Shown here: positions 1-64,000 of the stretch, one piece after another | How positions within the stretch are numbered: position 1 is the first letter of the stretch | Layout of the letters: each line of letters starts with the position of its first letter | The notes under the pieces: generated by a model | What the model saw: only the letters and a program-made list of their open reading frames with translations | Told to the model about the DNA's origin: nothing | Databases searched by the model: none | Position numbers and translations under genes: made by a program | NCBI GenBank assembly: GCA_964016885.1 | Contig: OZ024742.1 | Span: forward strand, 133,920,001-133,984,000 | Length of the DNA stretch: 64,000 nucleotides | Source of the DNA: Eledone cirrhosa | Lineage: Eukaryota | Direction of reading: 5' to 3'

Positions 1-1490
1 ATAGTTGTAACACATTTATATAGTTGAAGAAGTGAGCTGTAACTGAATATCAATTTTCACCTCAAAATAATTCTGAGGGTTAGATAGTACCAGGTCTAAA
101 ACATATATATTTCCTCCGAGATTATTTTGAATAGAAACAATGTAGTATGTCACCCGAGAGATTATAGAATATCAACCAAACGAACCTAATATTTTCTTTT
201 GGGATTTTGCAGCTGACCGAGAATATCGACCTCGTCTATAATGACTTACCAATTAACTAATAAACCACGGTAACGTGCAATTTGAAAAGACATTGCAGAA
301 CGTTCGTGGATGGAAAACTAGAAAGATGGTAATAGTAATCTAGTTGTCCTTCGCCTCATTCTGTATGGAGACATATGTTTTAAAAAGAAATGCGTTATGC
401 TCAGAAATGTAAAATGTTAAGTTACAAAGCCTACGTGAGTTTTCTTCGATGCTGGAGAAGACGTATGAGTGACATTGAATAACTGTAATAATCATTATAA
501 TCATTATTATGATCATAGTCTTCAAATCGAGTGAACGAATGTCCAGGTTCATTAATAATAGAAATACCTGTGCTAAAATGATTTAAAGGGCTATAAATAA
601 TCTTGTTTTGGTCAACATAACCGAAAATATATTTTTGAAAACTGACATCCAACACATCTAGATATTTTGGAAAATCAGATGTATGGAAAAGTCAAAAAAC
701 ATCAATAGAAAATCGACATTGATACATATATGTTATAAAAGGAAAAATTATCTATATGTAAGTGTTCCTTTTAATATTATACTGGACGGAAGGCAAGTGG
801 TTATAAAAACTACAAAATAAATATGAAAAAAGTAAAACACATAGTGAGAAATTCCAATAGATATTTAAAAAACACACACAATGTATATATATATCACGCG
901 TTTCTTTCCAAGAATTCAGACAGCTCAAAAGAAAACGACGAGAATGTATGAAAATGACAGCTTTCTATTTTCCTCCAGTCAGATTCCTATATTTTTAAAT
1001 TTTTCCTACATTTTTTGTTTACTTCTTGTACAAGTTTTCCATTGAGATCAATACTTTTCCTCTTCTTTAAACGTAGCAATAAAACCTTACAAGTTGGCAT
1101 CAGAAAGCCATTCTTAGCCTTGCAATTTACTCCCTAGGACAGAAATTACATTTTTAATGCAAGCTAATTATTTTTTCTTTTTGTCATATATTTGTTTCAT
1201 TGTGGTCATTGGTGGCGTTCTTTGATAAATTATTATTATTATTATTATCGTTATTATTATTGTTATTATTATTGATCTGTTCGGACGTCCTTTTTGCTCG
1301 CTCCCAGTAAGTTGCTTTATGTACCTGTTATAATTATTTGTTGTTAAATCTTTCTTGTTGTGTAAGGCATATAAGCACTTGAATTTGCCCTGTGAAGGGG
1401 TAAATAGAATATTTGCGCCTTTTGGCTAAATATTTGAACAATATTTGAACAGTTTACTTTTGAAATAAAAAAAAAAATAACAAATACAAC

Positions 1491-3430
1491 ATGGCTGAGC
1501 CATGCAAAGCAATATGTCTGCTGACGTCAGACAACAGCGTAAAAGTTGAGAGAAGGGTTACAAAAATTGTTACAACAGACACCACCACAAACTACGTGAC
1601 AAAGACAAAACTGAGAACACTAATTTTGAAAACATTATCTCACCAACTACACCAATAACAGTATCAACCAAATTACAGACAACAGAAAAAAATGACAAAA
1701 ATGCAACAATGATATTAACACCACTAACAAGAAAATAAACAACGACAACACCAACAGCAACAATACAAATTAACCCGAAAACAACAACGGTGGCACCAAA
1801 AACACAACCAACTGCAATAGTGGTAACAGCAACAACACCAACAACACCGTTTGTAGCAGTAGCAACAGCAACAGCACCAACAACAAGACCAGTAGCGGCA
1901 GCAATAATGGTACCGCTGAAAAGGCGGCCACTTCTTTCGCAGGTGTGGCCCGACATAAAAACAGTGCTTGTCACGGAGTAGAAGATGGCAGTCGCAAGAG
2001 CCATGGTGTCAAGAAACGACAACAGTGTTTCCCTGAATCCTCCACCCGATTTTGCTTACTGCACCGTAAGCAAGATGTCACAACGGGTGGAGACAGCCAC
2101 AGAGGCTCAAATTCATAAGGCATTGGGGTGCGTCTGGGTGCGCAAAATCAAAATCACCCGGGGAAAAAAGTACGCCACAGTAGACGTACTTTTCGCCACC
2201 CACCAAGGGGCGAAGTCTCACTCTTTGCAAACCCTAAAGATTGAGGAGAGAGTCCTCCAACTGCGGGCAAAAATGTTGAGGGTGAAAGTGACCCAGACCC
2301 CGCCCGACGTGCCCATACCTTGGCTGGCCGCGTTTGTACTGGCTAGAATCGAGGAAGAGACCACCATACTGCAAATACAGAGAATGGAAAGAGAGAACTG
2401 GCCAGGAATAGGCATCAAATGCTAATACAGACTGACCAGGAGTGCATTGAGGCCATCCCAGACATCATATACCTCGAATAAGGGCTCCATCTCCCCATAA
2501 GCGTGGAGGAAGGTGCCCAAAGTGCTATCTCTGTGGGCAGAAGGGTCACCTCATGGCCTTCTGCCCGTAGAAGATATCCAAGAAGAGGGCCCCTTCTTCC
2601 GACGCCTGATCCGCTGCTACCAAGAGCAGGACAGGCAACAGAGGCAGAAGACCCTTCCCTGGAGAGTAGGATGGCAACGTCCGTGGCACTCATACCAAGG
2701 CCACGGACAACTAAAGCAGCGGCAGCAGTGGCGGCAATACCAACAGTCGCAGTAGCTACGCCGGCGGTAAAATCGCCGGTGCAGGCTCCACTACCACCAT
2801 CAACAGCAGTGACGCTCATGCCCCTTCCGGACGCCGCGGGGTCCGACATGGAGTGTGAGGCGGGAGGGAAGTGGTAAACGGTCTGCCAGAATAAAAGAAG
2901 AAAGAAAAAAAACCCTTAGTTAGCTTCACCCTCCAAAAGCGAAGGCAGAAAAAGAAGGGTAAAGGCTGCAACACTACCACCATCACTATTACCACCACAA
3001 GCATCACTACCAACAACAACGACACCACCACCAGCATCACCAAAAACACCAACATCACAAAGACAACAAAACACACACACCCAACAGCAACAATAAGAAA
3101 ACAGCCACAAAATCGCCCCTCTCCCTAAAAAAGTACAGGGCCATAAACATGGCAAATGAAGAACTCCTACAACACATTAAGCAGCACACAGACATCACAG
3201 AAACAAACTTCTACACCCCACCAACACCAAGAACTCTCCCGACAAACATAAGCATCATTGAAATCTCAATAGAACATTACCAACTACTAAAGCAAAAATT
3301 CCCCGACGTAGTTGGAGACTTCAGAGTGTCGGTTACCAAGAGAATATACACCGACATCCTCTTGGAAATACCCATGACCAGCCAAAGGGACGGTTCTACT
3401 GTCCCTTCACCACACGATCAAGGTAAGTGA
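1491..3430 (+). pseudogene. Tx1 ORF1 (gag-like; N/T/S-rich N-terminus, RRM-like core, CCHC knuckle), frameshifted
   Basis: ATG at 1491. ORF pieces 1985-2425 and 3149-3430, with CYLCGQKGHLMAFC near 2523-2565. Homologous to ORF1 pieces at 12951-13463(-) and 51039-51906. Confidence 0.8.
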
Positions 3431-3462
3431 TCCTTTCTCCCTTACCCCGTTTCTCATCCAAC

Positions 3463-6400
3463 ATGGCCGTACTTAGAATATGCAGTATAAATGTATGTGG
3501 TCTGGGGTCATCTTGGAAGCAGGGCCACCTGCTCAACGACCTCAGGTCACTAAACATAGATGTGGTGGCCATCAGCGAGACCAGAATCTCCGAAGCACGA
3601 GCCTTCGCACCGATCTTCGGCGGCTACGATGTATACGCATCTCCATGCCGTCCAGGATCGGGGGGAGGGGTCGCTTTTTCGGAAAGGCTTGGATCTCGCC
3701 ATACTGTCCATCTTCGTGGACCCAGAAGTTAAGTCGGTGGTGCTGGACGTGACCGGCAGCGAAGGCAATGCTTTCAGGCTAGTAGCCGTTTACGCCCCAA
3801 TAGGGGCAGGACGGCCAGATTTCTTCAGACGTCTAGAGACCTTTCTTGGAACGTACCCCTCTTTAGTGTTAGTGGGCGACTGGAACGGTATATGAGATGC
3901 ATGCTGGGATTATGTAGGTCTAGTAGACAGAGGAGGAGGGTGTAAAAGCCTCAACAACCTGCTCAGACGTTTTGAACTGTCTGACAGGTATACACTCGAT
4001 TATCCGAATGTGCCAATGTGGACATGGGCAAACCGCATCGGTTCATCCAGATCGTATTTAGATAGGGTATTCTGTAGGGAAACAGATAAGGCTAGTGTAG
4101 ATTGTCCACAATTTAAAGTAGTCGACTACAAGGACCACACATTTGTGATCTGTGAAGTTGACTTAGATAGACTCCATAGGCAAGGGCCCGGCTACTGGAG
4201 GTTGAACGCGCGTTCCCGGCGTACAAATATTACAGAGATCGGATTAGCGAATTTGTTAGGCGTCGTTGACGGGTGCGATCGTCAACAATAGGTGGAGTTT
4301 TACCCTGAAATTGGCAATTAAAGTAGAGTTGATTAGGTTTAGCAAAGAAGTCGTGATAGAGGTAAATAGAGTAGAGGGTGAGCTAGTCAGAAAGCTAGAA
4401 GAGGAGTTTAGGACAGGCATCGCAACCTACGTGCTTGCGGTGAGATTGGCACTCGACCAGTTCTTCAACTTAAAAAATGAAGGCTGCGTTGTCAGAGCTA
4501 GGGCGCGTGCTCTAAGACACGAGGGGACGAAAGCCGTTCAATGGGCGCGAGTGGTGGAGGCGTGACGTGGCAACAATTCCTCAATTCGGTCTTTGCCTGA
4601 TCAAAACGGGCGCATGTTGCTCGAAGCCGAGCAGGTGTGTGCAGCTTTTCAACAGCACTTTGCTCAATTCTTCGGGAGCGGCGGATGGCCGGATTGGAGA
4701 ATGGACTTCAGTGCATACCTCGACAGCCTGCCGTGGCTCTCGACGACCGCAGCGCATTGATGCGAAAAGCCGATAACAGCAGGCGAAATACGGGGCGCGA
4801 TGTCTCATACACGAGGGGTAAATCGCCAGGTTTGGATAGTCTGCCCTACGAGCTTTATGCGTATATGGCCAGACTTATTCGGTGACCTCTTCGCAGATGT
4901 CTACTGCAACTGGCAGCAGAACAGCAGCATTCCCAGTTTTGTGAGCCGGGGAGCGGTGGCGCTGCTGAGAAAAGACCCGAACAAGGGGGACGTTATAGAC
5001 AACTTCAGGCCCATATCTCTGCTAAACGCAGAGTTTAAGATTTGGGCCAAGGTGTTAATAAAGAGATTGGCGCTTGTCGTCGGTGATCTGGTGGGAGAGG
5101 TGCAGACATGCGCTATCCTGGACAGACCCATCCACGACAACCTCCATCTCATACGATACATCATAGAGTCGGTGGTTAAGGAATCTTGTACGTCTCTCTT
5201 GTACGTACTGGTCCTAGAGCCGTTACTGCACAAATTGAAGACGATGAGGGGGGTGGGGGTGGGGGCATGCGAACCGTGATGCGGGAGATCCGTGTCAGCT
5301 TATGCTGACGTCGTCAGCGTGATGGTGTCGAGTACCAAACACGTCCAGATGCTCGGCACCGTTCTCAAGGAATACGAAGCGGTGACAGGAGCAAAGATAG
5401 ACCAGGAAAAGTCGGTGGGCTTGCAGCTCGGCACCTGGAGAGGCAAGTCCATGTCGTCCGACAGCGTCGTGGGGCACTGGACGGAAGGACTGGTTAAATT
5501 GCTCGGAGTCTGGTTCGGTCCGGACCTACAGATCGAGAAAAACAAGAGCGAGGTGACGAGCAGGGTGGCCTCTCTCACCCAGAAATGGGCCGAGAGGAGG
5601 CTGTCTCTGAAAGGTTGGGCGGAGGTGGCGAATGCGTACATAGCGTCCGTCATCTGCTACCGCCTTACCGTCGTACCTTGCCCCCACCCAACTATGACCA
5701 AAATAGAGCGCCTTCTTTTTCCGCTTTTTGAGGAAGGGACGTGCTCCCAAGGTCAGACGATCCATTTTCTGTCAACACCCGTTGCGTGGAGGACTAGGCA
5801 TGCCGTGGCTGATGATTCGCAAACATGCGCTAAGGCTGCGACATCTCTGGTGCTTCATTGACGGTGAACAGGTGTGATTGCCGTTTGCTAGACGCCCTTT
5901 CCCCCAGCTCGTCTCCTGACGGAGCTGCAGTCCTGGATCAGGAAAAGACCGAGGGTTAGCGCTTGGAAGCTGGAATGTCTCCAAGCGCTCACCGCCCTCT
6001 ACCCGCTGGGCACAAGTATCGGTAGAACATCGACCTCGGCGTTCTATAGAGGGTTAGTGGAGGGAAAGAGTGACGACGTTCCCGGGGAGATCATGGGCGT
6101 CGAATACGATCAACTGTTCGCTCTCTTCAAGAGAACTTTCAGACCGGGTCTATGGACAACTTCCAGAAATTCCTGGCCTGGCAGTGCTACTGGGAGCGTT
6201 GCCCGTTCGGGATAAGCTCTACAGGCACGGAGGTGCTCTCAGCCGATCCTGTCCGAGTTGCGCGCAAGTCGACGAAACCATCCTGCACGCACTCGTTCAG
6301 TGCCCAGGGATTGCTGACTTGTGGAGCTATGTCAAACTGCTGCTGACGCGTGTAGACGGATCCGGTTAGCGACTGAGTCCATTCTGCAGATAGCCCTACC

Positions 6401-6661
6401 ATCATCCTTTAAAGAGGAGGAAGGGCTGGCAGTTTTCATCTGCCTGGTGGCCATGACGAAAGAGATTGTGTGGTGGACAAGATTGAAAGGGTTGAAGACG
6501 GACACTTTCCTCTCCGGCCAATCCCTGATTAACCTTTTCAAGTTTCACTTGCAGAGGAAAATCAGGGTGAAGAGGCAAGTGCTGTCTTCTAGTAAGTTTG
6601 TTGAAAGGTGGGTTAAAGCCTGGTCCGAGTGAACGGGCCTGCTCTGAGTATACGCCTGTAA
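3463..6661 (+). pseudogene. Tx1 ORF2 (APE endonuclease-RT-CCHC), frameshifted, with an internal RT deletion near 5180
   Basis: MAVLRICSINVCGL start and ordered APE/RT/ZnF fragments. The DQSKAFDRV...SVRQGCP block present in other copies is missing. Confidence 0.88.
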
Positions 6662-6969
6662 ACTGAGGGGTGGGATAAGTGAGAGAGGGCGGTGCCCTAG
6701 TGGTCAGGGTGGCCGTGGTCTTTTGTGTGGTTTTCACCACCAGTGACCCCCGAAGGTTTCCCCCTTCTTAGGGAATTGTTGTTGTTTGAATTTTTTGGGA
6801 TTTCCAGCCCGATTTTGTTATAGCCTGTTTACACGACCAAAACCCACTTTGTATCGTCCTGTACTGTTCTGTGCCGTCTCTAAAGTTTTACTTCGTGTTA
6901 GCCCTTGTGGCCAATAAAGAAACCATTATTATTACCGTTATTATTATTATTATTAGTAGTAGTAGTAGT

Positions 6970-8298
6970 ATTTTAACTGAACACATCTTGTGTGCCAGAA
7001 TATTTGCTTCTGGTGCGAATGTCGTTCAATTTCTATAAATACATTCGAGAGAGCTTTACTCAAGACGTGGGAACCCCGAACGTGAAACCCACATCAAGAC
7101 TTTTAAAGTGGTTCCCAAAAGAAACCCCAACAACCATGGATGTCGAACCACCCGACCTTCACAAGACCCTAGGAGGTAAGTAAACCTTCCCTCTCTCTTT
7201 TAGCTTGCCAACATAGCCATAATAAGAGTAGGAATTGTAAATGTTAGAGGCCTGGGGTCACCCTGGGAGCAGGGTCGCCTGCTCAACGACCTCAAGTTCT
7301 AGAAATGGATGTGATTGCCGTCAGCGAGACCAGGATTTCCGACAAGCGCGTTAGCCCCCATTTTCGACGGCTATCAGATCTTCGCATCTGTTAGCAGGCC
7401 GGGAATGGGAGGTGGGGTGGCAGTGCTGTTTAGAAAAGGTCTGGATCTCCAGGTAAGGTCCATCTTCCGGGACCCGGACGGTAAGTTGGTGGTCCTGGAT
7501 ATGAGAAGTAGTGAAGGTGGTGCCTTTAGACTGCAGGCCGTCTACAAACCTACTGGGACCGGACGACCGGACTTCTTTAGGCGTCTGGAAAACTTTCTGG
7601 GTACGTCTTGCCCTCTACTTTTAGCGGGGGTCTGGAACGGCATTTTAGACCCACGCTGGGAATGTGTGGTGGTAGCTGATAGGAGCGGGGAGTGGGGTGA
7701 AAAAGCCTCAAACACCTAATCAGCCAGTTCCAACTGTCTGACAGGTATCGACTAGATTTCCCCAATGCGCCAGTGTGGACGTGGACCAACCTCATAGCGT
7801 CATCTAGCTCGTATATATATAGGATCTTTATTAGGAAAATATATAGAAAAAGTGTAGGCTGCTCAATCTTTAAAACGGTCGCCTATTCAGATCACAATTT
7901 TGTGAGCTGTATGGTCGACTTAGATAAAACGCGTAGGTTGGGACCGTGTTACTGGAAGCTGAACATGTCAGTTCCGGCCCGTATGACTTACAGGGACCGG
8001 TCAACAATTTAGTTAAGCAAAAGATGGCAGGGTGGATCATCAACAACAGATGGTGTGGGGCTTTCAAAAGAGAGATTACAGTAACTTCGACAGAGTTTAG
8101 CAAAGAAGTAGCATTAGAGAAAATAGAAAGGAGGGGGAGTTGGTAGATAAGTTAGACGGGGCTATTGGTAGTGGTATAGCAACTGGCGTGCTAGCGGCGA
8201 GAATGGCATTAGACCATTTCTTCAATGCGAAACACGAAGGTTACATTGTCAGAGCTAAGGCGCATGCGCTGAGAAACGAGGGAACCAAAGCTGTTCGA
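6970..8298 (+). mobile_element. Tx1 subfamily B fragment (ORF1 end plus APE), truncated at both ends
   Basis: Closely matches 57690-59026 (PEYL.LVRMS...DVGTPNVKPTSRLLK). Follows a (TTA)n/(TAG)n tract. Confidence 0.88.
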
Positions 8299-10653
8299 AC
8301 TCAACACCAGCATCACAGAAAAAGATTACACAACACCCAAACAATTCACATCACCTCCACACATAAAAATCACTCGCATCACACAGAAAACGTACAAAAC
8401 ACTAAAACAAAAATTCCCCAAGGACATCGGAGACTTCTGACAAGAACTCTCCAGGAGGATTTATAAGGACATCCTTCCGGAAGAGGCCACAAGCAGTGAA
8501 AAGGATGGGCAAACCATCCTTCCTCTACGAGAAGTAAGGTAAGTAGGCTTTCCCCTCTTTTCCACTACTTTTCAACGTGACCTCACTCAGAATAGACAGC
8601 ATAAATGCGCGTGGCTTGGGGTCGTCATGGAAGCAGGGTCACCTGCTCAACGACCTTATATCATTAAGCATAGATGTGCTGGCCATCAGCGAGACCAGAA
8701 TCTCCGAAGCACGGGCCTTAGCAGCGAACTTGGGCTGCTACGATGTGTACGCATCACCCAGGCGTCCTGGATCGGGAGGAGGAGTAGCTGTGATTTTTCG
8801 GAGAGGTTTGGATCTCGCCATATGGGCCATCTTCCTAGACTCAGAAGGTAAGTTGGTGGTGCTGGACGTGACCAGCGGAGACGGGCAAGATTTCAGGCTA
8901 GTGGCCGTCTATGCCCCGACAGGAACAGGGTGGCCTGTTTTCTTCCGGAGTCTGGAGAATTTCTAGGAACGTCTTGCTCTTTAGTGTTAGTGGGTGACTG
9001 GAACGGGATCTTAGATGCACGCTGGGACTGTGTGGGATTAGCGGATAAGGGAGGAGGATGCAAGAGTCTCACCAACCTGCTCAGGCGTTTTGAACTCTCT
9101 GACAGTTACCGATTGGATTTCCCGAATGTGCCAATGTGGACATGGACAAATCCATCGGGTCATCCAGATCGTATCTAGATAAAGTATTTTGTAGGGAAAT
9201 AGACAGGTCTAGCATAGGCTGTCGACAATTCAAGATAGTCAGCTACACGGACCACAATTTCGTGATTTGTGTGGTTTATTTACATAGGTTTCATAGACAA
9301 GGATCCGGCTACTGGAAGCTAAATGCGTCATTAAAAGCGCGCAAGGCCTACATATACCGGATTAGCGAACTTGTAAAGCGAGCGTTGACGGGGTTTGCTC
9401 TGAAAAGAGCGATTAGAATAGAGTCCATTAGGTTTAGTAAGGCTTTAGCTATAGAGAAAAATAATGCAGAGGGAGAACTAGTTAGAACATTAGACGAGGC
9501 GCTTAGCAAAGGCATCGCGACCGACGTACTTGCGGCGAAATTGGCCCTTGACCAATTCTTCAATGCAAAGCACGAAGGCTGCGTTGTCAGAGCTAGGGTG
9601 CGTGATCTCAGAGACGAGGGGACGAAAGCCGTTCAATGGGCCCGAGTGGCGGAGGCGCGTCGTCGCAACAAAGCCACGACCCGGTCTTTGGTGGACCACG
9701 ACACTTCGCTCAACTGTTCGGAGGCAGCGGCGGCTGGATCGGGGGATGGACTTTAGTGTCTACCTCGATGGACTGCAGCGGCTCTCGGCCACTGAGACGG
9801 AGTGTTGCGAAAAGCCCTTAACAGCCGCTGAAGTGCGGGAAGCAATGACTGGCTGCACAAAGGGTAAATCGCCTGGTCTGGATGGTCTGCCCTAGGAACT
9901 TTACTCACAAATGCTACACTTGTTCGCAGACCTCTTGGCAGACGTCTACTGCAACTGGCAACAGAACGGGAGACTTCCCAGCTCTGTGAGCCGAGGAGCT
10001 GTTGCGATGCTGAGAAAGGATCCGAACAGGGGGATAACATAGATACTTTCAGGCCCATCACTCTGCTAAACAGAGTTCAAGATTTTGGCCAAGGTGCTAG
10101 CAAAGAAGTTGGCGCTTGTCGTTGGTGGTCTGGTGGGAGAGGCGCAGACATGCGCCATTCCCGACAGATCCATCCACAATAACCTCCACCTCATGCGATA
10201 CATTGTAGAGAGGGTAGCTAGTAAACCTGGCACGGGTGGGCCCTTTATCAATTTAGATCAGTCGAAAGCTTTCGATAGGGTCGACCATCGTTACCTAGCG
10301 GCAGTCCTGAGGGCGGCTGGCTTTGGGCCCGTCTTCAGAATGGATCGCAGCCATGCACAGCGACATCTGCTCTGTAGTGAAAGTGAACGGTCACCTTTCG
10401 GAATCGTTCAACTCATGCGCTCGGTCCGCCATGGATGTCCCCTCTCGTCCCTCTTGTACATATTGTCTCTCGAGCCATTACTGCACAAACTGGAGACGTT
10501 GAGGGGCGTCCCACCCGAACTAGGATGAGGAAGATCCGGGTCAGCATATGCGGACGATGTCACCGTACTAGTGCCGAAAGACAAACACATGGAGGCGATC
10601 GGCACTACACTAAGAGAATACGAAGCGGTGAAAGGAGCAATTATCAACCAGGA
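8299..10653 (+). mobile_element. Tx1 subfamily C-like fragment (ORF1 C-terminus, APE, RT to past YADD)
   Basis: ORF2 pieces MTSLRIDSINARGL, LVGDWNG, NLDQSKAFDRV, SVRHGCPLS and SAYADDV. Close to 52500-54710. Confidence 0.88.
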
Positions 10654-13650
10654 TTGATCCAAGTTGAACAAGGCCCCACCCTTGCCAAGTTCCTTAACCA
10701 CCCTCTCTATGATGTATCGCATGAGGTTGAGGTTGTCGTGTATGGTTCTGTCCGGAATGGCGCATGCCTGCGCCTCTCCCACCAGACCATTGACGACAAG
10801 CGCCAACCTCGTTGCTAACAACATGGCCAAAACCTTGAACTCTGCGTTTTGCAGGCTTATGGGCCTGAAATTATCGATAACATCTCCCTTGTTCGATTCT
10901 CTTCTCAGAAGCGCCACCGCTCTCCGGCTCACAAAACTGGGAATGCTCCCAGTTCTGCTGCCAGTTGCAGTAGACATCTGCCAAGAGGTCACCGAACAAG
11001 TCTGGCATAAATGCATAAAGCTCGTAGGCAGACCGTCCAATCCTGGTGATTTAGCCCTCGTGCAGTTAGCCATCGCTTCCCGTATTTCACCGGCTGTTAT
11101 TGGCTTTTCGCAACACCGTGCTGCGTCGTCGAGGGCCGAGGCAGTCTGTCGAGGTATGCACTGAAGTCCATTCCCCGATCCGGGCCGCCGCTGCTCCCGA
11201 AAATTTCAGCAAAGTGCTGCTGAAAAGCTTCACACATCCGCTCGTGTTCGAGCATCACGAACCCGTTTTGGTCAGACAAAGACCGAATTGTGGCTCTGTT
11301 GCAACGTCGCGCCTCTTCCACCCGGGCCCATTGGACGGCTTTTGTCCCCTCGTGTTTCAGAGCACGCGCTCTAGCTCTTACAAAGCAGCCTTTGTATTTT
11401 GCGTTGAAGAATTGGTCGAGTGCCATTCTCGCCGCAAGCAAGTCGGTTGCGATGCTTGTCCTAAACGCCTCTTCTAACTTTCTGACTAGCTCTCCCTCTA
11501 CTCTATTTTCCTTTATCACTACTCCTTTGCTAAACCTAATCGACTCTACTTTAATTGCCCTTTTCAGGGCGAACCACCACCTGTTGTTGACGACCGCTCC
11601 CGTCAACGCCCGCTTAACTAATACGCTAATCTGGTCTCTGTAGGCTTTGCGCGCAGGGAAAGACGCGTTCAGCTTCCAGTAACCGGGTCCTTGTGCATGA
11701 AGTCTGTCTATGTCGATCTCACAGATCACAAATTTGTGGTCTGTGTAATCGACTTTTAAATTGTGGATACTTATACTAACCTTATCAAGTTCTCTGCAGT
11801 ATACCCTATCGAGATACGATCTGGATGTCCATGTCCACATTTGCACATTCGGGTGATCCAGTCGATAAATGTCAGAGATTTCAAAACGTCTGAACAGGTT
11901 GGTGAGGCTGTTGCACCCTACTCTCCTATCCACTAGCCCCACACAATCCAAGCGTGCATCCAAGATACCGTTCCAGTCGCCCACTAACACTAAAGGGCGG
12001 GACGTTCCAAGAAAGGTCTCTAAACGTCTGAAGAGATCTGGTCGCCCTGCTCCTGTTGGGGCGTAGACGGCTACTAGCCTGAAAGCATTGCCTTCGCTGC
12101 AGGTCACGTCCAGCACCACCGACTTACCTTCTGGGTCCAGGAAGATGGCCTGTATGGCGAGATCCAAGCCTTTCCGAAAAAGGACGGCAACCACTCCCCG
12201 CGATCCTGGACGGCTGGGAAATCCGTATACCTCGTAGCCGCCGAATATCGGTGAGAAGGCTTGTGCCTCGCAGATTATGGTCTCACTGATGACCACCACA
12301 TCTATGTTTAATGACCTGATGTCGTTGAGCAGGTGACCCTGCTTCCAAGATGACCCCAGGTCACGTGCATTTATACTGCCTCTTCTGAGTACGGGCATGT
12401 TGGATGAGAAAAGCGGCAAGTGAGAAAGGTCACTTACCTTGATCGTGTGGTGAAGGGACAGTAGAACCGTCCATTTGGCTGGTCATGGGTGTTTCCTAGT
12501 GGATGTCGGTGTATATCCTATTTTTAACCGACCCTCTGAAGTCTCCAACTGCGTTGGGGAATTTTTGTTTTGAAGGTTTGTACTGTTCTATTGAGATTTC
12601 AATGATGCTTATGTTTGTCGGGAGAGTTCTTTGTGATGGTGGGGTGTAGTAGTTTTTTTTCTGTGATGTCTGTGTGATGCTTTATATATTGTATGAGTTC
12701 TTTTTTTGCCATGCTTTTGGCTGTATACTTTTTGGGAGGAGGGGTTTTTTGTTGCTGTTTTCTTCTTGTTGCTGTTTGGTGTGTGTTTTTTGTTTCGTTT
12801 GCGTTGTTGGAGTTATTGGTGATGCTTGTGGTGGTGTGGTTGTTTTTGGCGGTGGTGCTTGTGGGTATGATGTTGATGGTGGTGGTGATGCTGCAAGTTT
12901 CCTTGCTGCCTTTACCCCTCTTTGTGTGCCTTCGCTTTTGGAGAGTGAATCTATAGGTTTTTCAAATGTTTTTTTTCTTTTTTGTAGCAGACCGTTTGCC
13001 ACTTCACTCCCGCCGCAAACTCCATGTCGGATTCCGTATCGTCTGGGAGGGGTGTGTTCTCCACGGCTGTTGGTGGTCGTAGTGGAGCCCTCTTCGGCAA
13101 TGTTGTTGCTGGTGTAGCTACTTCAAATGTAACTATTGGTGTTGCTGCCACTGATGCTGCTGCTTTAGTTGTCCGTGGCCTTGGTACGTGTGCCACGCAC
13201 GTTGCCCTCCTACTCACCGTGGAAGGGGCTTCTGCGTTTGTTTCCTGCCTTGCTCTTGGTAGCAGCGGACCAGGTATTGGAAGGAGAGGGGCCTTCTTCT
13301 TCGCTATCTTCTGCAGGCAAAAGTCCCTGACGTGACCCTTCGACCCACAGAGATAACATTTTGGCCGTCTTTCTGCTACGCTTATAGGGAGTTGGTGTCC
13401 TTCATCGATGTCTATGATATCGAGGATAGAGTCGATACATTCCTGGTCAGTTTGTATAACCATTTACATGCCTATACCTGACCAGTTCTCTCTCCCTATT
13501 CTCTCTACTTGCAGCATGGTCATCCTGTTCTCGATTCCAGCAAGGACACACGCGGTAGCCAAGGTATGGGCACGTCGGGTGGGACTTGGGTCACTTTGAC
13601 CCTCATAATTCTCTGCCCGCAGTAGGAGGGCACCAAGACTAGCTCCAGAT
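10654..13650 (-). mobile_element. Tx1 subfamily A copy, inverted, 5'- and 3'-truncated
   Basis: Minus ORFs 12951-13463 (CYLCGSKGHVRDFC), 11097-12419 (440 aa open APE region) and the RT N-terminal part ending at NLDQS. Confidence 0.92.
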
Positions 13651-13684
13651 AGAATATATCTCCCTAAGAAAAGAAGGAGGACGT

Positions 13685-13825
13685 GAATTACCCAGTGCAT
13701 TACTGGGACTTTATTTTATCGACCCCGTAAGTATGAAAGGCAATTTATCCGTAGCGGGATTTGAACTGAGATTGGAAAGAGCCGTAACTCTATGCGTCAA
13801 AGCATTGCGTCCGACCCTCTACCAA
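13685..13825 (-). mobile_element. tRNA-derived SINE (Meta-domain type), partial
   Basis: Reverse complement of gttcaaatccc...gcctttcat.cttacggggtcgataaaataaagt.ccagtaatgcactggg. Confidence 0.85.
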
Positions 13826-15220
13826 TAATATTAATAACCATTATTATTATAAATTTTGTTTGGTATGTCAAGACGTGTTTGAATATCGCTCTGTAAATTT
13901 TGTTAATTTTTGTGCCGAAATATTTGAACTTTTTGGGGGGTTTAAAAAAGTATTTTTTCTCCCAAAATATCATAAACGGATCCCGACCTCAACGTTAAGT
14001 CAGCTATCATATAACAGCGGCTTAAATGTTAAGCTAATAGAGCCCGCCGCCACCACCACTACCACCATCTCCATGATGAAAACTAGGATCAATTTAGGCA
14101 ATACCTCCAACTACAACAACATCAGCACCAACTAGAAAAAAAAAGACGGAAGTAAAAATGGCAATAGCAGCAACAACAAGAACAGCGACAAAACAAGTGA
14201 GAACTACAAAGACAGCAACATTAACAACAAGGATGACAGAACCAACGACAACATCAAAACAAACAGTTAGTATAATTTATCTAGATTTCTATGGCTTACC
14301 ATTTACACACTAATGGACTGGATTTGTTGTTAATATCTAGCATATTAACAATTGATGGACATTTCTATAAGAACGGCAGACCTAAAACATTTAAGAAGAG
14401 CAACCATTTATTTCCTATTTGTCTAAGCATTGAATCTATTACGGCGTGTCATAATGGTAATTCATTTTGTTTTGCTCACGAGCAGTATGTGGGGTTTTAA
14501 TGCAAAATTATTTTTTAAAAATTTATTTGTTCCAGTTCAAACAACAATTTGTTTAGAAAGTAATCGTGCTATAGATGTGAATGGGCTTCTAAAATTAATG
14601 GGATCATCTGCATCAACAGCGGAGGTATATTGAGTTGCAAAATGAAGGACTACTATTTTTGTAAATTCACTTGAACGACATCTTAAAACTAAGCTGTGCC
14701 ACCACCACCTGTAACACAGCCACGAAATAGGAATTGGATAACGTGGGTGACGAAAACATAATCAAATATTTCCATTTTAAATAAATAAAATATTGTTTCT
14801 ATTTTTTGGCACAAGGCCAGCAAATAACCAGTACATTACTGGTACTACGCTGCATATGAAATAGTTTTATCTCTGAAGTGAGTCATAAAGATATATCTTC
14901 TGAATGATCCTACACCTATGAGAGCCTGCCGGAATGAACATTATTATATCATAGTAACACTATATATGTCATACATCACATAGTATTGTGCATGATTTTG
15001 CGTGAGAGCACGTCATACATCGTTTTTAAATAGCGAGATCTGGGTAATGAACGGCAATTATATCTCCATTAAACTTATCTAGCATAACTACTTATTATCT
15101 AATTATTTACGTTGCTAAAGATATGCACATTTCTTAGACAAATAGGAAATTTGCCTGCTATGCAAATTTCCCTACCCGTTTCATTTATTTTCCATATCCG
15201 CGAATATAGAATATATATAT

Positions 15221-15270
<50 letters not shown>

Positions 15271-15391
15271 GGAGTTACGACCGATAGATAGTATTAGCAA
15301 TTAGAAAGACCAACAGAAACACTATTTCCTCGGTCCGATTTGACGAAAGTTGATCGTTCCTTTAAATATAATTTGCCTACCCGTTTCTCCG

Positions 15392-15434
<43 letters not shown>

Positions 15435-15504
15435 AAAAAGAGATGAAATCGAAAATGCAAATGGAGTCTTATTTTTAAAAAATATATATATATTTATTTG
15501 GTTC

Positions 15505-15540
15505 CTTTACCGGTTTCGCAGTTCTTCTGCTTTTCAAAAG
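15505..15540 (-). ncRNA. Candidate minimal type I hammerhead ribozyme, U3:A8 variant
   Basis: ctt-TTGAAAA-gcag(aagaa)ctgc-GAAA-CCGG-TA-aag: perfect stem II, palindromic stem III ACCGGT and a GUA site. Stem I is only 3 bp. Confidence 0.45.
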
Positions 15541-15587
15541 TAGAGTTGAGATGGAGGGTCTGTGGTTTTTCTCACATCTGTGGTTTT

Positions 15588-15627
<40 letters not shown>

Positions 15628-15664
15628 CCGGATATGGAAAATTAATGAAACGGGTAGGCAAATT

Positions 15665-15737
<73 letters not shown>

Positions 15738-16182
15738 AAACCTTGCTATATTATTACTTCTCCGTGAGTAAACGTATCACTAAATTACTCTCCACTCTGA
15801 CAATTTGTCGATATGTCTCGTTTAATAAATCAACATAGACAGGCATTTGTATATGAAGTTATAAATGTTTTCGGTAACAGGTGGAGGAGAATTGATCACC
15901 AAGATATAAGCTCACTCCACACAATATTAATAATAAGCTAAGGCATGAAGGAGTGCGTGCTTCAGAGACACATAAAATTATGAAATATTTTATAACATCC
16001 ATAATATTCTGAAAAACATACCATATACTTATACATTACTATACATTTTTTCAATAAAAGTTCGGAAACCAATTACCGTTTCAACTAATATACGGATTTA
16101 TTTAAACTCAATTTTGATCATTCTTCCATTTGAGTTTGTGACCTATATATTCCACTGCTGTAGCATTATCATTTATATATTG

Positions 16183-16368
16183 GTGGATTGGCAGTATCAG
16201 TAGAGGGTCGGACGCCATGCTTTCCCGCATAGTTACGTCCCTTTACGATCTGAGTTCAAATCCCACCGAGGTTGACTTTGCCTTTCATCCTTACGGGGTC
16301 GATAAAATAAAGTACCAGTAATGCACTGGGTATTTGCTGGCCTTGTGCCTAAAGTAGAAACAATTATC
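16183..16368 (+). mobile_element. tRNA-derived SINE (Meta-domain type), full length
   Basis: A-box-like tggcagtatcagt, B-box gagttcaaatccc, central gcctttcatccttacggggtcgataaaataaagtaccag and tail ccttgtgcctaaagtagaaacaattat. Confidence 0.88.
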
Positions 16369-17908
16369 ATTTGTATATCGTTTCTGTCTTAGACATCCCA
16401 CATCTGATTTCATAATATTACACTAATATTTTCAAATTAAATAACTCTTAATAAGATTTGAATAGTGGTGAATTAAATTAATTAATTATAAAATGTTGTC
16501 ACATAAGGCGTATATTACGTTATATTCTAGGTATAATCACATTCACCTATTAGACAATAACATAAATCGTGTTCACAAATTTCTCCCTACACCTATATAC
16601 CTACGTAATAAGGAAAGACTACTTTAGATAGTAAGACGCTGAAACCCTTCTCATTGTATTAATTACGTGAAAATATATATAAAAACAACTAAGATAGCTC
16701 TAACTGAAATTGTGACGTAAAAACAGCTTTTATAGATAATGTTATTAGCTATTATGTGGAATAAAACGCTTCAAGGTCATTAGTAACTTAATTTAATGAA
16801 TTACTATGATTCAAACATTGATCATGTTTCTTGCCTAGAACATTTGACTGATGTTTACTAAAGAAATTAGAAAAGTGTCTGACATTCATCATATTCTCAA
16901 GGTCATCGGTGTCAAACTTGGAAATAAGTAATTAGAAGAAGATAGTTCCGTCAACTTACCTCGTAGGCTATGAGATTCGCCACTAATGAGAATAGGTGAG
17001 ATTCAAGGCGGGTCTGTGCGGAAATTAGGGTCGCGATTGAAATGAAAGTAAATCACATTATATTGTATGGCTAAAACTAAGAATAGAAATTTTATCATCT
17101 GAGAATTGGCTTCGCAGAAACATATAATTTCTACGTTAACATTTCTTGTATCTATCGGTCATAATAATAAAATGGTGAATAAAATCAATATACTTGCCTG
17201 GTGGCACTCCTCACAGTAAACAAAACATTTTGGAGAACAAATACATCCACTATCGGAATCATTAATGTAATTACGTTACCTTCGAAGATTTCCTGATTTT
17301 TATTCCTCGATATTTGTTTCGATATATTATTATTATTATTTTTAATTTTTTTATTAAATATTTTTTTTCATTTCTTTGTTTTCGTCAATTCGCTTTCCGA
17401 CAAAAAATATCTCCCAAAACAAAACAACATAAATGAATAAACACATTTACAAGTCTCTAAACAATCTCTAAAAATATCGAACACACATTCCATCATCCTC
17501 ACCCACACGTCTTTCATGTTTAAACATCGTTTCTCTCAACAGATATTTTTTTAGCTTCTGTTATGCCGCTGTTTTCCAACATTTTATGCCACTAGTTTTA
17601 TTTAGCTCTATGAGTTCGATTTACATTATTTGTTCATATGATGTCGGTATGTAGCCTCAGATCAACCCTTATCGAGCAATGTGTAAATTATTTGTAAGTT
17701 TGTAATTTTGATAAGATAAGACAAAATGGCTCGCGTCCGCTATTGACTCGTCTAATTTGATTATAAATCTGAGGTACTGTTGTGCATACTGGCACTTTTC
17801 GAGCCATTTGGGGAATGGATGGGCTCATACCACAACTATCTTTATAAATACAAAATATACTCACATACACTCATACATATGTATATAAATATACACACGC
17901 TTGCATAA

Positions 17909-17955
<47 letters not shown>

Positions 17956-17958
<3 letters not shown>

Positions 17959-20545
17959 ATAATAATAAATTTGAAGACTAAAATTCAAAGATGGCTCGAT
18001 AAGGATAAATATATATCAAATATATAAGAACCGTAGAGCGAAATTTATTAAAATAACAGATTAAAGTTTAAGCAAAGAATCGCTGCTTTCAGCTTTAACG
18101 GGATCTTCTGAAACTAAAATAATCGATCTGTGAACGCATAAGTAAATATTTCGAAAAGCGTTGCACTGAAAGAAAACAGGAGGAATAATTATTTCGCGGT
18201 GATTGATTGGTTCAATGGCATAAGCAACAAGGAACATTGCCATTTTATCCAATTCGACATCAATAACTACTACTCTTCCATCACTTTACCACTTCTTCTT
18301 AGAGCTATCAATTTCGCTACAACGCTCAGGATGGTTAAGGATTTCGAATTTGATGTCATCCTCAATGCCCGTAAGTCGGTGATTAATTTCGACGACTCTA
18401 TTTGGATAACAAAAATCTAATAGTACCCCATTCGACGTGAGTATGGGCGCCAGCGATTCGGCGGAGGTTACAGAACTTATCGGCCTTTTTCTTCTTTTCT
18501 CTATCAATGAAGAATTCCCCAATGTGGGCGGTGGTTTGTACCACGATGACGAAGTCCGGTCCACGCGCTTCCGACAGGTTCTGAAAAGAACTCCCAGCCT
18601 TCTTTAAAGGCTTCAACCTCTCCATACAGGTTGAGGCCAACCTCTCGGTTGTTAATTATCTCGACGTTACCCTCGATTTGTCGAATGGCTTGCACTACCC
18701 GCATAGAAAGCCAAATGATACGCTTAATTACATAAGTAATCACTCTAGCCATCCTGCCAGCGTAAACAAGAACCTGGTAAGAAACGTTTCGTTGAGGCTT
18801 TCCCGTCTCTCTACAAACAGGCATAATTTCACAGACCATTCCACATATTAAAATGAAGCTCTTGCTCGGAGTGGATTTGTCGATAATGTAGCTTATACTA
18901 AGTACGAGCATAGACCAAGAAAAAGTAGATCCCGACGCATTCTATGGTATAAACCACCATATAATATCGATGTGGCCACACCATTAGCTAAGATCTTTCT
19001 CTCTTTTATTAAGAAGAATTTCCCCTTAGCACAAAAATATAATAACATTTTTAATAGAAATACCATTAAAATATCTGACTCTACGACTCCTAACCTTGCA
19101 CATAACATCACTGCTTCAAATTTAGCTAAATTACGTAGGCGAAGGAACACGTGTATCCCTGTAGCTAGTACTAACTGTAATTGTAGGAATCGGGTTGACT
19201 GCCCTCTATCCGGGAAATGCCTCTCCAGTAACATTGTCTACAAATGTAAGGTCGAAACACCCACGTTCGTAGGGCCTACATAGGGTTAGCCTCCAATAGA
19301 TTCAAGCAGCGTTTTTGCATTCACACCTATTCTTTTCTTAACCCTTTAAGAAGGAATATGACGTCACTTTCAGCTTATATCTGGAGCCGAAAAGACAACA
19401 ACACCCAATATAGGTCACACTGGGAGATGCTAGCTAAGGCTAGATCGTATAACGGAAATAAAAGAAATGCGATATTTGCGCCGCTGAAACCCTGGAAATA
19501 ATCTACGCCAATGACCACATCTTAAACAAAACATGTGAGGAAATTTTGGCTTGTAAACACAAATTGCATAAAACTTTCCTGTATTCAGCATCACACTATA
19601 CCCTAACGGATAGTACAAACAATACGTGGATAATTTATGTCTTGATGTGGTAGCTAAGTATATTTTATGTTTATAGCATTACTTATTTGTATAGGTAAGT
19701 GTACCTTACCTGTATGTTCTGTGAAGGTCCGTATAATTTCCCGTACGTATTTATGCTTGCATTTGTTATAGGTGTATATATTATATTATACATACTGGTA
19801 TATGTGTATATGGTTATGTGTATATGGGTATTCGTGTCTGTGTGTCTATGCGTGTTTGCACGTGTGTAAGGTGTGTATATGTGTACATTGTGTTTTGGTT
19901 GACGTAGTTTGGTGAACATATGTGTTTACCTGTAGGTATGTGACTGCATGCGTTCTATACGTATTTATGTGTGTATATTTATATACGTTTATATAATTAT
20001 ATGTATATATATATACACACACACATTCATATATATTTGTTTAATGAGTATCTTGTGTATATGTTCGTATGTGTGTGGCTAGACGTGTCGCGCGAGTTCG
20101 TGTATGTGCATGCACGGCGGGTGTTTTCGCGTATGTACGTGTATGTACGTATACGGATGCATATATATTTGATTTTAATAATCTCTGTCATTTTCGTTCT
20201 ACTAATTTATTTACATTATTCTTAACTCTGAAGCCGAGAATCATTCGGTTTCCGAAATAGAATTTTAGTCTACGACCACCATTATACTATACACGTGATT
20301 TTGGCTTGCGGATAATTCTTCTCATCGATCGACATAACGACGTATTATCTTCGATCATTTCCATTTATTGCCAGGGTACGTCTTCACGAACCAAAGTATC
20401 GTCTGCCTGTTTTCCTTCGGTTGCAAGCTTTTTCGATATATTTACTTCTGCGTTCACATATTGATTTTGTTTAGTTTCAGAAGATCCCTTTAGTGGCGAA
20501 AGCAGCGATTCTTTGCCTAAACTTTAATCTGTTATTTTAATAAAT
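17956..20545 (+). mobile_element. Penelope-like element, family 2 (Hydra-type), 5'-truncated with an inverted 3'-end copy at its left end
   Basis: Fragments IDWF..FIQFDINNYYSSI, FDVSMGASDSAEVTELIG, NYLDVTLDL, SSHP, WYKPPY and CNCRNRVDCPLSGKCL over about 18190-19590. 18043-18180 is the reverse complement of 20407-20545. (TA)n lies on both flanks. Confidence 0.88.
20473..20523 (+). ncRNA. Hammerhead-like motif in the family 2 PLE terminal repeat (second copy 18065-18115, minus strand)
   Basis: agttt-CAGAAGA-(13 nt)-GAAA-gca(9 nt)tgc-YT-aaact. Stems I and III pair, the core has U4A, and stem II is weak. Confidence 0.4.
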
Positions 20546-20798
20546 GTATATATATGTATATATATATATACACACAAATATACATTTAGCGAGATTCCCA
20601 TTTCGGCGAATAGAAATTAGCGAAACGCAACTTCCGAATTGTGTTGGCGAGCGCTCAATGGATATGAATATACCAGAGCTATAAACATACGTTAAATAGG
20701 CCATATGAAACTAAGACGATGGTTAAGAAGCCATTAACCACCTAAGCCAAAAAAGTGAGCAAGCTAAGCGGGTGAAACACAAATAAGATATGATTGAA

Positions 20799-20886
<88 letters not shown>

Positions 20887-21009
20887 TGTCTGCTATGGGA
20901 ACAATGGGAAAATCATAAATCAGGAATATGTAGGTTAAAAACTAAAAGTGTGGGGTCGCTGACTATTCTCCATGTCATCAATGTATACGTATATATATAT
21001 ATATATATC

Positions 21010-21422
<413 letters not shown>

Positions 21423-21477
21423 TATAAAATATTAAACAAATAATGAATAAACAATTCCTTATATTAAACAAAAAAAG

Positions 21478-21632
21478 TTCATTATTTAACGATCGTTTCT
21501 AGGATATATATGTGTTAGAATTGGTATGCATATTCAACAGATCTATGTACAAAATTATACAAAATTATACAAATTATCAAGATTAAATATACATACCAAA
21601 CACATATATACGCCGTCTTCAGAAATAATGAA
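21478..21632 (-). ncRNA. Type I hammerhead ribozyme with long stem II (3' pLTR copy)
   Basis: Reverse complement of 34446-34600. Confidence 0.7.
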
Positions 21633-22299
21633 GTATATTTATTGATAATAACAACAATTCAAAATGTCAGGTCCGTTTGGGAACGAAATTGACCAATGAA
21701 AACACAAAGGGTTAAATGCAGTTCGGTGTGTGTATATACATGTAAAACCCTTACACATATTTTACAAAAATGTATGTATAATTTGTATACGCATACTAAA
21801 AGGATGGATGCAAATACAAAATTTCAAGGTTAATGTCTCTGTAGGTTTATAATGCGCAGATAAGATGCGTATTGACACTTATGAAGTTAAGTATATAAAT
21901 ATATTTTTTCATACTCACACATATCCGTATAATCACACATAAACGCGCGTATATGCATAAATATACACATAACCACGAACATACAAACACACACACACCC
22001 CCACTCACATTTATATATGTGGATATAAAATCATAAGCACATGGATATTAATTCACTCACATAAAACATTGGCACACACACTTTTAGATCAAGATACAGA
22101 AATTAGGTGGGAGGGGGGGGGTCAGTATTCAACTGTCTGAGCAAACTGCCTAATATAAATGTATCCATAAACTAAGAAAAATAAAAAAATAAAAAAATAA
22201 AAAAATAAAATATAATAAATAAAACATTAAAGAGGAAAGAGTAGAAAGAAAAACAGAAAAAAGAAAAAAGAAAAAAGAAAAAAGAAATATATCAAGAAA

Positions 22300-22325
22300 A
22301 TAAATATATATATATACACATATAT

Positions 22326-22370
<45 letters not shown>

Positions 22371-22566
22371 TATATATATATATATAAAAACATACATATA
22401 TATACACATAGACACACACACATCCATACATAAATATACACACATATATAAACACATACATACATATACACACATCCACACTAAGAACATACATACACAC
22501 ACATATATAAACATATACATATACACACATACATACATATACGCATATACATACAAATACACATAC

Positions 22567-22601
<35 letters not shown>

Positions 22602-22933
22602 CATATATATACATACATATGTGTACATACACGTACATATACACACACATATACATATAATCACACATACTATATAGACACAGATATATATAACCACACA
22701 CATACATACACATATACAACACTTACATACTAATATACATACAGATATACACATACATAGCTATATATACACACAAATATATACAGACTTACATATATAC
22801 ATACAGACAAATACTTACGCATCTATATATCGGTATATACATACAAACACCACTACACTATCACACAACTTAGAAATACAAAGAGAAAGGTATATACCTA
22901 TACACACATACATATACAAATAGAAAAACATAT

Positions 22934-22972
<39 letters not shown>

Positions 22973-23585
22973 TATACATATACATATATATATATAACAT
23001 ATATATATACATATATATATATATACATATACATACAAATACACATACACACACATACAGATATATACACATACATACATGTACACACACATAGAAATAT
23101 TTACGCATACACACATACACACATACATATAAAGTCATACACACACATACACCTACACGAACATACACATACACATATATAAAGATATATATACACACAC
23201 ACACACACACGCAACACATACACACATACACATACATACACACATACATAGACATACATGTACATACATATACGTACATCGATATACATATATATATATA
23301 TATACACACATAGACATATACATACATACACACACAACTTACATACACACATATATATACATGTATATTCATACATAGAATTAGATATATAATCATACAT
23401 ACATATGCACTTACTTATACTCATATATACAAATACATACGCATCCATATATGCGTATATACATAAAAAACCACTACAACATCACCTAACTCAGACATAC
23501 AAATAAAAATAAAAATAAAAAGGCATATGTATATACATACACACACACATTAATAGAGATATATATATACACACATACATATACA

Positions 23586-23625
<40 letters not shown>

Positions 23626-24013
23626 CACACATACACTCATACATATATATATATATATACACATAGATACCCACACACTCATACCACCATAAATACACAT
23701 ACAAACACCCACATATACATATATATACACACGTATATATATATATATATATATACACACACATAAAAAACAGACATGCACATATATATATATATTTTTT
23801 TACACTTATATATACACATATTATATACACATACACAACCTCGCTTATACACACATACACATAAGTTATATTATAATAATAAAAAATAATATATATGTAT
23901 ATATATACATATATATATATATACATACATACACATATATACATATATACATATAAACATATACATACATATATACACACATACGAATATAGACATATAT
24001 TCACACATAGACA

Positions 24014-24073
<60 letters not shown>

Positions 24074-24560
24074 TACATATACACAGACACATATACACAC
24101 TCACATATATATATGTGTGTGTGCACACACACATATATACACACATACACATATATACACATAAACACATATATGTGCATACATGTACATACACACACAT
24201 ATATCACATAGATACGAAGATAGACATATAAATAGAGAGACATACATATATATACACAACACACATACACACACATACATACACACGCATATACATATAC
24301 ATATATATATACATATATATATATATATTCCTATATATACATATATAGACATACATACACATATATACACATACATACACATATACGTACACACATTCAC
24401 ATACACATACATATATACATGCATATATACACATATATACATACATACACACACTCATATATACACACACAATCTTACATTCATATTTGCATGCACATAT
24501 ATGTATTTTTATATTTAGATATAAATACCCAAACCTATATAGACACCTACCTACATATAT
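22300..24560. repeat. Degenerate (CA/TA)n low-complexity tract within the PLE 3' UTR
   Basis: Mirrored almost base for base at about 31400-33770. Confidence 0.9.
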
Positions 24561-25744
24561 ATTCATACATAGACGCTTACAAATACAGATGATAATAGTA
24601 TGGGGGAAAGGGGGGGTTTGGAGAAGGGGATCAAAGTAAATATATGTTTCAAGAAACATAGAATATTTTCCGTATCTTTATCCAATGTATGTTTTTACAT
24701 ATTTTCAGTGTTAGGAAATACAACAAACAAAAACTAAGGCAAAATCTATGCATCTCAAAATAAACAAGTATACCATTAATCATATGTTAACTAAACCAAA
24801 GATAGTTAACATATTGATTTCTAAGGTGTAAATTAGTTAGGTTTATAATATTTGAAGCAGAATTTTGAAGTTAAATAGTAGTAGAGTATTAATTACAGTA
24901 TAACTAAATTAAAGTTAATAACGTTATGGTATCAATATTAGGAAATGAATTTAGTAATAGGGAAAAAAAAAAAAAAATAAAATAAAATAAAGTATTACAT
25001 CGGTAGTAGAATATAAATTATATGTTAACTAAATTAAAAATTATATGTTTATTTCTATAGTATATGTTAATTAGGTATACAATACATAAAGCAGATATTG
25101 TATTTCATCAATAGCATAATATAATAATATGCAAATAGAAATCAAAATTAATACGCATACATAAACATATACATATACATACACATACACATATACATAT
25201 ATATACACACATATATATATATATATATACATATACACATATACATACACACACACATACACATACACATATACATATACATATCTTTTTCAAAAAATTG
25301 CATAGAATATATTAACTAGGTATATATCCAAAACACATCCCATTCTATGATTACATGATATTCTGCAATTCGTCTGTATAAGGATACTAATTTTAAGCAA
25401 ATTAAAATTAAATTTTTAGGTTGATTAAAACTAAACCCAATTATAAATATATTTCTAAAATGTATATTAATTAGGTCTATAATACTAAAAATTATTTCTC
25501 TGTCATTGGATACACGATATTATTTTGTTATATTTTATCTGTAAAAGAATTATAATAAAAGGTTTAAATAAATTAAAATTAATCTATAAATTAAATTACT
25601 AAGTATATATTAGTAATATTTAAAGGTTTTTCACAATTTATGATTACATAATATTTTATATTCTCATCTGTAATGAAATTTTAATTAAATTAAATTTATA
25701 GGTTAACCAACATATAAACTAAATTAATTTCTAAAATAATGTTA

Positions 25745-28207
25745 TTAATTAGGTTTATAATATTTAAATGTTTTTTTTAGTTTATGATTACACGATATAA
25801 TTAATTCCTGTCGTTTATTTAATAAGATATCCTTAGACTTCATTATTTCAAATAGTTCTTGGGAACATAATCTGCATTCATTTCTATTATTTTGATAAGG
25901 GGTGGCTCTTTTGAGCACACTCCAGGTCAAATCATATTTTATATTCTTATTTTTATAACTATTGATTTTTTCTGCTAGAGATGTTGTATTAGCCAGTGCG
26001 GCATTTTTAAAACTATGCTTGTGGGTATTAAACCTTGTCTTAAAATTGTTAGAGGTAGCTCCTATATATGAGCAAATAGAATCTTTAGTTTTAACATTAC
26101 ATTTATAGACTATGTTGTTAACAAGACAATTCCCTTTTAATGGGCAGTTTGCTTTGTTTCTACAGTTACATCCTTTCGTTAATTCTGTATTTGAGGAGAT
26201 ATTATGGTTAATTTGATGTACTGGTGGTATACTTATGGTTTTCTTACATTTATATGCATTATATGCACTTATATTTTGTTTTATGTTATTTGTTGTAGAG
26301 TATGAGAATTTAACTGTAGACCTATTTAAGATTTGATGGTATTTGTGGTTTGGCGGGAAGTTTTTCTCAAGGATATAAAAAATTTTTTTAGCAATATTAT
26401 CCTTAACTTGTAAATTAAAAGGAGCATTATACCAAGTAACCCGTCTATTACGGTTTCTATGTTGTTTATTATTTTTATTATTTTTATAGGTTGTATCTTG
26501 ATTTTTACTAGGAGGATTAATGTTAATGATCTCACCACAACTATTTTTAGTTATATTTGTAGATTTAGGTGTTTTATCCTTTTTATTAGGAGTTTTATTA
26601 TTAATATTTATTAGAGTTGTATGATGAGTAGTTTTTTGAGAGTTACTATACTTTATATTAGAAGATTTGGTATTTTGGGGTATAGTGTGGGTGGCATTTA
26701 GGTGTGTACTTTTCATTTGGTGTTTGTTGGTAATATTATGTTGTATGCTTTCAGTATTTTTAGTAGAAGGTATATACTCTAATCTATTTTTGTGGCCACT
26801 TCTATCTAGAGCTTCGTTATAGAAGGTCGCATTTTTATCAAATACATCTTGGTTAGAAGAAAGGTTAGAAATTCTAAGTGATATATTATATGCAAGGTTT
26901 TTAAGGATAGATTTAGGGTGATTAGATTGTGAGTGTATGTAATGTAAGTTTTGGTTAGGTTTATGGTAAGGTTGGTAGATACCCGTAGCTAAATCTAAAG
27001 TTATATCTAGGAAATTTACTACTTTACTTGTTTTTTCAAAAGTAATATTAAGGTTATAATAGTCTTTAAGGAAAGTTCTAATATGTTTTTTGTTTTTTTC
27101 AATTTCTGAAAGGCTAAGGTTGTTAGAAAGAAGAAGACAGTCATCACGATATAAACCACCTTTGAGGTGGGGAAAAGAGGCATTTATGTTGAAAAGGAGA
27201 AAGAGGCCCACAAGATCAGTAATTTGGGCGGAATCGCTTGAACCCATAGTAATATCAAAAAGATTACTGTATGTGTTTCTGGTCCAGTATTCATTCTGAA
27301 ATTCAATAAGTGTTAGTCTAGCATGTGTAATAATGTTAATGTCATCCAAAGTTAAGTTAGATCTATTTTTAGCAAATATCAATGCTTTGTTCAGGAGTAT
27401 AGGTGATATAGAAGAATAGTAATTATCTATATCAAATTGTAGGAAAGAAGCAGAAGATTTACACCTAATATTTTTAAACCAGTTAATTACCTGGGAGGTG
27501 TTTTCCCAGAGTGGTAAAATAACGTGTTTTCTTATTTGTGGGATGACTCTATCTAAAATTTTTTTGCTAATTATTCCAATATCTGATTTGGAGGGACATA
27601 TAAGTCTAATAGAAGGATTTGAGTTAAAGTTAGATTTGTGATCTTTCAGGTTGAAGTGTGGTCTTTTCAATGCCAAAGGTTCAGTTCTATCTTCAATGTT
27701 TAGTTTTTTTACTATGTTGTGTGTTTTGTTGTTGATGTTGGTGAGTGACACATTATTAGATTTTTTATAATTTTTTCTGAGTTCTTTATATATGAACTCG
27801 TTATAATGTTCAATATCCATATGATACAAGTTACCAGTTTTGTCCGAGTGGACATGGATTTTTTTAGACTTTTTTAGGTCCAATAGGGTAGAATCAAGGT
27901 CCTTTTGAAAGACTGATTTATACTTTTTAAATTTGAGGTGTTTAATTAAATTAAAAAGGTCTTTCTCGAAGTCTTCAAGTAAAAAGTTGTGTGGTGGATT
28001 CTTGTAAGTATTGAAATCATACATATATTTCCGATCTGCTTGTTTAGATTTTCTATCGAAGTGGTAGGCTCTCCATCTAACCCTTCTGATAAAATTATTA
28101 GTTATCTGAATCATAAGGAGTAAGAAGTCATCCTTAGAAGGTATTGGTATGTTTTTTAAGGAGGTTCCTAAATATTGTTTTTCCATTGTGATATGGATGA
28201 TGGACAA
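25745..28207 (-). CDS. PLE polyprotein: reverse transcriptase plus C-terminal GIY-YIG endonuclease (820 aa, intact)
   Basis: SLKNIPIPS..FIRRVRWRA N-terminus. RT motifs SDKTGNLY, LKDHK..NPSIRLI, FDIDNYYSSI, TMGSSDSAQITDLVG, LYRDD, NFLDITLDL and SNHP. Linker CNCRNKANCPLKGNC. Endonuclease IVYKC..YIGAT..FKTRFNTH..CRLC..E..LLNKR. Confidence 0.95.
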   Translation of the reverse strand: MSIIHITMEKQYLGTSLKNIPIPSKDDFLLLMIQITNNFIRRVRWRAYHFDRKSKQADRKYMYDFNTYKNPPHNFLLEDFEKDLFNLIKHLKFKKYKSVFQKDLDSTLLDLKKSKKIHVHSDKTGNLYHMDIEHYNEFIYKELRKNYKKSNNVSLTNINNKTHNIVKKLNIEDRTEPLALKRPHFNLKDHKSNFNSNPSIRLICPSKSDIGIISKKILDRVIPQIRKHVILPLWENTSQVINWFKNIRCKSSASFLQFDIDNYYSSISPILLNKALIFAKNRSNLTLDDINIITHARLTLIEFQNEYWTRNTYSNLFDITMGSSDSAQITDLVGLFLLFNINASFPHLKGGLYRDDCLLLSNNLSLSEIEKNKKHIRTFLKDYYNLNITFEKTSKVVNFLDITLDLATGIYQPYHKPNQNLHYIHSQSNHPKSILKNLAYNISLRISNLSSNQDVFDKNATFYNEALDRSGHKNRLEYIPSTKNTESIQHNITNKHQMKSTHLNATHTIPQNTKSSNIKYSNSQKTTHHTTLININNKTPNKKDKTPKSTNITKNSCGEIININPPSKNQDTTYKNNKNNKQHRNRNRRVTWYNAPFNLQVKDNIAKKIFYILEKNFPPNHKYHQILNRSTVKFSYSTTNNIKQNISAYNAYKCKKTISIPPVHQINHNISSNTELTKGCNCRNKANCPLKGNCLVNNIVYKCNVKTKDSICSYIGATSNNFKTRFNTHKHSFKNAALANTTSLAEKINSYKNKNIKYDLTWSVLKRATPYQNNRNECRLCSQELFEIMKSKDILLNKRQELIISCNHKLKKTFKYYKPN

Positions 28208-28340
28208 TTGAAAGAGCTCAACTAAATGTATATGGGTTTACAAAATCATACATATATATATGTATATACATAAATATAAAATTAATACACACATACAGTA
28301 CAAAAATACGAATATTTCCGTGAAAATAGGAGCAAAATTA

Positions 28341-28935
28341 TGTAGATAAATCTACCAAGAGTTTACGGTAGTGTCCAATCCGTATGAAGAACTCAATGTA
28401 TTTCGGATATCATGGAAAGAAGAGATGTAATGAAAAACCACTTTCGGTGAAAGATAAACGGTATACAGAGTCAAGATAAAATATTAAACAAATAATGAAT
28501 AAACAATTCCTTATATTAAACAAAAAAAGTTCATTATTTAACGATCGTTTCTAGGATATATATGTGTTAGAATTGGTATGCATATTCAACAGATCTATGT
28601 ACAAAATTATACAAAATTATACAAATTATCAAGATTAAATATACATACCAAACACATATATACGCCGTCTTCAGAAATAATGAAGTATATTTATTGATAA
28701 TAACAACAATTCAAAATTTCAGGTCCGTTTGGGAACGAAATTGACCAATGAAAACACAAAGGGTTAAATGCAGTTCGGTGTGTGTATATACATGTAAAAC
28801 CCTTACACATATTTTACAAAAATGTATGTATAATTTGTATAAGCATACTAAAAGGATGGATGCAAATACAAAATTTCAAGGTTAATGTCTCTGTAGGTTT
28901 ATAATGCGCAGATAAGATGCGTATTGACACTTATG
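28341..28935 (-). repeat. 5' pseudo-LTR (pLTR) of PLE family 1 including the 135-nt tail segment
   Basis: 28476-28935 repeats 21424-21883, and 28341-28935 is the reverse complement of about 34195-34789. Confidence 0.9.
28530..28684 (-). ncRNA. Type I hammerhead ribozyme with long stem II (5' pLTR copy, ~330 nt upstream of the ORF ATG)
   Basis: Same motif as 21478-21632. Confidence 0.7.
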
Positions 28936-28946
28936 CGTATTGACAC

Positions 28947-30219
28947 AAATTTCCTAGATATAACTTTAGATTTAGCTACGGGTATCTACCAACCTTACCA
29001 TAAACCTAACCAAAACTTACATTACATACACTCACAATCTAATCACCCTAAATCTATCCTTAAAAACCTTGCATATAATATATCACTTAGAATTTCTAAC
29101 CTTTCTTCTAACCAAGATGTATTTGATAAAAATGCGACCTTCTATAACGAAGCTCTAGATAGAAGTGGCCACAAAAATAGATTAGAGTATATACCTTCTA
29201 CTAAAAATACTGAAAGCATACAACATAATATTACCAACAAACACCAAATGAAAAGTACACACCTAAATGCCACCCACACTATACCCCAAAATACCAAATC
29301 TTCTAATATAAAGTATAGTAACTCTCAAAAAACTACTCATCATACAACTCTAATAAATATTAATAATAAAACTCCTAATAAAAAGGATAAAACACCTAAA
29401 TCTACAAATATAACTAAAAATAGTTGTGGTGAGATCATTAACATTAATCCTCCTAGTAAAAATCAAGATACAACCTATAAAAATAATAAAAATAATAAAC
29501 AACATAGAAACCGTAATAGACGGGTTACTTGGTATAATGCTCCTTTTAATTTACAAGTTAAGGATAATATTGCTAAAAAATTTTTTTATATCCTTGAGAA
29601 AAACTTCCCGCCAAACCACAAATACCATCAAATCTTAAATAGGTCTACAGTTAAATTCTCATACTCTACAACAAATAACATAAAACAAAATATAAGTGCA
29701 TATAATGCATATAAATGTAAGAAAACCATAAGTATACCACCAGTACATCAAATTAACCATAATATCTCCTCAAATACAGAATTAACGAAAGGATGTAACT
29801 GTAGAAACAAAGCAAACTGCCCATTAAAAGGGAATTGTCTTGTTAACAACATAGTCTATAAATGTAATGTTAAAACTAAAGATTCTATTTGCTCATATAT
29901 AGGAGCTACCTCTAACAATTTTAAGACAAGGTTTAATACCCACAAGCATAGTTTTAAAAATGCCGCACTGGCTAATACAACATCTCTAGCAGAAAAAATC
30001 AATAGTTATAAAAATAAGAATATAAAATATGATTTGACCTGGAGTGTGCTCAAAAGAGCCACCCCTTATCAAAATAATAGAAATGAATGCAGATTATGTT
30101 CCCAAGAACTATTTGAAATAATGAAGTCTAAGGATATCTTATTAAATAAACGACAGGAATTAATTATATCGTGTAATCATAAACTAAAAAAAACATTTAA
30201 ATATTATAAACCTAATTAA
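28947..30219 (+). pseudogene. 5'-truncated inverted copy of the PLE ORF (RT thumb plus GIY-YIG)
   Basis: Translation from NFLDITLDL matches the C-terminal half of the 820-aa ORF apart from KKIFY/KKFFY. Confidence 0.93.
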
Positions 30220-31889
30220 TAACATTATTTTAGAAATTAATTTAGTTTATATGTTGGTTAACCTATAAATTTAATTTAATTAAAATTTCATTACAGATGA
30301 GAATATAAAATATTATGTAATCATAAATTGTGAAAAACCTTTAAATATTACTAATATATACTTAGTAATTTAATTTATAGATTAATTTTAATTTATTTAA
30401 ACCTTTTATTATAATTCTTTTACAGATAAAATATAACAAAATAATATCGTGTATCCAATGACAGAGAAATAATTTTTAGTATTATAGACCTAATTAATAT
30501 ACATTTTAGAAATATATTTATAATTGGGTTTAGTTTTAATCAACCTAAAAATTTAATTTTAATTTGCTTAAAATTAGTATCCTTATACAGACGAATTGCA
30601 GAATATCATGTAATCATAGAATGGGATGTGTTTTGGATATATACCTAGTTAATATATTCTATGCAATTTTTTGAAAAAATATGTATATGTATATGTGTAT
30701 GTGTATGTGTGTGTGTATGTATATGTGTATATGTGTATATATATATATATATGTGTGTATATATATGTATATGTGTATGTGTATGTATATGTATATGTTT
30801 ATGTATGCGTATTAATTTTGATTTCTATTTGCATATTATTATATTATGCTATTGATGAAATACAATATCTGCTTTATGTATTGTATACCTAATTAACATA
30901 TACTATAGAAATAAACATATAATTTTTAATTTAGTTAACATATAATTTATATTCTACTACCGATGTAATACTTTATTTTATTTTATTTTTTTTTTTTTTT
31001 CCCTATTACTAAATTCATTTCCTAATATTGATACCATAACGTTATTAACTTTAATTTAGTTATACTGTAATTAATACTCTACTACTATTTAACTTCAAAA
31101 TTCTGCTTCAAATATTATAAACCTAACTAATTTACACCTTAGAAATCAATATGTTAACTATCTTTGGTTTAGTTAACATATGATTAATGGTATACTTGTT
31201 TATTTTGAGATGCATAGATTTTGCCTTAGTTTTTGTTTGTTGTATTTCCTAACACTGAAAATATGTAAAAACATACATTGGATAAAGATACGGAAAATAT
31301 TCTATGTTTCTTGAAACATATATTTACTTTGATCCCCTTCTCCAAACCCCCCCTTTCCCCCATACTATTATCATCTGTATTTGTAAGCGTCTATGTATGA
31401 ATATATATGTAGGTAGGTGTCTATATAGGTTTGGGTATTTATATCTAAATATAAAAATACATATATGCGCATGCAAATATGAATGTAAGATTGTGTGTGT
31501 ATATATGAGTGTGTGTATGTATGTATATATGTGTATATATGCATGTATATATGTATGTGTATGTGAATGTGTGTACGTATATGTGTATGTATGTGTATAT
31601 ATGTGTATGTATGTCTATATATGTATATATAGGAATATATATATATATATGTATATATATATGTATATGTATATGCGTGTGTATGTATGTGTGTGTATGT
31701 GTGTTGTGTATATATATGTATGTCTCTCTATTTATATGTCTATCTTCGTATCTATGTGATATATGTGTGTGTATGTACATGTATGCACATATATGTGTTT
31801 ATGTGTATATATGTGTATGTGTGTATATATGTGTGTGTGCACACACACATATATATATGTGAGTGTGTATATGTGTCTGTGTATATGTA

Positions 31890-31941
<52 letters not shown>

Positions 31942-32327
31942 TGTCTATGTGTGAATATATGTCTATATTCGTATGTGTGTATATATGTATGTATATGTTT
32001 ATATGTATATATGTATATATGTGTATGTATGTATATATATATATATGTATATATATACATATATATTATTTTTTATTATTATAATATAACTTATGTGTAT
32101 GTGTGTATAAGCGAGGTTGTGTATGTGTATATAATATGTGTATATATAAGTGTAAAAAAATATATATATATGTGCATGTCTGTTTTTTATGTGTGTGTAT
32201 ATATATATATATATATATACGTGTGTATATATATGTATATGTGGGTGTTTGTATGTGTATTTATGGTGGTATGAGTGTGTGGGTATCTATGTGTATATAT
32301 ATATATATATGTATGAGTGTATGTGTG

Positions 32328-32367
<40 letters not shown>

Positions 32368-32740
32368 TGTATATGTATGTGTGTATATATATATCTCTAT
32401 TAATGTGTGTGTGTATGTATATACATATGCCTTTTTATTATTATTTTTATTTGTATGTCTGAGTTAGGTGAGGTTGTAGTGGTTTTTTATGTATATACGC
32501 ATATATGGATGCGTATGTATTTGTATATATGAGTATAAGTAAGTGCATATGTATGTATGATTATATATCTAATTCTATGTATGAATATACATGTATATAT
32601 ATGTGTGTATGTAAGTTGTGTGTGTATGTATGTATATGTCTATGTGTGTATATATATATATATATGTATATCGATGTACGTATATGTATGTACATGTATG
32701 TCTATGTATGTGTGTATGTATGTGTATGTATATTTAGGTG

Positions 32741-32793
<53 letters not shown>

Positions 32794-33097
32794 ATATATA
32801 TATGTATATATCTTTATTATTTATTTTTTTATATATATGTGTATGTGTGTATGTGTTGCGTGTGTGTGTGTGTGTGTATATATATCTTTATATATGTGTA
32901 TGTGTATGTTCGTGTAGGTGTATGTGTGTGTATGACTTTATATGTATGTGTGTATGTGTGTATGCGTAAATATTTCTATGTGTGTGTACATGTATGTATG
33001 TGTATATATCTGTATGTGTGTGTATGTGTATTTGTATGTATATGTATATATATATATATGTATATATATATGTTATATATATATATGTATATGTATA

Positions 33098-33132
<35 letters not shown>

Positions 33133-33466
33133 CTATATGTTTTTCTATTTGTATATGTATGTGTGTATAGGTATATACCTTTCTCTTTGTATTTCTAAGT
33201 TGTGTGATAGTGTAGTGGTGTTTGTATGTATATACCGATATATAGATGCGTAAATATTTGTCTGTATGTATATATGTAAGTCTGTATATATTTGTGTGTA
33301 TATATAGCTATGTATGTGTATATCTGTATGTATATTAGTATGTAAGTGTTGTATATGTGTATGTATGTGTGTGGTTATATATATCTGTGTCTATATAGTA
33401 TGTGTGATTATATGTATATGTGTGTGTATATGTACGTGTATGTACACATATGTATGTATATATATG

Positions 33467-33501
<35 letters not shown>

Positions 33502-33697
33502 GTATGTGTATTTGTATGTATATGCGTATATGTATGTATGTGTGTATATGTATATGTTTATATATGTGTGTGTATGTATGTTCTTAGTGTGGATGTGTGT
33601 ATATGTATGTATGTGTTTATATATGTGTGTATATTTATGTATGGATGTGTGTGTGTCTATGTGTATATATATGTATGTTTTTATATATATATATATA

Positions 33698-33744
<47 letters not shown>

Positions 33745-34445
33745 ATATATGTGTATATATATATATTTATTTTCTTGATATATTTCTTTTTTCTTTTTTC
33801 TTTTTTCTTTTTTCTGTTTTTCTTTCTACTCTTTCCTCTTTAATGTTTTATTTATTATATTTTATTTTTTTATTTTTTTATTTTTTTATTTTTCTTAGTT
33901 TATGGATACATTTATATTAGGCAGTTTGCTCAGACCGTTGAATACTGACCCCTCCCCCCCCCCCCTCCCACCTAATTTCTGTATCTTGATCTAAAAGTGT
34001 GTGTGCCAATGTTTTATGTGAGTGAATTAATATCCATGTGCTTATGATTTTATATCCACATATATAAATGTGAGTGGGGGTGTGTGTGTGTTTGTATGTT
34101 CGTGGTTATGTGTATATTTATGCATATACGCGCGTTTATGTGTGATTATACGGATATGTGTGAGTATGAAAAAATATATTTATATACTTAACTTCATAAG
34201 TGTCAATACGCATCTTATCTGCGCATTATAAACCTACAGAGACATTAACCTTGAAATTTTGTATTTGCATCCATCCTTTTAGTATGCGTATACAAATTAT
34301 ACATACATTTTTGTAAAATATGTGTAAGGGTTTTACATGTATATACACACACCGAACTGCATTTAACCCTTTGTGTTTTCATTGGTCAATTTCGTTCCCA
34401 AACGGACCTGAAATTTTGAATTGTTGTTATTATCAATAAATATAC

Positions 34446-34600
34446 TTCATTATTTCTGAAGACGGCGTATATATGTGTTTGGTATGTATATTTAATCTTG
34501 ATAATTTGTATAATTTTGTATAATTTTGTACATAGATCTGTTGAATATGCATACCAATTCTAACACATATATATCCTAGAAACGATCGTTAAATAATGAA
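34446..34600 (+). ncRNA. Type I hammerhead ribozyme with 116-nt stem II (inverted-arm pLTR)
   Basis: Stem I ttcattattt/aaataatgaa (10 bp perfect). CTGAAGA at 34456-62. Stem II helices tatatatgtgtt/aacacatatata and tggtatgtatatt/aatatgcatacca. GAAA at 34579-82. Palindromic stem III AACGATCGTT. GUU site after 34590. Confidence 0.72.
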
Positions 34601-34785
34601 CTTTTTTTGTTTAATATAAGGAATTGTTTATTCATTATTTGTTTAATATTTTATCTTGACTCTGTATACCGTTTATCTTTCACCGAAAGTGGTTTTTCAT
34701 TACATCTCTTCTTTCCATGATATCCGAAATACATTGAGTTCTTCATACGGATTGGACACTACCGTAAACTCTTGGTAGATTTATC

Positions 34786-34829
<44 letters not shown>

Positions 34830-34831
<2 letters not shown>

Positions 34832-36065
34832 GACGTGGTTACACAACAGCTAGTTCGCCATACCGAGAACAATTGTTTCCCCTTAGCGGAATTCCACCTC
34901 GTAATGGACCTGGTTATACGGAACAGGAAGGACAGCCGTGCGAACGGGCATGCGCAGAAATGATCACTTCACACAGGCAATACTAAATTCCGAGCGAGAG
35001 GTGTAAGGGAGATAACTGCGAAAGTCCGAAAGTTTGTAGTTGATAAGAAAATTAGGATGTTGTTGTAATTCAATCCGGAGATTTGTAGTTATGTAAGAGG
35101 TGTTTCCAGACGTGTGGACAATGTGTGAAGAATGTAATATTTGAGTTTAAGCAATGAATATTGGGTAATCTCTTTAGAAATTTATTTGTTCACAAATACA
35201 TAGTCCACACGACGGATTGTCCCTTGCGTATGGCTTGGACTTAGTGATGGTTTTCTATTGAATGGAGTAGTCTATACTTGAGTCCTTGAGGGACTATACG
35301 TGGCTCACGAGTTTCGTGGATGAACGTCTGTCCGAGTACCTAAAGGTCGACTGGTGGTTCAGGAAGCGTTCCTTAAATCGGCCCTCCGCCATACCCACAT
35401 AGGATTTGACCTCCTGTAGTTGATTTGGTCTGTTGGCAATGACCACAGCTTCACACACTACAGCGAGTGTGTTGCATTGCTGTTTCAGGGGACAGGCTTC
35501 GGGCTAACAGCAAGATCACCCTGGTGAGGTGTTGCTCTTAGGGCTGTTGGGGATGTGGGACTTCATGTTCTTAGCGCAGGAGTATCCTAATTTTACTTTG
35601 TGTCGGTTAAAGATGGAGCGGTATTTATGATCTAAGGGAAAGTACCTATCCAAGAGGGATAGACATTGTTTGCCTACATTGGTTTTAACGTTGAGTGAGA
35701 AGGGAGGAGAGAGAGCCATATATTTTTTCTAATGTTACGCATTCTTTTCTTATTGCTGCTGTTGTTAGTGGGAGAGTAAGTGATAGGTTGCGGGAAGCCG
35801 CTGTTGGCTAACGCCGTGTTATAGTAGGGTGCCGCTCTGTCAAAGATAGCCTTATTAGAGGAGAGGTTTGCGATTCTAGTACTGATATTTTATTTATGAA
35901 TTAGTGGTCACTTCCAGTCGACCAAATCATCCACAGGAGATCAAATCCTATGTGGGTATGGCCGAGAGCCGATTTAAGGAACGGTTCCTGAACCACCAGT
36001 CGAACACGAAAGTCGCGAGCCACGTATGGTCTCTGAAGGACTCAAGTATATACTACTCCAAACAT
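34830..36065 (-). mobile_element. PLE family 3 (Hydra-type) 3' portion, with an inverted endonuclease segment at 35904-36065
   Basis: Minus PPFSLNVKTNVGKQCL..FPLDHKYRSIFNRHKVKLGYSC, CPLKQQC, SYVGMAEGRFKERFLNH and CGLC. Plus-strand duplicate SYVGMAESRFKERFLNH. The 3' end abuts (TA)n. Confidence 0.85.
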
Positions 36066-38145
36066 TCACAAGATATCAGTGAGCCGGTTTAAGAAGTTAT
36101 CGCCAGCATACTTGAAAATCTCGGCACACAGTCCATTCATTCCAGGTAACTTTCCGCTATTTAATTTGGCAATGGGCTTCGCCACCTCATCAGATGAAGG
36201 AGGATCAGGCATTGCCAGCTTTGTAGGTCTGGATGGAATCGACCGGAAGAACTCATCATCAATTTCTACTGGCCTGTTGAGAAGCTCATCAAAGTGGTCA
36301 TGCCACCTGATCAGGATTTCCTTCGGATCTCTGAGCAATTCCTTGCCGTCCCCGGAGCGAAGTGGTGATATTTGTGAACCGGTCGGACCATACACCTCCC
36401 TGAGCAGATTGTATAGGAGCTTTGTATCATGTCTATCTGAGGCCTTATTTATGTAATCAGCCTTTTGGCTCCACCAGGTATCCTGCATGGCTCTCAATCG
36501 ATGTGGCACACGTGCCTTGATCTGCCTGAAGGTCCGGTCACTCCTGTCAGGACGTGTCTCACACAACAATGTCAGCACTTTTTGTTACTCTTCAAGCAAG
36601 GCCTGGATCACTGGATCATTTTCATCGAACCAGTCTTTATGCTTTCTATTGGCATGACCCAAAACTCCAGCACTAACATCATAGACGGCTTTCTTCATTA
36701 TTCCCAAATGTTTTCACATTCCATAGACTCAAGGGACCTCGACAGCCCAGCTGCTCTGACTTTCTCTGTTTTCAGACGAACCACGTTTAGTTGTTTTGGA
36801 AGTTCAACCTTCTTCCCCGTTAATTTGGGCTTCACAACAAATTGAAACCTGGCACGCACCAGACGATTATCTGTCCAACATTCCGCGGCTCGCAATACAC
36901 GAACCAATGTGATATGCCTGATATCACGTTTTCTCGTTAAAACGAAGTCAATAAGGTACCATTTCTTGGAACCTGGATGCATTCAAGTTGTCTTATATTT
37001 GTCTTTCTACTGAAAGAGCGTGTTCCCAACAACAAGATCCATCTCAGTGCACACCTGCAACAGAAGTAGGCTATTGTTATTGCACTTACCGACTCCATGC
37101 CTGCCCATCATACTCCAAGCTTCCCAGTCATTACCAACACGTGCATTAAAATCACCAAAGATGACAATCTTGTCTGCATAAAATATACCATGGATGACCT
37201 CTCTCAAAGACATTTAGAAAGTTAGTTGTTCATCATCACTAGCACACATAGTAGTAGCGTACACACTGACCATAATCACAAAGCGGATTTGAATCAGAGG
37301 GAATCTCATGGACATTATCCGATCATTGAATCCACAAGGAAGATTTTGCAGCTTTGAGATGATTTCATTCCTGACTGCAAATGCGACCCCTGCCTCTCTC
37401 CTACAACCCCCTGCTCCACCACTCTGTTCTGTGAATTGACCCTCACCTGCTAATCTCGTTTCTGAGAGAGCAACGATGTCCATGCAATAGCGATCGAATT
37501 CCCTCGACACCAAAGCAGATCTACTTTCAGGGCGAGGTTTACATCCAATATTCAGAGGTTTGAACCTCTTTGCAGTTGTAGGATGACGACCGACCAGACC
37601 CCTTGACAATAAGTTCCAGAGTCCTTACTGCCATTGACTTTAAGTTAATAATCTGTCATCATAGAGTTTGGTGCACTTTTAGGCTACGGCCAGCCACACG
37701 AACCTGTAACAGATCCTGAACAAGCGCTTCCTGTGCTTTGAAGGTTTTTTTAAGTGGGGAAAGGATTTGCACGTGAACGATCCCACTCTCTGAGTATCAA
37801 AAACACTACCCGTAAAGGAGAAAGGGTCAACTTCATCGGTTTTTTCGGAAGCCGCAGTTTTTTTAGAGAGTTTCCCTCGCTTAGAAGGGTGTTGTGACAA
37901 AAGCAGGGGGCCCTTCACTCCCAGGTAAAAAAAAATAAAAGTACTATTTGGATAGCCGTTGACTCTGTGGAGTTCCTCCGCCCTTTGCCAGGTTTTGTAT
38001 TTCATCCCGCAGGGTGTCCATATATCACCCACCTCACCAAGCAAGCTTGGTAGGGGTCGCCTGTTTAGTCGCCGACGACCCGACCATGAGACAGGTAGTA
38101 CTGGGTTACATGATACCAGTAGCACTCGAGAGAAAACTAACATAC
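36066..38145 (-). mobile_element. RTE-clade LINE (5' UTR, APE, start of RT), 3'-truncated and decayed
   Basis: DIVALSETRLAGEGQ, GVAFAVRN, IFGDFNARVG, MHPGSKKWYLIDFVL, AECWTDNRLV, LREVYGP and SGKLPGMNGL. Confidence 0.9.
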
Positions 38146-38829
38146 TTACATAGATACCTTTCTTCTACCATCTTTTGTTTTATTGTATTTTATGTTTCTC
38201 ATCTCTCTGAACTTCCCTTCCTGTATGTAAGTAGAGATATATAATGAAATACGCCTTTTGTAACGTAATATTTGTGTGTGTTTGATGTGCTATATATAGG
38301 CAGATTTGATGCGTATATTCCGATTCCTATATCCATTGCATATGAAGGGCATTGATTAGAGAATCGAGCTGATTTTGACAGGTTAAGGATACAATCTGTT
38401 GTGATTACGTATGGTGACCTGAATTTCGATCACTTTCGTGAAGTAAACTTTCGCATATTACGCCAGTAGCAAACGTATTGTTATTAATCCACATGTTTTT
38501 TTACACTAAATATTTTATTCACTTCTTGAAATAGATTATAATATTTGAATGGTTTCATATATTTGAATGGTTTTCATATATTTACCTTTATTCAAGATAT
38601 GTTACTTAATACAATATTACTAGCAACATTCTGATTAGCTCATGATTAATCTGTAATTCAGATTAATTATTAACCTTTTCTTTGGTTAAAGCAACATAGA
38701 AATGCTCATGTCAAACACATTTATGACTTGTTGGTAGTTATAAAAAAAAATTATTATCAGAAACTATCATCACCAATGCGAAATGTGTATAATCTCTATG
38801 ATATATGGTTTGTCCTTTCCATTTGGTCA

Positions 38830-39700
38830 TATAATACCGGCGTGTCCTACCGATAGTTTCATTAAAAGATCATTCAGATGTTGATATTATATCCGCTACC
38901 AGATTATCCCTGCCTTAAAAGTAAAATGTAAATTCATATTATGGGAGAACACAATGGTGTAGTGAACTGTTTTATAAATGTGCAGGACAAACATAAAATG
39001 AAATTCATACTGTTTGACATAGGTAGCTACAACACTTCGATCTTCCGCAACCTTCTAAATAAAGCCTTAACCATGGCTAAAATATCTAACAACTTAAACA
39101 GAGCGGTAATTGATCATACACTAGGCAGAAGAAATACCATAATGGAGTTCCATGGGAGACTCATTACCCCTAAAAATGATTCCAATAATTTTGACATTAC
39201 TTTGGGTTTGAGTGATTCTGCTCATGTCACTGACTTAGTGGAAAGCTTCCTACTAGGACAACCTAAAATAGAACATTCCATTTTTTAAGGGGCCTCTAAC
39301 GCGGTGCTTTTCACCTAACCGCTAATAGGAATGGTAGAAACCTAGAAACAAATATAACACGCCTACACGTTTGCTTTAAATATATAACCTAACAAATACT
39401 AATAATAGATAGTAATCGTCTTAGATATATCATTTGATCTGGATTCATGGCTGCACAAACGCTTTCATAAACATTGTGAACATCTCTTCAACGTCAATAA
39501 TATTTCTAATCACCCTAGATCTATACTTAAATCCATTGTTAACGATGTATACAATCGGAGTGCTAGACTCCTTTCGAATGACGTCAGTTTCAAAAAGTGC
39601 GTGCTATACTAAAATGAAACATTGTGTAGATCAGACTATAACGAAATGATCCAACATATCATTAATCCTTTATAGAATAACAGAAAATGTATCACGTTAT
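38830..39700 (+). pseudogene. Old degenerate Hydra-type PLE RT remnant
   Basis: FILFDIGSYNTSI..LLNKAL and NFDITLGLSDSAHVTDLV align to the 820-aa ORF. Confidence 0.75.
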
Positions 39701-42479
39701 CTCGCATTGGATAACTTCATTTAAATCTAACTGAGCGGAAGGTTGAACCTAAATTAGACAACCATACGTTATACAACAATACGTCGGAGAACACTAGTAA
39801 ATATACAGCCAATCATGACCCTAATGCTAGTAGGTATAACATAAAAACTGTTGAAAGCTCACATCGTGGGGCCAACTTCAGTTAAAATACCTGAAATATA
39901 AGAGGCACTAACCATAATGAAAACAACAACAGAAATACAAAAACAAACTTTAACAAATATCCTAAATCAAATTCTTCCTCTAGTGACCTAAGCACAAAGA
40001 AGTGTAGGTCTTTTAACCAGCCTAGATATAAAACTAGCAAACCATGTATAGATTATATTGGGCAGAATTGCGGTATTCCAACTGATAAACCCCATTACAC
40101 CTGTGCTAGAATCGCGATAACACCGATCCTGGTGAATCTGTTGAAGATCTATATGCATTTACAATTCAAATATTAAGAAAACAATGTATAGTACGGTTAT
40201 TGTTTATTTATACATCGCTACGGACATTTCAACGCGACTAGAATAGCGCATTTATTTGTGGAGATAACTAGACGTTACAAGTTAAGTATTTATTCCATTA
40301 TGGGTGCTCTATTCAAACTGTATCTCTGCAGGAAATATATATAATAAATAATAAGAATAAATAAATTAATATCATAAGACAAGTTATCAATAATGATAGA
40401 GGATTCAAAGTAAGGTTCACTCAAGCATGCAATTGAAATGTTCAAGTGTAACGCATAAATTTGCGTATTTTTTCAGACATGCAAAATTATAAATTTATCA
40501 GTTTTTTTTCAGAAAGCATGTTAAAATATATTAAAGCAATGAATTTCTTTCAGCAGAGGTTGTTTAAAAGACCTTTTTTTTTGTAGATTTCGACCATTAC
40601 GTTCAGTTATTTAGTGCCTGGAGTAAAAATAATTTTATACGGCTGATATATTTCAAATGGGTTCTTTAGCAAGCATTTCGAAAGATGGCGTAACTTACTG
40701 ATGTGTATTTTCATACCAGTCCTTATATTGTTTCATATATATTATTTTAAGGAACATTTACGATATACTACTATTTGTTTTGATTTAGTTAATATTAAGT
40801 TAAATTTAAAATAATGTGCCCATATAACATTATTTAGCGATGTCAATTTATTTAAGGTTCCTTATATAAATATATTTATATTGTGTGCCCATTATCTTGA
40901 TAAATGTCCATATATTGTTACATACTTATTATTTTAAGGAACATTCAGGAAACACTAATGTTTGTTTTAATTTTGTACATATTTCATTAGATTTATATTA
41001 ATGTGTTTATACATGGCATTAGATCAAATAACAAACATTAGAAAAAACTATAGTCGTTCTTTGTATGTCATTTGTGAGTCAGGTTTTCAACTTTCCAAAT
41101 GTATCCTTATATAAATATATACAGACGCATATATGTATATATGTATACACACACGTTCACATTACATACGTGTGTGTCTATATACATATATGTAATATGA
41201 AGGATATATATAAAACATATAATAGAAATATACATGTACCTCTATAAATGATGTATATACTTACTTTTATAGATCCATATCAACATATTATTTGATACCA
41301 TATAAATATATATAAAATGTATAGTAATAGTATTATCAGTTATATTAAAACATATTAAATTATATAAAAATACACATAAAATAACGAGTACAAAGGGAAT
41401 AAAGAAACAAATATATAGAGAGGTAGAGGGAAATATATAGAGAGACAAAAGTTACGGAGAAAAGGAACAGAAACAGAAAATGAAAAGACAAAGAAATCGG
41501 AACAACACGAGGAAAGTAAGAAAATCGAAATAAAGTGCAAAAATATACAAACACAGTAAACGGAATAAAGGCATGGGGTCAGTCCATGTAGAGAACGTGC
41601 AAGAATGGGTAAACATAAAAGTTTGTGAAAAGATCATTCACTCATTTATGTATACATATATATATAGATACATATAGATAATCCCACATATATATAACCC
41701 ATCTATCAGATGTGTGATCTAGACGTATATTAATATTGTCTAGGGCCCTGAAACCTTTGGTAATTGAGTTATATATTGTGTTGTTCACTTTCTAATTAAA
41801 TAGCTCTGTTTTATACACAGAGCATGTGTAGTTGCTGTGTAGTTGCTAGAGAAGGTCTACTTATAAAAAAGAGGAAAGCACGATCGGGAGAAGAATTTCC
41901 TTCATCAGTTGTCTGCTGGGGATCATGGATATTTCTACACATTAAAGACAAGATATCTAACCCTAGTGCGTCAATAACGGCCGGAGCTCAGCCGTCATGG
42001 TCCTGATTATTTTCATATTACCCTCTCTACAACCCTCCATAATCCACATGGTATCTTACCACACTTTCTTTGTTTTATATATATATATATATATATACCA
42101 ACGTGTGTAAAAAACATTCACAATTTGAAATTCATACACATAAATGAATAAAAGGAGTAGGAGAAACTACTTATATAAAGAAAATGCAAGAATGGGAGGT
42201 GTAAATTGTGTGAATAGTCCATTTATACCCATATAGATACACTCACCGATCTGCAAAAAATATAAATGTGTATAGATTTACAGAAATATATAAATACAAA
42301 CACTCCCACTCAAATTTACACTTATGATTAATCTAAAGTATTAATAGTTGAGCGTATAAATCTTGTTGACTTTACTTCGTAATATAATTATGGGTATTAA
42401 TTACTTTTAAGTTATGTGTTATCATTTGAAGACTGGTAAAGATTTACATAGTTAAGTTTTCTAAGGTTTAGAATAATAG

Positions 42480-43320
42480 AACAATTTAGAGCATTTGTGT
42501 GGGCTTGTTAAGAGAATTTAGGACTTTCTGTTGAGAATGTTTAGATTAGTATTTTTAATATTTAAACATTTCGTAAGACATAAGCTACATTCTTTTGTTC
42601 TTCCTTGTTTTTAGGATTGGGCTACTCTTAATGCCATCCATTTCGTTGCGTATTCTATATTTTTGTTATATTTGAGGTGTCATGTATGTCTAGCTAATGC
42701 TGTTGATCTACTGAGCTATCTTCTTTTGAAAGAGTGGCGGCGAAAAATACTATCTAGAAGAGGACCCCATATATACTTTACTGCTCTTACTAGTGGATAC
42801 AATGCATTGGTAAATAATGTATTTAGTTATGCATTCGATTCGCCATTAGGAGAGGAAGTATCAAAGTTTCTACAGTAACTTTTGTTTTGTTGTTTTTAGA
42901 TATTATGTCACTAATTGCGTTTCATATGTTTCTATTTATTGGCGTTAAAGGGATTTGGAAGTTAAACATTTTGTTTTCTATTACTTCTATTTTATGGATT
43001 GGCAGTATCGGTAGACGGTCGACGCCATGCTTTGACGCATAGAGTAACGGCCCTTTCCATTCTGAGTTAAAATCCCGCCGAGGTTAACTCTCTCTTTCAC
43101 CTTACGGGGTCGATAAAATAAAGTACCAGTAATACACTGGTTAATTGCTGGCATTGTGCCAAAAGTAGAAACAATTATTAGTTAAGGAAAAATTAAATGT
43201 TTCTAATTTCCTATTGCTATTGGAAAGTAGGTAATTAGCTATGTTAGGGGTATTAGACTATGATATTTTTGTAGTATTTTTTATGAAAGATTGAGTGAAA
43301 GCAGTGGGTTGAAAGGAAAT
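42480..43320 (-). pseudogene. Old degenerate PLE GIY-YIG remnant interrupted by a SINE
   Basis: Minus NIEYATKWMALRVAQS..KECSLCL, NILNRKS.ILLTSPHK and YMGSSS resemble the endonuclease C-terminus of the 820-aa ORF. Confidence 0.55.
42995..43180 (+). mobile_element. Meta-type SINE
   Basis: Homologous to 16183-16368. Confidence 0.87.
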
Positions 43321-43917
43321 CTTTCACTAAGATATTAAATTATAATGTTGATATGTTGGTGACTAAGTTTTTGTTAAATGAAGGGTTTCATATAGTAGGT
43401 TTTCTGCTATTTGATTTACGAGTGTCTATTGATCTATAGTTTAATTTAGGAAGATTTTGGTTTTCATTAAGGGCGTCAATAATTTTATTAGTACCATATA
43501 CATTTTTATGGTTGCATTTAGATATATTTTAGTTTTTGGTGTTTATCATATTGTTGATAATGTTAGGATTTTGTTTTTTGTCTATTCTTATTTCGCTTTT
43601 GGTTATTTGTACTTATAAGCTGTTCTATGTTTTCAGATAGAATGATCCCGACTCTAAAACAGAAACCTACATTCAAATTATGGAGCAAATAAACAGGGGT
43701 ATTAAACTTGTTCACCAACCTCTAAAACAACAGTAAATTAAGATTGTTGCAATTTCACACTGATACACACTACTCATCTGTATCTTTAAATGTGTTCAAC
43801 AGGGCCCTAATTATAGCAAAGAGGACAAGCGATTTCACTAGATCTGAAATCATAATATAATAAATGGAGGCATGCTGATTATATATTTTTATCCTGTTAG
43901 TAAAATAAGTTGAATAA

Positions 43918-44110
43918 ATAATTGTTTCTAATTTAGGCACAAGGCCAGCAAATACCCAGTGCATTACTGGTACTTTATTTTATCGACCCTGTAAGGATGA
44001 AAGGCAAAGTTAACCTCGGCGGGATTTGAACTCAGAATGGAAAGGGCCGTAACTCTATGCTGCAAAGCATGGCGTCAGACCCCCTAACGATTCTGCCAAG
44101 TCACCGCCCT
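43918..44110 (-). mobile_element. Meta-type SINE, full length
   Basis: Reverse complement of the SINE consensus seen elsewhere in the window. Confidence 0.87.
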
Positions 44111-44196
44111 TTAAGTTAAATAAATAATGAATGAATATTACATAATTTATGTACTAAATTTCGCAGCTCTGTATTAAACATAAATATTCTTATATA

Positions 44197-44335
44197 TAAT
44201 TGTTTCTAGTTTTGGCACAAGGCCAGCAAATTACCCAGTACATTACTGTTACTTTATTTTATCGAACCCCTAAGGATGAAAGGCAAAGTTAACCTCGGCG
44301 GGATTTGAACTCAGGTCGTAAAGGGACGTAACTCT
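44197..44335 (-). mobile_element. Meta-type SINE, 5'-truncated
   Basis: Reverse complement of the B-box, central domain and tail. Confidence 0.85.
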
Positions 44336-44539
44336 TAATGATGGCTTATTTTAAAGATTCACTTCTTTTAACATTTTCAAATGTCAATACTTCCGGTTAT
44401 AATATAACGCACGCTATATTATAACGCTTATATAAACGTTCATATATTTGCATCGTTATATCATAACGTTTATATTGCGTATAATATCAATATGTACACT
44501 ACATATGCTAGCAGAAAACCACCCAAATGGTGTTTTTCT

Positions 44540-44880
44540 GCTAGTAGATATAATACTAACAGCTAGAAAATTTATAATAGAATTCGATGGCAACAATTGG
44601 ACACGAAAAAGCCGCCATGAAAATTTCAACATAACTATGGCTTCAAGTGATTAGGCGCAAGTCACTGATTTAGTAGGTATTATCTTTATAAATACACGTA
44701 ATGGTAGTCTCCCAGCCTGTAAATGGGGATAATGCTCTATTTGTCGTCAATAGAAATACGAGAAACATGGAGCCAACCAGAAAATACCTTGATAATTTCA
44801 TTAAAGAATGCAACCTAATAGCCACGATAGATAATAATAATAAAATAGTGAACTTTCTAGACGTTAACTTAACCTTAGAA
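44540..44880 (+). pseudogene. Degenerate Hydra-type PLE RT fragment
   Basis: ILTARKFIIEFDGNNWTRK..NFNITMASSD*AQVTDLVG and KIVNFLDVNLTL. Confidence 0.75.
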
Positions 44881-46526
44881 TATGTGGAAGTGTTGGTAAC
44901 GAGCCAGGCTCAAACACACGATAAAGTGGGCCTTAAGTGGGCTAATACTCTGCCAGTATTTAGCCATGGGCAATAGTATGTCACTATTTTAAGAGTGCGC
45001 ACACAGTCAGATGTAAAAATTAAAGTATTGAACACTGGTAAGCAGGAGAGGCGTGGTAATAAACCTGTGACAAAGAACATGGTATGCAAACAGCTATTAA
45101 GATAGTTATTAGCGATGTTGTAATTTGAAATGAAGTTGTAACTAATCATGTAAATAAAAAAGTGTGCATATTCTCTATATCGTTTTGCATTTGTATATAT
45201 TGTAAAGTAATTATGATAAAATATTGCGTAATGCGGAATATGCAATCATATATTAATCTTGCAGTTTCAGAATGATATTTGTGTAAAGTATTGAATAGAT
45301 TGTTATTGTATATTCATGTATCAATTATGGCACAAACAACAATAACATTTATATGCAATAGAAATGAAAATCATCTTCTTTTTTTTTAAATAGCTCCTCT
45401 TATTTTTTTTTCGTCCCTGAAATGTCCACGGGTCCTGCTTGTCTATATTGAACATATCATAATTCTGCTTGTGATTCCTATTTCAGTAACTTACGTTACA
45501 CCCTAGTAAATTACACACACTCAGATACACAGGTAATTACATAAACAGATACACAGGGAAGAGTGTGCAAACAAATACACACACACAAACAAACACACAC
45601 CCAAACTCATACACACAAACACACAGACACACCCATTCATACACACAAACACACACACCCATTCATACACACAAACACACACACACACATCTGATACATA
45701 TCCATGAATAGACACATTGTACAAAATAATTATTTCATACACACACATCTATGTAATGATTGACGGAGGGAGGGACTGGTGAAACGCTATAGCGATGGGC
45801 GTTGCAAGATTAACTACACATATGTGAGTGTATATGTGCGTGTGTGGGAGTGTATGTGTGTGTGTGTGTGTCTATTGTGTGAGTATGTATTTCTGCGATC
45901 TTATATTTATACACATATACATATAATTATATACATACGTATATGCATATAGTCACACACAAGTGTAATGAATTGTGTGTATGAATGTGTACAGGGACGT
46001 AAGGAAGTGAATGAAAAACAGAAGCATATCGTTTTAGAGCAAGGTAGCCTAAGACAATAGGAGAAAACGGATAATATCTAATTAGACGGACGTCTTTTAA
46101 ATAGCTCCTCTTAATGTTTTCGTCCTTGGTATTCCCACGTGTGAAGCTAGTATATTTATATTCCATTAGAAAATAAAAGAAACGTGTACATTAATTCAGT
46201 TTCCTTTACTTTCATATACTTCTATCAAAGAAAATGGAAATTACAAGCGAAACAAAAAAGTATAAGTAATTGCCAATGAAACGTAAAGGATTATATAATT
46301 GAAGAAACGTACATAAACATTGCTGAATATTTTGGAAATCAGCCAAATCTCATTTACTCTAAATATTGCACATTGTTAAAAGTATTGATTATATATTAAA
46401 AGGGGATTACCATTGTATAAATCATCAATCATTACGTACAATACATTGTGCTTGTATACACATGAATATATGAATGAGTACATGTTTATGCACATGATTG
46501 TATATGAGAAAGTGTATATATTTGAA

Positions 46527-46702
<176 letters not shown>

Positions 46703-47249
46703 CAGGCGAAAATATTATATTTTCTAGCCTGTTTTCGAGTTCCTGCAGTAAGCAGGGAGACACTAGTCTGAGAGCCAGGTCGAAGTGTACATACACGATG
46801 ATCCCTCTCTGCTTCTGCTGCCATCCGCTGGCCATCAGCTTTCAATATACATAGCTGGGCTTTCAAAACGTTTATTATGAAGCATACCTAATATCTTTAG
46901 AAATTCACGCGCGTGCGTTCACAAATACACACTCACACATACACACCATCACACGCACGCACACACACACATATATAAATGTATATATATATATTATCTC
47001 TTAGGTAATTATGTATATAAGTGTGAGTGTGCGTTAGAATGTTTTCGCTTATAAGCTGGCCGAATGTTTAAGACGCTGTATTTGTAAACATATACTTCCA
47101 GGTTAGATCCCCCAGCTTAGCTTCTCGGTCATGAGTCTCTCAACATAGCTTCCGCTTCGATTTAACAATATTTAGGTAATTCCTGTAAATATTACATGAC
47201 AGTACACTTCATAGAATACATTTATCAGATGTTCTGTTCTCTTCGGTCT

Positions 47250-47650
47250 CTTGAGGGTAGTGGGTGGAAGCAGAACTGGTTTATACGTTGCATAGTTTTT
47301 TGTGCATGAAGTTCGGGCATGTTCAGGGAGTTTGTTCAGTGACGGGCCCTTGGCAAATATTATTCATAGCTCTCCGAAATATATAGAAGGCAATACTTGT
47401 GTCCAAAGCATGAGCACGCTTTCTGAAGTAATTTCCATTTGAGCGTGAAAGGGATGGAGATCCTCTTGAGGTTCCAGTATGACACTTCGTGGTATAAAGG
47501 TCTTACGCGTGTGAAGAATCATGTACTACTCAACATCTGTGATGATGGTAATGTTCCTGGCAAAAGCATGTGCATCCATCTGTAGAGGCTCTGTGGTAGA
47601 AGCGTATTAATCTTCTATATCCAGTTGCAAACAACGTGTATTACATTTTG
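47250..47650 (-). pseudogene. Highly degenerate PLE RT fragment
   Basis: Minus DIED*YASTTEPL..AFARNITIITDVE..MILHTRKT resembles FDIDNYYSSI..KALIFAK..INIITHAR. Confidence 0.45.
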
Positions 47651-47832
47651 CAGGCAATCCTTGGAGCGAAGAGATTGCTTCAGAGGTTCTGCTCCAGAAT
47701 GGGAGAGTTGAGGTTGCATGCTGCGACTCCGAAGCAGGATTTAACAGAGAGACACAGCTACATTGTGGGGCGTGCTGAAACTACATTATTGTACATTCTA
47801 TCTTCTTATAGTAAGCAAAAAGAGAAGAACAA

Positions 47833-47881
47833 TTCTTCTTCTTCTTCTTCTTCTTCTTCTTCTTCTTCTTCTTCTTCTTCT

Positions 47882-47914
<33 letters not shown>

Positions 47915-47930
47915 TTCGATAGAGAGAGAG

Positions 47931-47996
<66 letters not shown>
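47833..47996. repeat. Compound (TTC)n-(TC)n-(GA)n microsatellite
   Basis: Direct inspection. Confidence 0.95.
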
Positions 47997-47999
<3 letters not shown>

Positions 48000-48234
48000 G
48001 TCATCGGAGTGTGGGGCAGAGTCTCAAATACTCCTTCCAGTGGATCCAGCAGCAAAGTCTCCGGCAGGATCTCCAAGCGTGACAAACGAAGCTCATGGAT
48101 GTTATCAAATTAAATACCAACAGGTTAAAAAACATTGATAATTACATTAATATGAAAAATAAAGATAAAAACAAAATTCTAAGTTTCAAATCCGTCAAGT
48201 TCCACTTTACTTTTCATCCTTAAAAAAAGTGTGG

Positions 48235-48975
48235 GATGGTCAGAATTGGTAGAGCGTTGGTAGAGTCAATGTGATTAGGATATTTGTTCAAGTTCTTTAT
48301 ATTCTCGTTTCAAATCTCGTCGAGGCCAACTTTGCCATTCATCCATCCGAGTTCGACAAAATAAAGTACTAGTGACGTATATAATGCTTTGCCGCATAGA
48401 GTTACGTCCTTTTACGTTCTGACTTCAAATCCTACTGAGGTTCGCTTTGCCTCTTATACTTAAGGACACGATAAAATAAAGTACCAATAATGCACTAGGG
48501 TCGATGTGTTCGGATTTTCCCTTCTATTCAAATTACTGGCCTTGTGCCTGAATCGGAAACCATTATTACCGAGGTTAGCTAGCCTTTAGACCTTGACGCA
48601 CTGGGGTCGATTGGATCGACTTTTCCCTCCACCAAAATTGCTGGCCTTGTGCCTAAATCACAAACGATTATGAATTCAAACACCGCCGAGGTTATGATTT
48701 ACCTCTCATCCTTACGTGGTCGATAAAATACAGTACCGGTTACATACTGGGGTCGATTAAATCGACTTTCCACTATCCTCAAAATTGCTGACATTGTGCC
48801 TTGGAGCTTGGCAGTATAGGTGGAGGGTCGTAAGGGTTACGGTGCTTGCCATTCTGAGTTCAAATCCAGCCGAGGTTAACTTTGCCTTTCATCCTTACGA
48901 GGTCGATAAAATAAAGTACCAGTAATGCACTGAATAATTGCTGGCCTTGTGCCAAAAGTAGAAAAAGTTATTACT
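48235..48975 (+). mobile_element. Tandem cluster of about 5 whole or partial Meta-type SINEs
   Basis: Repeated ttcaaat..cgagg..ctttgcc.ttcatcc..gataaaataaagtacc and tggccttgtgcc blocks. Confidence 0.85.
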
Positions 48976-49325
48976 ATTGATATTGTTATTGTAGTAATTA
49001 TTATTCCTCCAGATGTTGTTGTATTATCCATACGCTATCAATATAGTTGTTAACACAGTACTGTGATATTTATACAACCCAAATGGCATTTGTATGAGTT
49101 TTGACTGTTGAGGCTAGAATTAGTAGATTTGTAGACTATGATTTATAATTGGAAGTCGCAGGCAGGCGTTTGGGAGTAGCACGAGAGCATCTGAAAGATA
49201 GAGGTGTGTATGTATTCTTTGATCAGCGCTTAATTACATAAAGTTCCGTGTCTAAACAAACTTACAACGACTGATACATGCAATTGATATATACATATAT
49301 ATCAATATCACGTGTGATTGTATGA

Positions 49326-49396
<71 letters not shown>

Positions 49397-49467
49397 TGTG
49401 TGGATATGTGTATGTGTGTGGATATATGTGTGTGTGTATACATATTTGTAGATATATATATATATAA

Positions 49468-49600
49468 GTTGACATATGTTGATGCCCTAAGGACAGACAC
49501 AGGTCTGTTGGAGACGCAGGGCATGGCATCGATGTTGAGGAACAGAGACCGCTGCAGAGAACTCGTCCATGGTTCTGGGGAATTTTACCCGCCCTATATA
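49468..49600 (+). mobile_element. 3'-terminal LINE fragment (RTE-related)
   Basis: [27 protein letters not shown] resembles an RTE-group ORF C-terminus. It lies between (TA)n tracts. Confidence 0.4.
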
Positions 49601-49624
49601 ATTATATATATATATATATATATA

Positions 49625-49730
49625 GGAATGAGTAGGACCCCGACGGCTGAGCTCAAGCCGTTTCGACGGCTAATTCTGGACTAAATGTATCCTGGTATTT
49701 GAATAGCCGAACTTCTCAATGGGTAATTCC
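49625..49730 (-). ncRNA. Candidate type I hammerhead ribozyme, U3:A8 variant
   Basis: ggaat.accc.a-TTGAGAA-g..cggcta..tagccg.c-GAAA-cggct(tgagctc)agccg-TC-g.gggt..attcc, immediately followed by (TA)n. Confidence 0.6.
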
Positions 49731-50175
49731 ATATATGGTAAAAGTGATTGCCACAAGGAGTGGTCAAAAGTTTGTTGTTGAGACATAATAATTCTATCAT
49801 AGCAATTTGTGGAGGGGAAGGGGTAGCTGAACCTGCCAGTAGGAGAAAGAGGGAGAGGGGGTGGAGGAGACCCAGTCATGCGTTGATAGTGCCGACTACA
49901 GCTGGGCATGAGGTCAAAGAAGATACTAGGGAGGGGGAGGGGGTAAGTCGAGACAATAAGTAAAACAATATGGGGTAAATATATAGAAAAATACCGAGAG
50001 TGTTAAAAAGCAATTAAATGTCAAATGCCCTTTAAGAGTTTCAAAAATTATTATTATTATTATTATTATTGCATTGGGTAATTGCTGGCCTTGTGCCAAA
50101 AGTAGAAACAATTATTATTATTATTGTTCTTTGAGTTTCAGTCATTGATGTTATTTTATTATTATTATTATTATT

Positions 50176-53100
50176 GAAAGCCACGGTGGACGGAGGCTCG
50201 GCACTGTAAGGGATAGTAATTTTTAACCGCTATAACAATTGTAAATTGTTTAAAACTTGAACCAAATCGTAGACAAAAACACCCTCCTCCTCGTCAGAGG
50301 GGTCTTTCTGTCCGTTATTTGGCACTTCGGAGTTAAATAACCGCTTATTGGGGTTTTGTGCCCAATATTCATTTTAAACCCCCCCCCCTCCCTAAAAAAA
50401 AAAAACATGGCTACAAAACAGAATTTTCACAATTCACTCCCACTCATTCCGTTTTCCTCTTCCTCAATCGTCACTACAACAGAGAGAAGATTGTCTCTCT
50501 CCCTTCTCTAAATGTGGTGTCGCCTCTTTCGCAAGCGACGCCATTAAAGAAAAAGAAAAAATATAGTTTAAGGTAGCTTTCACCAAGAGCACGTGCATTG
50601 CGTGGAACATTTCTCCGCGACGACGACAACGACAAAAAATGTGTGCGGTAAATACGGAAAGCCATTTCATACGTCTGACGTCATGAATAATAGCAGCAGC
50701 AGCCGAAATAACAGCAGCAGCAGCAACAGTGACAAGGAAAACACTATTAGAAGCCGCAACAACATCAGCAGCAACATAAACAACAGCAGCAGCAGCAGCA
50801 ACAGAAACAACAGCAGCAGAAGCAGCAACAACAACCACAGCAACAGCGGCGGCGGCGGCCGTAGTACCAGCAGCAACAACAAAATTAACAGCAGCTCTGA
50901 CAACAACAACAACAACAACAACAAAGAAAAACCAATCTCGTTTGCAGGTATCGCAAAGAATCTGGAAACCATCCTTATAAAAAATGAGGAATTACAGGAA
51001 GCAAAGAAGATGGTGACGAAAGCCGGATACCGAGCAATGTGCAAGGCAGCCGAAACATTTTTCGAAACCCAACAGCACTGTACAGTACGTACCGTACAGT
51101 AAGCACAACATCACGTAGGGTTGAAAAAGCCACAGAGGCTCAAATACAAAATGCCTTAGAGCCTGTGTGGAAGGGGAAAACGCATATCACCCGAGGCAAG
51201 AAATATGCCACCGTGGACGAGCTTTTTTGCCACACTCCAGGAGGCAAAGGCTCAATCCTTAGTGACCCTAAGGAGCGAGGAAATGGTGTTGGTGCCCTCA
51301 TACTGCGGGAAAACAATTGTGAAAGTCAAACTGAAAGGGATGGCCTCTTCTTGGCTGGCCGCGTCTGTCATCGCCGGAATCGAGGACAAAACAACTGTAC
51401 TGCAAGTACAGAAAAATGTAAAGGAAGATTGGGTAGGCACCTCCATTGAGATGTTAATTCAAACCAACCAGGAGTGCATCGAAGCTATCCCGGATGTGAT
51501 AGGCTTCGATAAGGGCACTCAACTGCCCATAAGTGTTGGGAGCAAACGCCCGAAACGCTTTCGCTGTGGGTCGAAGACTCACCTCAGGGCCTTCTGCAAT
51601 GAGAAGAACATGAGAAAGGTGAAAACCCCCCTCCTTCCGAAACCGGCTCCACTGCTACCAGCCACAGGACAGGCGCCAAGCAGCAATGATAGGTCCGTGG
51701 CACCCATACCCACGCTACGGAAATCAAGAACAGCAGCAGCAGTGGAAGTATTAACAATAACAACAGTAATACGACTGCAGCTGCAACAGAGTCTCCACTG
51801 CAACCATCACCAACAAGAACAGGTGAAAGAGTGGAGCTGGTACCCCTCCCCGACCTCACAGAATCGGACATGTTGTATGAAGTGGGAGAGGGATTGCAAA
51901 ATGTAGCAAGAAGGCCCAAACGCAGAAGCAGCGCATCGTCGCCTTCGAAAAGAGAGGGAAGAAATGAAAAAAGGGTAATGGCTACTGCAAAGAGATTTAC
52001 AGCATCAAAACCACCAACAGCATCACCACCCACACTAGCACCACCATCGCCACCGGCGGCAACCCCACCGACAACAACAACAACAACTTCAACACCACCA
52101 CTACAAGCACCAACATCGCAAACACAACAACAAAACACACACACCCAGCAGCAACGACAAGAACATAGCAGAACCACATCCCAACCCCAGAAAAAGAAAT
52201 GCACAGCAATAAATACACACAAGAAAATAATGACTTACATAAATGAACACACAGACATTTCACAGCACGACTACATAATACCAGCACCAATCAAAACACC
52301 AATGAACATAAGACTGGTAAGAATAGCACAGAAACAATACACAAACATTAAAATATAATTCCCCAACGCAGTTGGTGATTTCAGAGACCTAGGAGGGACA
52401 CTCGACCGGAGAGTATATTCGGATATACTCACAGAAGAGCCGACGACCAGCCGAAGGGACGATTCAACGGTCCCTTCACCAGACGATCAAGTGGAAAGGG
52501 ATGGAGAAACCATCCTTCCTCTAAGAGGAGTAAGGTAAGTGGTCTTTCCCATCTGTTCCACTCCATTTCCACATGACCCACTCAGAATAGGCAGCATAAA
52601 TGCGCGTGGCTAGGGGTCGTCATGGAAGCAGGGCCACATGCTCAACGACCTCAGGTCATTAAACATAGAAGTAGTGGCCATCAGCGAGATCAGAATCTCC
52701 GAAGCACGGGCCTTCGCACCGATCTTCGGCGGCTACGATGTGTACGCATCTCCAAGCTGTACTGGATAGGGAGGGGTGGAGTTGCTGTTCTTTTTCGGAG
52801 AGGTTTGGATCTCGCCATACGGGCCATATTCCTGGACCCAGAATGTAAGTTGGTGTTGCAGGACGTGACCAGCGGAGACGGGCAAGCTTTCAGGCTAGTG
52901 GCCGTCTATGCCCCGACAGGAGTAAGGCGGCCTGATTTCTTCCGGCGTCGGATACCTTTCTAGGAACGTCCCGCCCTTTAGTGTTAGTGGGCTACTGGAA
53001 CGGGATCTTAGATGCACGCTGCGACTGTGTGGGATTAGCGGATAGGGGATGAGGGTGCAAGAGCCTCACCAACCTGCTCAGGGGTTTTGAACTGTCTGAC

Positions 53101-55674
53101 AGGTACCGATTGGATTTCCCGAATGTGCCAATCTGGACTTGGACAAATCGCATCGGGTCATCCAGATCAGATCTAGATAGAGTATTTTGTAGGGAAATAG
53201 ATAGGTCTAGTATAGGCTGTTCACAATTAGATAGTCAGCTACACGGACCACAAATTCGTGATCTGTGTGCTTGTCTTAGATAGGCTTCATAGACGAGGAC
53301 CCGGCTACTGGAAGCTAAACACGTCCTTACCACCGCGCAAGGCCTACAGAGACCGGATTAGCGAACTAGTTAAGCGAGCGTTGACGGAGGACATCGTCAA
53401 CAACAAGAGGTGGTTTGCTCTGAAAAGAGCGATTAGAATAGAGTCCATTAGGTTTAGTAAGGCTTTAGCTATAGAGAAAAATAGAGCAGAGGGAGAACTA
53501 GATAGAAAATTAGACCAGAAAATTAGACCAACGTACTTGCGGCGAAATTGGCCCTTGACCAATTCTTCAATAGAAAGCACGAAGGCTGCGTTGTTAGAGT
53601 TTGGGTGCGTGCACTCAGACATGACGGGAAGGAAGCCGTTCAATAAGCCCGAGTGGCGGAGGCGCATCGTGGCAACAAAGCCACGATCCGGTCTTTGGTG
53701 GACCACGACGGGCACATGCTACTCGATCCCGGGCAAATGTGTGAAGCTTTTCAGCGACACTTGGCTCAGCTGTTCTGGGGAAGCGTGGGCCGGATGGAGG
53801 GATGGTCTTTAGTGTCTACCTCGACGGACTGCCGCGGCTCTCGGTCACTGCGGCGGAGTGTTGCGAAAAGCCGATAAGAGCCGCTGAAGTACGGGATGCA
53901 ATGACTTGCTGCACAAGGGGTAAATCGACTGGTTTGAATGGTCTGCCTTATGAACTTTACGTACAGGGGCCAGACTTGTTCGGACGCCTCTTGGCGGACG
54001 GCTACTGCAACTGGCAACAGAACGGGAGAATTCCCAACTATGTGTGCCGAGGAGCAGTGGCGCTGCTGAGAAAGGACCCGAACAGGGGGATAACAGATTA
54101 ATTTAGGCCCATAACTCTGCTAAACACAGAGTTCAAGATTTTGGTCAAGGTTTTAGCAAAGAGGTTGGCGCTTGTCGTTGGTGTCTGGTGGGAGAAGCGC
54201 AGACATGCGCCATTCCCGACAGATCCCTCCACGACAACCTCCACCTCATGCGTTACATCGTAGCGAGGTTAGCTAGGGAACCTGGCTCGGGTGGGTCCTT
54301 GATCAATTTACATCAGTCGAAAGCTCTCGATTGGTTCGACCATCGTTACCTAGCGGCAGTCCTGAGGGCGGTTGGCTTTGGGCCCGTCTTCAGAGGCTGG
54401 ATCGCTGCCATGCACAGCGACATCTGCTCTGTGGTGAGAGTGAACGGTCATCTTTCGGAACCGTTCAACATCATGCGCTCGGTCCGCCAAGAATGTCCCC
54501 TCTCGTCCCTCTTGTACGAATTGACTCTCGAGCCATTACTGCACAAACTGGAGACGTTGAGAGGGGTCCCGCGTGAACTAGGATGCGGAAGATCCGTGTC
54601 AGCATATGCGGACGATGTCACCGTAGTGGTGTCGAACGCCAAACACATCGAGGCGATCGGCACTACACTAAGAGAGTACGAAGTGGTGACAGGAGCAATG
54701 ATCAACCAGGAAAAGTCAGTGGGCCAGCAAGCCGGCACCTGGAGAGGCAGGTCCATGCCGTCCAACAGCATCGTCGGGCGCTGGACGGACGGACCGGTTA
54801 AATTGCTCGGGGTCTGGTTCTGTCCGGATCTCCAGACGGACAAAAACTGGGACGAGGTGACGAGCAGTGTGGCTTCTCTCACCCAGAAATGGGCCGAGAG
54901 GAAGCTATCCCTGAAAGGTCGAGCGGAGGTTGCTAACGCGTATATCGCGTCCGTCATCTACTACCCCCTGACCGTCGTAACTAGTCCTAAGCCCCGCCTG
55001 ACTGCGCTGGAGCGTTTGCTCCTTCGCTTGTTGTGGAAGGGACGCGCTCCGATGGTCAGGCGGCCCATCTGCTGTCAACACCCGCTACGTGGAGGGCTGG
55101 GAATGCCCTCCACGTAGCGGATCCAGCTATCAGCTGAGTCCATCGTGAGGATTGTCCCGCCCTCTTCCTTTAGCCGGGAAGCGCAAGCAGTTTTTATATG
55201 TCTGCTGGCCATGGCGAAAGAGATAGTATGGTGGTCACGTTTGAAAGGGCTGAAGACGAGCACTTACCTCTTCGGTGATGCCCTGATTAACTTTTTCAAA
55301 TTTCATTTGAAAAGGAAAATCAGGGTAGAGAGGGAAGTGTCCTCTTCCCAGCATTTTGTTGAAAGATGGGTGAGAGAGGCAAGAATGGCCCGACTGAATG
55401 GGCCTACTCTGAGTATGTGTCTGTAAATTAAAGGTGGAAAACTGGGAGAGGGCACTTGCCCTGGTGGTCACGGTCACTGTGGCTTTTTAATGGGATTTCT
55501 CCACGAATGTCCCTCGGAAATCTCCCCCTTATTGGGGAATTTTTTCATTGTTCTATTATTACATCCTCTGTATCTTGATTTTTACACGCAGAAATGCCCA
55601 TTTGTACCGTCCTGTTTTGTCCTGTACTGCCCTTAATGTCTACTTTATGTAAACCCTTGTGGTCAATAAAGAAA

Positions 55675-55677
<3 letters not shown>
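50176..55677 (+). mobile_element. Tx1 subfamily C, near full length, decayed
   Basis: Starts after (TTA)n. ORF1 runs about 50407-52538 (poly-N/S, CGSKTHLRAFC) and ORF2 about 52573-55426 (RT SVRQECPLS, SAYADDV). A ~0.5 kb deletion at about 55110 removes the CCHC region. Ends aataaagaaatc-(ATT)n. Confidence 0.93.
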
Positions 55678-55709
<32 letters not shown>

Positions 55710-58700
55710 GGTCTAAGCGGGCGTATTTTGCTCTCTCACAGTAAGTCGCTTTATTTGCCTCTTTAAATTATTTGTTGTCAAATATTTCTTGTTGTGTAAG
55801 GATATAAGCCCTTAGACTTTGCCCCGTGAAGGGGAAGGTATAATATTTGGGCCTTTTGGCCAAATATTTGAACTTTTTTTACATTTTACAAAATTTACGA
55901 AGAAAAAAAAAACATTGCTGAGCCACGCTCCCCAGCGATATATCGGCTGTCGTGCGACAACGACGTAGAAGTTGAGAGGAGCGCTACAGCGAAATTAACA
56001 CACATTGATAACACAAACACCACCACAAACAATGTAAACAAAGACACCAATGATACCAATAAAAACTCTAAGTTTGAAAAAAATTACAGTAACAGGAACA
56101 AGAAAATACAGATAACAAAAATAAAAATAACAAATACAACAACAATATCAACACCACTAACATGAAAACAAATAGCGACAACACCAACAGCAACAATACC
56201 GACTGCACCGAGAACAGCGGTGGCAACAAAGACAACAATGATAACAGCGACAGCGCTAACAACAACACCAACAAGGACAACGTCAACAACACCCCCAACT
56301 AATACAAGACCACTTTCGCTGCGGCAGCAGCGAAAAAGAGGCCATGCTTTCAACATGGACCTCTCAAACAAAGATGAAAAGTTGGCCCAGGCATGGAAGC
56401 TCATCAAGCAAGAGCAAACTTGGGCCAACTTAACTGTCCCGGTAGAAGCTATTGAGGCAGTGGAGTGTAAAACGGTGCATTATAGATGCATCTCAGCACA
56501 AACCAAAAGGGCAGCGTTAATCCCACAAGAAGATGTCGAAGTCGCGCTGAGGTCCATCAGAGAAGACACCCAGTACATAGAGAGGGGCAGACAGTACGGC
56601 ACCATTTCGGTGTTGTTCAAGTCAGAAGCCCTCGCTATGAAACACGCTATGACTCCTTGCAAAACCAGCAAGGTCATAATGTACCCCTCCCACATAGGAA
56701 AAAGAACGGCCCGTTTCCGCATTCCCAGAATCCCACCAGGACTTGACATGTGGTGGCTTCTGGGATGTGTTATTGTGGAGGGGACGGATACAGTCCCTAT
56801 AGAAGTGACCAGAACGGCCAGAGCGGACTGCTCCGGGGTTGACCTGGAGATCCTTCTACAGATCAGGCCCGAAAATGTGAAGACAATCCCGGACCACATC
56901 CGCCTTCAGAATGGGACTGTCATTCACATTATGACCGAAGGCTAAAGGCCGCAGTGTTTTGTTTGTGGGGAAAAAACCTATTTGCGAGCCTTCCCCCTCA
57001 ACTGCTGAAAGAGGCAAGGGGTCGAAAGGCACCACTGCTGCCGACGCCGGGCTGAGGACCACAACCAACACCTGCACCGGCAAAACCACCAACAACAACA
57101 CTAATAGAAAGACCACCACCAACATTGACCACCCAGCGGGGAAACGAGGAAAGCTGTCAAATTCCTCCTCCCCCTAAAAATACACACACCAATAAAACCT
57201 TAAGCATACAAACAGACACAATTACAGACACAGACCCCTCATCTACCAGTAGTGAAAATGAGGGAAATCCAAAATCCCCCAAAATACAAAGAAGGAAACA
57301 CAAAAAGAAAGAAAAAACTCAACAAAGCACAAAAGCACCCACAATAAAAAACGCAGACACGACCCACGCAAACATCTCTCCAATAAAACCAGCATCATCA
57401 CCACCATCACCATCACTAGAATCCCCCAAACTCAAACAACCGAAACAGACGCAAGAACAAATATACACAAAAACATCTGAAACCACAGACACCGCACTCA
57501 CAACAAACACAGATACAACCGAAAGAACACCACCAAAACCATCACCACCACAGCCACCCAAACAAATAAATTCACACCAACAAAACATACAAAACTGTTT
57601 GCTCGTCAGGAGGGCCCACAACGAACTGATGGCTCTCGTAGCACGAAGTGAAAATATACAAAAAGAGGGGGAAATTTTTAAATCGAGAACATTTCGCGTG
57701 CCGGAATATTTGGTTCTGGTGCGAATGTCGCTCGACATATTCAAAGAAACACGAGACAGCTTTCCTCGGGACGTGGGAACCCCGAACGTAAAACCCACTT
57801 CTAGACTTTTAAAGGGGTTCCCAAAAGAAACCCCACTAACTATGGAGGTCGAACAACCCGACCTTCACAAGAGCTCGGAAGGTAAGTAAACCTTCCTCTC
57901 TCTCCGTTTAACCTACCAACATGGCCGTATTAAGAGTAGGATGTTTAAATGTTCGAGGCCTGGGATCGTCCTGGTAGCAGGGTCAACTGCTCAACGACCT
58001 CAGGTCTATGGAAATGGATGTAATTGCAGTCAGCGAGACCAGAATTTCTGACACGCGCGCACTAGCCCCCATTTTGGACGGCTATCAGATCTTTGCATCT
58101 GTTAGCCGGCCGGGAATGGGAGGCGGGGTGGCAGTGCTGTTTAGGAAAGGCCTGGGTCTCGAGGTAAGGTCGAACTTCCGGGACCCGGACGGGAAGTTAG
58201 TGGTCCTGGACGGGAAGTTGGTGGTCCTGGACGTGAACAATAATGAAGGTGGTGCCTTTAGACTGGTGGCCGTCTATGCTCCTACTGGGGAAGGACGGCC
58301 GGACTTCTTTAGACGCGTGGAAGCCTTTCTGAGTACGTCTCGGCCTTTACTGTTAGCGGGGGACTGGAACGGCATCTTAAACGCACGCTGGGACTGTGTG
58401 GGAGTATCCGATAGGAGAGAGGGGTGCAAAAGCCTCAAGAACCTGATCAGCCAGTTCCAACTGTCTGACAGGTACCGACTAGATTTCCCTAATGCGCCAG
58501 TGTGGACCTGGGCTAACCGCATAGGGTCATCTAGATCGTATATAGACAGGATATTAATTAGGAAAATAGACAGAAATTGTGTAAGCTGTCCACGTTTTGA
58601 AACGGTCGCCTATTCAGATCACAAGGTTGTGATCTGTATGGTCGACCTAGATAAGACGCCTAGGTTGGCACCTGGTTACTGGAAGCTAAACATGTCATTT

Positions 58701-61577
58701 CCGGCACGTAAGGCTTACAGGGACCAGGTCAACAATTTAGTTAAGAAAATATTGACAGGGGGAGTCGTCAACAATAGATGGTGGGGGGCTCTCAAAAGAG
58801 AGATTAGAGTAATGTCGATAGAGTTTAGCAAAAAAGTAGCATTAGATAAAAATAGAAAGGAGGGGAGTTGGTAGATAAGTTAGACGAGGCTATTGGTAGT
58901 GGCATTGCAACTGCTGTGCTAGCGGCGAGAATGGCATTAGACCATTTCTTCAATGCCAAACACGAAGGTTGCATTGTCAGAGCTAAGGCGCGTGCTCTGA
59001 GAAACGAGGGCACCAAAGCTGTTCGATGGGCCCGCGTGGCAGATGCGCAGCGTGGTAATAAAACCACGTTTCGGTCTTTGACGGACCGAGACGGGCACGA
59101 GCTGAGCGATTCCAAGAGGATGTGTGAGGCCTTTCGCCAACATTTTGCTCGGTTGTTCGGGGGAAGTGGCGGGTCAGAGATGGTGGCGGACTTCAGTCCC
59201 TACCTCGATGGCTTGCCGCAACACTCGACGGCTGACGCTGGGCGCTGCAAAAGGCCAAATCCTTCAGCCGAGATTCAGTATGCCCTTGTAGGCTGCATGA
59301 GGCGAAAGTCACCCGGTTTGGATGGTCTGCCCTACGAGCTTCACGTAAATATGCCAGACTTGTTCTCCAATCTCCTCGAAGCACTCTACTGCAACTGGCA
59401 GCAGAACGAGAGTATTCCCAGTTCTGTGAGCCGGGGCGTAGTGACGCTGATAAGGAAAGACGAGAACAACAGGGACACATTAGACAATTTCAGGCCCATA
59501 ACTCTGCCCAAACAGAGTTTAAGATTTTGGCCAGGGTGTTAGCGAAGAGATTGGCGCTTGTCGTCGGGGATTTGGTTGGGGAGGCGCAAACTTGCGCAAT
59601 CCCAACAAGGTACAAACACGACAACCTCCACCTAATGCGATACATCATAGAGAGGGTAGGGTGTAAACCTGGCTTCGGTGGGGCTCTGATCAATTTAGAT
59701 CAATCGAAAGCGGCTGGCTTCGGCCCCGTCTTCAGAAGCTGGATCGCTGCAATGCACAGCGGCACCTGCTCGATGGTAAAAATTAATGCCCACCTCTCGG
59801 AACCGTTTCGGTCTCCCGATCGGTCCGTCAAGGGTGCCCTCTCTCCTCCCTTCTGTACATATTGACTTTCGAGCCTTTACTGCGGAAGCTGGAGTTGTTG
59901 CAGGGCATTCCGCTCGAACCGGGACGCGGAAAGGCTGTGTCGGCTTATGCGGACGACATCACCGTGATGGTGTCGGACACCTCAGAAATCGAGGTGGTCG
60001 GCAACTTATTGGAGGAATATGAAAGGTTGACAGTAGCAAAACTTAACTCGCAAAAGTCAGTAGGCTTGCAACTCGGCACATGGAGAGGCAAGTCCATGCC
60101 GTCCAACAGCGTCGTTAGGCGCTGGACGGACGGACCGGTAGTGTTGCTAGGGGTTTGGTTCGGGCCAGACCTCCAGGTGGTTAATAATTGGGACGAGGTG
60201 ACGGGCAGGGTAGTCAGTCTCACCCAGAAATGGGCTGGGATGAAGCTATCACTGAAAGGTCGGGCGGAGGTGGCGAACGCGTACATGGCGTCCGTCATCT
60301 AATACCGTCTGACTATCGTCCCTTGCCCCCGTTCGCGCCTCGCCATCTTGGAGCGGCTCCTCTTCAAATTCCTGAGGAGGGGTCAGGTTCCGCTGGTGAG
60401 GCGGTCCATCTGCTGCCAGCACCCTCTACGTAGAGGGCTGGGCATGCCGTGGATAATGATGCGAAGGCATGCGCTGAGGCTGCGACATCTCCAGCTATTC
60501 TGCCTAAACGGTGAGCAGGTGTGTCAGACGGGCCTTTCCGCACCTCGTTTCTTTGACTGAGTTGCAGTCCTGGGTCAAAAAGAGACCGAGACTGGGTGAC
60601 TGGCATCTGGAATGTTGCCAGGCACTCACTGCCCTCTACCAGGCGGGCAATGCGGTCAGTGGAACTTCCACTCTCGAGTTATATAGAGGATTAGTGGTGG
60701 GCAAGTGTGACGACGCACTCGGAGAGGCTCTGGGAGTCAACGAAGTCGAACTAACCAGTCTGTACCGGAGGACTTTCGAGCCGGGGACGATGGATAATTT
60801 CCAAAAATCCCTCGCTTGGCAGTGCTACCGGGGGGCACTGCCGGTTCGAGATAAACTCTGCAGGCACGGAAGTGCTGTCAGACCGACCTGCCCGAGATGC
60901 GCGCAGAGCGACGAAACTGTTCTGCACCCACTCGTCCAGTGTCCGTGCATTACTGACTTGTGGAGTTATGTTGAATAGCTGTTGTCGCGTGTAGAACGGA
61001 TCCAACTATCGGCCGAGTCCATAGTGAAGATCGACCCGCCGCCATCTTTTGGCCACGAAACGCAGGCAATTATCCTCTGTCTGGTGGCAGTAGCGAAAGA
61101 GGTTGTATGGTGGACGAGGTTGAAAGGACTGAAGACAGACACTTTTCTCTTCGGCCAATAACTCATAAACGTTTTCAAGTTTCACTTGGAAAGGAAGGTG
61201 AGGGTGGAGAGAGAAGTGCTGCCCCCCAGTACATTTGCTGAAAGGTGGGTGAATGTGGCGAGAATGGCCCGTGTGAGTGGGCCTACTCTGGTCATGCGGC
61301 TGCAGGTAGGTAAATTTGAAGAGGAGAGGGGTGCCCTTCCAAGGTGCTCTCGAAGCGTCGGGTCGTTCAGGACTGGTGGGGTACCTGAGCGAACCCTAGG
61401 TGGTCATCCCCCCTATTGGGGAATATTTTCTTGTTGTAATTTTCTTGTTATTTTATTGTTACTTTGTTATTGTTACTTTGTTTATTCATATTGTTTACTC
61501 GATTTTTCTGTAAATCCCCACTGTCGCAGTCTTTTGTATTGTCCCCTATATATCGGCTCTTGTGGCCAATAAATGAA
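55710..61577 (+). mobile_element. Tx1 subfamily B, full length, decayed
   Basis: Starts after (TTA)n with a 5' UTR homologous to 1274-1560. ORF1 runs to 57889 and ORF2 from 57921 (APE, RT SAYADDI, CPRCAQSDETVLHPLVQC). Ends aataaatgaa-(ATT)n. Confidence 0.93.
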
Positions 61578-61625
<48 letters not shown>

Positions 61626-62324
61626 TTTGAATTAAAAGTCACATAAATAGTACAGGGGATAATTTGTGAAGAGTGCAAACATACATAGTTACGTAGGTAA
61701 CATATTAAAAATTAAACAAGAATCTAAAATATAGATACCTCTCAATAAAGATTAATCTGTTTTGTATATATTCCATTGAAGAAAAATACTTCACCATTAA
61801 TCAATGAATCACAGATGTTAAATCTTGGATCATCGGCAAAGGAGAAAATTTAACTATCTAGGATACACACTACTAGCAAATCATTGAATGACGGCGTGAA
61901 AGTACGTGTAGTTTAAAAATACATGTCATCCCGCCGCCAACCCTATGACGTGAAAAGAGTTATCGACAGCTAGAAATAACAGCCGAAACCTTTCAACATA
62001 ATCAGCTCTACTAAAATATAGCTAGGAGCTGTACATATCAAAATTAGATTAAGGAAGTCGTGTCTGAAAGTATCAGAAACATGCGCCATATCACCTGTGG
62101 AAATAAGCTCCAAGATTTCAGGTAGTAAATTCGAGCATTTACATTGAATTAAATGTAAGATGACGTATGTATGTAAAATAAACACATCAAAGAGTGCAGG
62201 GGTTAATTTTGGAAGCGTGCAAATACACATAGTTACGTAGACAACATAGTAAAAATTAAAAGAATATCTAGACATAACTGCCTTAATGTAATTTTTGATA
62301 TATACATATATATATATATAAATA

Positions 62325-62372
<48 letters not shown>

Positions 62373-62387
62373 TATATGTGTATATAT

Positions 62388-62438
<51 letters not shown>

Positions 62439-62455
62439 AACACACACCCACACTC

Positions 62456-62506
<51 letters not shown>

Positions 62507-62602
62507 GGAGGTGAGTTTTATTGTAGCACTGCAATAAAGCAATGCAAATATCGGATATGTAGCACTCTACAGTTTGTAGGACTGGAGTATGAATAATCTA
62601 AC

Positions 62603-62703
62603 ATCAAAAGATGGTTAAAAGAGTTCCAAGTATTTTATTATGCGCATTTCAAAAACAAATGCGCATAATAAAATACTTGGACCTCTTTTAACCATCTTTT
62701 GAT
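62603..62703. repeat. Near-perfect fold-back inverted repeat (47-bp arms, 7-nt loop)
   Basis: atcaaaagatggttaaaagag.tccaagtattttattatgcgcattt / aaatgcgcataataaaatacttgga.ctcttttaaccatcttttgat. Confidence 0.92.
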
Positions 62704-62705
62704 CT

Positions 62706-62736
<31 letters not shown>

Positions 62737-62739
<3 letters not shown>

Positions 62740-62819
62740 AGATAAATCTACCAAGAGTTTACGGTAGTGTCCAATCCGTATGAAGAACTCAATTATTCAT
62801 TATTTTTTAAATATTTTAT
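62737..62819. mobile_element. 83-bp two-ended mini-insertion of PLE family 1 in (TA)n
   Basis: 62737-62793 = 28341-28397 (reverse complement of the long 3' end). 62793-62819 matches 34628-34654 at 25/27 (short 3' end). Confidence 0.85.
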
Positions 62820-63295
62820 ATATATATATATATATATACATGCAGAGAGAGAGGGAGGGATATAGAGACAGAGGGAGGGACAGATAGAGAGGGGGAGAGA
62901 GAGGGAGGGAGAGAGAGAGAGTGAGATACATATTATTGTACGTTTGTGAGTGGGGCCGTATACGTGCTTAAGTTGTTTGCTGTGATACGCGTTGTCGTAG
63001 GGAAATATTTTCGACAACTACAGATCGAAGAAATACGTACCAGATTGTAAAAGTTACAAAATGATGAACATAAACTTTTAAACTGATTACCTTAGTATGG
63101 CCCCTGTACGACTGGAATAAGTACACATATACACACATACTTTATCTTGCGGATACACACGCGTGTATTGTAAGTGTATATATATATATACATACACACA
63201 TACACATATATGTATATGTATATATATATATGTCCCAAGGCTCTGATACCATCAACACTATAAACACTGAGCTGGCATATCTAAGTACTGACTAA

Positions 63296-63349
63296 CTGCC
63301 TGATGAGGTCATAGGCATTCAATGGCTATCATCGAAATATATATAGCAG
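63296..63349 (+). ncRNA. Minimal type I hammerhead ribozyme (PLE-type) in a solitary insert between (TA)n tracts
   Basis: ctgc-CTGATGA-ggt.atag.cat(tca)atg.ctat.atc-GAAA-tatata-TA-gcag: canonical core and palindromic stem III. Confidence 0.72.
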
Positions 63350-63398
63350 CCAATAAAGGATTATGAGTTCATGCAATTGACTTATGTTTCGTCACTAT

Positions 63399-63492
<94 letters not shown>

Positions 63493-63740
63493 ATATTAAA
63501 TATATGGAAAGTATATTTATAAAACCATATTTATTTTATTATATATATTTCAAGGGCAACCAACATTGTTACGCTTTCATCAGATAAAATATAAAGTTTG
63601 TTTTATAAATAGAGACATACCCATGAAAATTATACCTAATCGGTTGGAAATTCACTGGATATTTAACTGTTGAGTGCTCTAAATCAGTTATAAATATTTA
63701 TGTTTGTCGGACTTCCAACAAATTAAATACAACTTCTACT

Positions 63741-63772
<32 letters not shown>

Positions 63773-63802
63773 AATATATATATACTCATGTATATATATA
63801 TT

Positions 63803-63833
<31 letters not shown>

Positions 63834-64000
63834 ATATGTGTGTGTGGGGGTTTGTGTGTATATAGCGTGTGTGCTTGTGTGTGTGTGTGTGTGTGTTCAT
63901 TAAACCACATATTTAGAAAGAGAAACGCACCATTCGCTGGCAAGCGCACATACATCGAAAACAGTCCTTGTATCAATTACCTTAGTCTTGCAGTTTATCA

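Follow-up and report, generated by a model that had tools for sequence, protein, structure and literature searches.

The closest described relatives of the element studied here are the Hydra-clade Penelope-like elements (PLEs) of Craig et al. 2021 (PMC8557442). These have one open reading frame (ORF) encoding an RT plus a GIY-YIG-type domain at the C terminus, the motifs DKT, RW[K/R], CxCx5C, CxxC and CxH, a hammerhead, and (TA)n targets. Their copies form partial tandems with an inverted 5'-truncated copy and a tail at one end; the unit is generally <3 kb and the tail 30-40 nt. The Naiad PLEs in the same text lack canonical hammerheads yet form partial tandems, showing that a ribozyme-independent route exists; this counts against the explanation favoured below.

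The Poseidon PLE of Anolis (PAc) has been studied in vitro (Frangieh et al. 2024, PMC11167929). Both strands of an AT-rich target are cleaved and extended, a dimer is predicted, and the tail is set by a pair of internal sites, downstream of the hammerhead, at which the RT starts. Uncut RNA is used. Hammerhead cleavage is unnecessary for insertion, and no RNA reads started or ended at the cut, which again counts against the favoured explanation. For PLEs it is thus already published that the RT has two internal start sites, that both target strands are nicked and extended, and that an inverted 5' copy occurs (PMC11167929, PMC8557442).

Circular RNA has been shown for retrozymes of 170-400 nt and is offered as a proposal for autonomous PLEs (PMC4209133, PMC7229834). 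Minimal PLE hammerheads need dimers, and a circle was proposed (PMC4209133). As predicted for the element described here, the hammerhead of these systems is of type I, has a stem III that is short and palindromic, and would act as a dimer; longer-than-unit head-to-tail copies are likewise shared. Papers on PLEs describe as open the origin of partial tandems, inverted copies and tails, the RNA strand that is copied, and the role of the hammerhead (PMC8557442, PMC3846280, PMC11167929).

Organization of the locus

The window analysed is a stretch of 64,000 nt of Eledone cirrhosa contig OZ024742.1 (133,920,001 to 133,984,000, forward strand), to which all coordinates refer. A head-to-head Penelope-like insertion occupies 21424..34789, with its left arm on the minus strand and its right arm on the plus strand (Table 1). 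The left arm passes the presumed cap site and stops 254 nt upstream of it. A first-pass annotation of this DNA had described two different 3' ends, 135 nt apart, running into (TA)n, a left arm of one 7052-nt unit plus 460 nt and an 11-nt re-copied piece at the central junction (28936-28946). The present results agree: the (TA)n runs lie at 21314-21426 and 34789-34831, the left arm (28935 to 21424) measures 7512 nt, and the 11-nt piece repeats 28920-28930.

Table 1. Coordinates of the insertion, its parts and its flanks within the window.
Feature	Position	Strand	Remarks
Left (TA)n target flank	21314..21423		run itself spans 21314-21426
Left arm	21424..28935	-	7512 nt, one 7052-nt unit + 460 nt; end 1 at 21424 adjoins target
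Left terminal pLTR	21424..21883	-	stops at end 1, without tail; 99.6% identity to 28476-28935
Hammerhead motif, left terminal pLTR copy (predicted)	21478..21632	-	by identity with 34446-34600
3' UTR, microsatellite-rich	22300..24600	-	accounts for the 7-kb unit length
813-aa ORF, unbroken	25745..28186	-	RT and C-terminal GIY-YIG-type endonuclease motifs
Internal pLTR of left arm, with tail	28341..28935	-	tail at 28341-28475
Hammerhead motif, internal copy (predicted)	28530..28684	-	predicted cut between 28540 and 28539
Initiator-like A (TTCA+1TT)	28681	-	short copies of the family have their fixed 5' stop here; probable start of transcription
Central-junction re-copy, 11 nt	28936..28946	+	copy of 28920-28930; preceded by a 3-nt (ATG) match
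Right arm	28947..34789	+	5843 nt; 5'-truncated within RT region; end 2 at 34789 adjoins target
Hammerhead motif, right terminal pLTR (predicted)	34446..34600	+	predicted cut 34590/34591; presumed start site 34449
Tail between end 1 and end 2	34655..34789	+	135 nt
Right (TA)n target flank	34790..34831		run itself 34789-34831
Second, miniature same-family insertion in (TA)n	62737..62819		inverted end-2 arm (~60 nt) and end-1 arm (27 nt)

The 813-aa protein carries the RT motifs YRDD, DKT and RWR, together with CxCx5C, CxxC and CxH. In Hydra-clade terms these read RWR (RWK in most homologues), SDKTGN, CNCRNKANC, CRLC and CNH. YRDD and YIG are conserved across 11 aligned homologues; two cysteines that precede YIG in this protein are not, and there is no conserved CCHH. 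A Pfam scan of the ORF gave no family at E<=0.001, and library matches are weak (GIY-YIG at E 0.012 in 2 of 12 members; retron RT at E 0.01).

The single ORF with RT and C-terminal GIY-YIG endonuclease, the partial-tandem pLTRs, the inverted 5'-truncated copy and the tail at one end agree with the definition of EN+ PLEs in PMC8557442, and the pLTR contains a predicted, hand-drawn hammerhead motif. With the motif set and the (TA)n target added, the element has, as judged from its sequence, the motifs of a Hydra-clade EN+ Penelope-like element. It differs from the clade, as described in that paper, in its unit of 6.0-7.2 kb across the family, its 135-nt tail, the frequency of multi-kb inverted arms and its thousands of young copies. 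A non-LTR retrozyme, which is a non-coding tandem repeat of 150-450 nt, is ruled out by the 7-kb unit with an unbroken ORF. Unlike the retrozymes of PMC4209133 and PMC7229834, the element encodes its enzyme, and the support for a circle comes from insertion ends.

Could the locus be an assembly artefact of the fold-back type, as the first-pass annotation had itself considered, or two independent insertions side by side? None of the four sequencing runs searched showed the joint at its central junction. Both states of one of the arm substitutions (22134/33936, 1 of 8) occur elsewhere in the family, making two templates possible at the locus. However, the arms have unlike ends, and 8 substitutions and 7 indels separate them over 5.6 kb; they also enclose a 1.9-kb single-copy part, a feature that no fold-back read chimera would produce. 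In another sample, 577 raw reads have end 2 joined to (TA)n, and a contig of another organism has a junction at the start site that is palindromic. Two separate insertions are opposed by the arms' mutual differences at 1 of ~1490 sites, against at least 16 from each of ten other insertions compared. Artefact and side-by-side insertion are together scarcely credible. The insertion is young and ordinary for its family. Its giant arms with paired ends, earlier called striking, are common, and its anatomy is the norm of many genomic copies.

Two fixed 3' ends, one on each target strand

End 2 lies 135 nt past end 1, and genome-wide both are fixed 3' ends of the family, not random positions. They correspond to the published PLE "tail" with its two internal RT start sites. 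There are 4496 end-2 and 2244 end-1 termini in the genome, much of the end-2 excess being explained by variants of the end-1 pattern. In C1 0-97 Mb, an inverted end 2 is the nearest inward opposite-strand terminus (<=25 kb) for 33 of 45 end-1 termini; random placement gave a mean of 0.56 and a maximum of 5 in 2000 trials. Conversely, among 88 end-2 termini, 40 have an inverted end-1 partner (only 12 of which match the exact end-1 pattern), none has an end-2 partner, and 48 are left open. Counting against the explanation favoured below, a partner was not found for 15 of 53 short end-2 arms. Of the apparent end-1/end-1 and end-2/end-2 pairs, two of the former and one of the latter were inspected and proved to be neighbouring separate insertions.

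In six of the seven insertions with both arms covered, the arms show 0-1 differences per ~1490 sites (12 in I7), whereas different insertions differ at 0-82 per ~1490 sites, most of them at 15 or more. Together with the pairing, this near-identity argues for two primers on one RNA. The first-pass proposal of twin priming at two fixed sites is therefore upheld by the paired termini genome-wide, although its ingredients were already in print. In PAc no strand difference in start site was seen in vitro (PMC11167929), whereas here the sites are paired one per strand. A literature search, with subscription papers including older Penelope work mostly outside its reach, listed no PLE study dealing with paired ends or with stops at a cap G.

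Two other routes to inverted copies were weighed. In L1 twin priming the second priming site varies, the first strand is primed at poly(A) and the inverted parts do not overlap. The present insertions share with L1 an inverted junction of two cDNAs with small indels (PMC4859970), but they are primed at two fixed sites with 135 nt between them, and one and the same sequence is copied in both arms; with no poly(A) end and an overlap of 5.6 kb, priming of the L1 type is ruled out. Fold-back self-priming on antisense RNA, giving head-to-head palindromes, was proposed for rotifer PLEs from palindromes at inverted junctions (PMC3846280), and many junctions here are short palindromes too. Yet at both outer ends a fixed 3' site of the sense strand meets the target, the extra G of the 5' stop (see below) sits on the sense strand, and the arms, often of very different length, enclose single-copy parts, making self-priming highly improbable.

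A fixed 5' stop with an extra G

Short arms stop at a third fixed point, the initiator-like A at 28681 and 34449. Genome-wide, 979 copies begin at this A with a non-template letter before it, and 3452 copies read through. The letter is G in 45 of 100 copies listed (hand count); 27 of these G's are unexplained by the partner arm, and the other 18 are possibly templated by it, which counts against the favoured explanation. A G at -2 occurs in 4 of the 100 listed copies, and a G precedes the start-site A in 15 of 44 arms examined. For 58 arms that begin at this site, the partner is short in 49 cases and lacking in 7; the 2 flagged as having long partners depend on a single short word apiece and are probably spurious.

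Such a fixed stop, at an initiator-like A and frequently with one G added, suggests that the template was a sense RNA, capped and uncut. The G is likely a copied RNA cap, as the untemplated G at full-length L1 and SVA 5' ends has been read (PMC4859970). This stop in short copies is new here. Short capped uncut RNA, a class the first-pass annotation had missed, would account for many short insertions. The start site, the cap, the ribozyme activity and the circle are all deduced from DNA copies.

The hammerhead motif

Manual folding of the right arm yields a minimal hammerhead of type I, with stem I formed by 34446-34455 and 34591-34600, the core CTGAAGA at 34456-34462, a long stem II, GAAA at 34579-34582 and a palindromic stem III. 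No hammerhead family appeared in an Rfam scan among the 150 of 204 matches listed, which were microsatellite-driven microRNA and other chance matches, and the ribozyme call thus rests on the manual fold. On this fold ends 1 and 2 lie 64 and 199 nt downstream of the predicted cut 34590/34591, as annotated before, and the start-site A lies 142 nt upstream of it. Hammerheads usually cut after GUC or GUA. The predicted cut here comes after GUU, which counts against the favoured explanation.

The ribozyme site is crossed without an indel in all 60 internal copies that reach it, some places being counted twice. Copies beginning at the cut number only 69 genome-wide, about 12 of them joined via stem-I microhomology. 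Measured against 8790 read-through copies and a background put roughly at 0.12% per base per arm, this is at most a two- to threefold excess and was not taken as support for cut linear templates.

Longer-than-unit arms

Of the 434 read-through sites, 100 (C1 and part of C2) were covered in examining cap stops, stops at ref 139 being a subfamily indel and counted as read-through. In a systematic sample of 39 arms running past an internal start site, none stops there, compared with 20 of 55 arms that make a first pass (Fisher p 4e-6). The ends of longer-than-unit arms are scattered over the unit. Since such arms, where examined, never stop at the start site, they were likely copied from circular RNA. 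As in a retrozyme-like circle, the long copies are seamless at the ribozyme site and have no cap stop.

Arrays of 2 to 4.5 units exist in the genome. In three of six multi-unit arrays (A2, A3 and A4) adjacent units share derived variants, which independent rolling passes on one RNA do not give; these three appear from their variants to be later DNA-level duplications, and arrays were rejected as proof of rolling-circle copying. Variation is star-like in I10 and A1 and ambiguous in A5. One site in A2 distinguishes both terminal pLTRs from the three internal copies.

The first-pass annotation had left the choice between a circular and a tandem template; the predicted circle is favoured and the plain uncleaved tandem RNA is not. 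Read-through RNA from tandem donors, the multi-copy mRNA scenario of PMC11167929, with donors renewed by unequal crossing-over, could draw on the arrays, some of which have expanded at the DNA level, and RNA left unprocessed serves as the main substrate in vitro (PMC11167929). Every pLTR contains a start site, however, so that for donors of up to 5 units at least one third of first internal passes should end at the cap, under our own model in which starts and priming sites are used uniformly; 0 of 39 has a probability of 1e-7. Among the 100 listed read-through sites no more than 3 follow one another in succession, and each subfamily would require a separate long donor. Tandem donors are accordingly distinctly improbable, and tandem read-through and simple linear RNA alike are disfavoured as sources of the long arms.

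In the main rival of the circle, also missed earlier, the template is a linear, capped and terminally redundant RNA on which the RT jumps seamlessly. Either the RT would reach the cap and move by homology onto the downstream pLTR, as in LTR first-strand transfer, or it would cross a ribozyme-cut linear monomer end to end; short copies would derive from transcripts without a second pLTR to jump to. This covers the short capped copies, the identical arms and the read-through at the start site, needs no ligase, and would also work for PLEs without hammerheads (PMC8557442). Re-copied cDNA ends at the junctions indicate that the 3' end realigns easily. The A2 pattern is obtainable from a two-pLTR template, although later unequal crossing-over also explains it. 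The jump would have to fail in less than ~7% of cases (0 of 39) even though the downstream pLTR would already be paired with cDNA. Read-through copies bear no G scar at -1 (C-to-G in 1 of 13 variant copies), and 60 of 60 copies lack indels at the ribozyme site. A jump is a serious contender but, on balance, unlikely.

Proposed mechanism and significance

The explanation to which we give slightly better than an even chance is that both strands of the cut (TA)n primed cDNA on one sense RNA, and that the longer-than-unit arm had as its template a circular RNA, cut by the ribozyme and ligated again. An enzyme that is probably dimeric would nick both (TA)n strands and prime at end 1 and end 2 through TA pairing of 2-3 nt. 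Transcripts started at the initiator-like A of one of the thousands of terminal pLTRs would hold one hammerhead and stay uncut and capped; the RT would run off at the cap, copying it as G, and leave miniature insertions. Whole-unit transcripts would hold two hammerheads, which could fold as a dimer via the palindromic stem III, cut twice and be ligated into a circle with both priming sites and no cap. On such a circle the RT is proposed to pass the start site and end at random. End joining would then unite the two cDNA 3' ends, using microhomology or leaving short re-copies (the 11-nt piece is one), and some arms may expand later through unequal crossing-over.

The family offers thousands of young copies with three exact coordinates (the start site and two priming sites) as well as the ribozyme site. 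Its extra G argues for a capped sense template, whereas plain read-through RNA is hard to reconcile with long arms that lack the cap stop. The family supplies an unbroken ORF, and each deduction is directly testable on RNA. It is about an even chance that this 7-kb Penelope sorts its own transcripts by a dimer-dependent hammerhead, one-ribozyme RNA remaining capped and giving miniatures, two-ribozyme RNA giving circles that an RT dimer copies from two fixed sites, one per target strand. If so, the insertion ends would preserve, like fossils, the trace of a circular intermediate in the life of a retrotransposon that codes for protein.

Anatomy of the insertion

The insertion at window 21424..34789 consists of two head-to-head copies of one Penelope-like element (PLE), the left arm on the minus strand and the right arm on the plus strand. 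The arm coordinates, the flanks and the comparison of the arms show that the head-to-head structure claimed in the first-pass annotation, with two different ends in (TA)n, is real. Both arms have (TA)n at their outer end; over the 5.6 kb common to them, 8 substitutions and 7 indels separate the two. A 117-nt indel between them is a loss in the left arm, because the segment is present in two related loci. An 11-nt piece at the central junction repeats 28920-28930 and is preceded by a 3-nt match; such short re-copies are typical of end joining. The central junction was not seen in four sequencing runs. End 2 is joined to (TA)n in 577 raw reads from another sample, and a palindromic junction at 28681 is present in a contig of another organism. 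Giant arms with paired ends, previously called striking, are ordinary for the family: ten long insertions picked from end-1/end-2 pairs are all head-to-head (10/10) and span 8-29 kb, two of them (I3 and I9) with extra rearrangement.

Features of the locus and of related insertions. Ref positions run in element sense along the left arm (ref i = window 28936-i; in the right terminal repeat, or pLTR, window 34194+i).
Feature	Position	Length	Remark
Presumed start site	ref 255		
Predicted hammerhead cut	ref 396/397		
End 1	ref 460		
End 2	ref 595		
ORF start	ref 750		
Unit		7052	
Left arm	28935->21424	7512 nt	
Right arm	28947->34789	5843 nt	
Miniature insertion of the same PLE family	window 62737-62819	83 nt	in (TA)n; inverted end 2 + end 1, layout as main locus
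Stem-I-mediated junctions	L262, L264, L272, L274, L285		sampled loci

The 813-aa ORF has 118 homologues among 7999 scored candidates. Its motifs (YRDD, DKT, RWR, CxCx5C, YIG, CxxC and CxH) are those that PMC8557442 gives for the Hydra clade. The pLTR region has words in common with sequencing runs of 16 other organisms (X5-X20); X5, the one examined closely, contains little-diverged pieces of both the ORF and the pLTR. Window 2057-13639 and 51090-61290 hold several diverged, broken copies, in both orientations and 67-85% alike, of a LINE-type element whose ORF pieces resemble endonuclease and RT.

Family-wide pairing of the ends

Counting exact 24-mers across the 3.0-Gb genome gave 2244 end-1 termini, 2284 end-1 read-throughs and 4496 end-2 termini. 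End 2 outnumbers end 1 by 2:1, largely owing to the search pattern: the exact end-1 pattern is matched by 12 of 40 partners. End-2 matches followed by TAA (434) are mostly read-throughs and were internal in 42 of the 60 opened. An inverted end 2 lies inward of 33/45 end-1 termini on contig C1, 0-97 Mb (random mean 0.56). An end-1 partner was found for 40 of the first 88 end-2 termini and an end-2 partner for none, which supports the suspected pairing of end 1 with end 2. Neither was assigned to the remaining 48, of which 33 are long arms or are covered over too short a stretch; the other 15 are short arms for which no partner turned up.

Directly left of the miniature insertion, window 62606-62703 forms a near-perfect hairpin with arms of ~45 bp, possibly a small MITE-like element. 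At G000:C2:32.30-32.31 Mb two family copies (L019, L020) lie in the same orientation 3.3 kb apart, with a piece of 3' UTR and a short fragment of end 2 ahead of each; the pair looks like a later local duplication.

A probable single template for both arms

Between ref 2110 and 3600 the two arms differ at 0-1 sites in six of seven insertions and at 12 in the other (I7); different insertions differ from each other at 0-82 sites, mostly at least 15. The partners of 58 arms beginning at the start site were a short arm in 49 cases, none in 7 and a doubtful single-word match in 2. Arm identity and start-site partners fit two primers that share one RNA. A similar picture would arise if each cell expressed a single donor, and at this locus one of the substitutions has both states within the family. 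It is very probable that twin priming took place on one sense RNA. The proposal that both target strands primed, each at its own fixed site, is supported: pairing is family-wide and arms are near-identical within insertions.

The probably capped 5' stop of short copies

In 979 copies the element begins at ref 255, behind a letter that differs from the template. A C precedes ref 255 in 443 more, most of the 100 listed beginning at 252-254; both counts cover only copies in which the base 15 positions upstream is A or T. Read-through copies at ref 255 number 3452. G precedes the start site in 45 of 100 listed copies counted by hand, of which the partner arm leaves 27 unexplained (G at -2: 4), and in 15/44 in a scripted count on sampled loci. 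PMC4859970 interprets untemplated G in L1 and SVA as copied cap. Since start-site copies span the hammerhead site, their template would likely be a capped, sense, uncut RNA. Copies beginning at the hammerhead cut site number 69, versus ~8790 spanning it.

The start site sequence is TTCA+1TT, an initiator-like motif. Such a motif is also noted in a rotifer pLTR by PMC3846280. The predicted hammerhead in the pLTR was assigned manually; the stretch between the start site and end 2 has a better fold than any of 100 shuffles (z -3.8). At window 34446-34455, a transcript from the presumed start site would have hammerhead stem I reduced from 10 to 7 pairs. This shortening, confined to the 5' copy, could cause weaker cutting.

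At two sampled loci (L076:1850-1885 and L111:1515-1545) both arms reach the start site and the last ~13 bases, including the extra G, are copied 2-3 times consecutively, like repeat addition. At ~12 junctions the start-site end of one arm is joined to the ribozyme-cut region of the other through a 10-nt stem I match.

Longer-than-unit arms

In a first pass, 20/55 end-2 arms reaching ref 255 stop there; two arms flanked by TA were judged by eye. Part of this rate reflects short transcripts made from terminal pLTRs, so the telling figure is the one from internal sites. The 100 listed read-through sites comprise 74 retrieved systematically, 24 from loci already sampled and 2 that are downstream members of retrieved arms. 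In the systematic set 39 independent arms pass the internal start site and 0/39 stop there; at 12 internal sites the arm ends before it. Eleven further arms, the present locus among them, also pass. Long-arm ends are scattered from ref 222 back across the preceding unit.

A single-unit capped RNA would have all arms stop at the start site, and a donor of at most five units about a third. Under the latter, 0/39 has a probability of 1e-7; the upper bound on the stop rate is 7%. The ribozyme site is crossed without indel in 60/60 internal copies reaching it, and read-through copies lack a G scar (1/13 variants). A ligated circle predicts the missing stop, the indel-free site and the absent scar; a near-perfect template jump makes the same predictions. 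Against a circle, hammerhead mutants of a Poseidon PLE insert normally in vitro (PMC11167929), and Naiad partial tandems arise without canonical hammerheads (PMC8557442). We incline, cautiously, to a circle as the template of the long arms. Of the two templates first suggested, circle or uncleaved tandem, the circle is favoured, and 0/39 disfavours capped single-unit and at-most-five-unit donors.

Within insertions, 28/38 variable sites are private, unseen elsewhere. A further point against a circle is that in three multi-unit arrays (A2, A3 and A4) derived variants are common to adjacent units. Unequal crossing-over at a later time, a donor in tandem or mixing during assembly would fit this pattern better than independent passes. 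A 4.5-unit array (L144-L147, G000:C1:183.73-183.76 Mb) carries a variant in all three internal pLTRs but in neither terminal one; the array's last unit is ~930 nt shorter.

Implications

A tail, an inverted copy and the circle proposal are already published. A literature search found no PLE study that describes paired ends or cap-G stops, older Penelope work being outside its reach; Fig. S2 of PMC11167929 (genomic ends) may bear on whether the pairing was already visible. What is new is that ends are paired throughout the family, that short copies have a probably capped 5' stop and that long arms lack this stop. Together these findings make the question of the template directly testable.

Follow-up and report, generated by a model that had tools for sequence, protein, structure and literature searches.

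An 83-bp insertion lies at positions 62737-62819 of the window, the whole 64,000-nucleotide stretch of Eledone cirrhosa DNA analysed here. It is flanked on both sides by (TA)n tracts (62706-62737 and 62817-62838 according to TRF, the target tract proper being 62706-62736 on the left and 62820-62838 on the right). The insertion consists of two 5'-truncated end fragments of a Penelope-like element, joined head-to-head inside (TA)n. The first arm of 57 nt (62737-62793, minus strand in element sense) ends at End 2, the 3' end of the element's tail. It is the reverse complement of the End 2 terminus at 34733-34789 with 57/57 identity and equals the internal pLTR copy at 28341-28397. The second arm of 27 nt (62793-62819, plus strand) ends at End 1 and matches it at 25/27 positions (34628-34654; minus-strand copies at 21424-21450 and 28476-28502); one of the two differences from the large element is a common family allele. 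At the joint the arms share a single T (57+27-1=83). On the RNA the inverted fragments are separated by a gap of 78 nt and represent non-overlapping parts; with arms too short to overlap the insertion is not a palindrome, and the hammerhead is absent from it. The junction homology of 1 nt is at chance level, as at least 1 nt is found at 48% of random breakpoints, and a target-site duplication is unreadable because the flanks are (TA)n. This arrangement of tracts and arms is the one given in the original prediction, which also placed the insertion about 28 kb from the large element; the measured separation is 27.9 kb. The AT-rich 27-nt match is above background. Allowing up to three mismatches, the End 1 27-mer has four sites in the window (the insertion and the three copies in the element), 0/100 dinucleotide shuffles match, and the nearest among the 98,146 non-element 27-mers of the window differs at seven positions.

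The large element (21424-34791) is a Penelope-like retroelement. Its full-length arm (21424-28935, minus strand) comprises pLTR, leader, ORF and a microsatellite-rich 3' UTR of ~4.3 kb and stops at End 1 against (TA)n at 21314-21423. The inverted, 5'-truncated arm (28947-34791, plus strand) is 135 nt longer and ends at End 2, likewise against (TA)n; the 135 nt between End 1 and End 2 (34655-34789, plus strand) are the tail. An internal pLTR of 597 nt (28339-28935, minus strand), which comprises the hammerhead as well as End 1 (28476) and End 2 (28341) and continues into the leader, repeats the 3' end of the element at 596/597 positions and forms a partial tandem with it. The unit (21424-28475) measures ~7.05 kb, and the cDNAs of the two arms would be 7.5 and 5.8 kb long. 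The 3' UTR (21424-25745, 30219-34654) is mostly (CA/TA)-type microsatellite.

The arms of the large element differ by one substitution in each unique block (683, 1728 and 671 nt) and in microsatellite lengths. The copy is intact and, with 3 substitutions in 3,082 non-repeat arm positions, very young. At the head-to-head junction (28917-28946) there is a templated 14-nt duplication, re-primed at a 3-nt homology. Four runs placed on 27900-28946 contain 0 reads spanning this junction. The palindrome fits better with a real young insertion than with a fold-back read artefact, because of its asymmetry, the arm-to-arm differences and the templated junction duplication. It had been proposed that the 83-bp insertion argues against the large palindrome being just an assembly artefact; by itself it is no proof, and the case is carried by these three features.

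The intact ORF (25745-28237, minus strand; 830 codons stop-to-stop, first Met at 28186) encodes, by motif, a reverse transcriptase (RT; DKT, YRDD), a CxCx5C linker and, C-terminally, an endonuclease of GIY-YIG type (EN; VY...YIG). Among 57 homologues, DKT.N occurs in 39/57 and ADKG in 0/57. Pfam gave nothing significant for the ORF. The Hydra clade of Penelope-like elements is described as having DKT in place of DKG, RxRW(K/R), a CxCx5C linker, CxxC and CxH around the E and N of a C-terminal GIY-YIG endonuclease, no CCHH, canonical hammerheads and insertion into (TA)n (PMC8557442). The Eledone element resembles this clade in DKT (residue 123), RVRWR (43, the RWR variant of RWK), CNCRNKANC (681), CRLC (779) and CNH (807), in its putative canonical hammerhead and in its target, with (TA)n at all four element termini in the window. 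The interval between VY and YIG is free of CxxC; two Cys eight residues apart and HxH follow. Judged by these motifs, the parent is an EN+ Penelope-like element of Hydra type. Supplementary rows for the clade include an octopus family, Hydra-1_Obim, and Penelope-13_HM (PMC8557442), at the 5' end of which an inverted, 5'-truncated copy is listed. Hydra elements are generally short (<3 kb; PMC8557442), whereas the Eledone unit of ~7 kb is well above those listed; the size is a tendency of the clade and no diagnostic character.

The window is a sequence of animal type, rich in microsatellites, and further inserts and repeats are found in it. The (TA)n tract of the 83-bp insertion harbours a second (TA)n-flanked insert of 207 bp (62504-62710) with inverted arms (62596-62710, 89% identity) and a one-sided extension of ~89 nt whose last letters before (TA)n are CTACA, like those of End 2. 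Homology of this insert to the tail of the Eledone family was rejected, 159/500 shuffles being as good; it possibly represents another family with a similarly long one-sided tail. Two TA-flanked sequences (63232-63410 and 63488-63740), each with a hammerhead-like core (CUGAUGA...GAAA), probably represent termini of further Penelope-like families. Another repeat family is present as three short fragments (15162-15200, 15370-15387, 15629-15667), which lie near (TA)n tracts in both orientations and with differing end points. Decayed LINE-type clusters with endonuclease and RT frames, 60-90% alike and arranged in tandem and inverted, occupy ~2400-13500 and 50500-61000.

End 1, End 2 and joints across the family

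Four of 23 runs were placed on 27900-28946, two as contigs (X1 and X5, the latter from another organism, organism B) and two as RAD reads (X21, X22). End 2 is visible in the reads as loose ends at 28339 with a (TA)n consensus (672/8331 reads in X21, 600/7794 in X22). For End 1, a contig of X5 (depth 106) starts exactly at 28476 and is overlapped over ~30 nt by a tail contig of depth 43. From these depths we infer that the step at 28476 is the graph signature of a terminus in roughly six in ten such copies. In X1 the summed depth across End 1 changes from 151k to 265k to 538k, and the window itself contains two End 1 termini. End 1 is absent among the loose ends listed for X21 and X22; these RAD runs are uninformative on it, because the libraries were cut by MluCI, whose site at 28505 leaves most fragments short of End 1. 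Taken together, these data support End 1 and End 2 as fixed termini of the family and not chance truncations. To this extent the view that the sites are no accidental truncations is supported, as both recur in reads or contigs. Begins and ends at 28336, 28505-28508, 28574-28580, 28615, 28711 and 28739 were discarded as termini, since they coincide with NsiI or MluCI sites of the RAD libraries. The 19-nt pattern of End 2 gave seven matches in metagenome contigs and four in prokaryote genomes, all 11 by chance, with none extending beyond 27 nt and none next to (TA)n.

Short terminal copies dominate the family and vastly outnumber ORF-bearing ones. Compared with the ORF, the tail bin is 13.5x and 15x deeper in reads and 144x deeper in summed contig depth, a value which is no copy number. 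Moreover, 84-85% of the placed reads continue into other sequence.

The runs also bear on the independence of the 83-bp insertion, which has two differences from the large element, at 28486 and 28489 in the pLTR. The A at 28489 of the insertion is carried by 544/939 reads in X21 and 635/1030 in X22 and makes up 37% of the contig depth at this site in X1 and all of it in X5, but occurs in 0/3 copies of the large element. The insertion thus carries a common family allele that the large element lacks; it derives from another source copy and is a separate event, as had been claimed.

Nine joints are listed for these runs. Four of these are opposite-strand joints (28396/28567, 28475/28601, 28672/28673 and 28681/28682), all found in both X21 and X22 and none at a restriction site. 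In 28475/28601 the short side measures 24 nt, as does the interval to the NsiI site; the joint is therefore head-to-head, and one of its arms begins at the End 1 boundary. That boundary is the point at which an End 2 cDNA would halt if a single RNA were twin-primed; the joint represents one locus, and an identical picture would result if an older copy had been hit at End 1. The joint of the 83-bp insertion (28397/28502 in pLTR coordinates) is absent among the nine listed, from runs placed on 27900-28946. In the four runs, no read or contig outside the window combines both ends in a single insertion, and each of the listed joints fixes the end of at most one arm. The pairing of End 1 with End 2 is documented twice, in the 83-bp insertion and in the large element, both in the window.

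A putative type I hammerhead (34446-34600, plus strand) was recognised by inspection and folding, with a perfect 10-bp stem I, a CUGAAGA core, a long stem II, GAAA and a palindromic loop III; Rfam gave 0 matches at gathering score. The predicted cut after 34590 (pLTR position 28540) precedes End 1 by 64 nt and End 2 by 199 nt, which accounts for the arm lengths of 64 and 199 nt at which drop-offs had been predicted. Such drop-offs were not seen. There is no cluster at 28540 among the 16 listed of 35, and the bin spanning the cut (28530-28564) is deeper than the End-side bin (906k versus 538k in X1, 262 versus 153 in X5) and has the maximal depth in X1; the resolution is 35 nt per bin, the profile is blurred by family variants, and the End-side bin may be lowered by a 9-nt insertion allele at 28500. 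PAc, the Poseidon element of Anolis studied in vitro, likewise has no ends at the hammerhead cut site in the account considered here (PMC11167929). Near 28700 (28668-28705) depth drops ~2-4 fold (239k to 65k in X1, 220 to 102 in X5). The perfect fold-back joints 28672/28673 and 28681/28682 are situated at the 5' edge of the hammerhead (28684) and not at its cut site. In reads, deletions of 84-86 nt (pLTR 28565-28654) remove the loop of the long stem II, and the 9-nt insertion allele is present in about half of the reads. The family comprises several subfamilies with shorter hammerheads. The stretch from End 1 to the leader folds no better than shuffles (z -0.03); a fold with z -5.9 was set aside, as it spans the (TA)n flank and the stem II hairpin.

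Origin of the insertion

The 83-bp insertion is probably the product of a single insertion, in which both nicked strands of (TA)n primed reverse transcription at the two fixed start sites of the element. The GIY-YIG endonuclease would nick both (TA)n strands, and priming by one target 3' end would take place at End 2, by the other at End 1, which lies 135 nt further upstream on the RNA. As UA or UAU follows or ends both sites, a pairing of 2-3 nt with the target would be possible. The cDNAs would then halt at 57 and 27 nt and be end-joined at the 1-nt overlap. The arms represent RNA segments without overlap, so that a single RNA would be enough (twin priming); an origin from two (dual priming) would fit equally. 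The large element would result from the same reaction with long cDNAs (7.5 and 5.8 kb). Both of its arms copy the same 5.7 kb, and therefore a single monomeric RNA would be insufficient unless strands were displaced; it would take a second RNA, an RNA that is circular or has several units, or strand displacement.

Double priming is suggested by the arm matches and (TA)n flanks, by the two 3' ends, which both face outward onto (TA)n, by the recurrence of both termini, by the dominance of short terminal copies and by the four opposite-strand joints common to X21 and X22. The PAc protein cleaves and extends both strands in vitro, initiates reverse transcription at two positions within the RNA that correspond to the tail ends, and is predicted to form a dimer (PMC11167929). 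PAc belongs to another clade than the Eledone family, its sites are ~30-40 nt apart, and for primer and RNA start site the work reports no homology (PMC11167929). In another clade, de novo insertions are normally very short, with a median length of 128 bp (PMC9977147). The proposal of an abortive double-primed event hence stands as the likeliest origin; as an exclusive explanation it does not, for the same sequence could arise from deletion of a longer End 2...End 1 insertion or from two stacked insertions, no mark in the insertion separates primary truncation from later deletion, and the 1-nt junction homology does not decide between these origins. A stricter version, programmed twin priming, seems doubtful but deserves mention: in Hydra-type Penelope elements a dimeric RT-endonuclease would use, for the two target strands, two hard-wired sites spaced by 135 nt on a single RNA, as a rule inverted insertions would combine both ends, and the End 2 cDNA would often stop at End 1.

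It is unlikely that the insertion is what remained after a long inverted End 2...End 1 insertion, comparable to that at 21-35 kb, had lost its palindromic body by deletion. Its outer ends are indeed those of the large element in mirror order, and relative to the base of the would-be stem one breakpoint falls 78 nt to the outside and the other 27 nt to the inside, with an imperfect TATT repeat close to both. Palindrome-driven deletions tend to fall near the stem base. The exact junction homology is nevertheless just 1 nt, and the large excess of short terminal copies over ORF-bearing ones is what primary truncation predicts. Moreover, the parent of a deleted copy would still have had End 1 and End 2, so that the two-site rule survives this reading.

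Slightly less credible again is a single priming event followed by fold-back or template switch, with self-priming on the antisense template or cDNA and a second end produced by endonuclease resolution. The arms of the 83-bp insertion are not complementary to each other and cannot be joined by fold-back, even though a scheme of this type was proposed earlier for Penelope-like elements (PMC3846280) and both read runs contain perfect fold-back joints (at 28672/3 and 28681/2), which appear in organism B as a loose end. The tail has been considered most likely to come from EN-mediated resolution (PMC8557442), but a stagger of 135 nt is long for a single endonuclease cut, and tail ends were mapped in vitro as RT start sites (PMC11167929).

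We regard as improbable that two separate 5'-truncated insertions were stacked in opposite orientations in one (TA)n tract, with loss of the intervening TA. Zero TA units remain between the arms, as opposed to the (TA)13 that separates the neighbouring insert, and both 3' ends point outward, an orientation shared with the large element and with published insertions. In favour of stacking, the tract is a hotspot, with the unrelated 207-bp insert only 27 nt to the left, (TA)n is self-complementary, and the family has very many short copies. An assembly or chance artefact, i.e. a spurious arrangement with an AT-rich background 27-mer, is hardly credible: the junction is absent from the four placed runs, which cover 27900-28946, but neither shuffles nor background positions approach the 27-mer match, which stops exactly at End 1 and bears a genuine family allele.

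Relation to known Penelope-like elements

Published features of Penelope-like elements include inverted copies, a tail on one side only, a pair of RT start sites and the extension of both strands (PMC8557442, PMC11167929). The standard Penelope unit is described as a pLTR with an adjacent inverted 5'-truncated copy and a one-sided tail of 30-40 bp (PMC8557442, PMC3846280, PMC2377424). The Eledone family shares with it the head-to-head arms and the outward 3' ends, and has a one-sided extension that is probably the tail. It differs in the length of this extension (135 nt versus 30-40), and the 83-bp insertion in addition has no overlapping arms, palindrome or hammerhead. PAc resembles the Eledone family in that RT starts at two internal sites, which lie downstream of the hammerhead and agree with genomic ends, and in that its target is AT-rich (PMC11167929). 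The PAc sites are adjacent and inside the ORF, whereas those of the Eledone family are 135 nt apart and upstream of the ORF; the PAc work, in the part considered here, assigns no site to either strand of an inverted insertion (PMC11167929).

A further parallel is twin or dual priming of L1, where priming on opposite strands yields two inverted 5'-truncated pieces with little junction homology (PMC2837659). In L1 the internal site is given by chance homology to the target and one arm has poly(A), whereas both Eledone sites are fixed family positions and poly(A) is lacking; for L1, twin and dual priming are described as indistinguishable from such products (PMC2837659). A retrozyme model, which is concerned with tandem hammerhead repeats (10.64898/2026.07.22.740005), is not applicable to an insertion that has no hammerhead. 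Priming at one site per strand was not found stated for Penelope-like elements in the literature searched, which lies mostly outside subscription papers, older Penelope work among them; within the same scope, no paper on twin priming in Penelope was listed. The architecture is thus already known for Penelope-like elements, and the 83-bp insertion is an ordinary product of a Hydra-type element, the differences (135-nt tail, 7-kb unit) being quantitative.

How Penelope-like elements build tandem and inverted insertions is stated to be an open question (PMC8557442, PMC11167929). In kind, the locus offers nothing novel. The family lends itself to testing, however, with its intact and very young copy, its two termini spaced by 135 nt and its abundance of short copies; twin priming, dual priming and fold-back could be told apart by the arm lengths and by the way ends are paired. 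If programmed twin priming were true, the spacing of 135 nt would make the question of one or two RNAs countable from arm lengths, which tails of 30-40 nt hardly allow.
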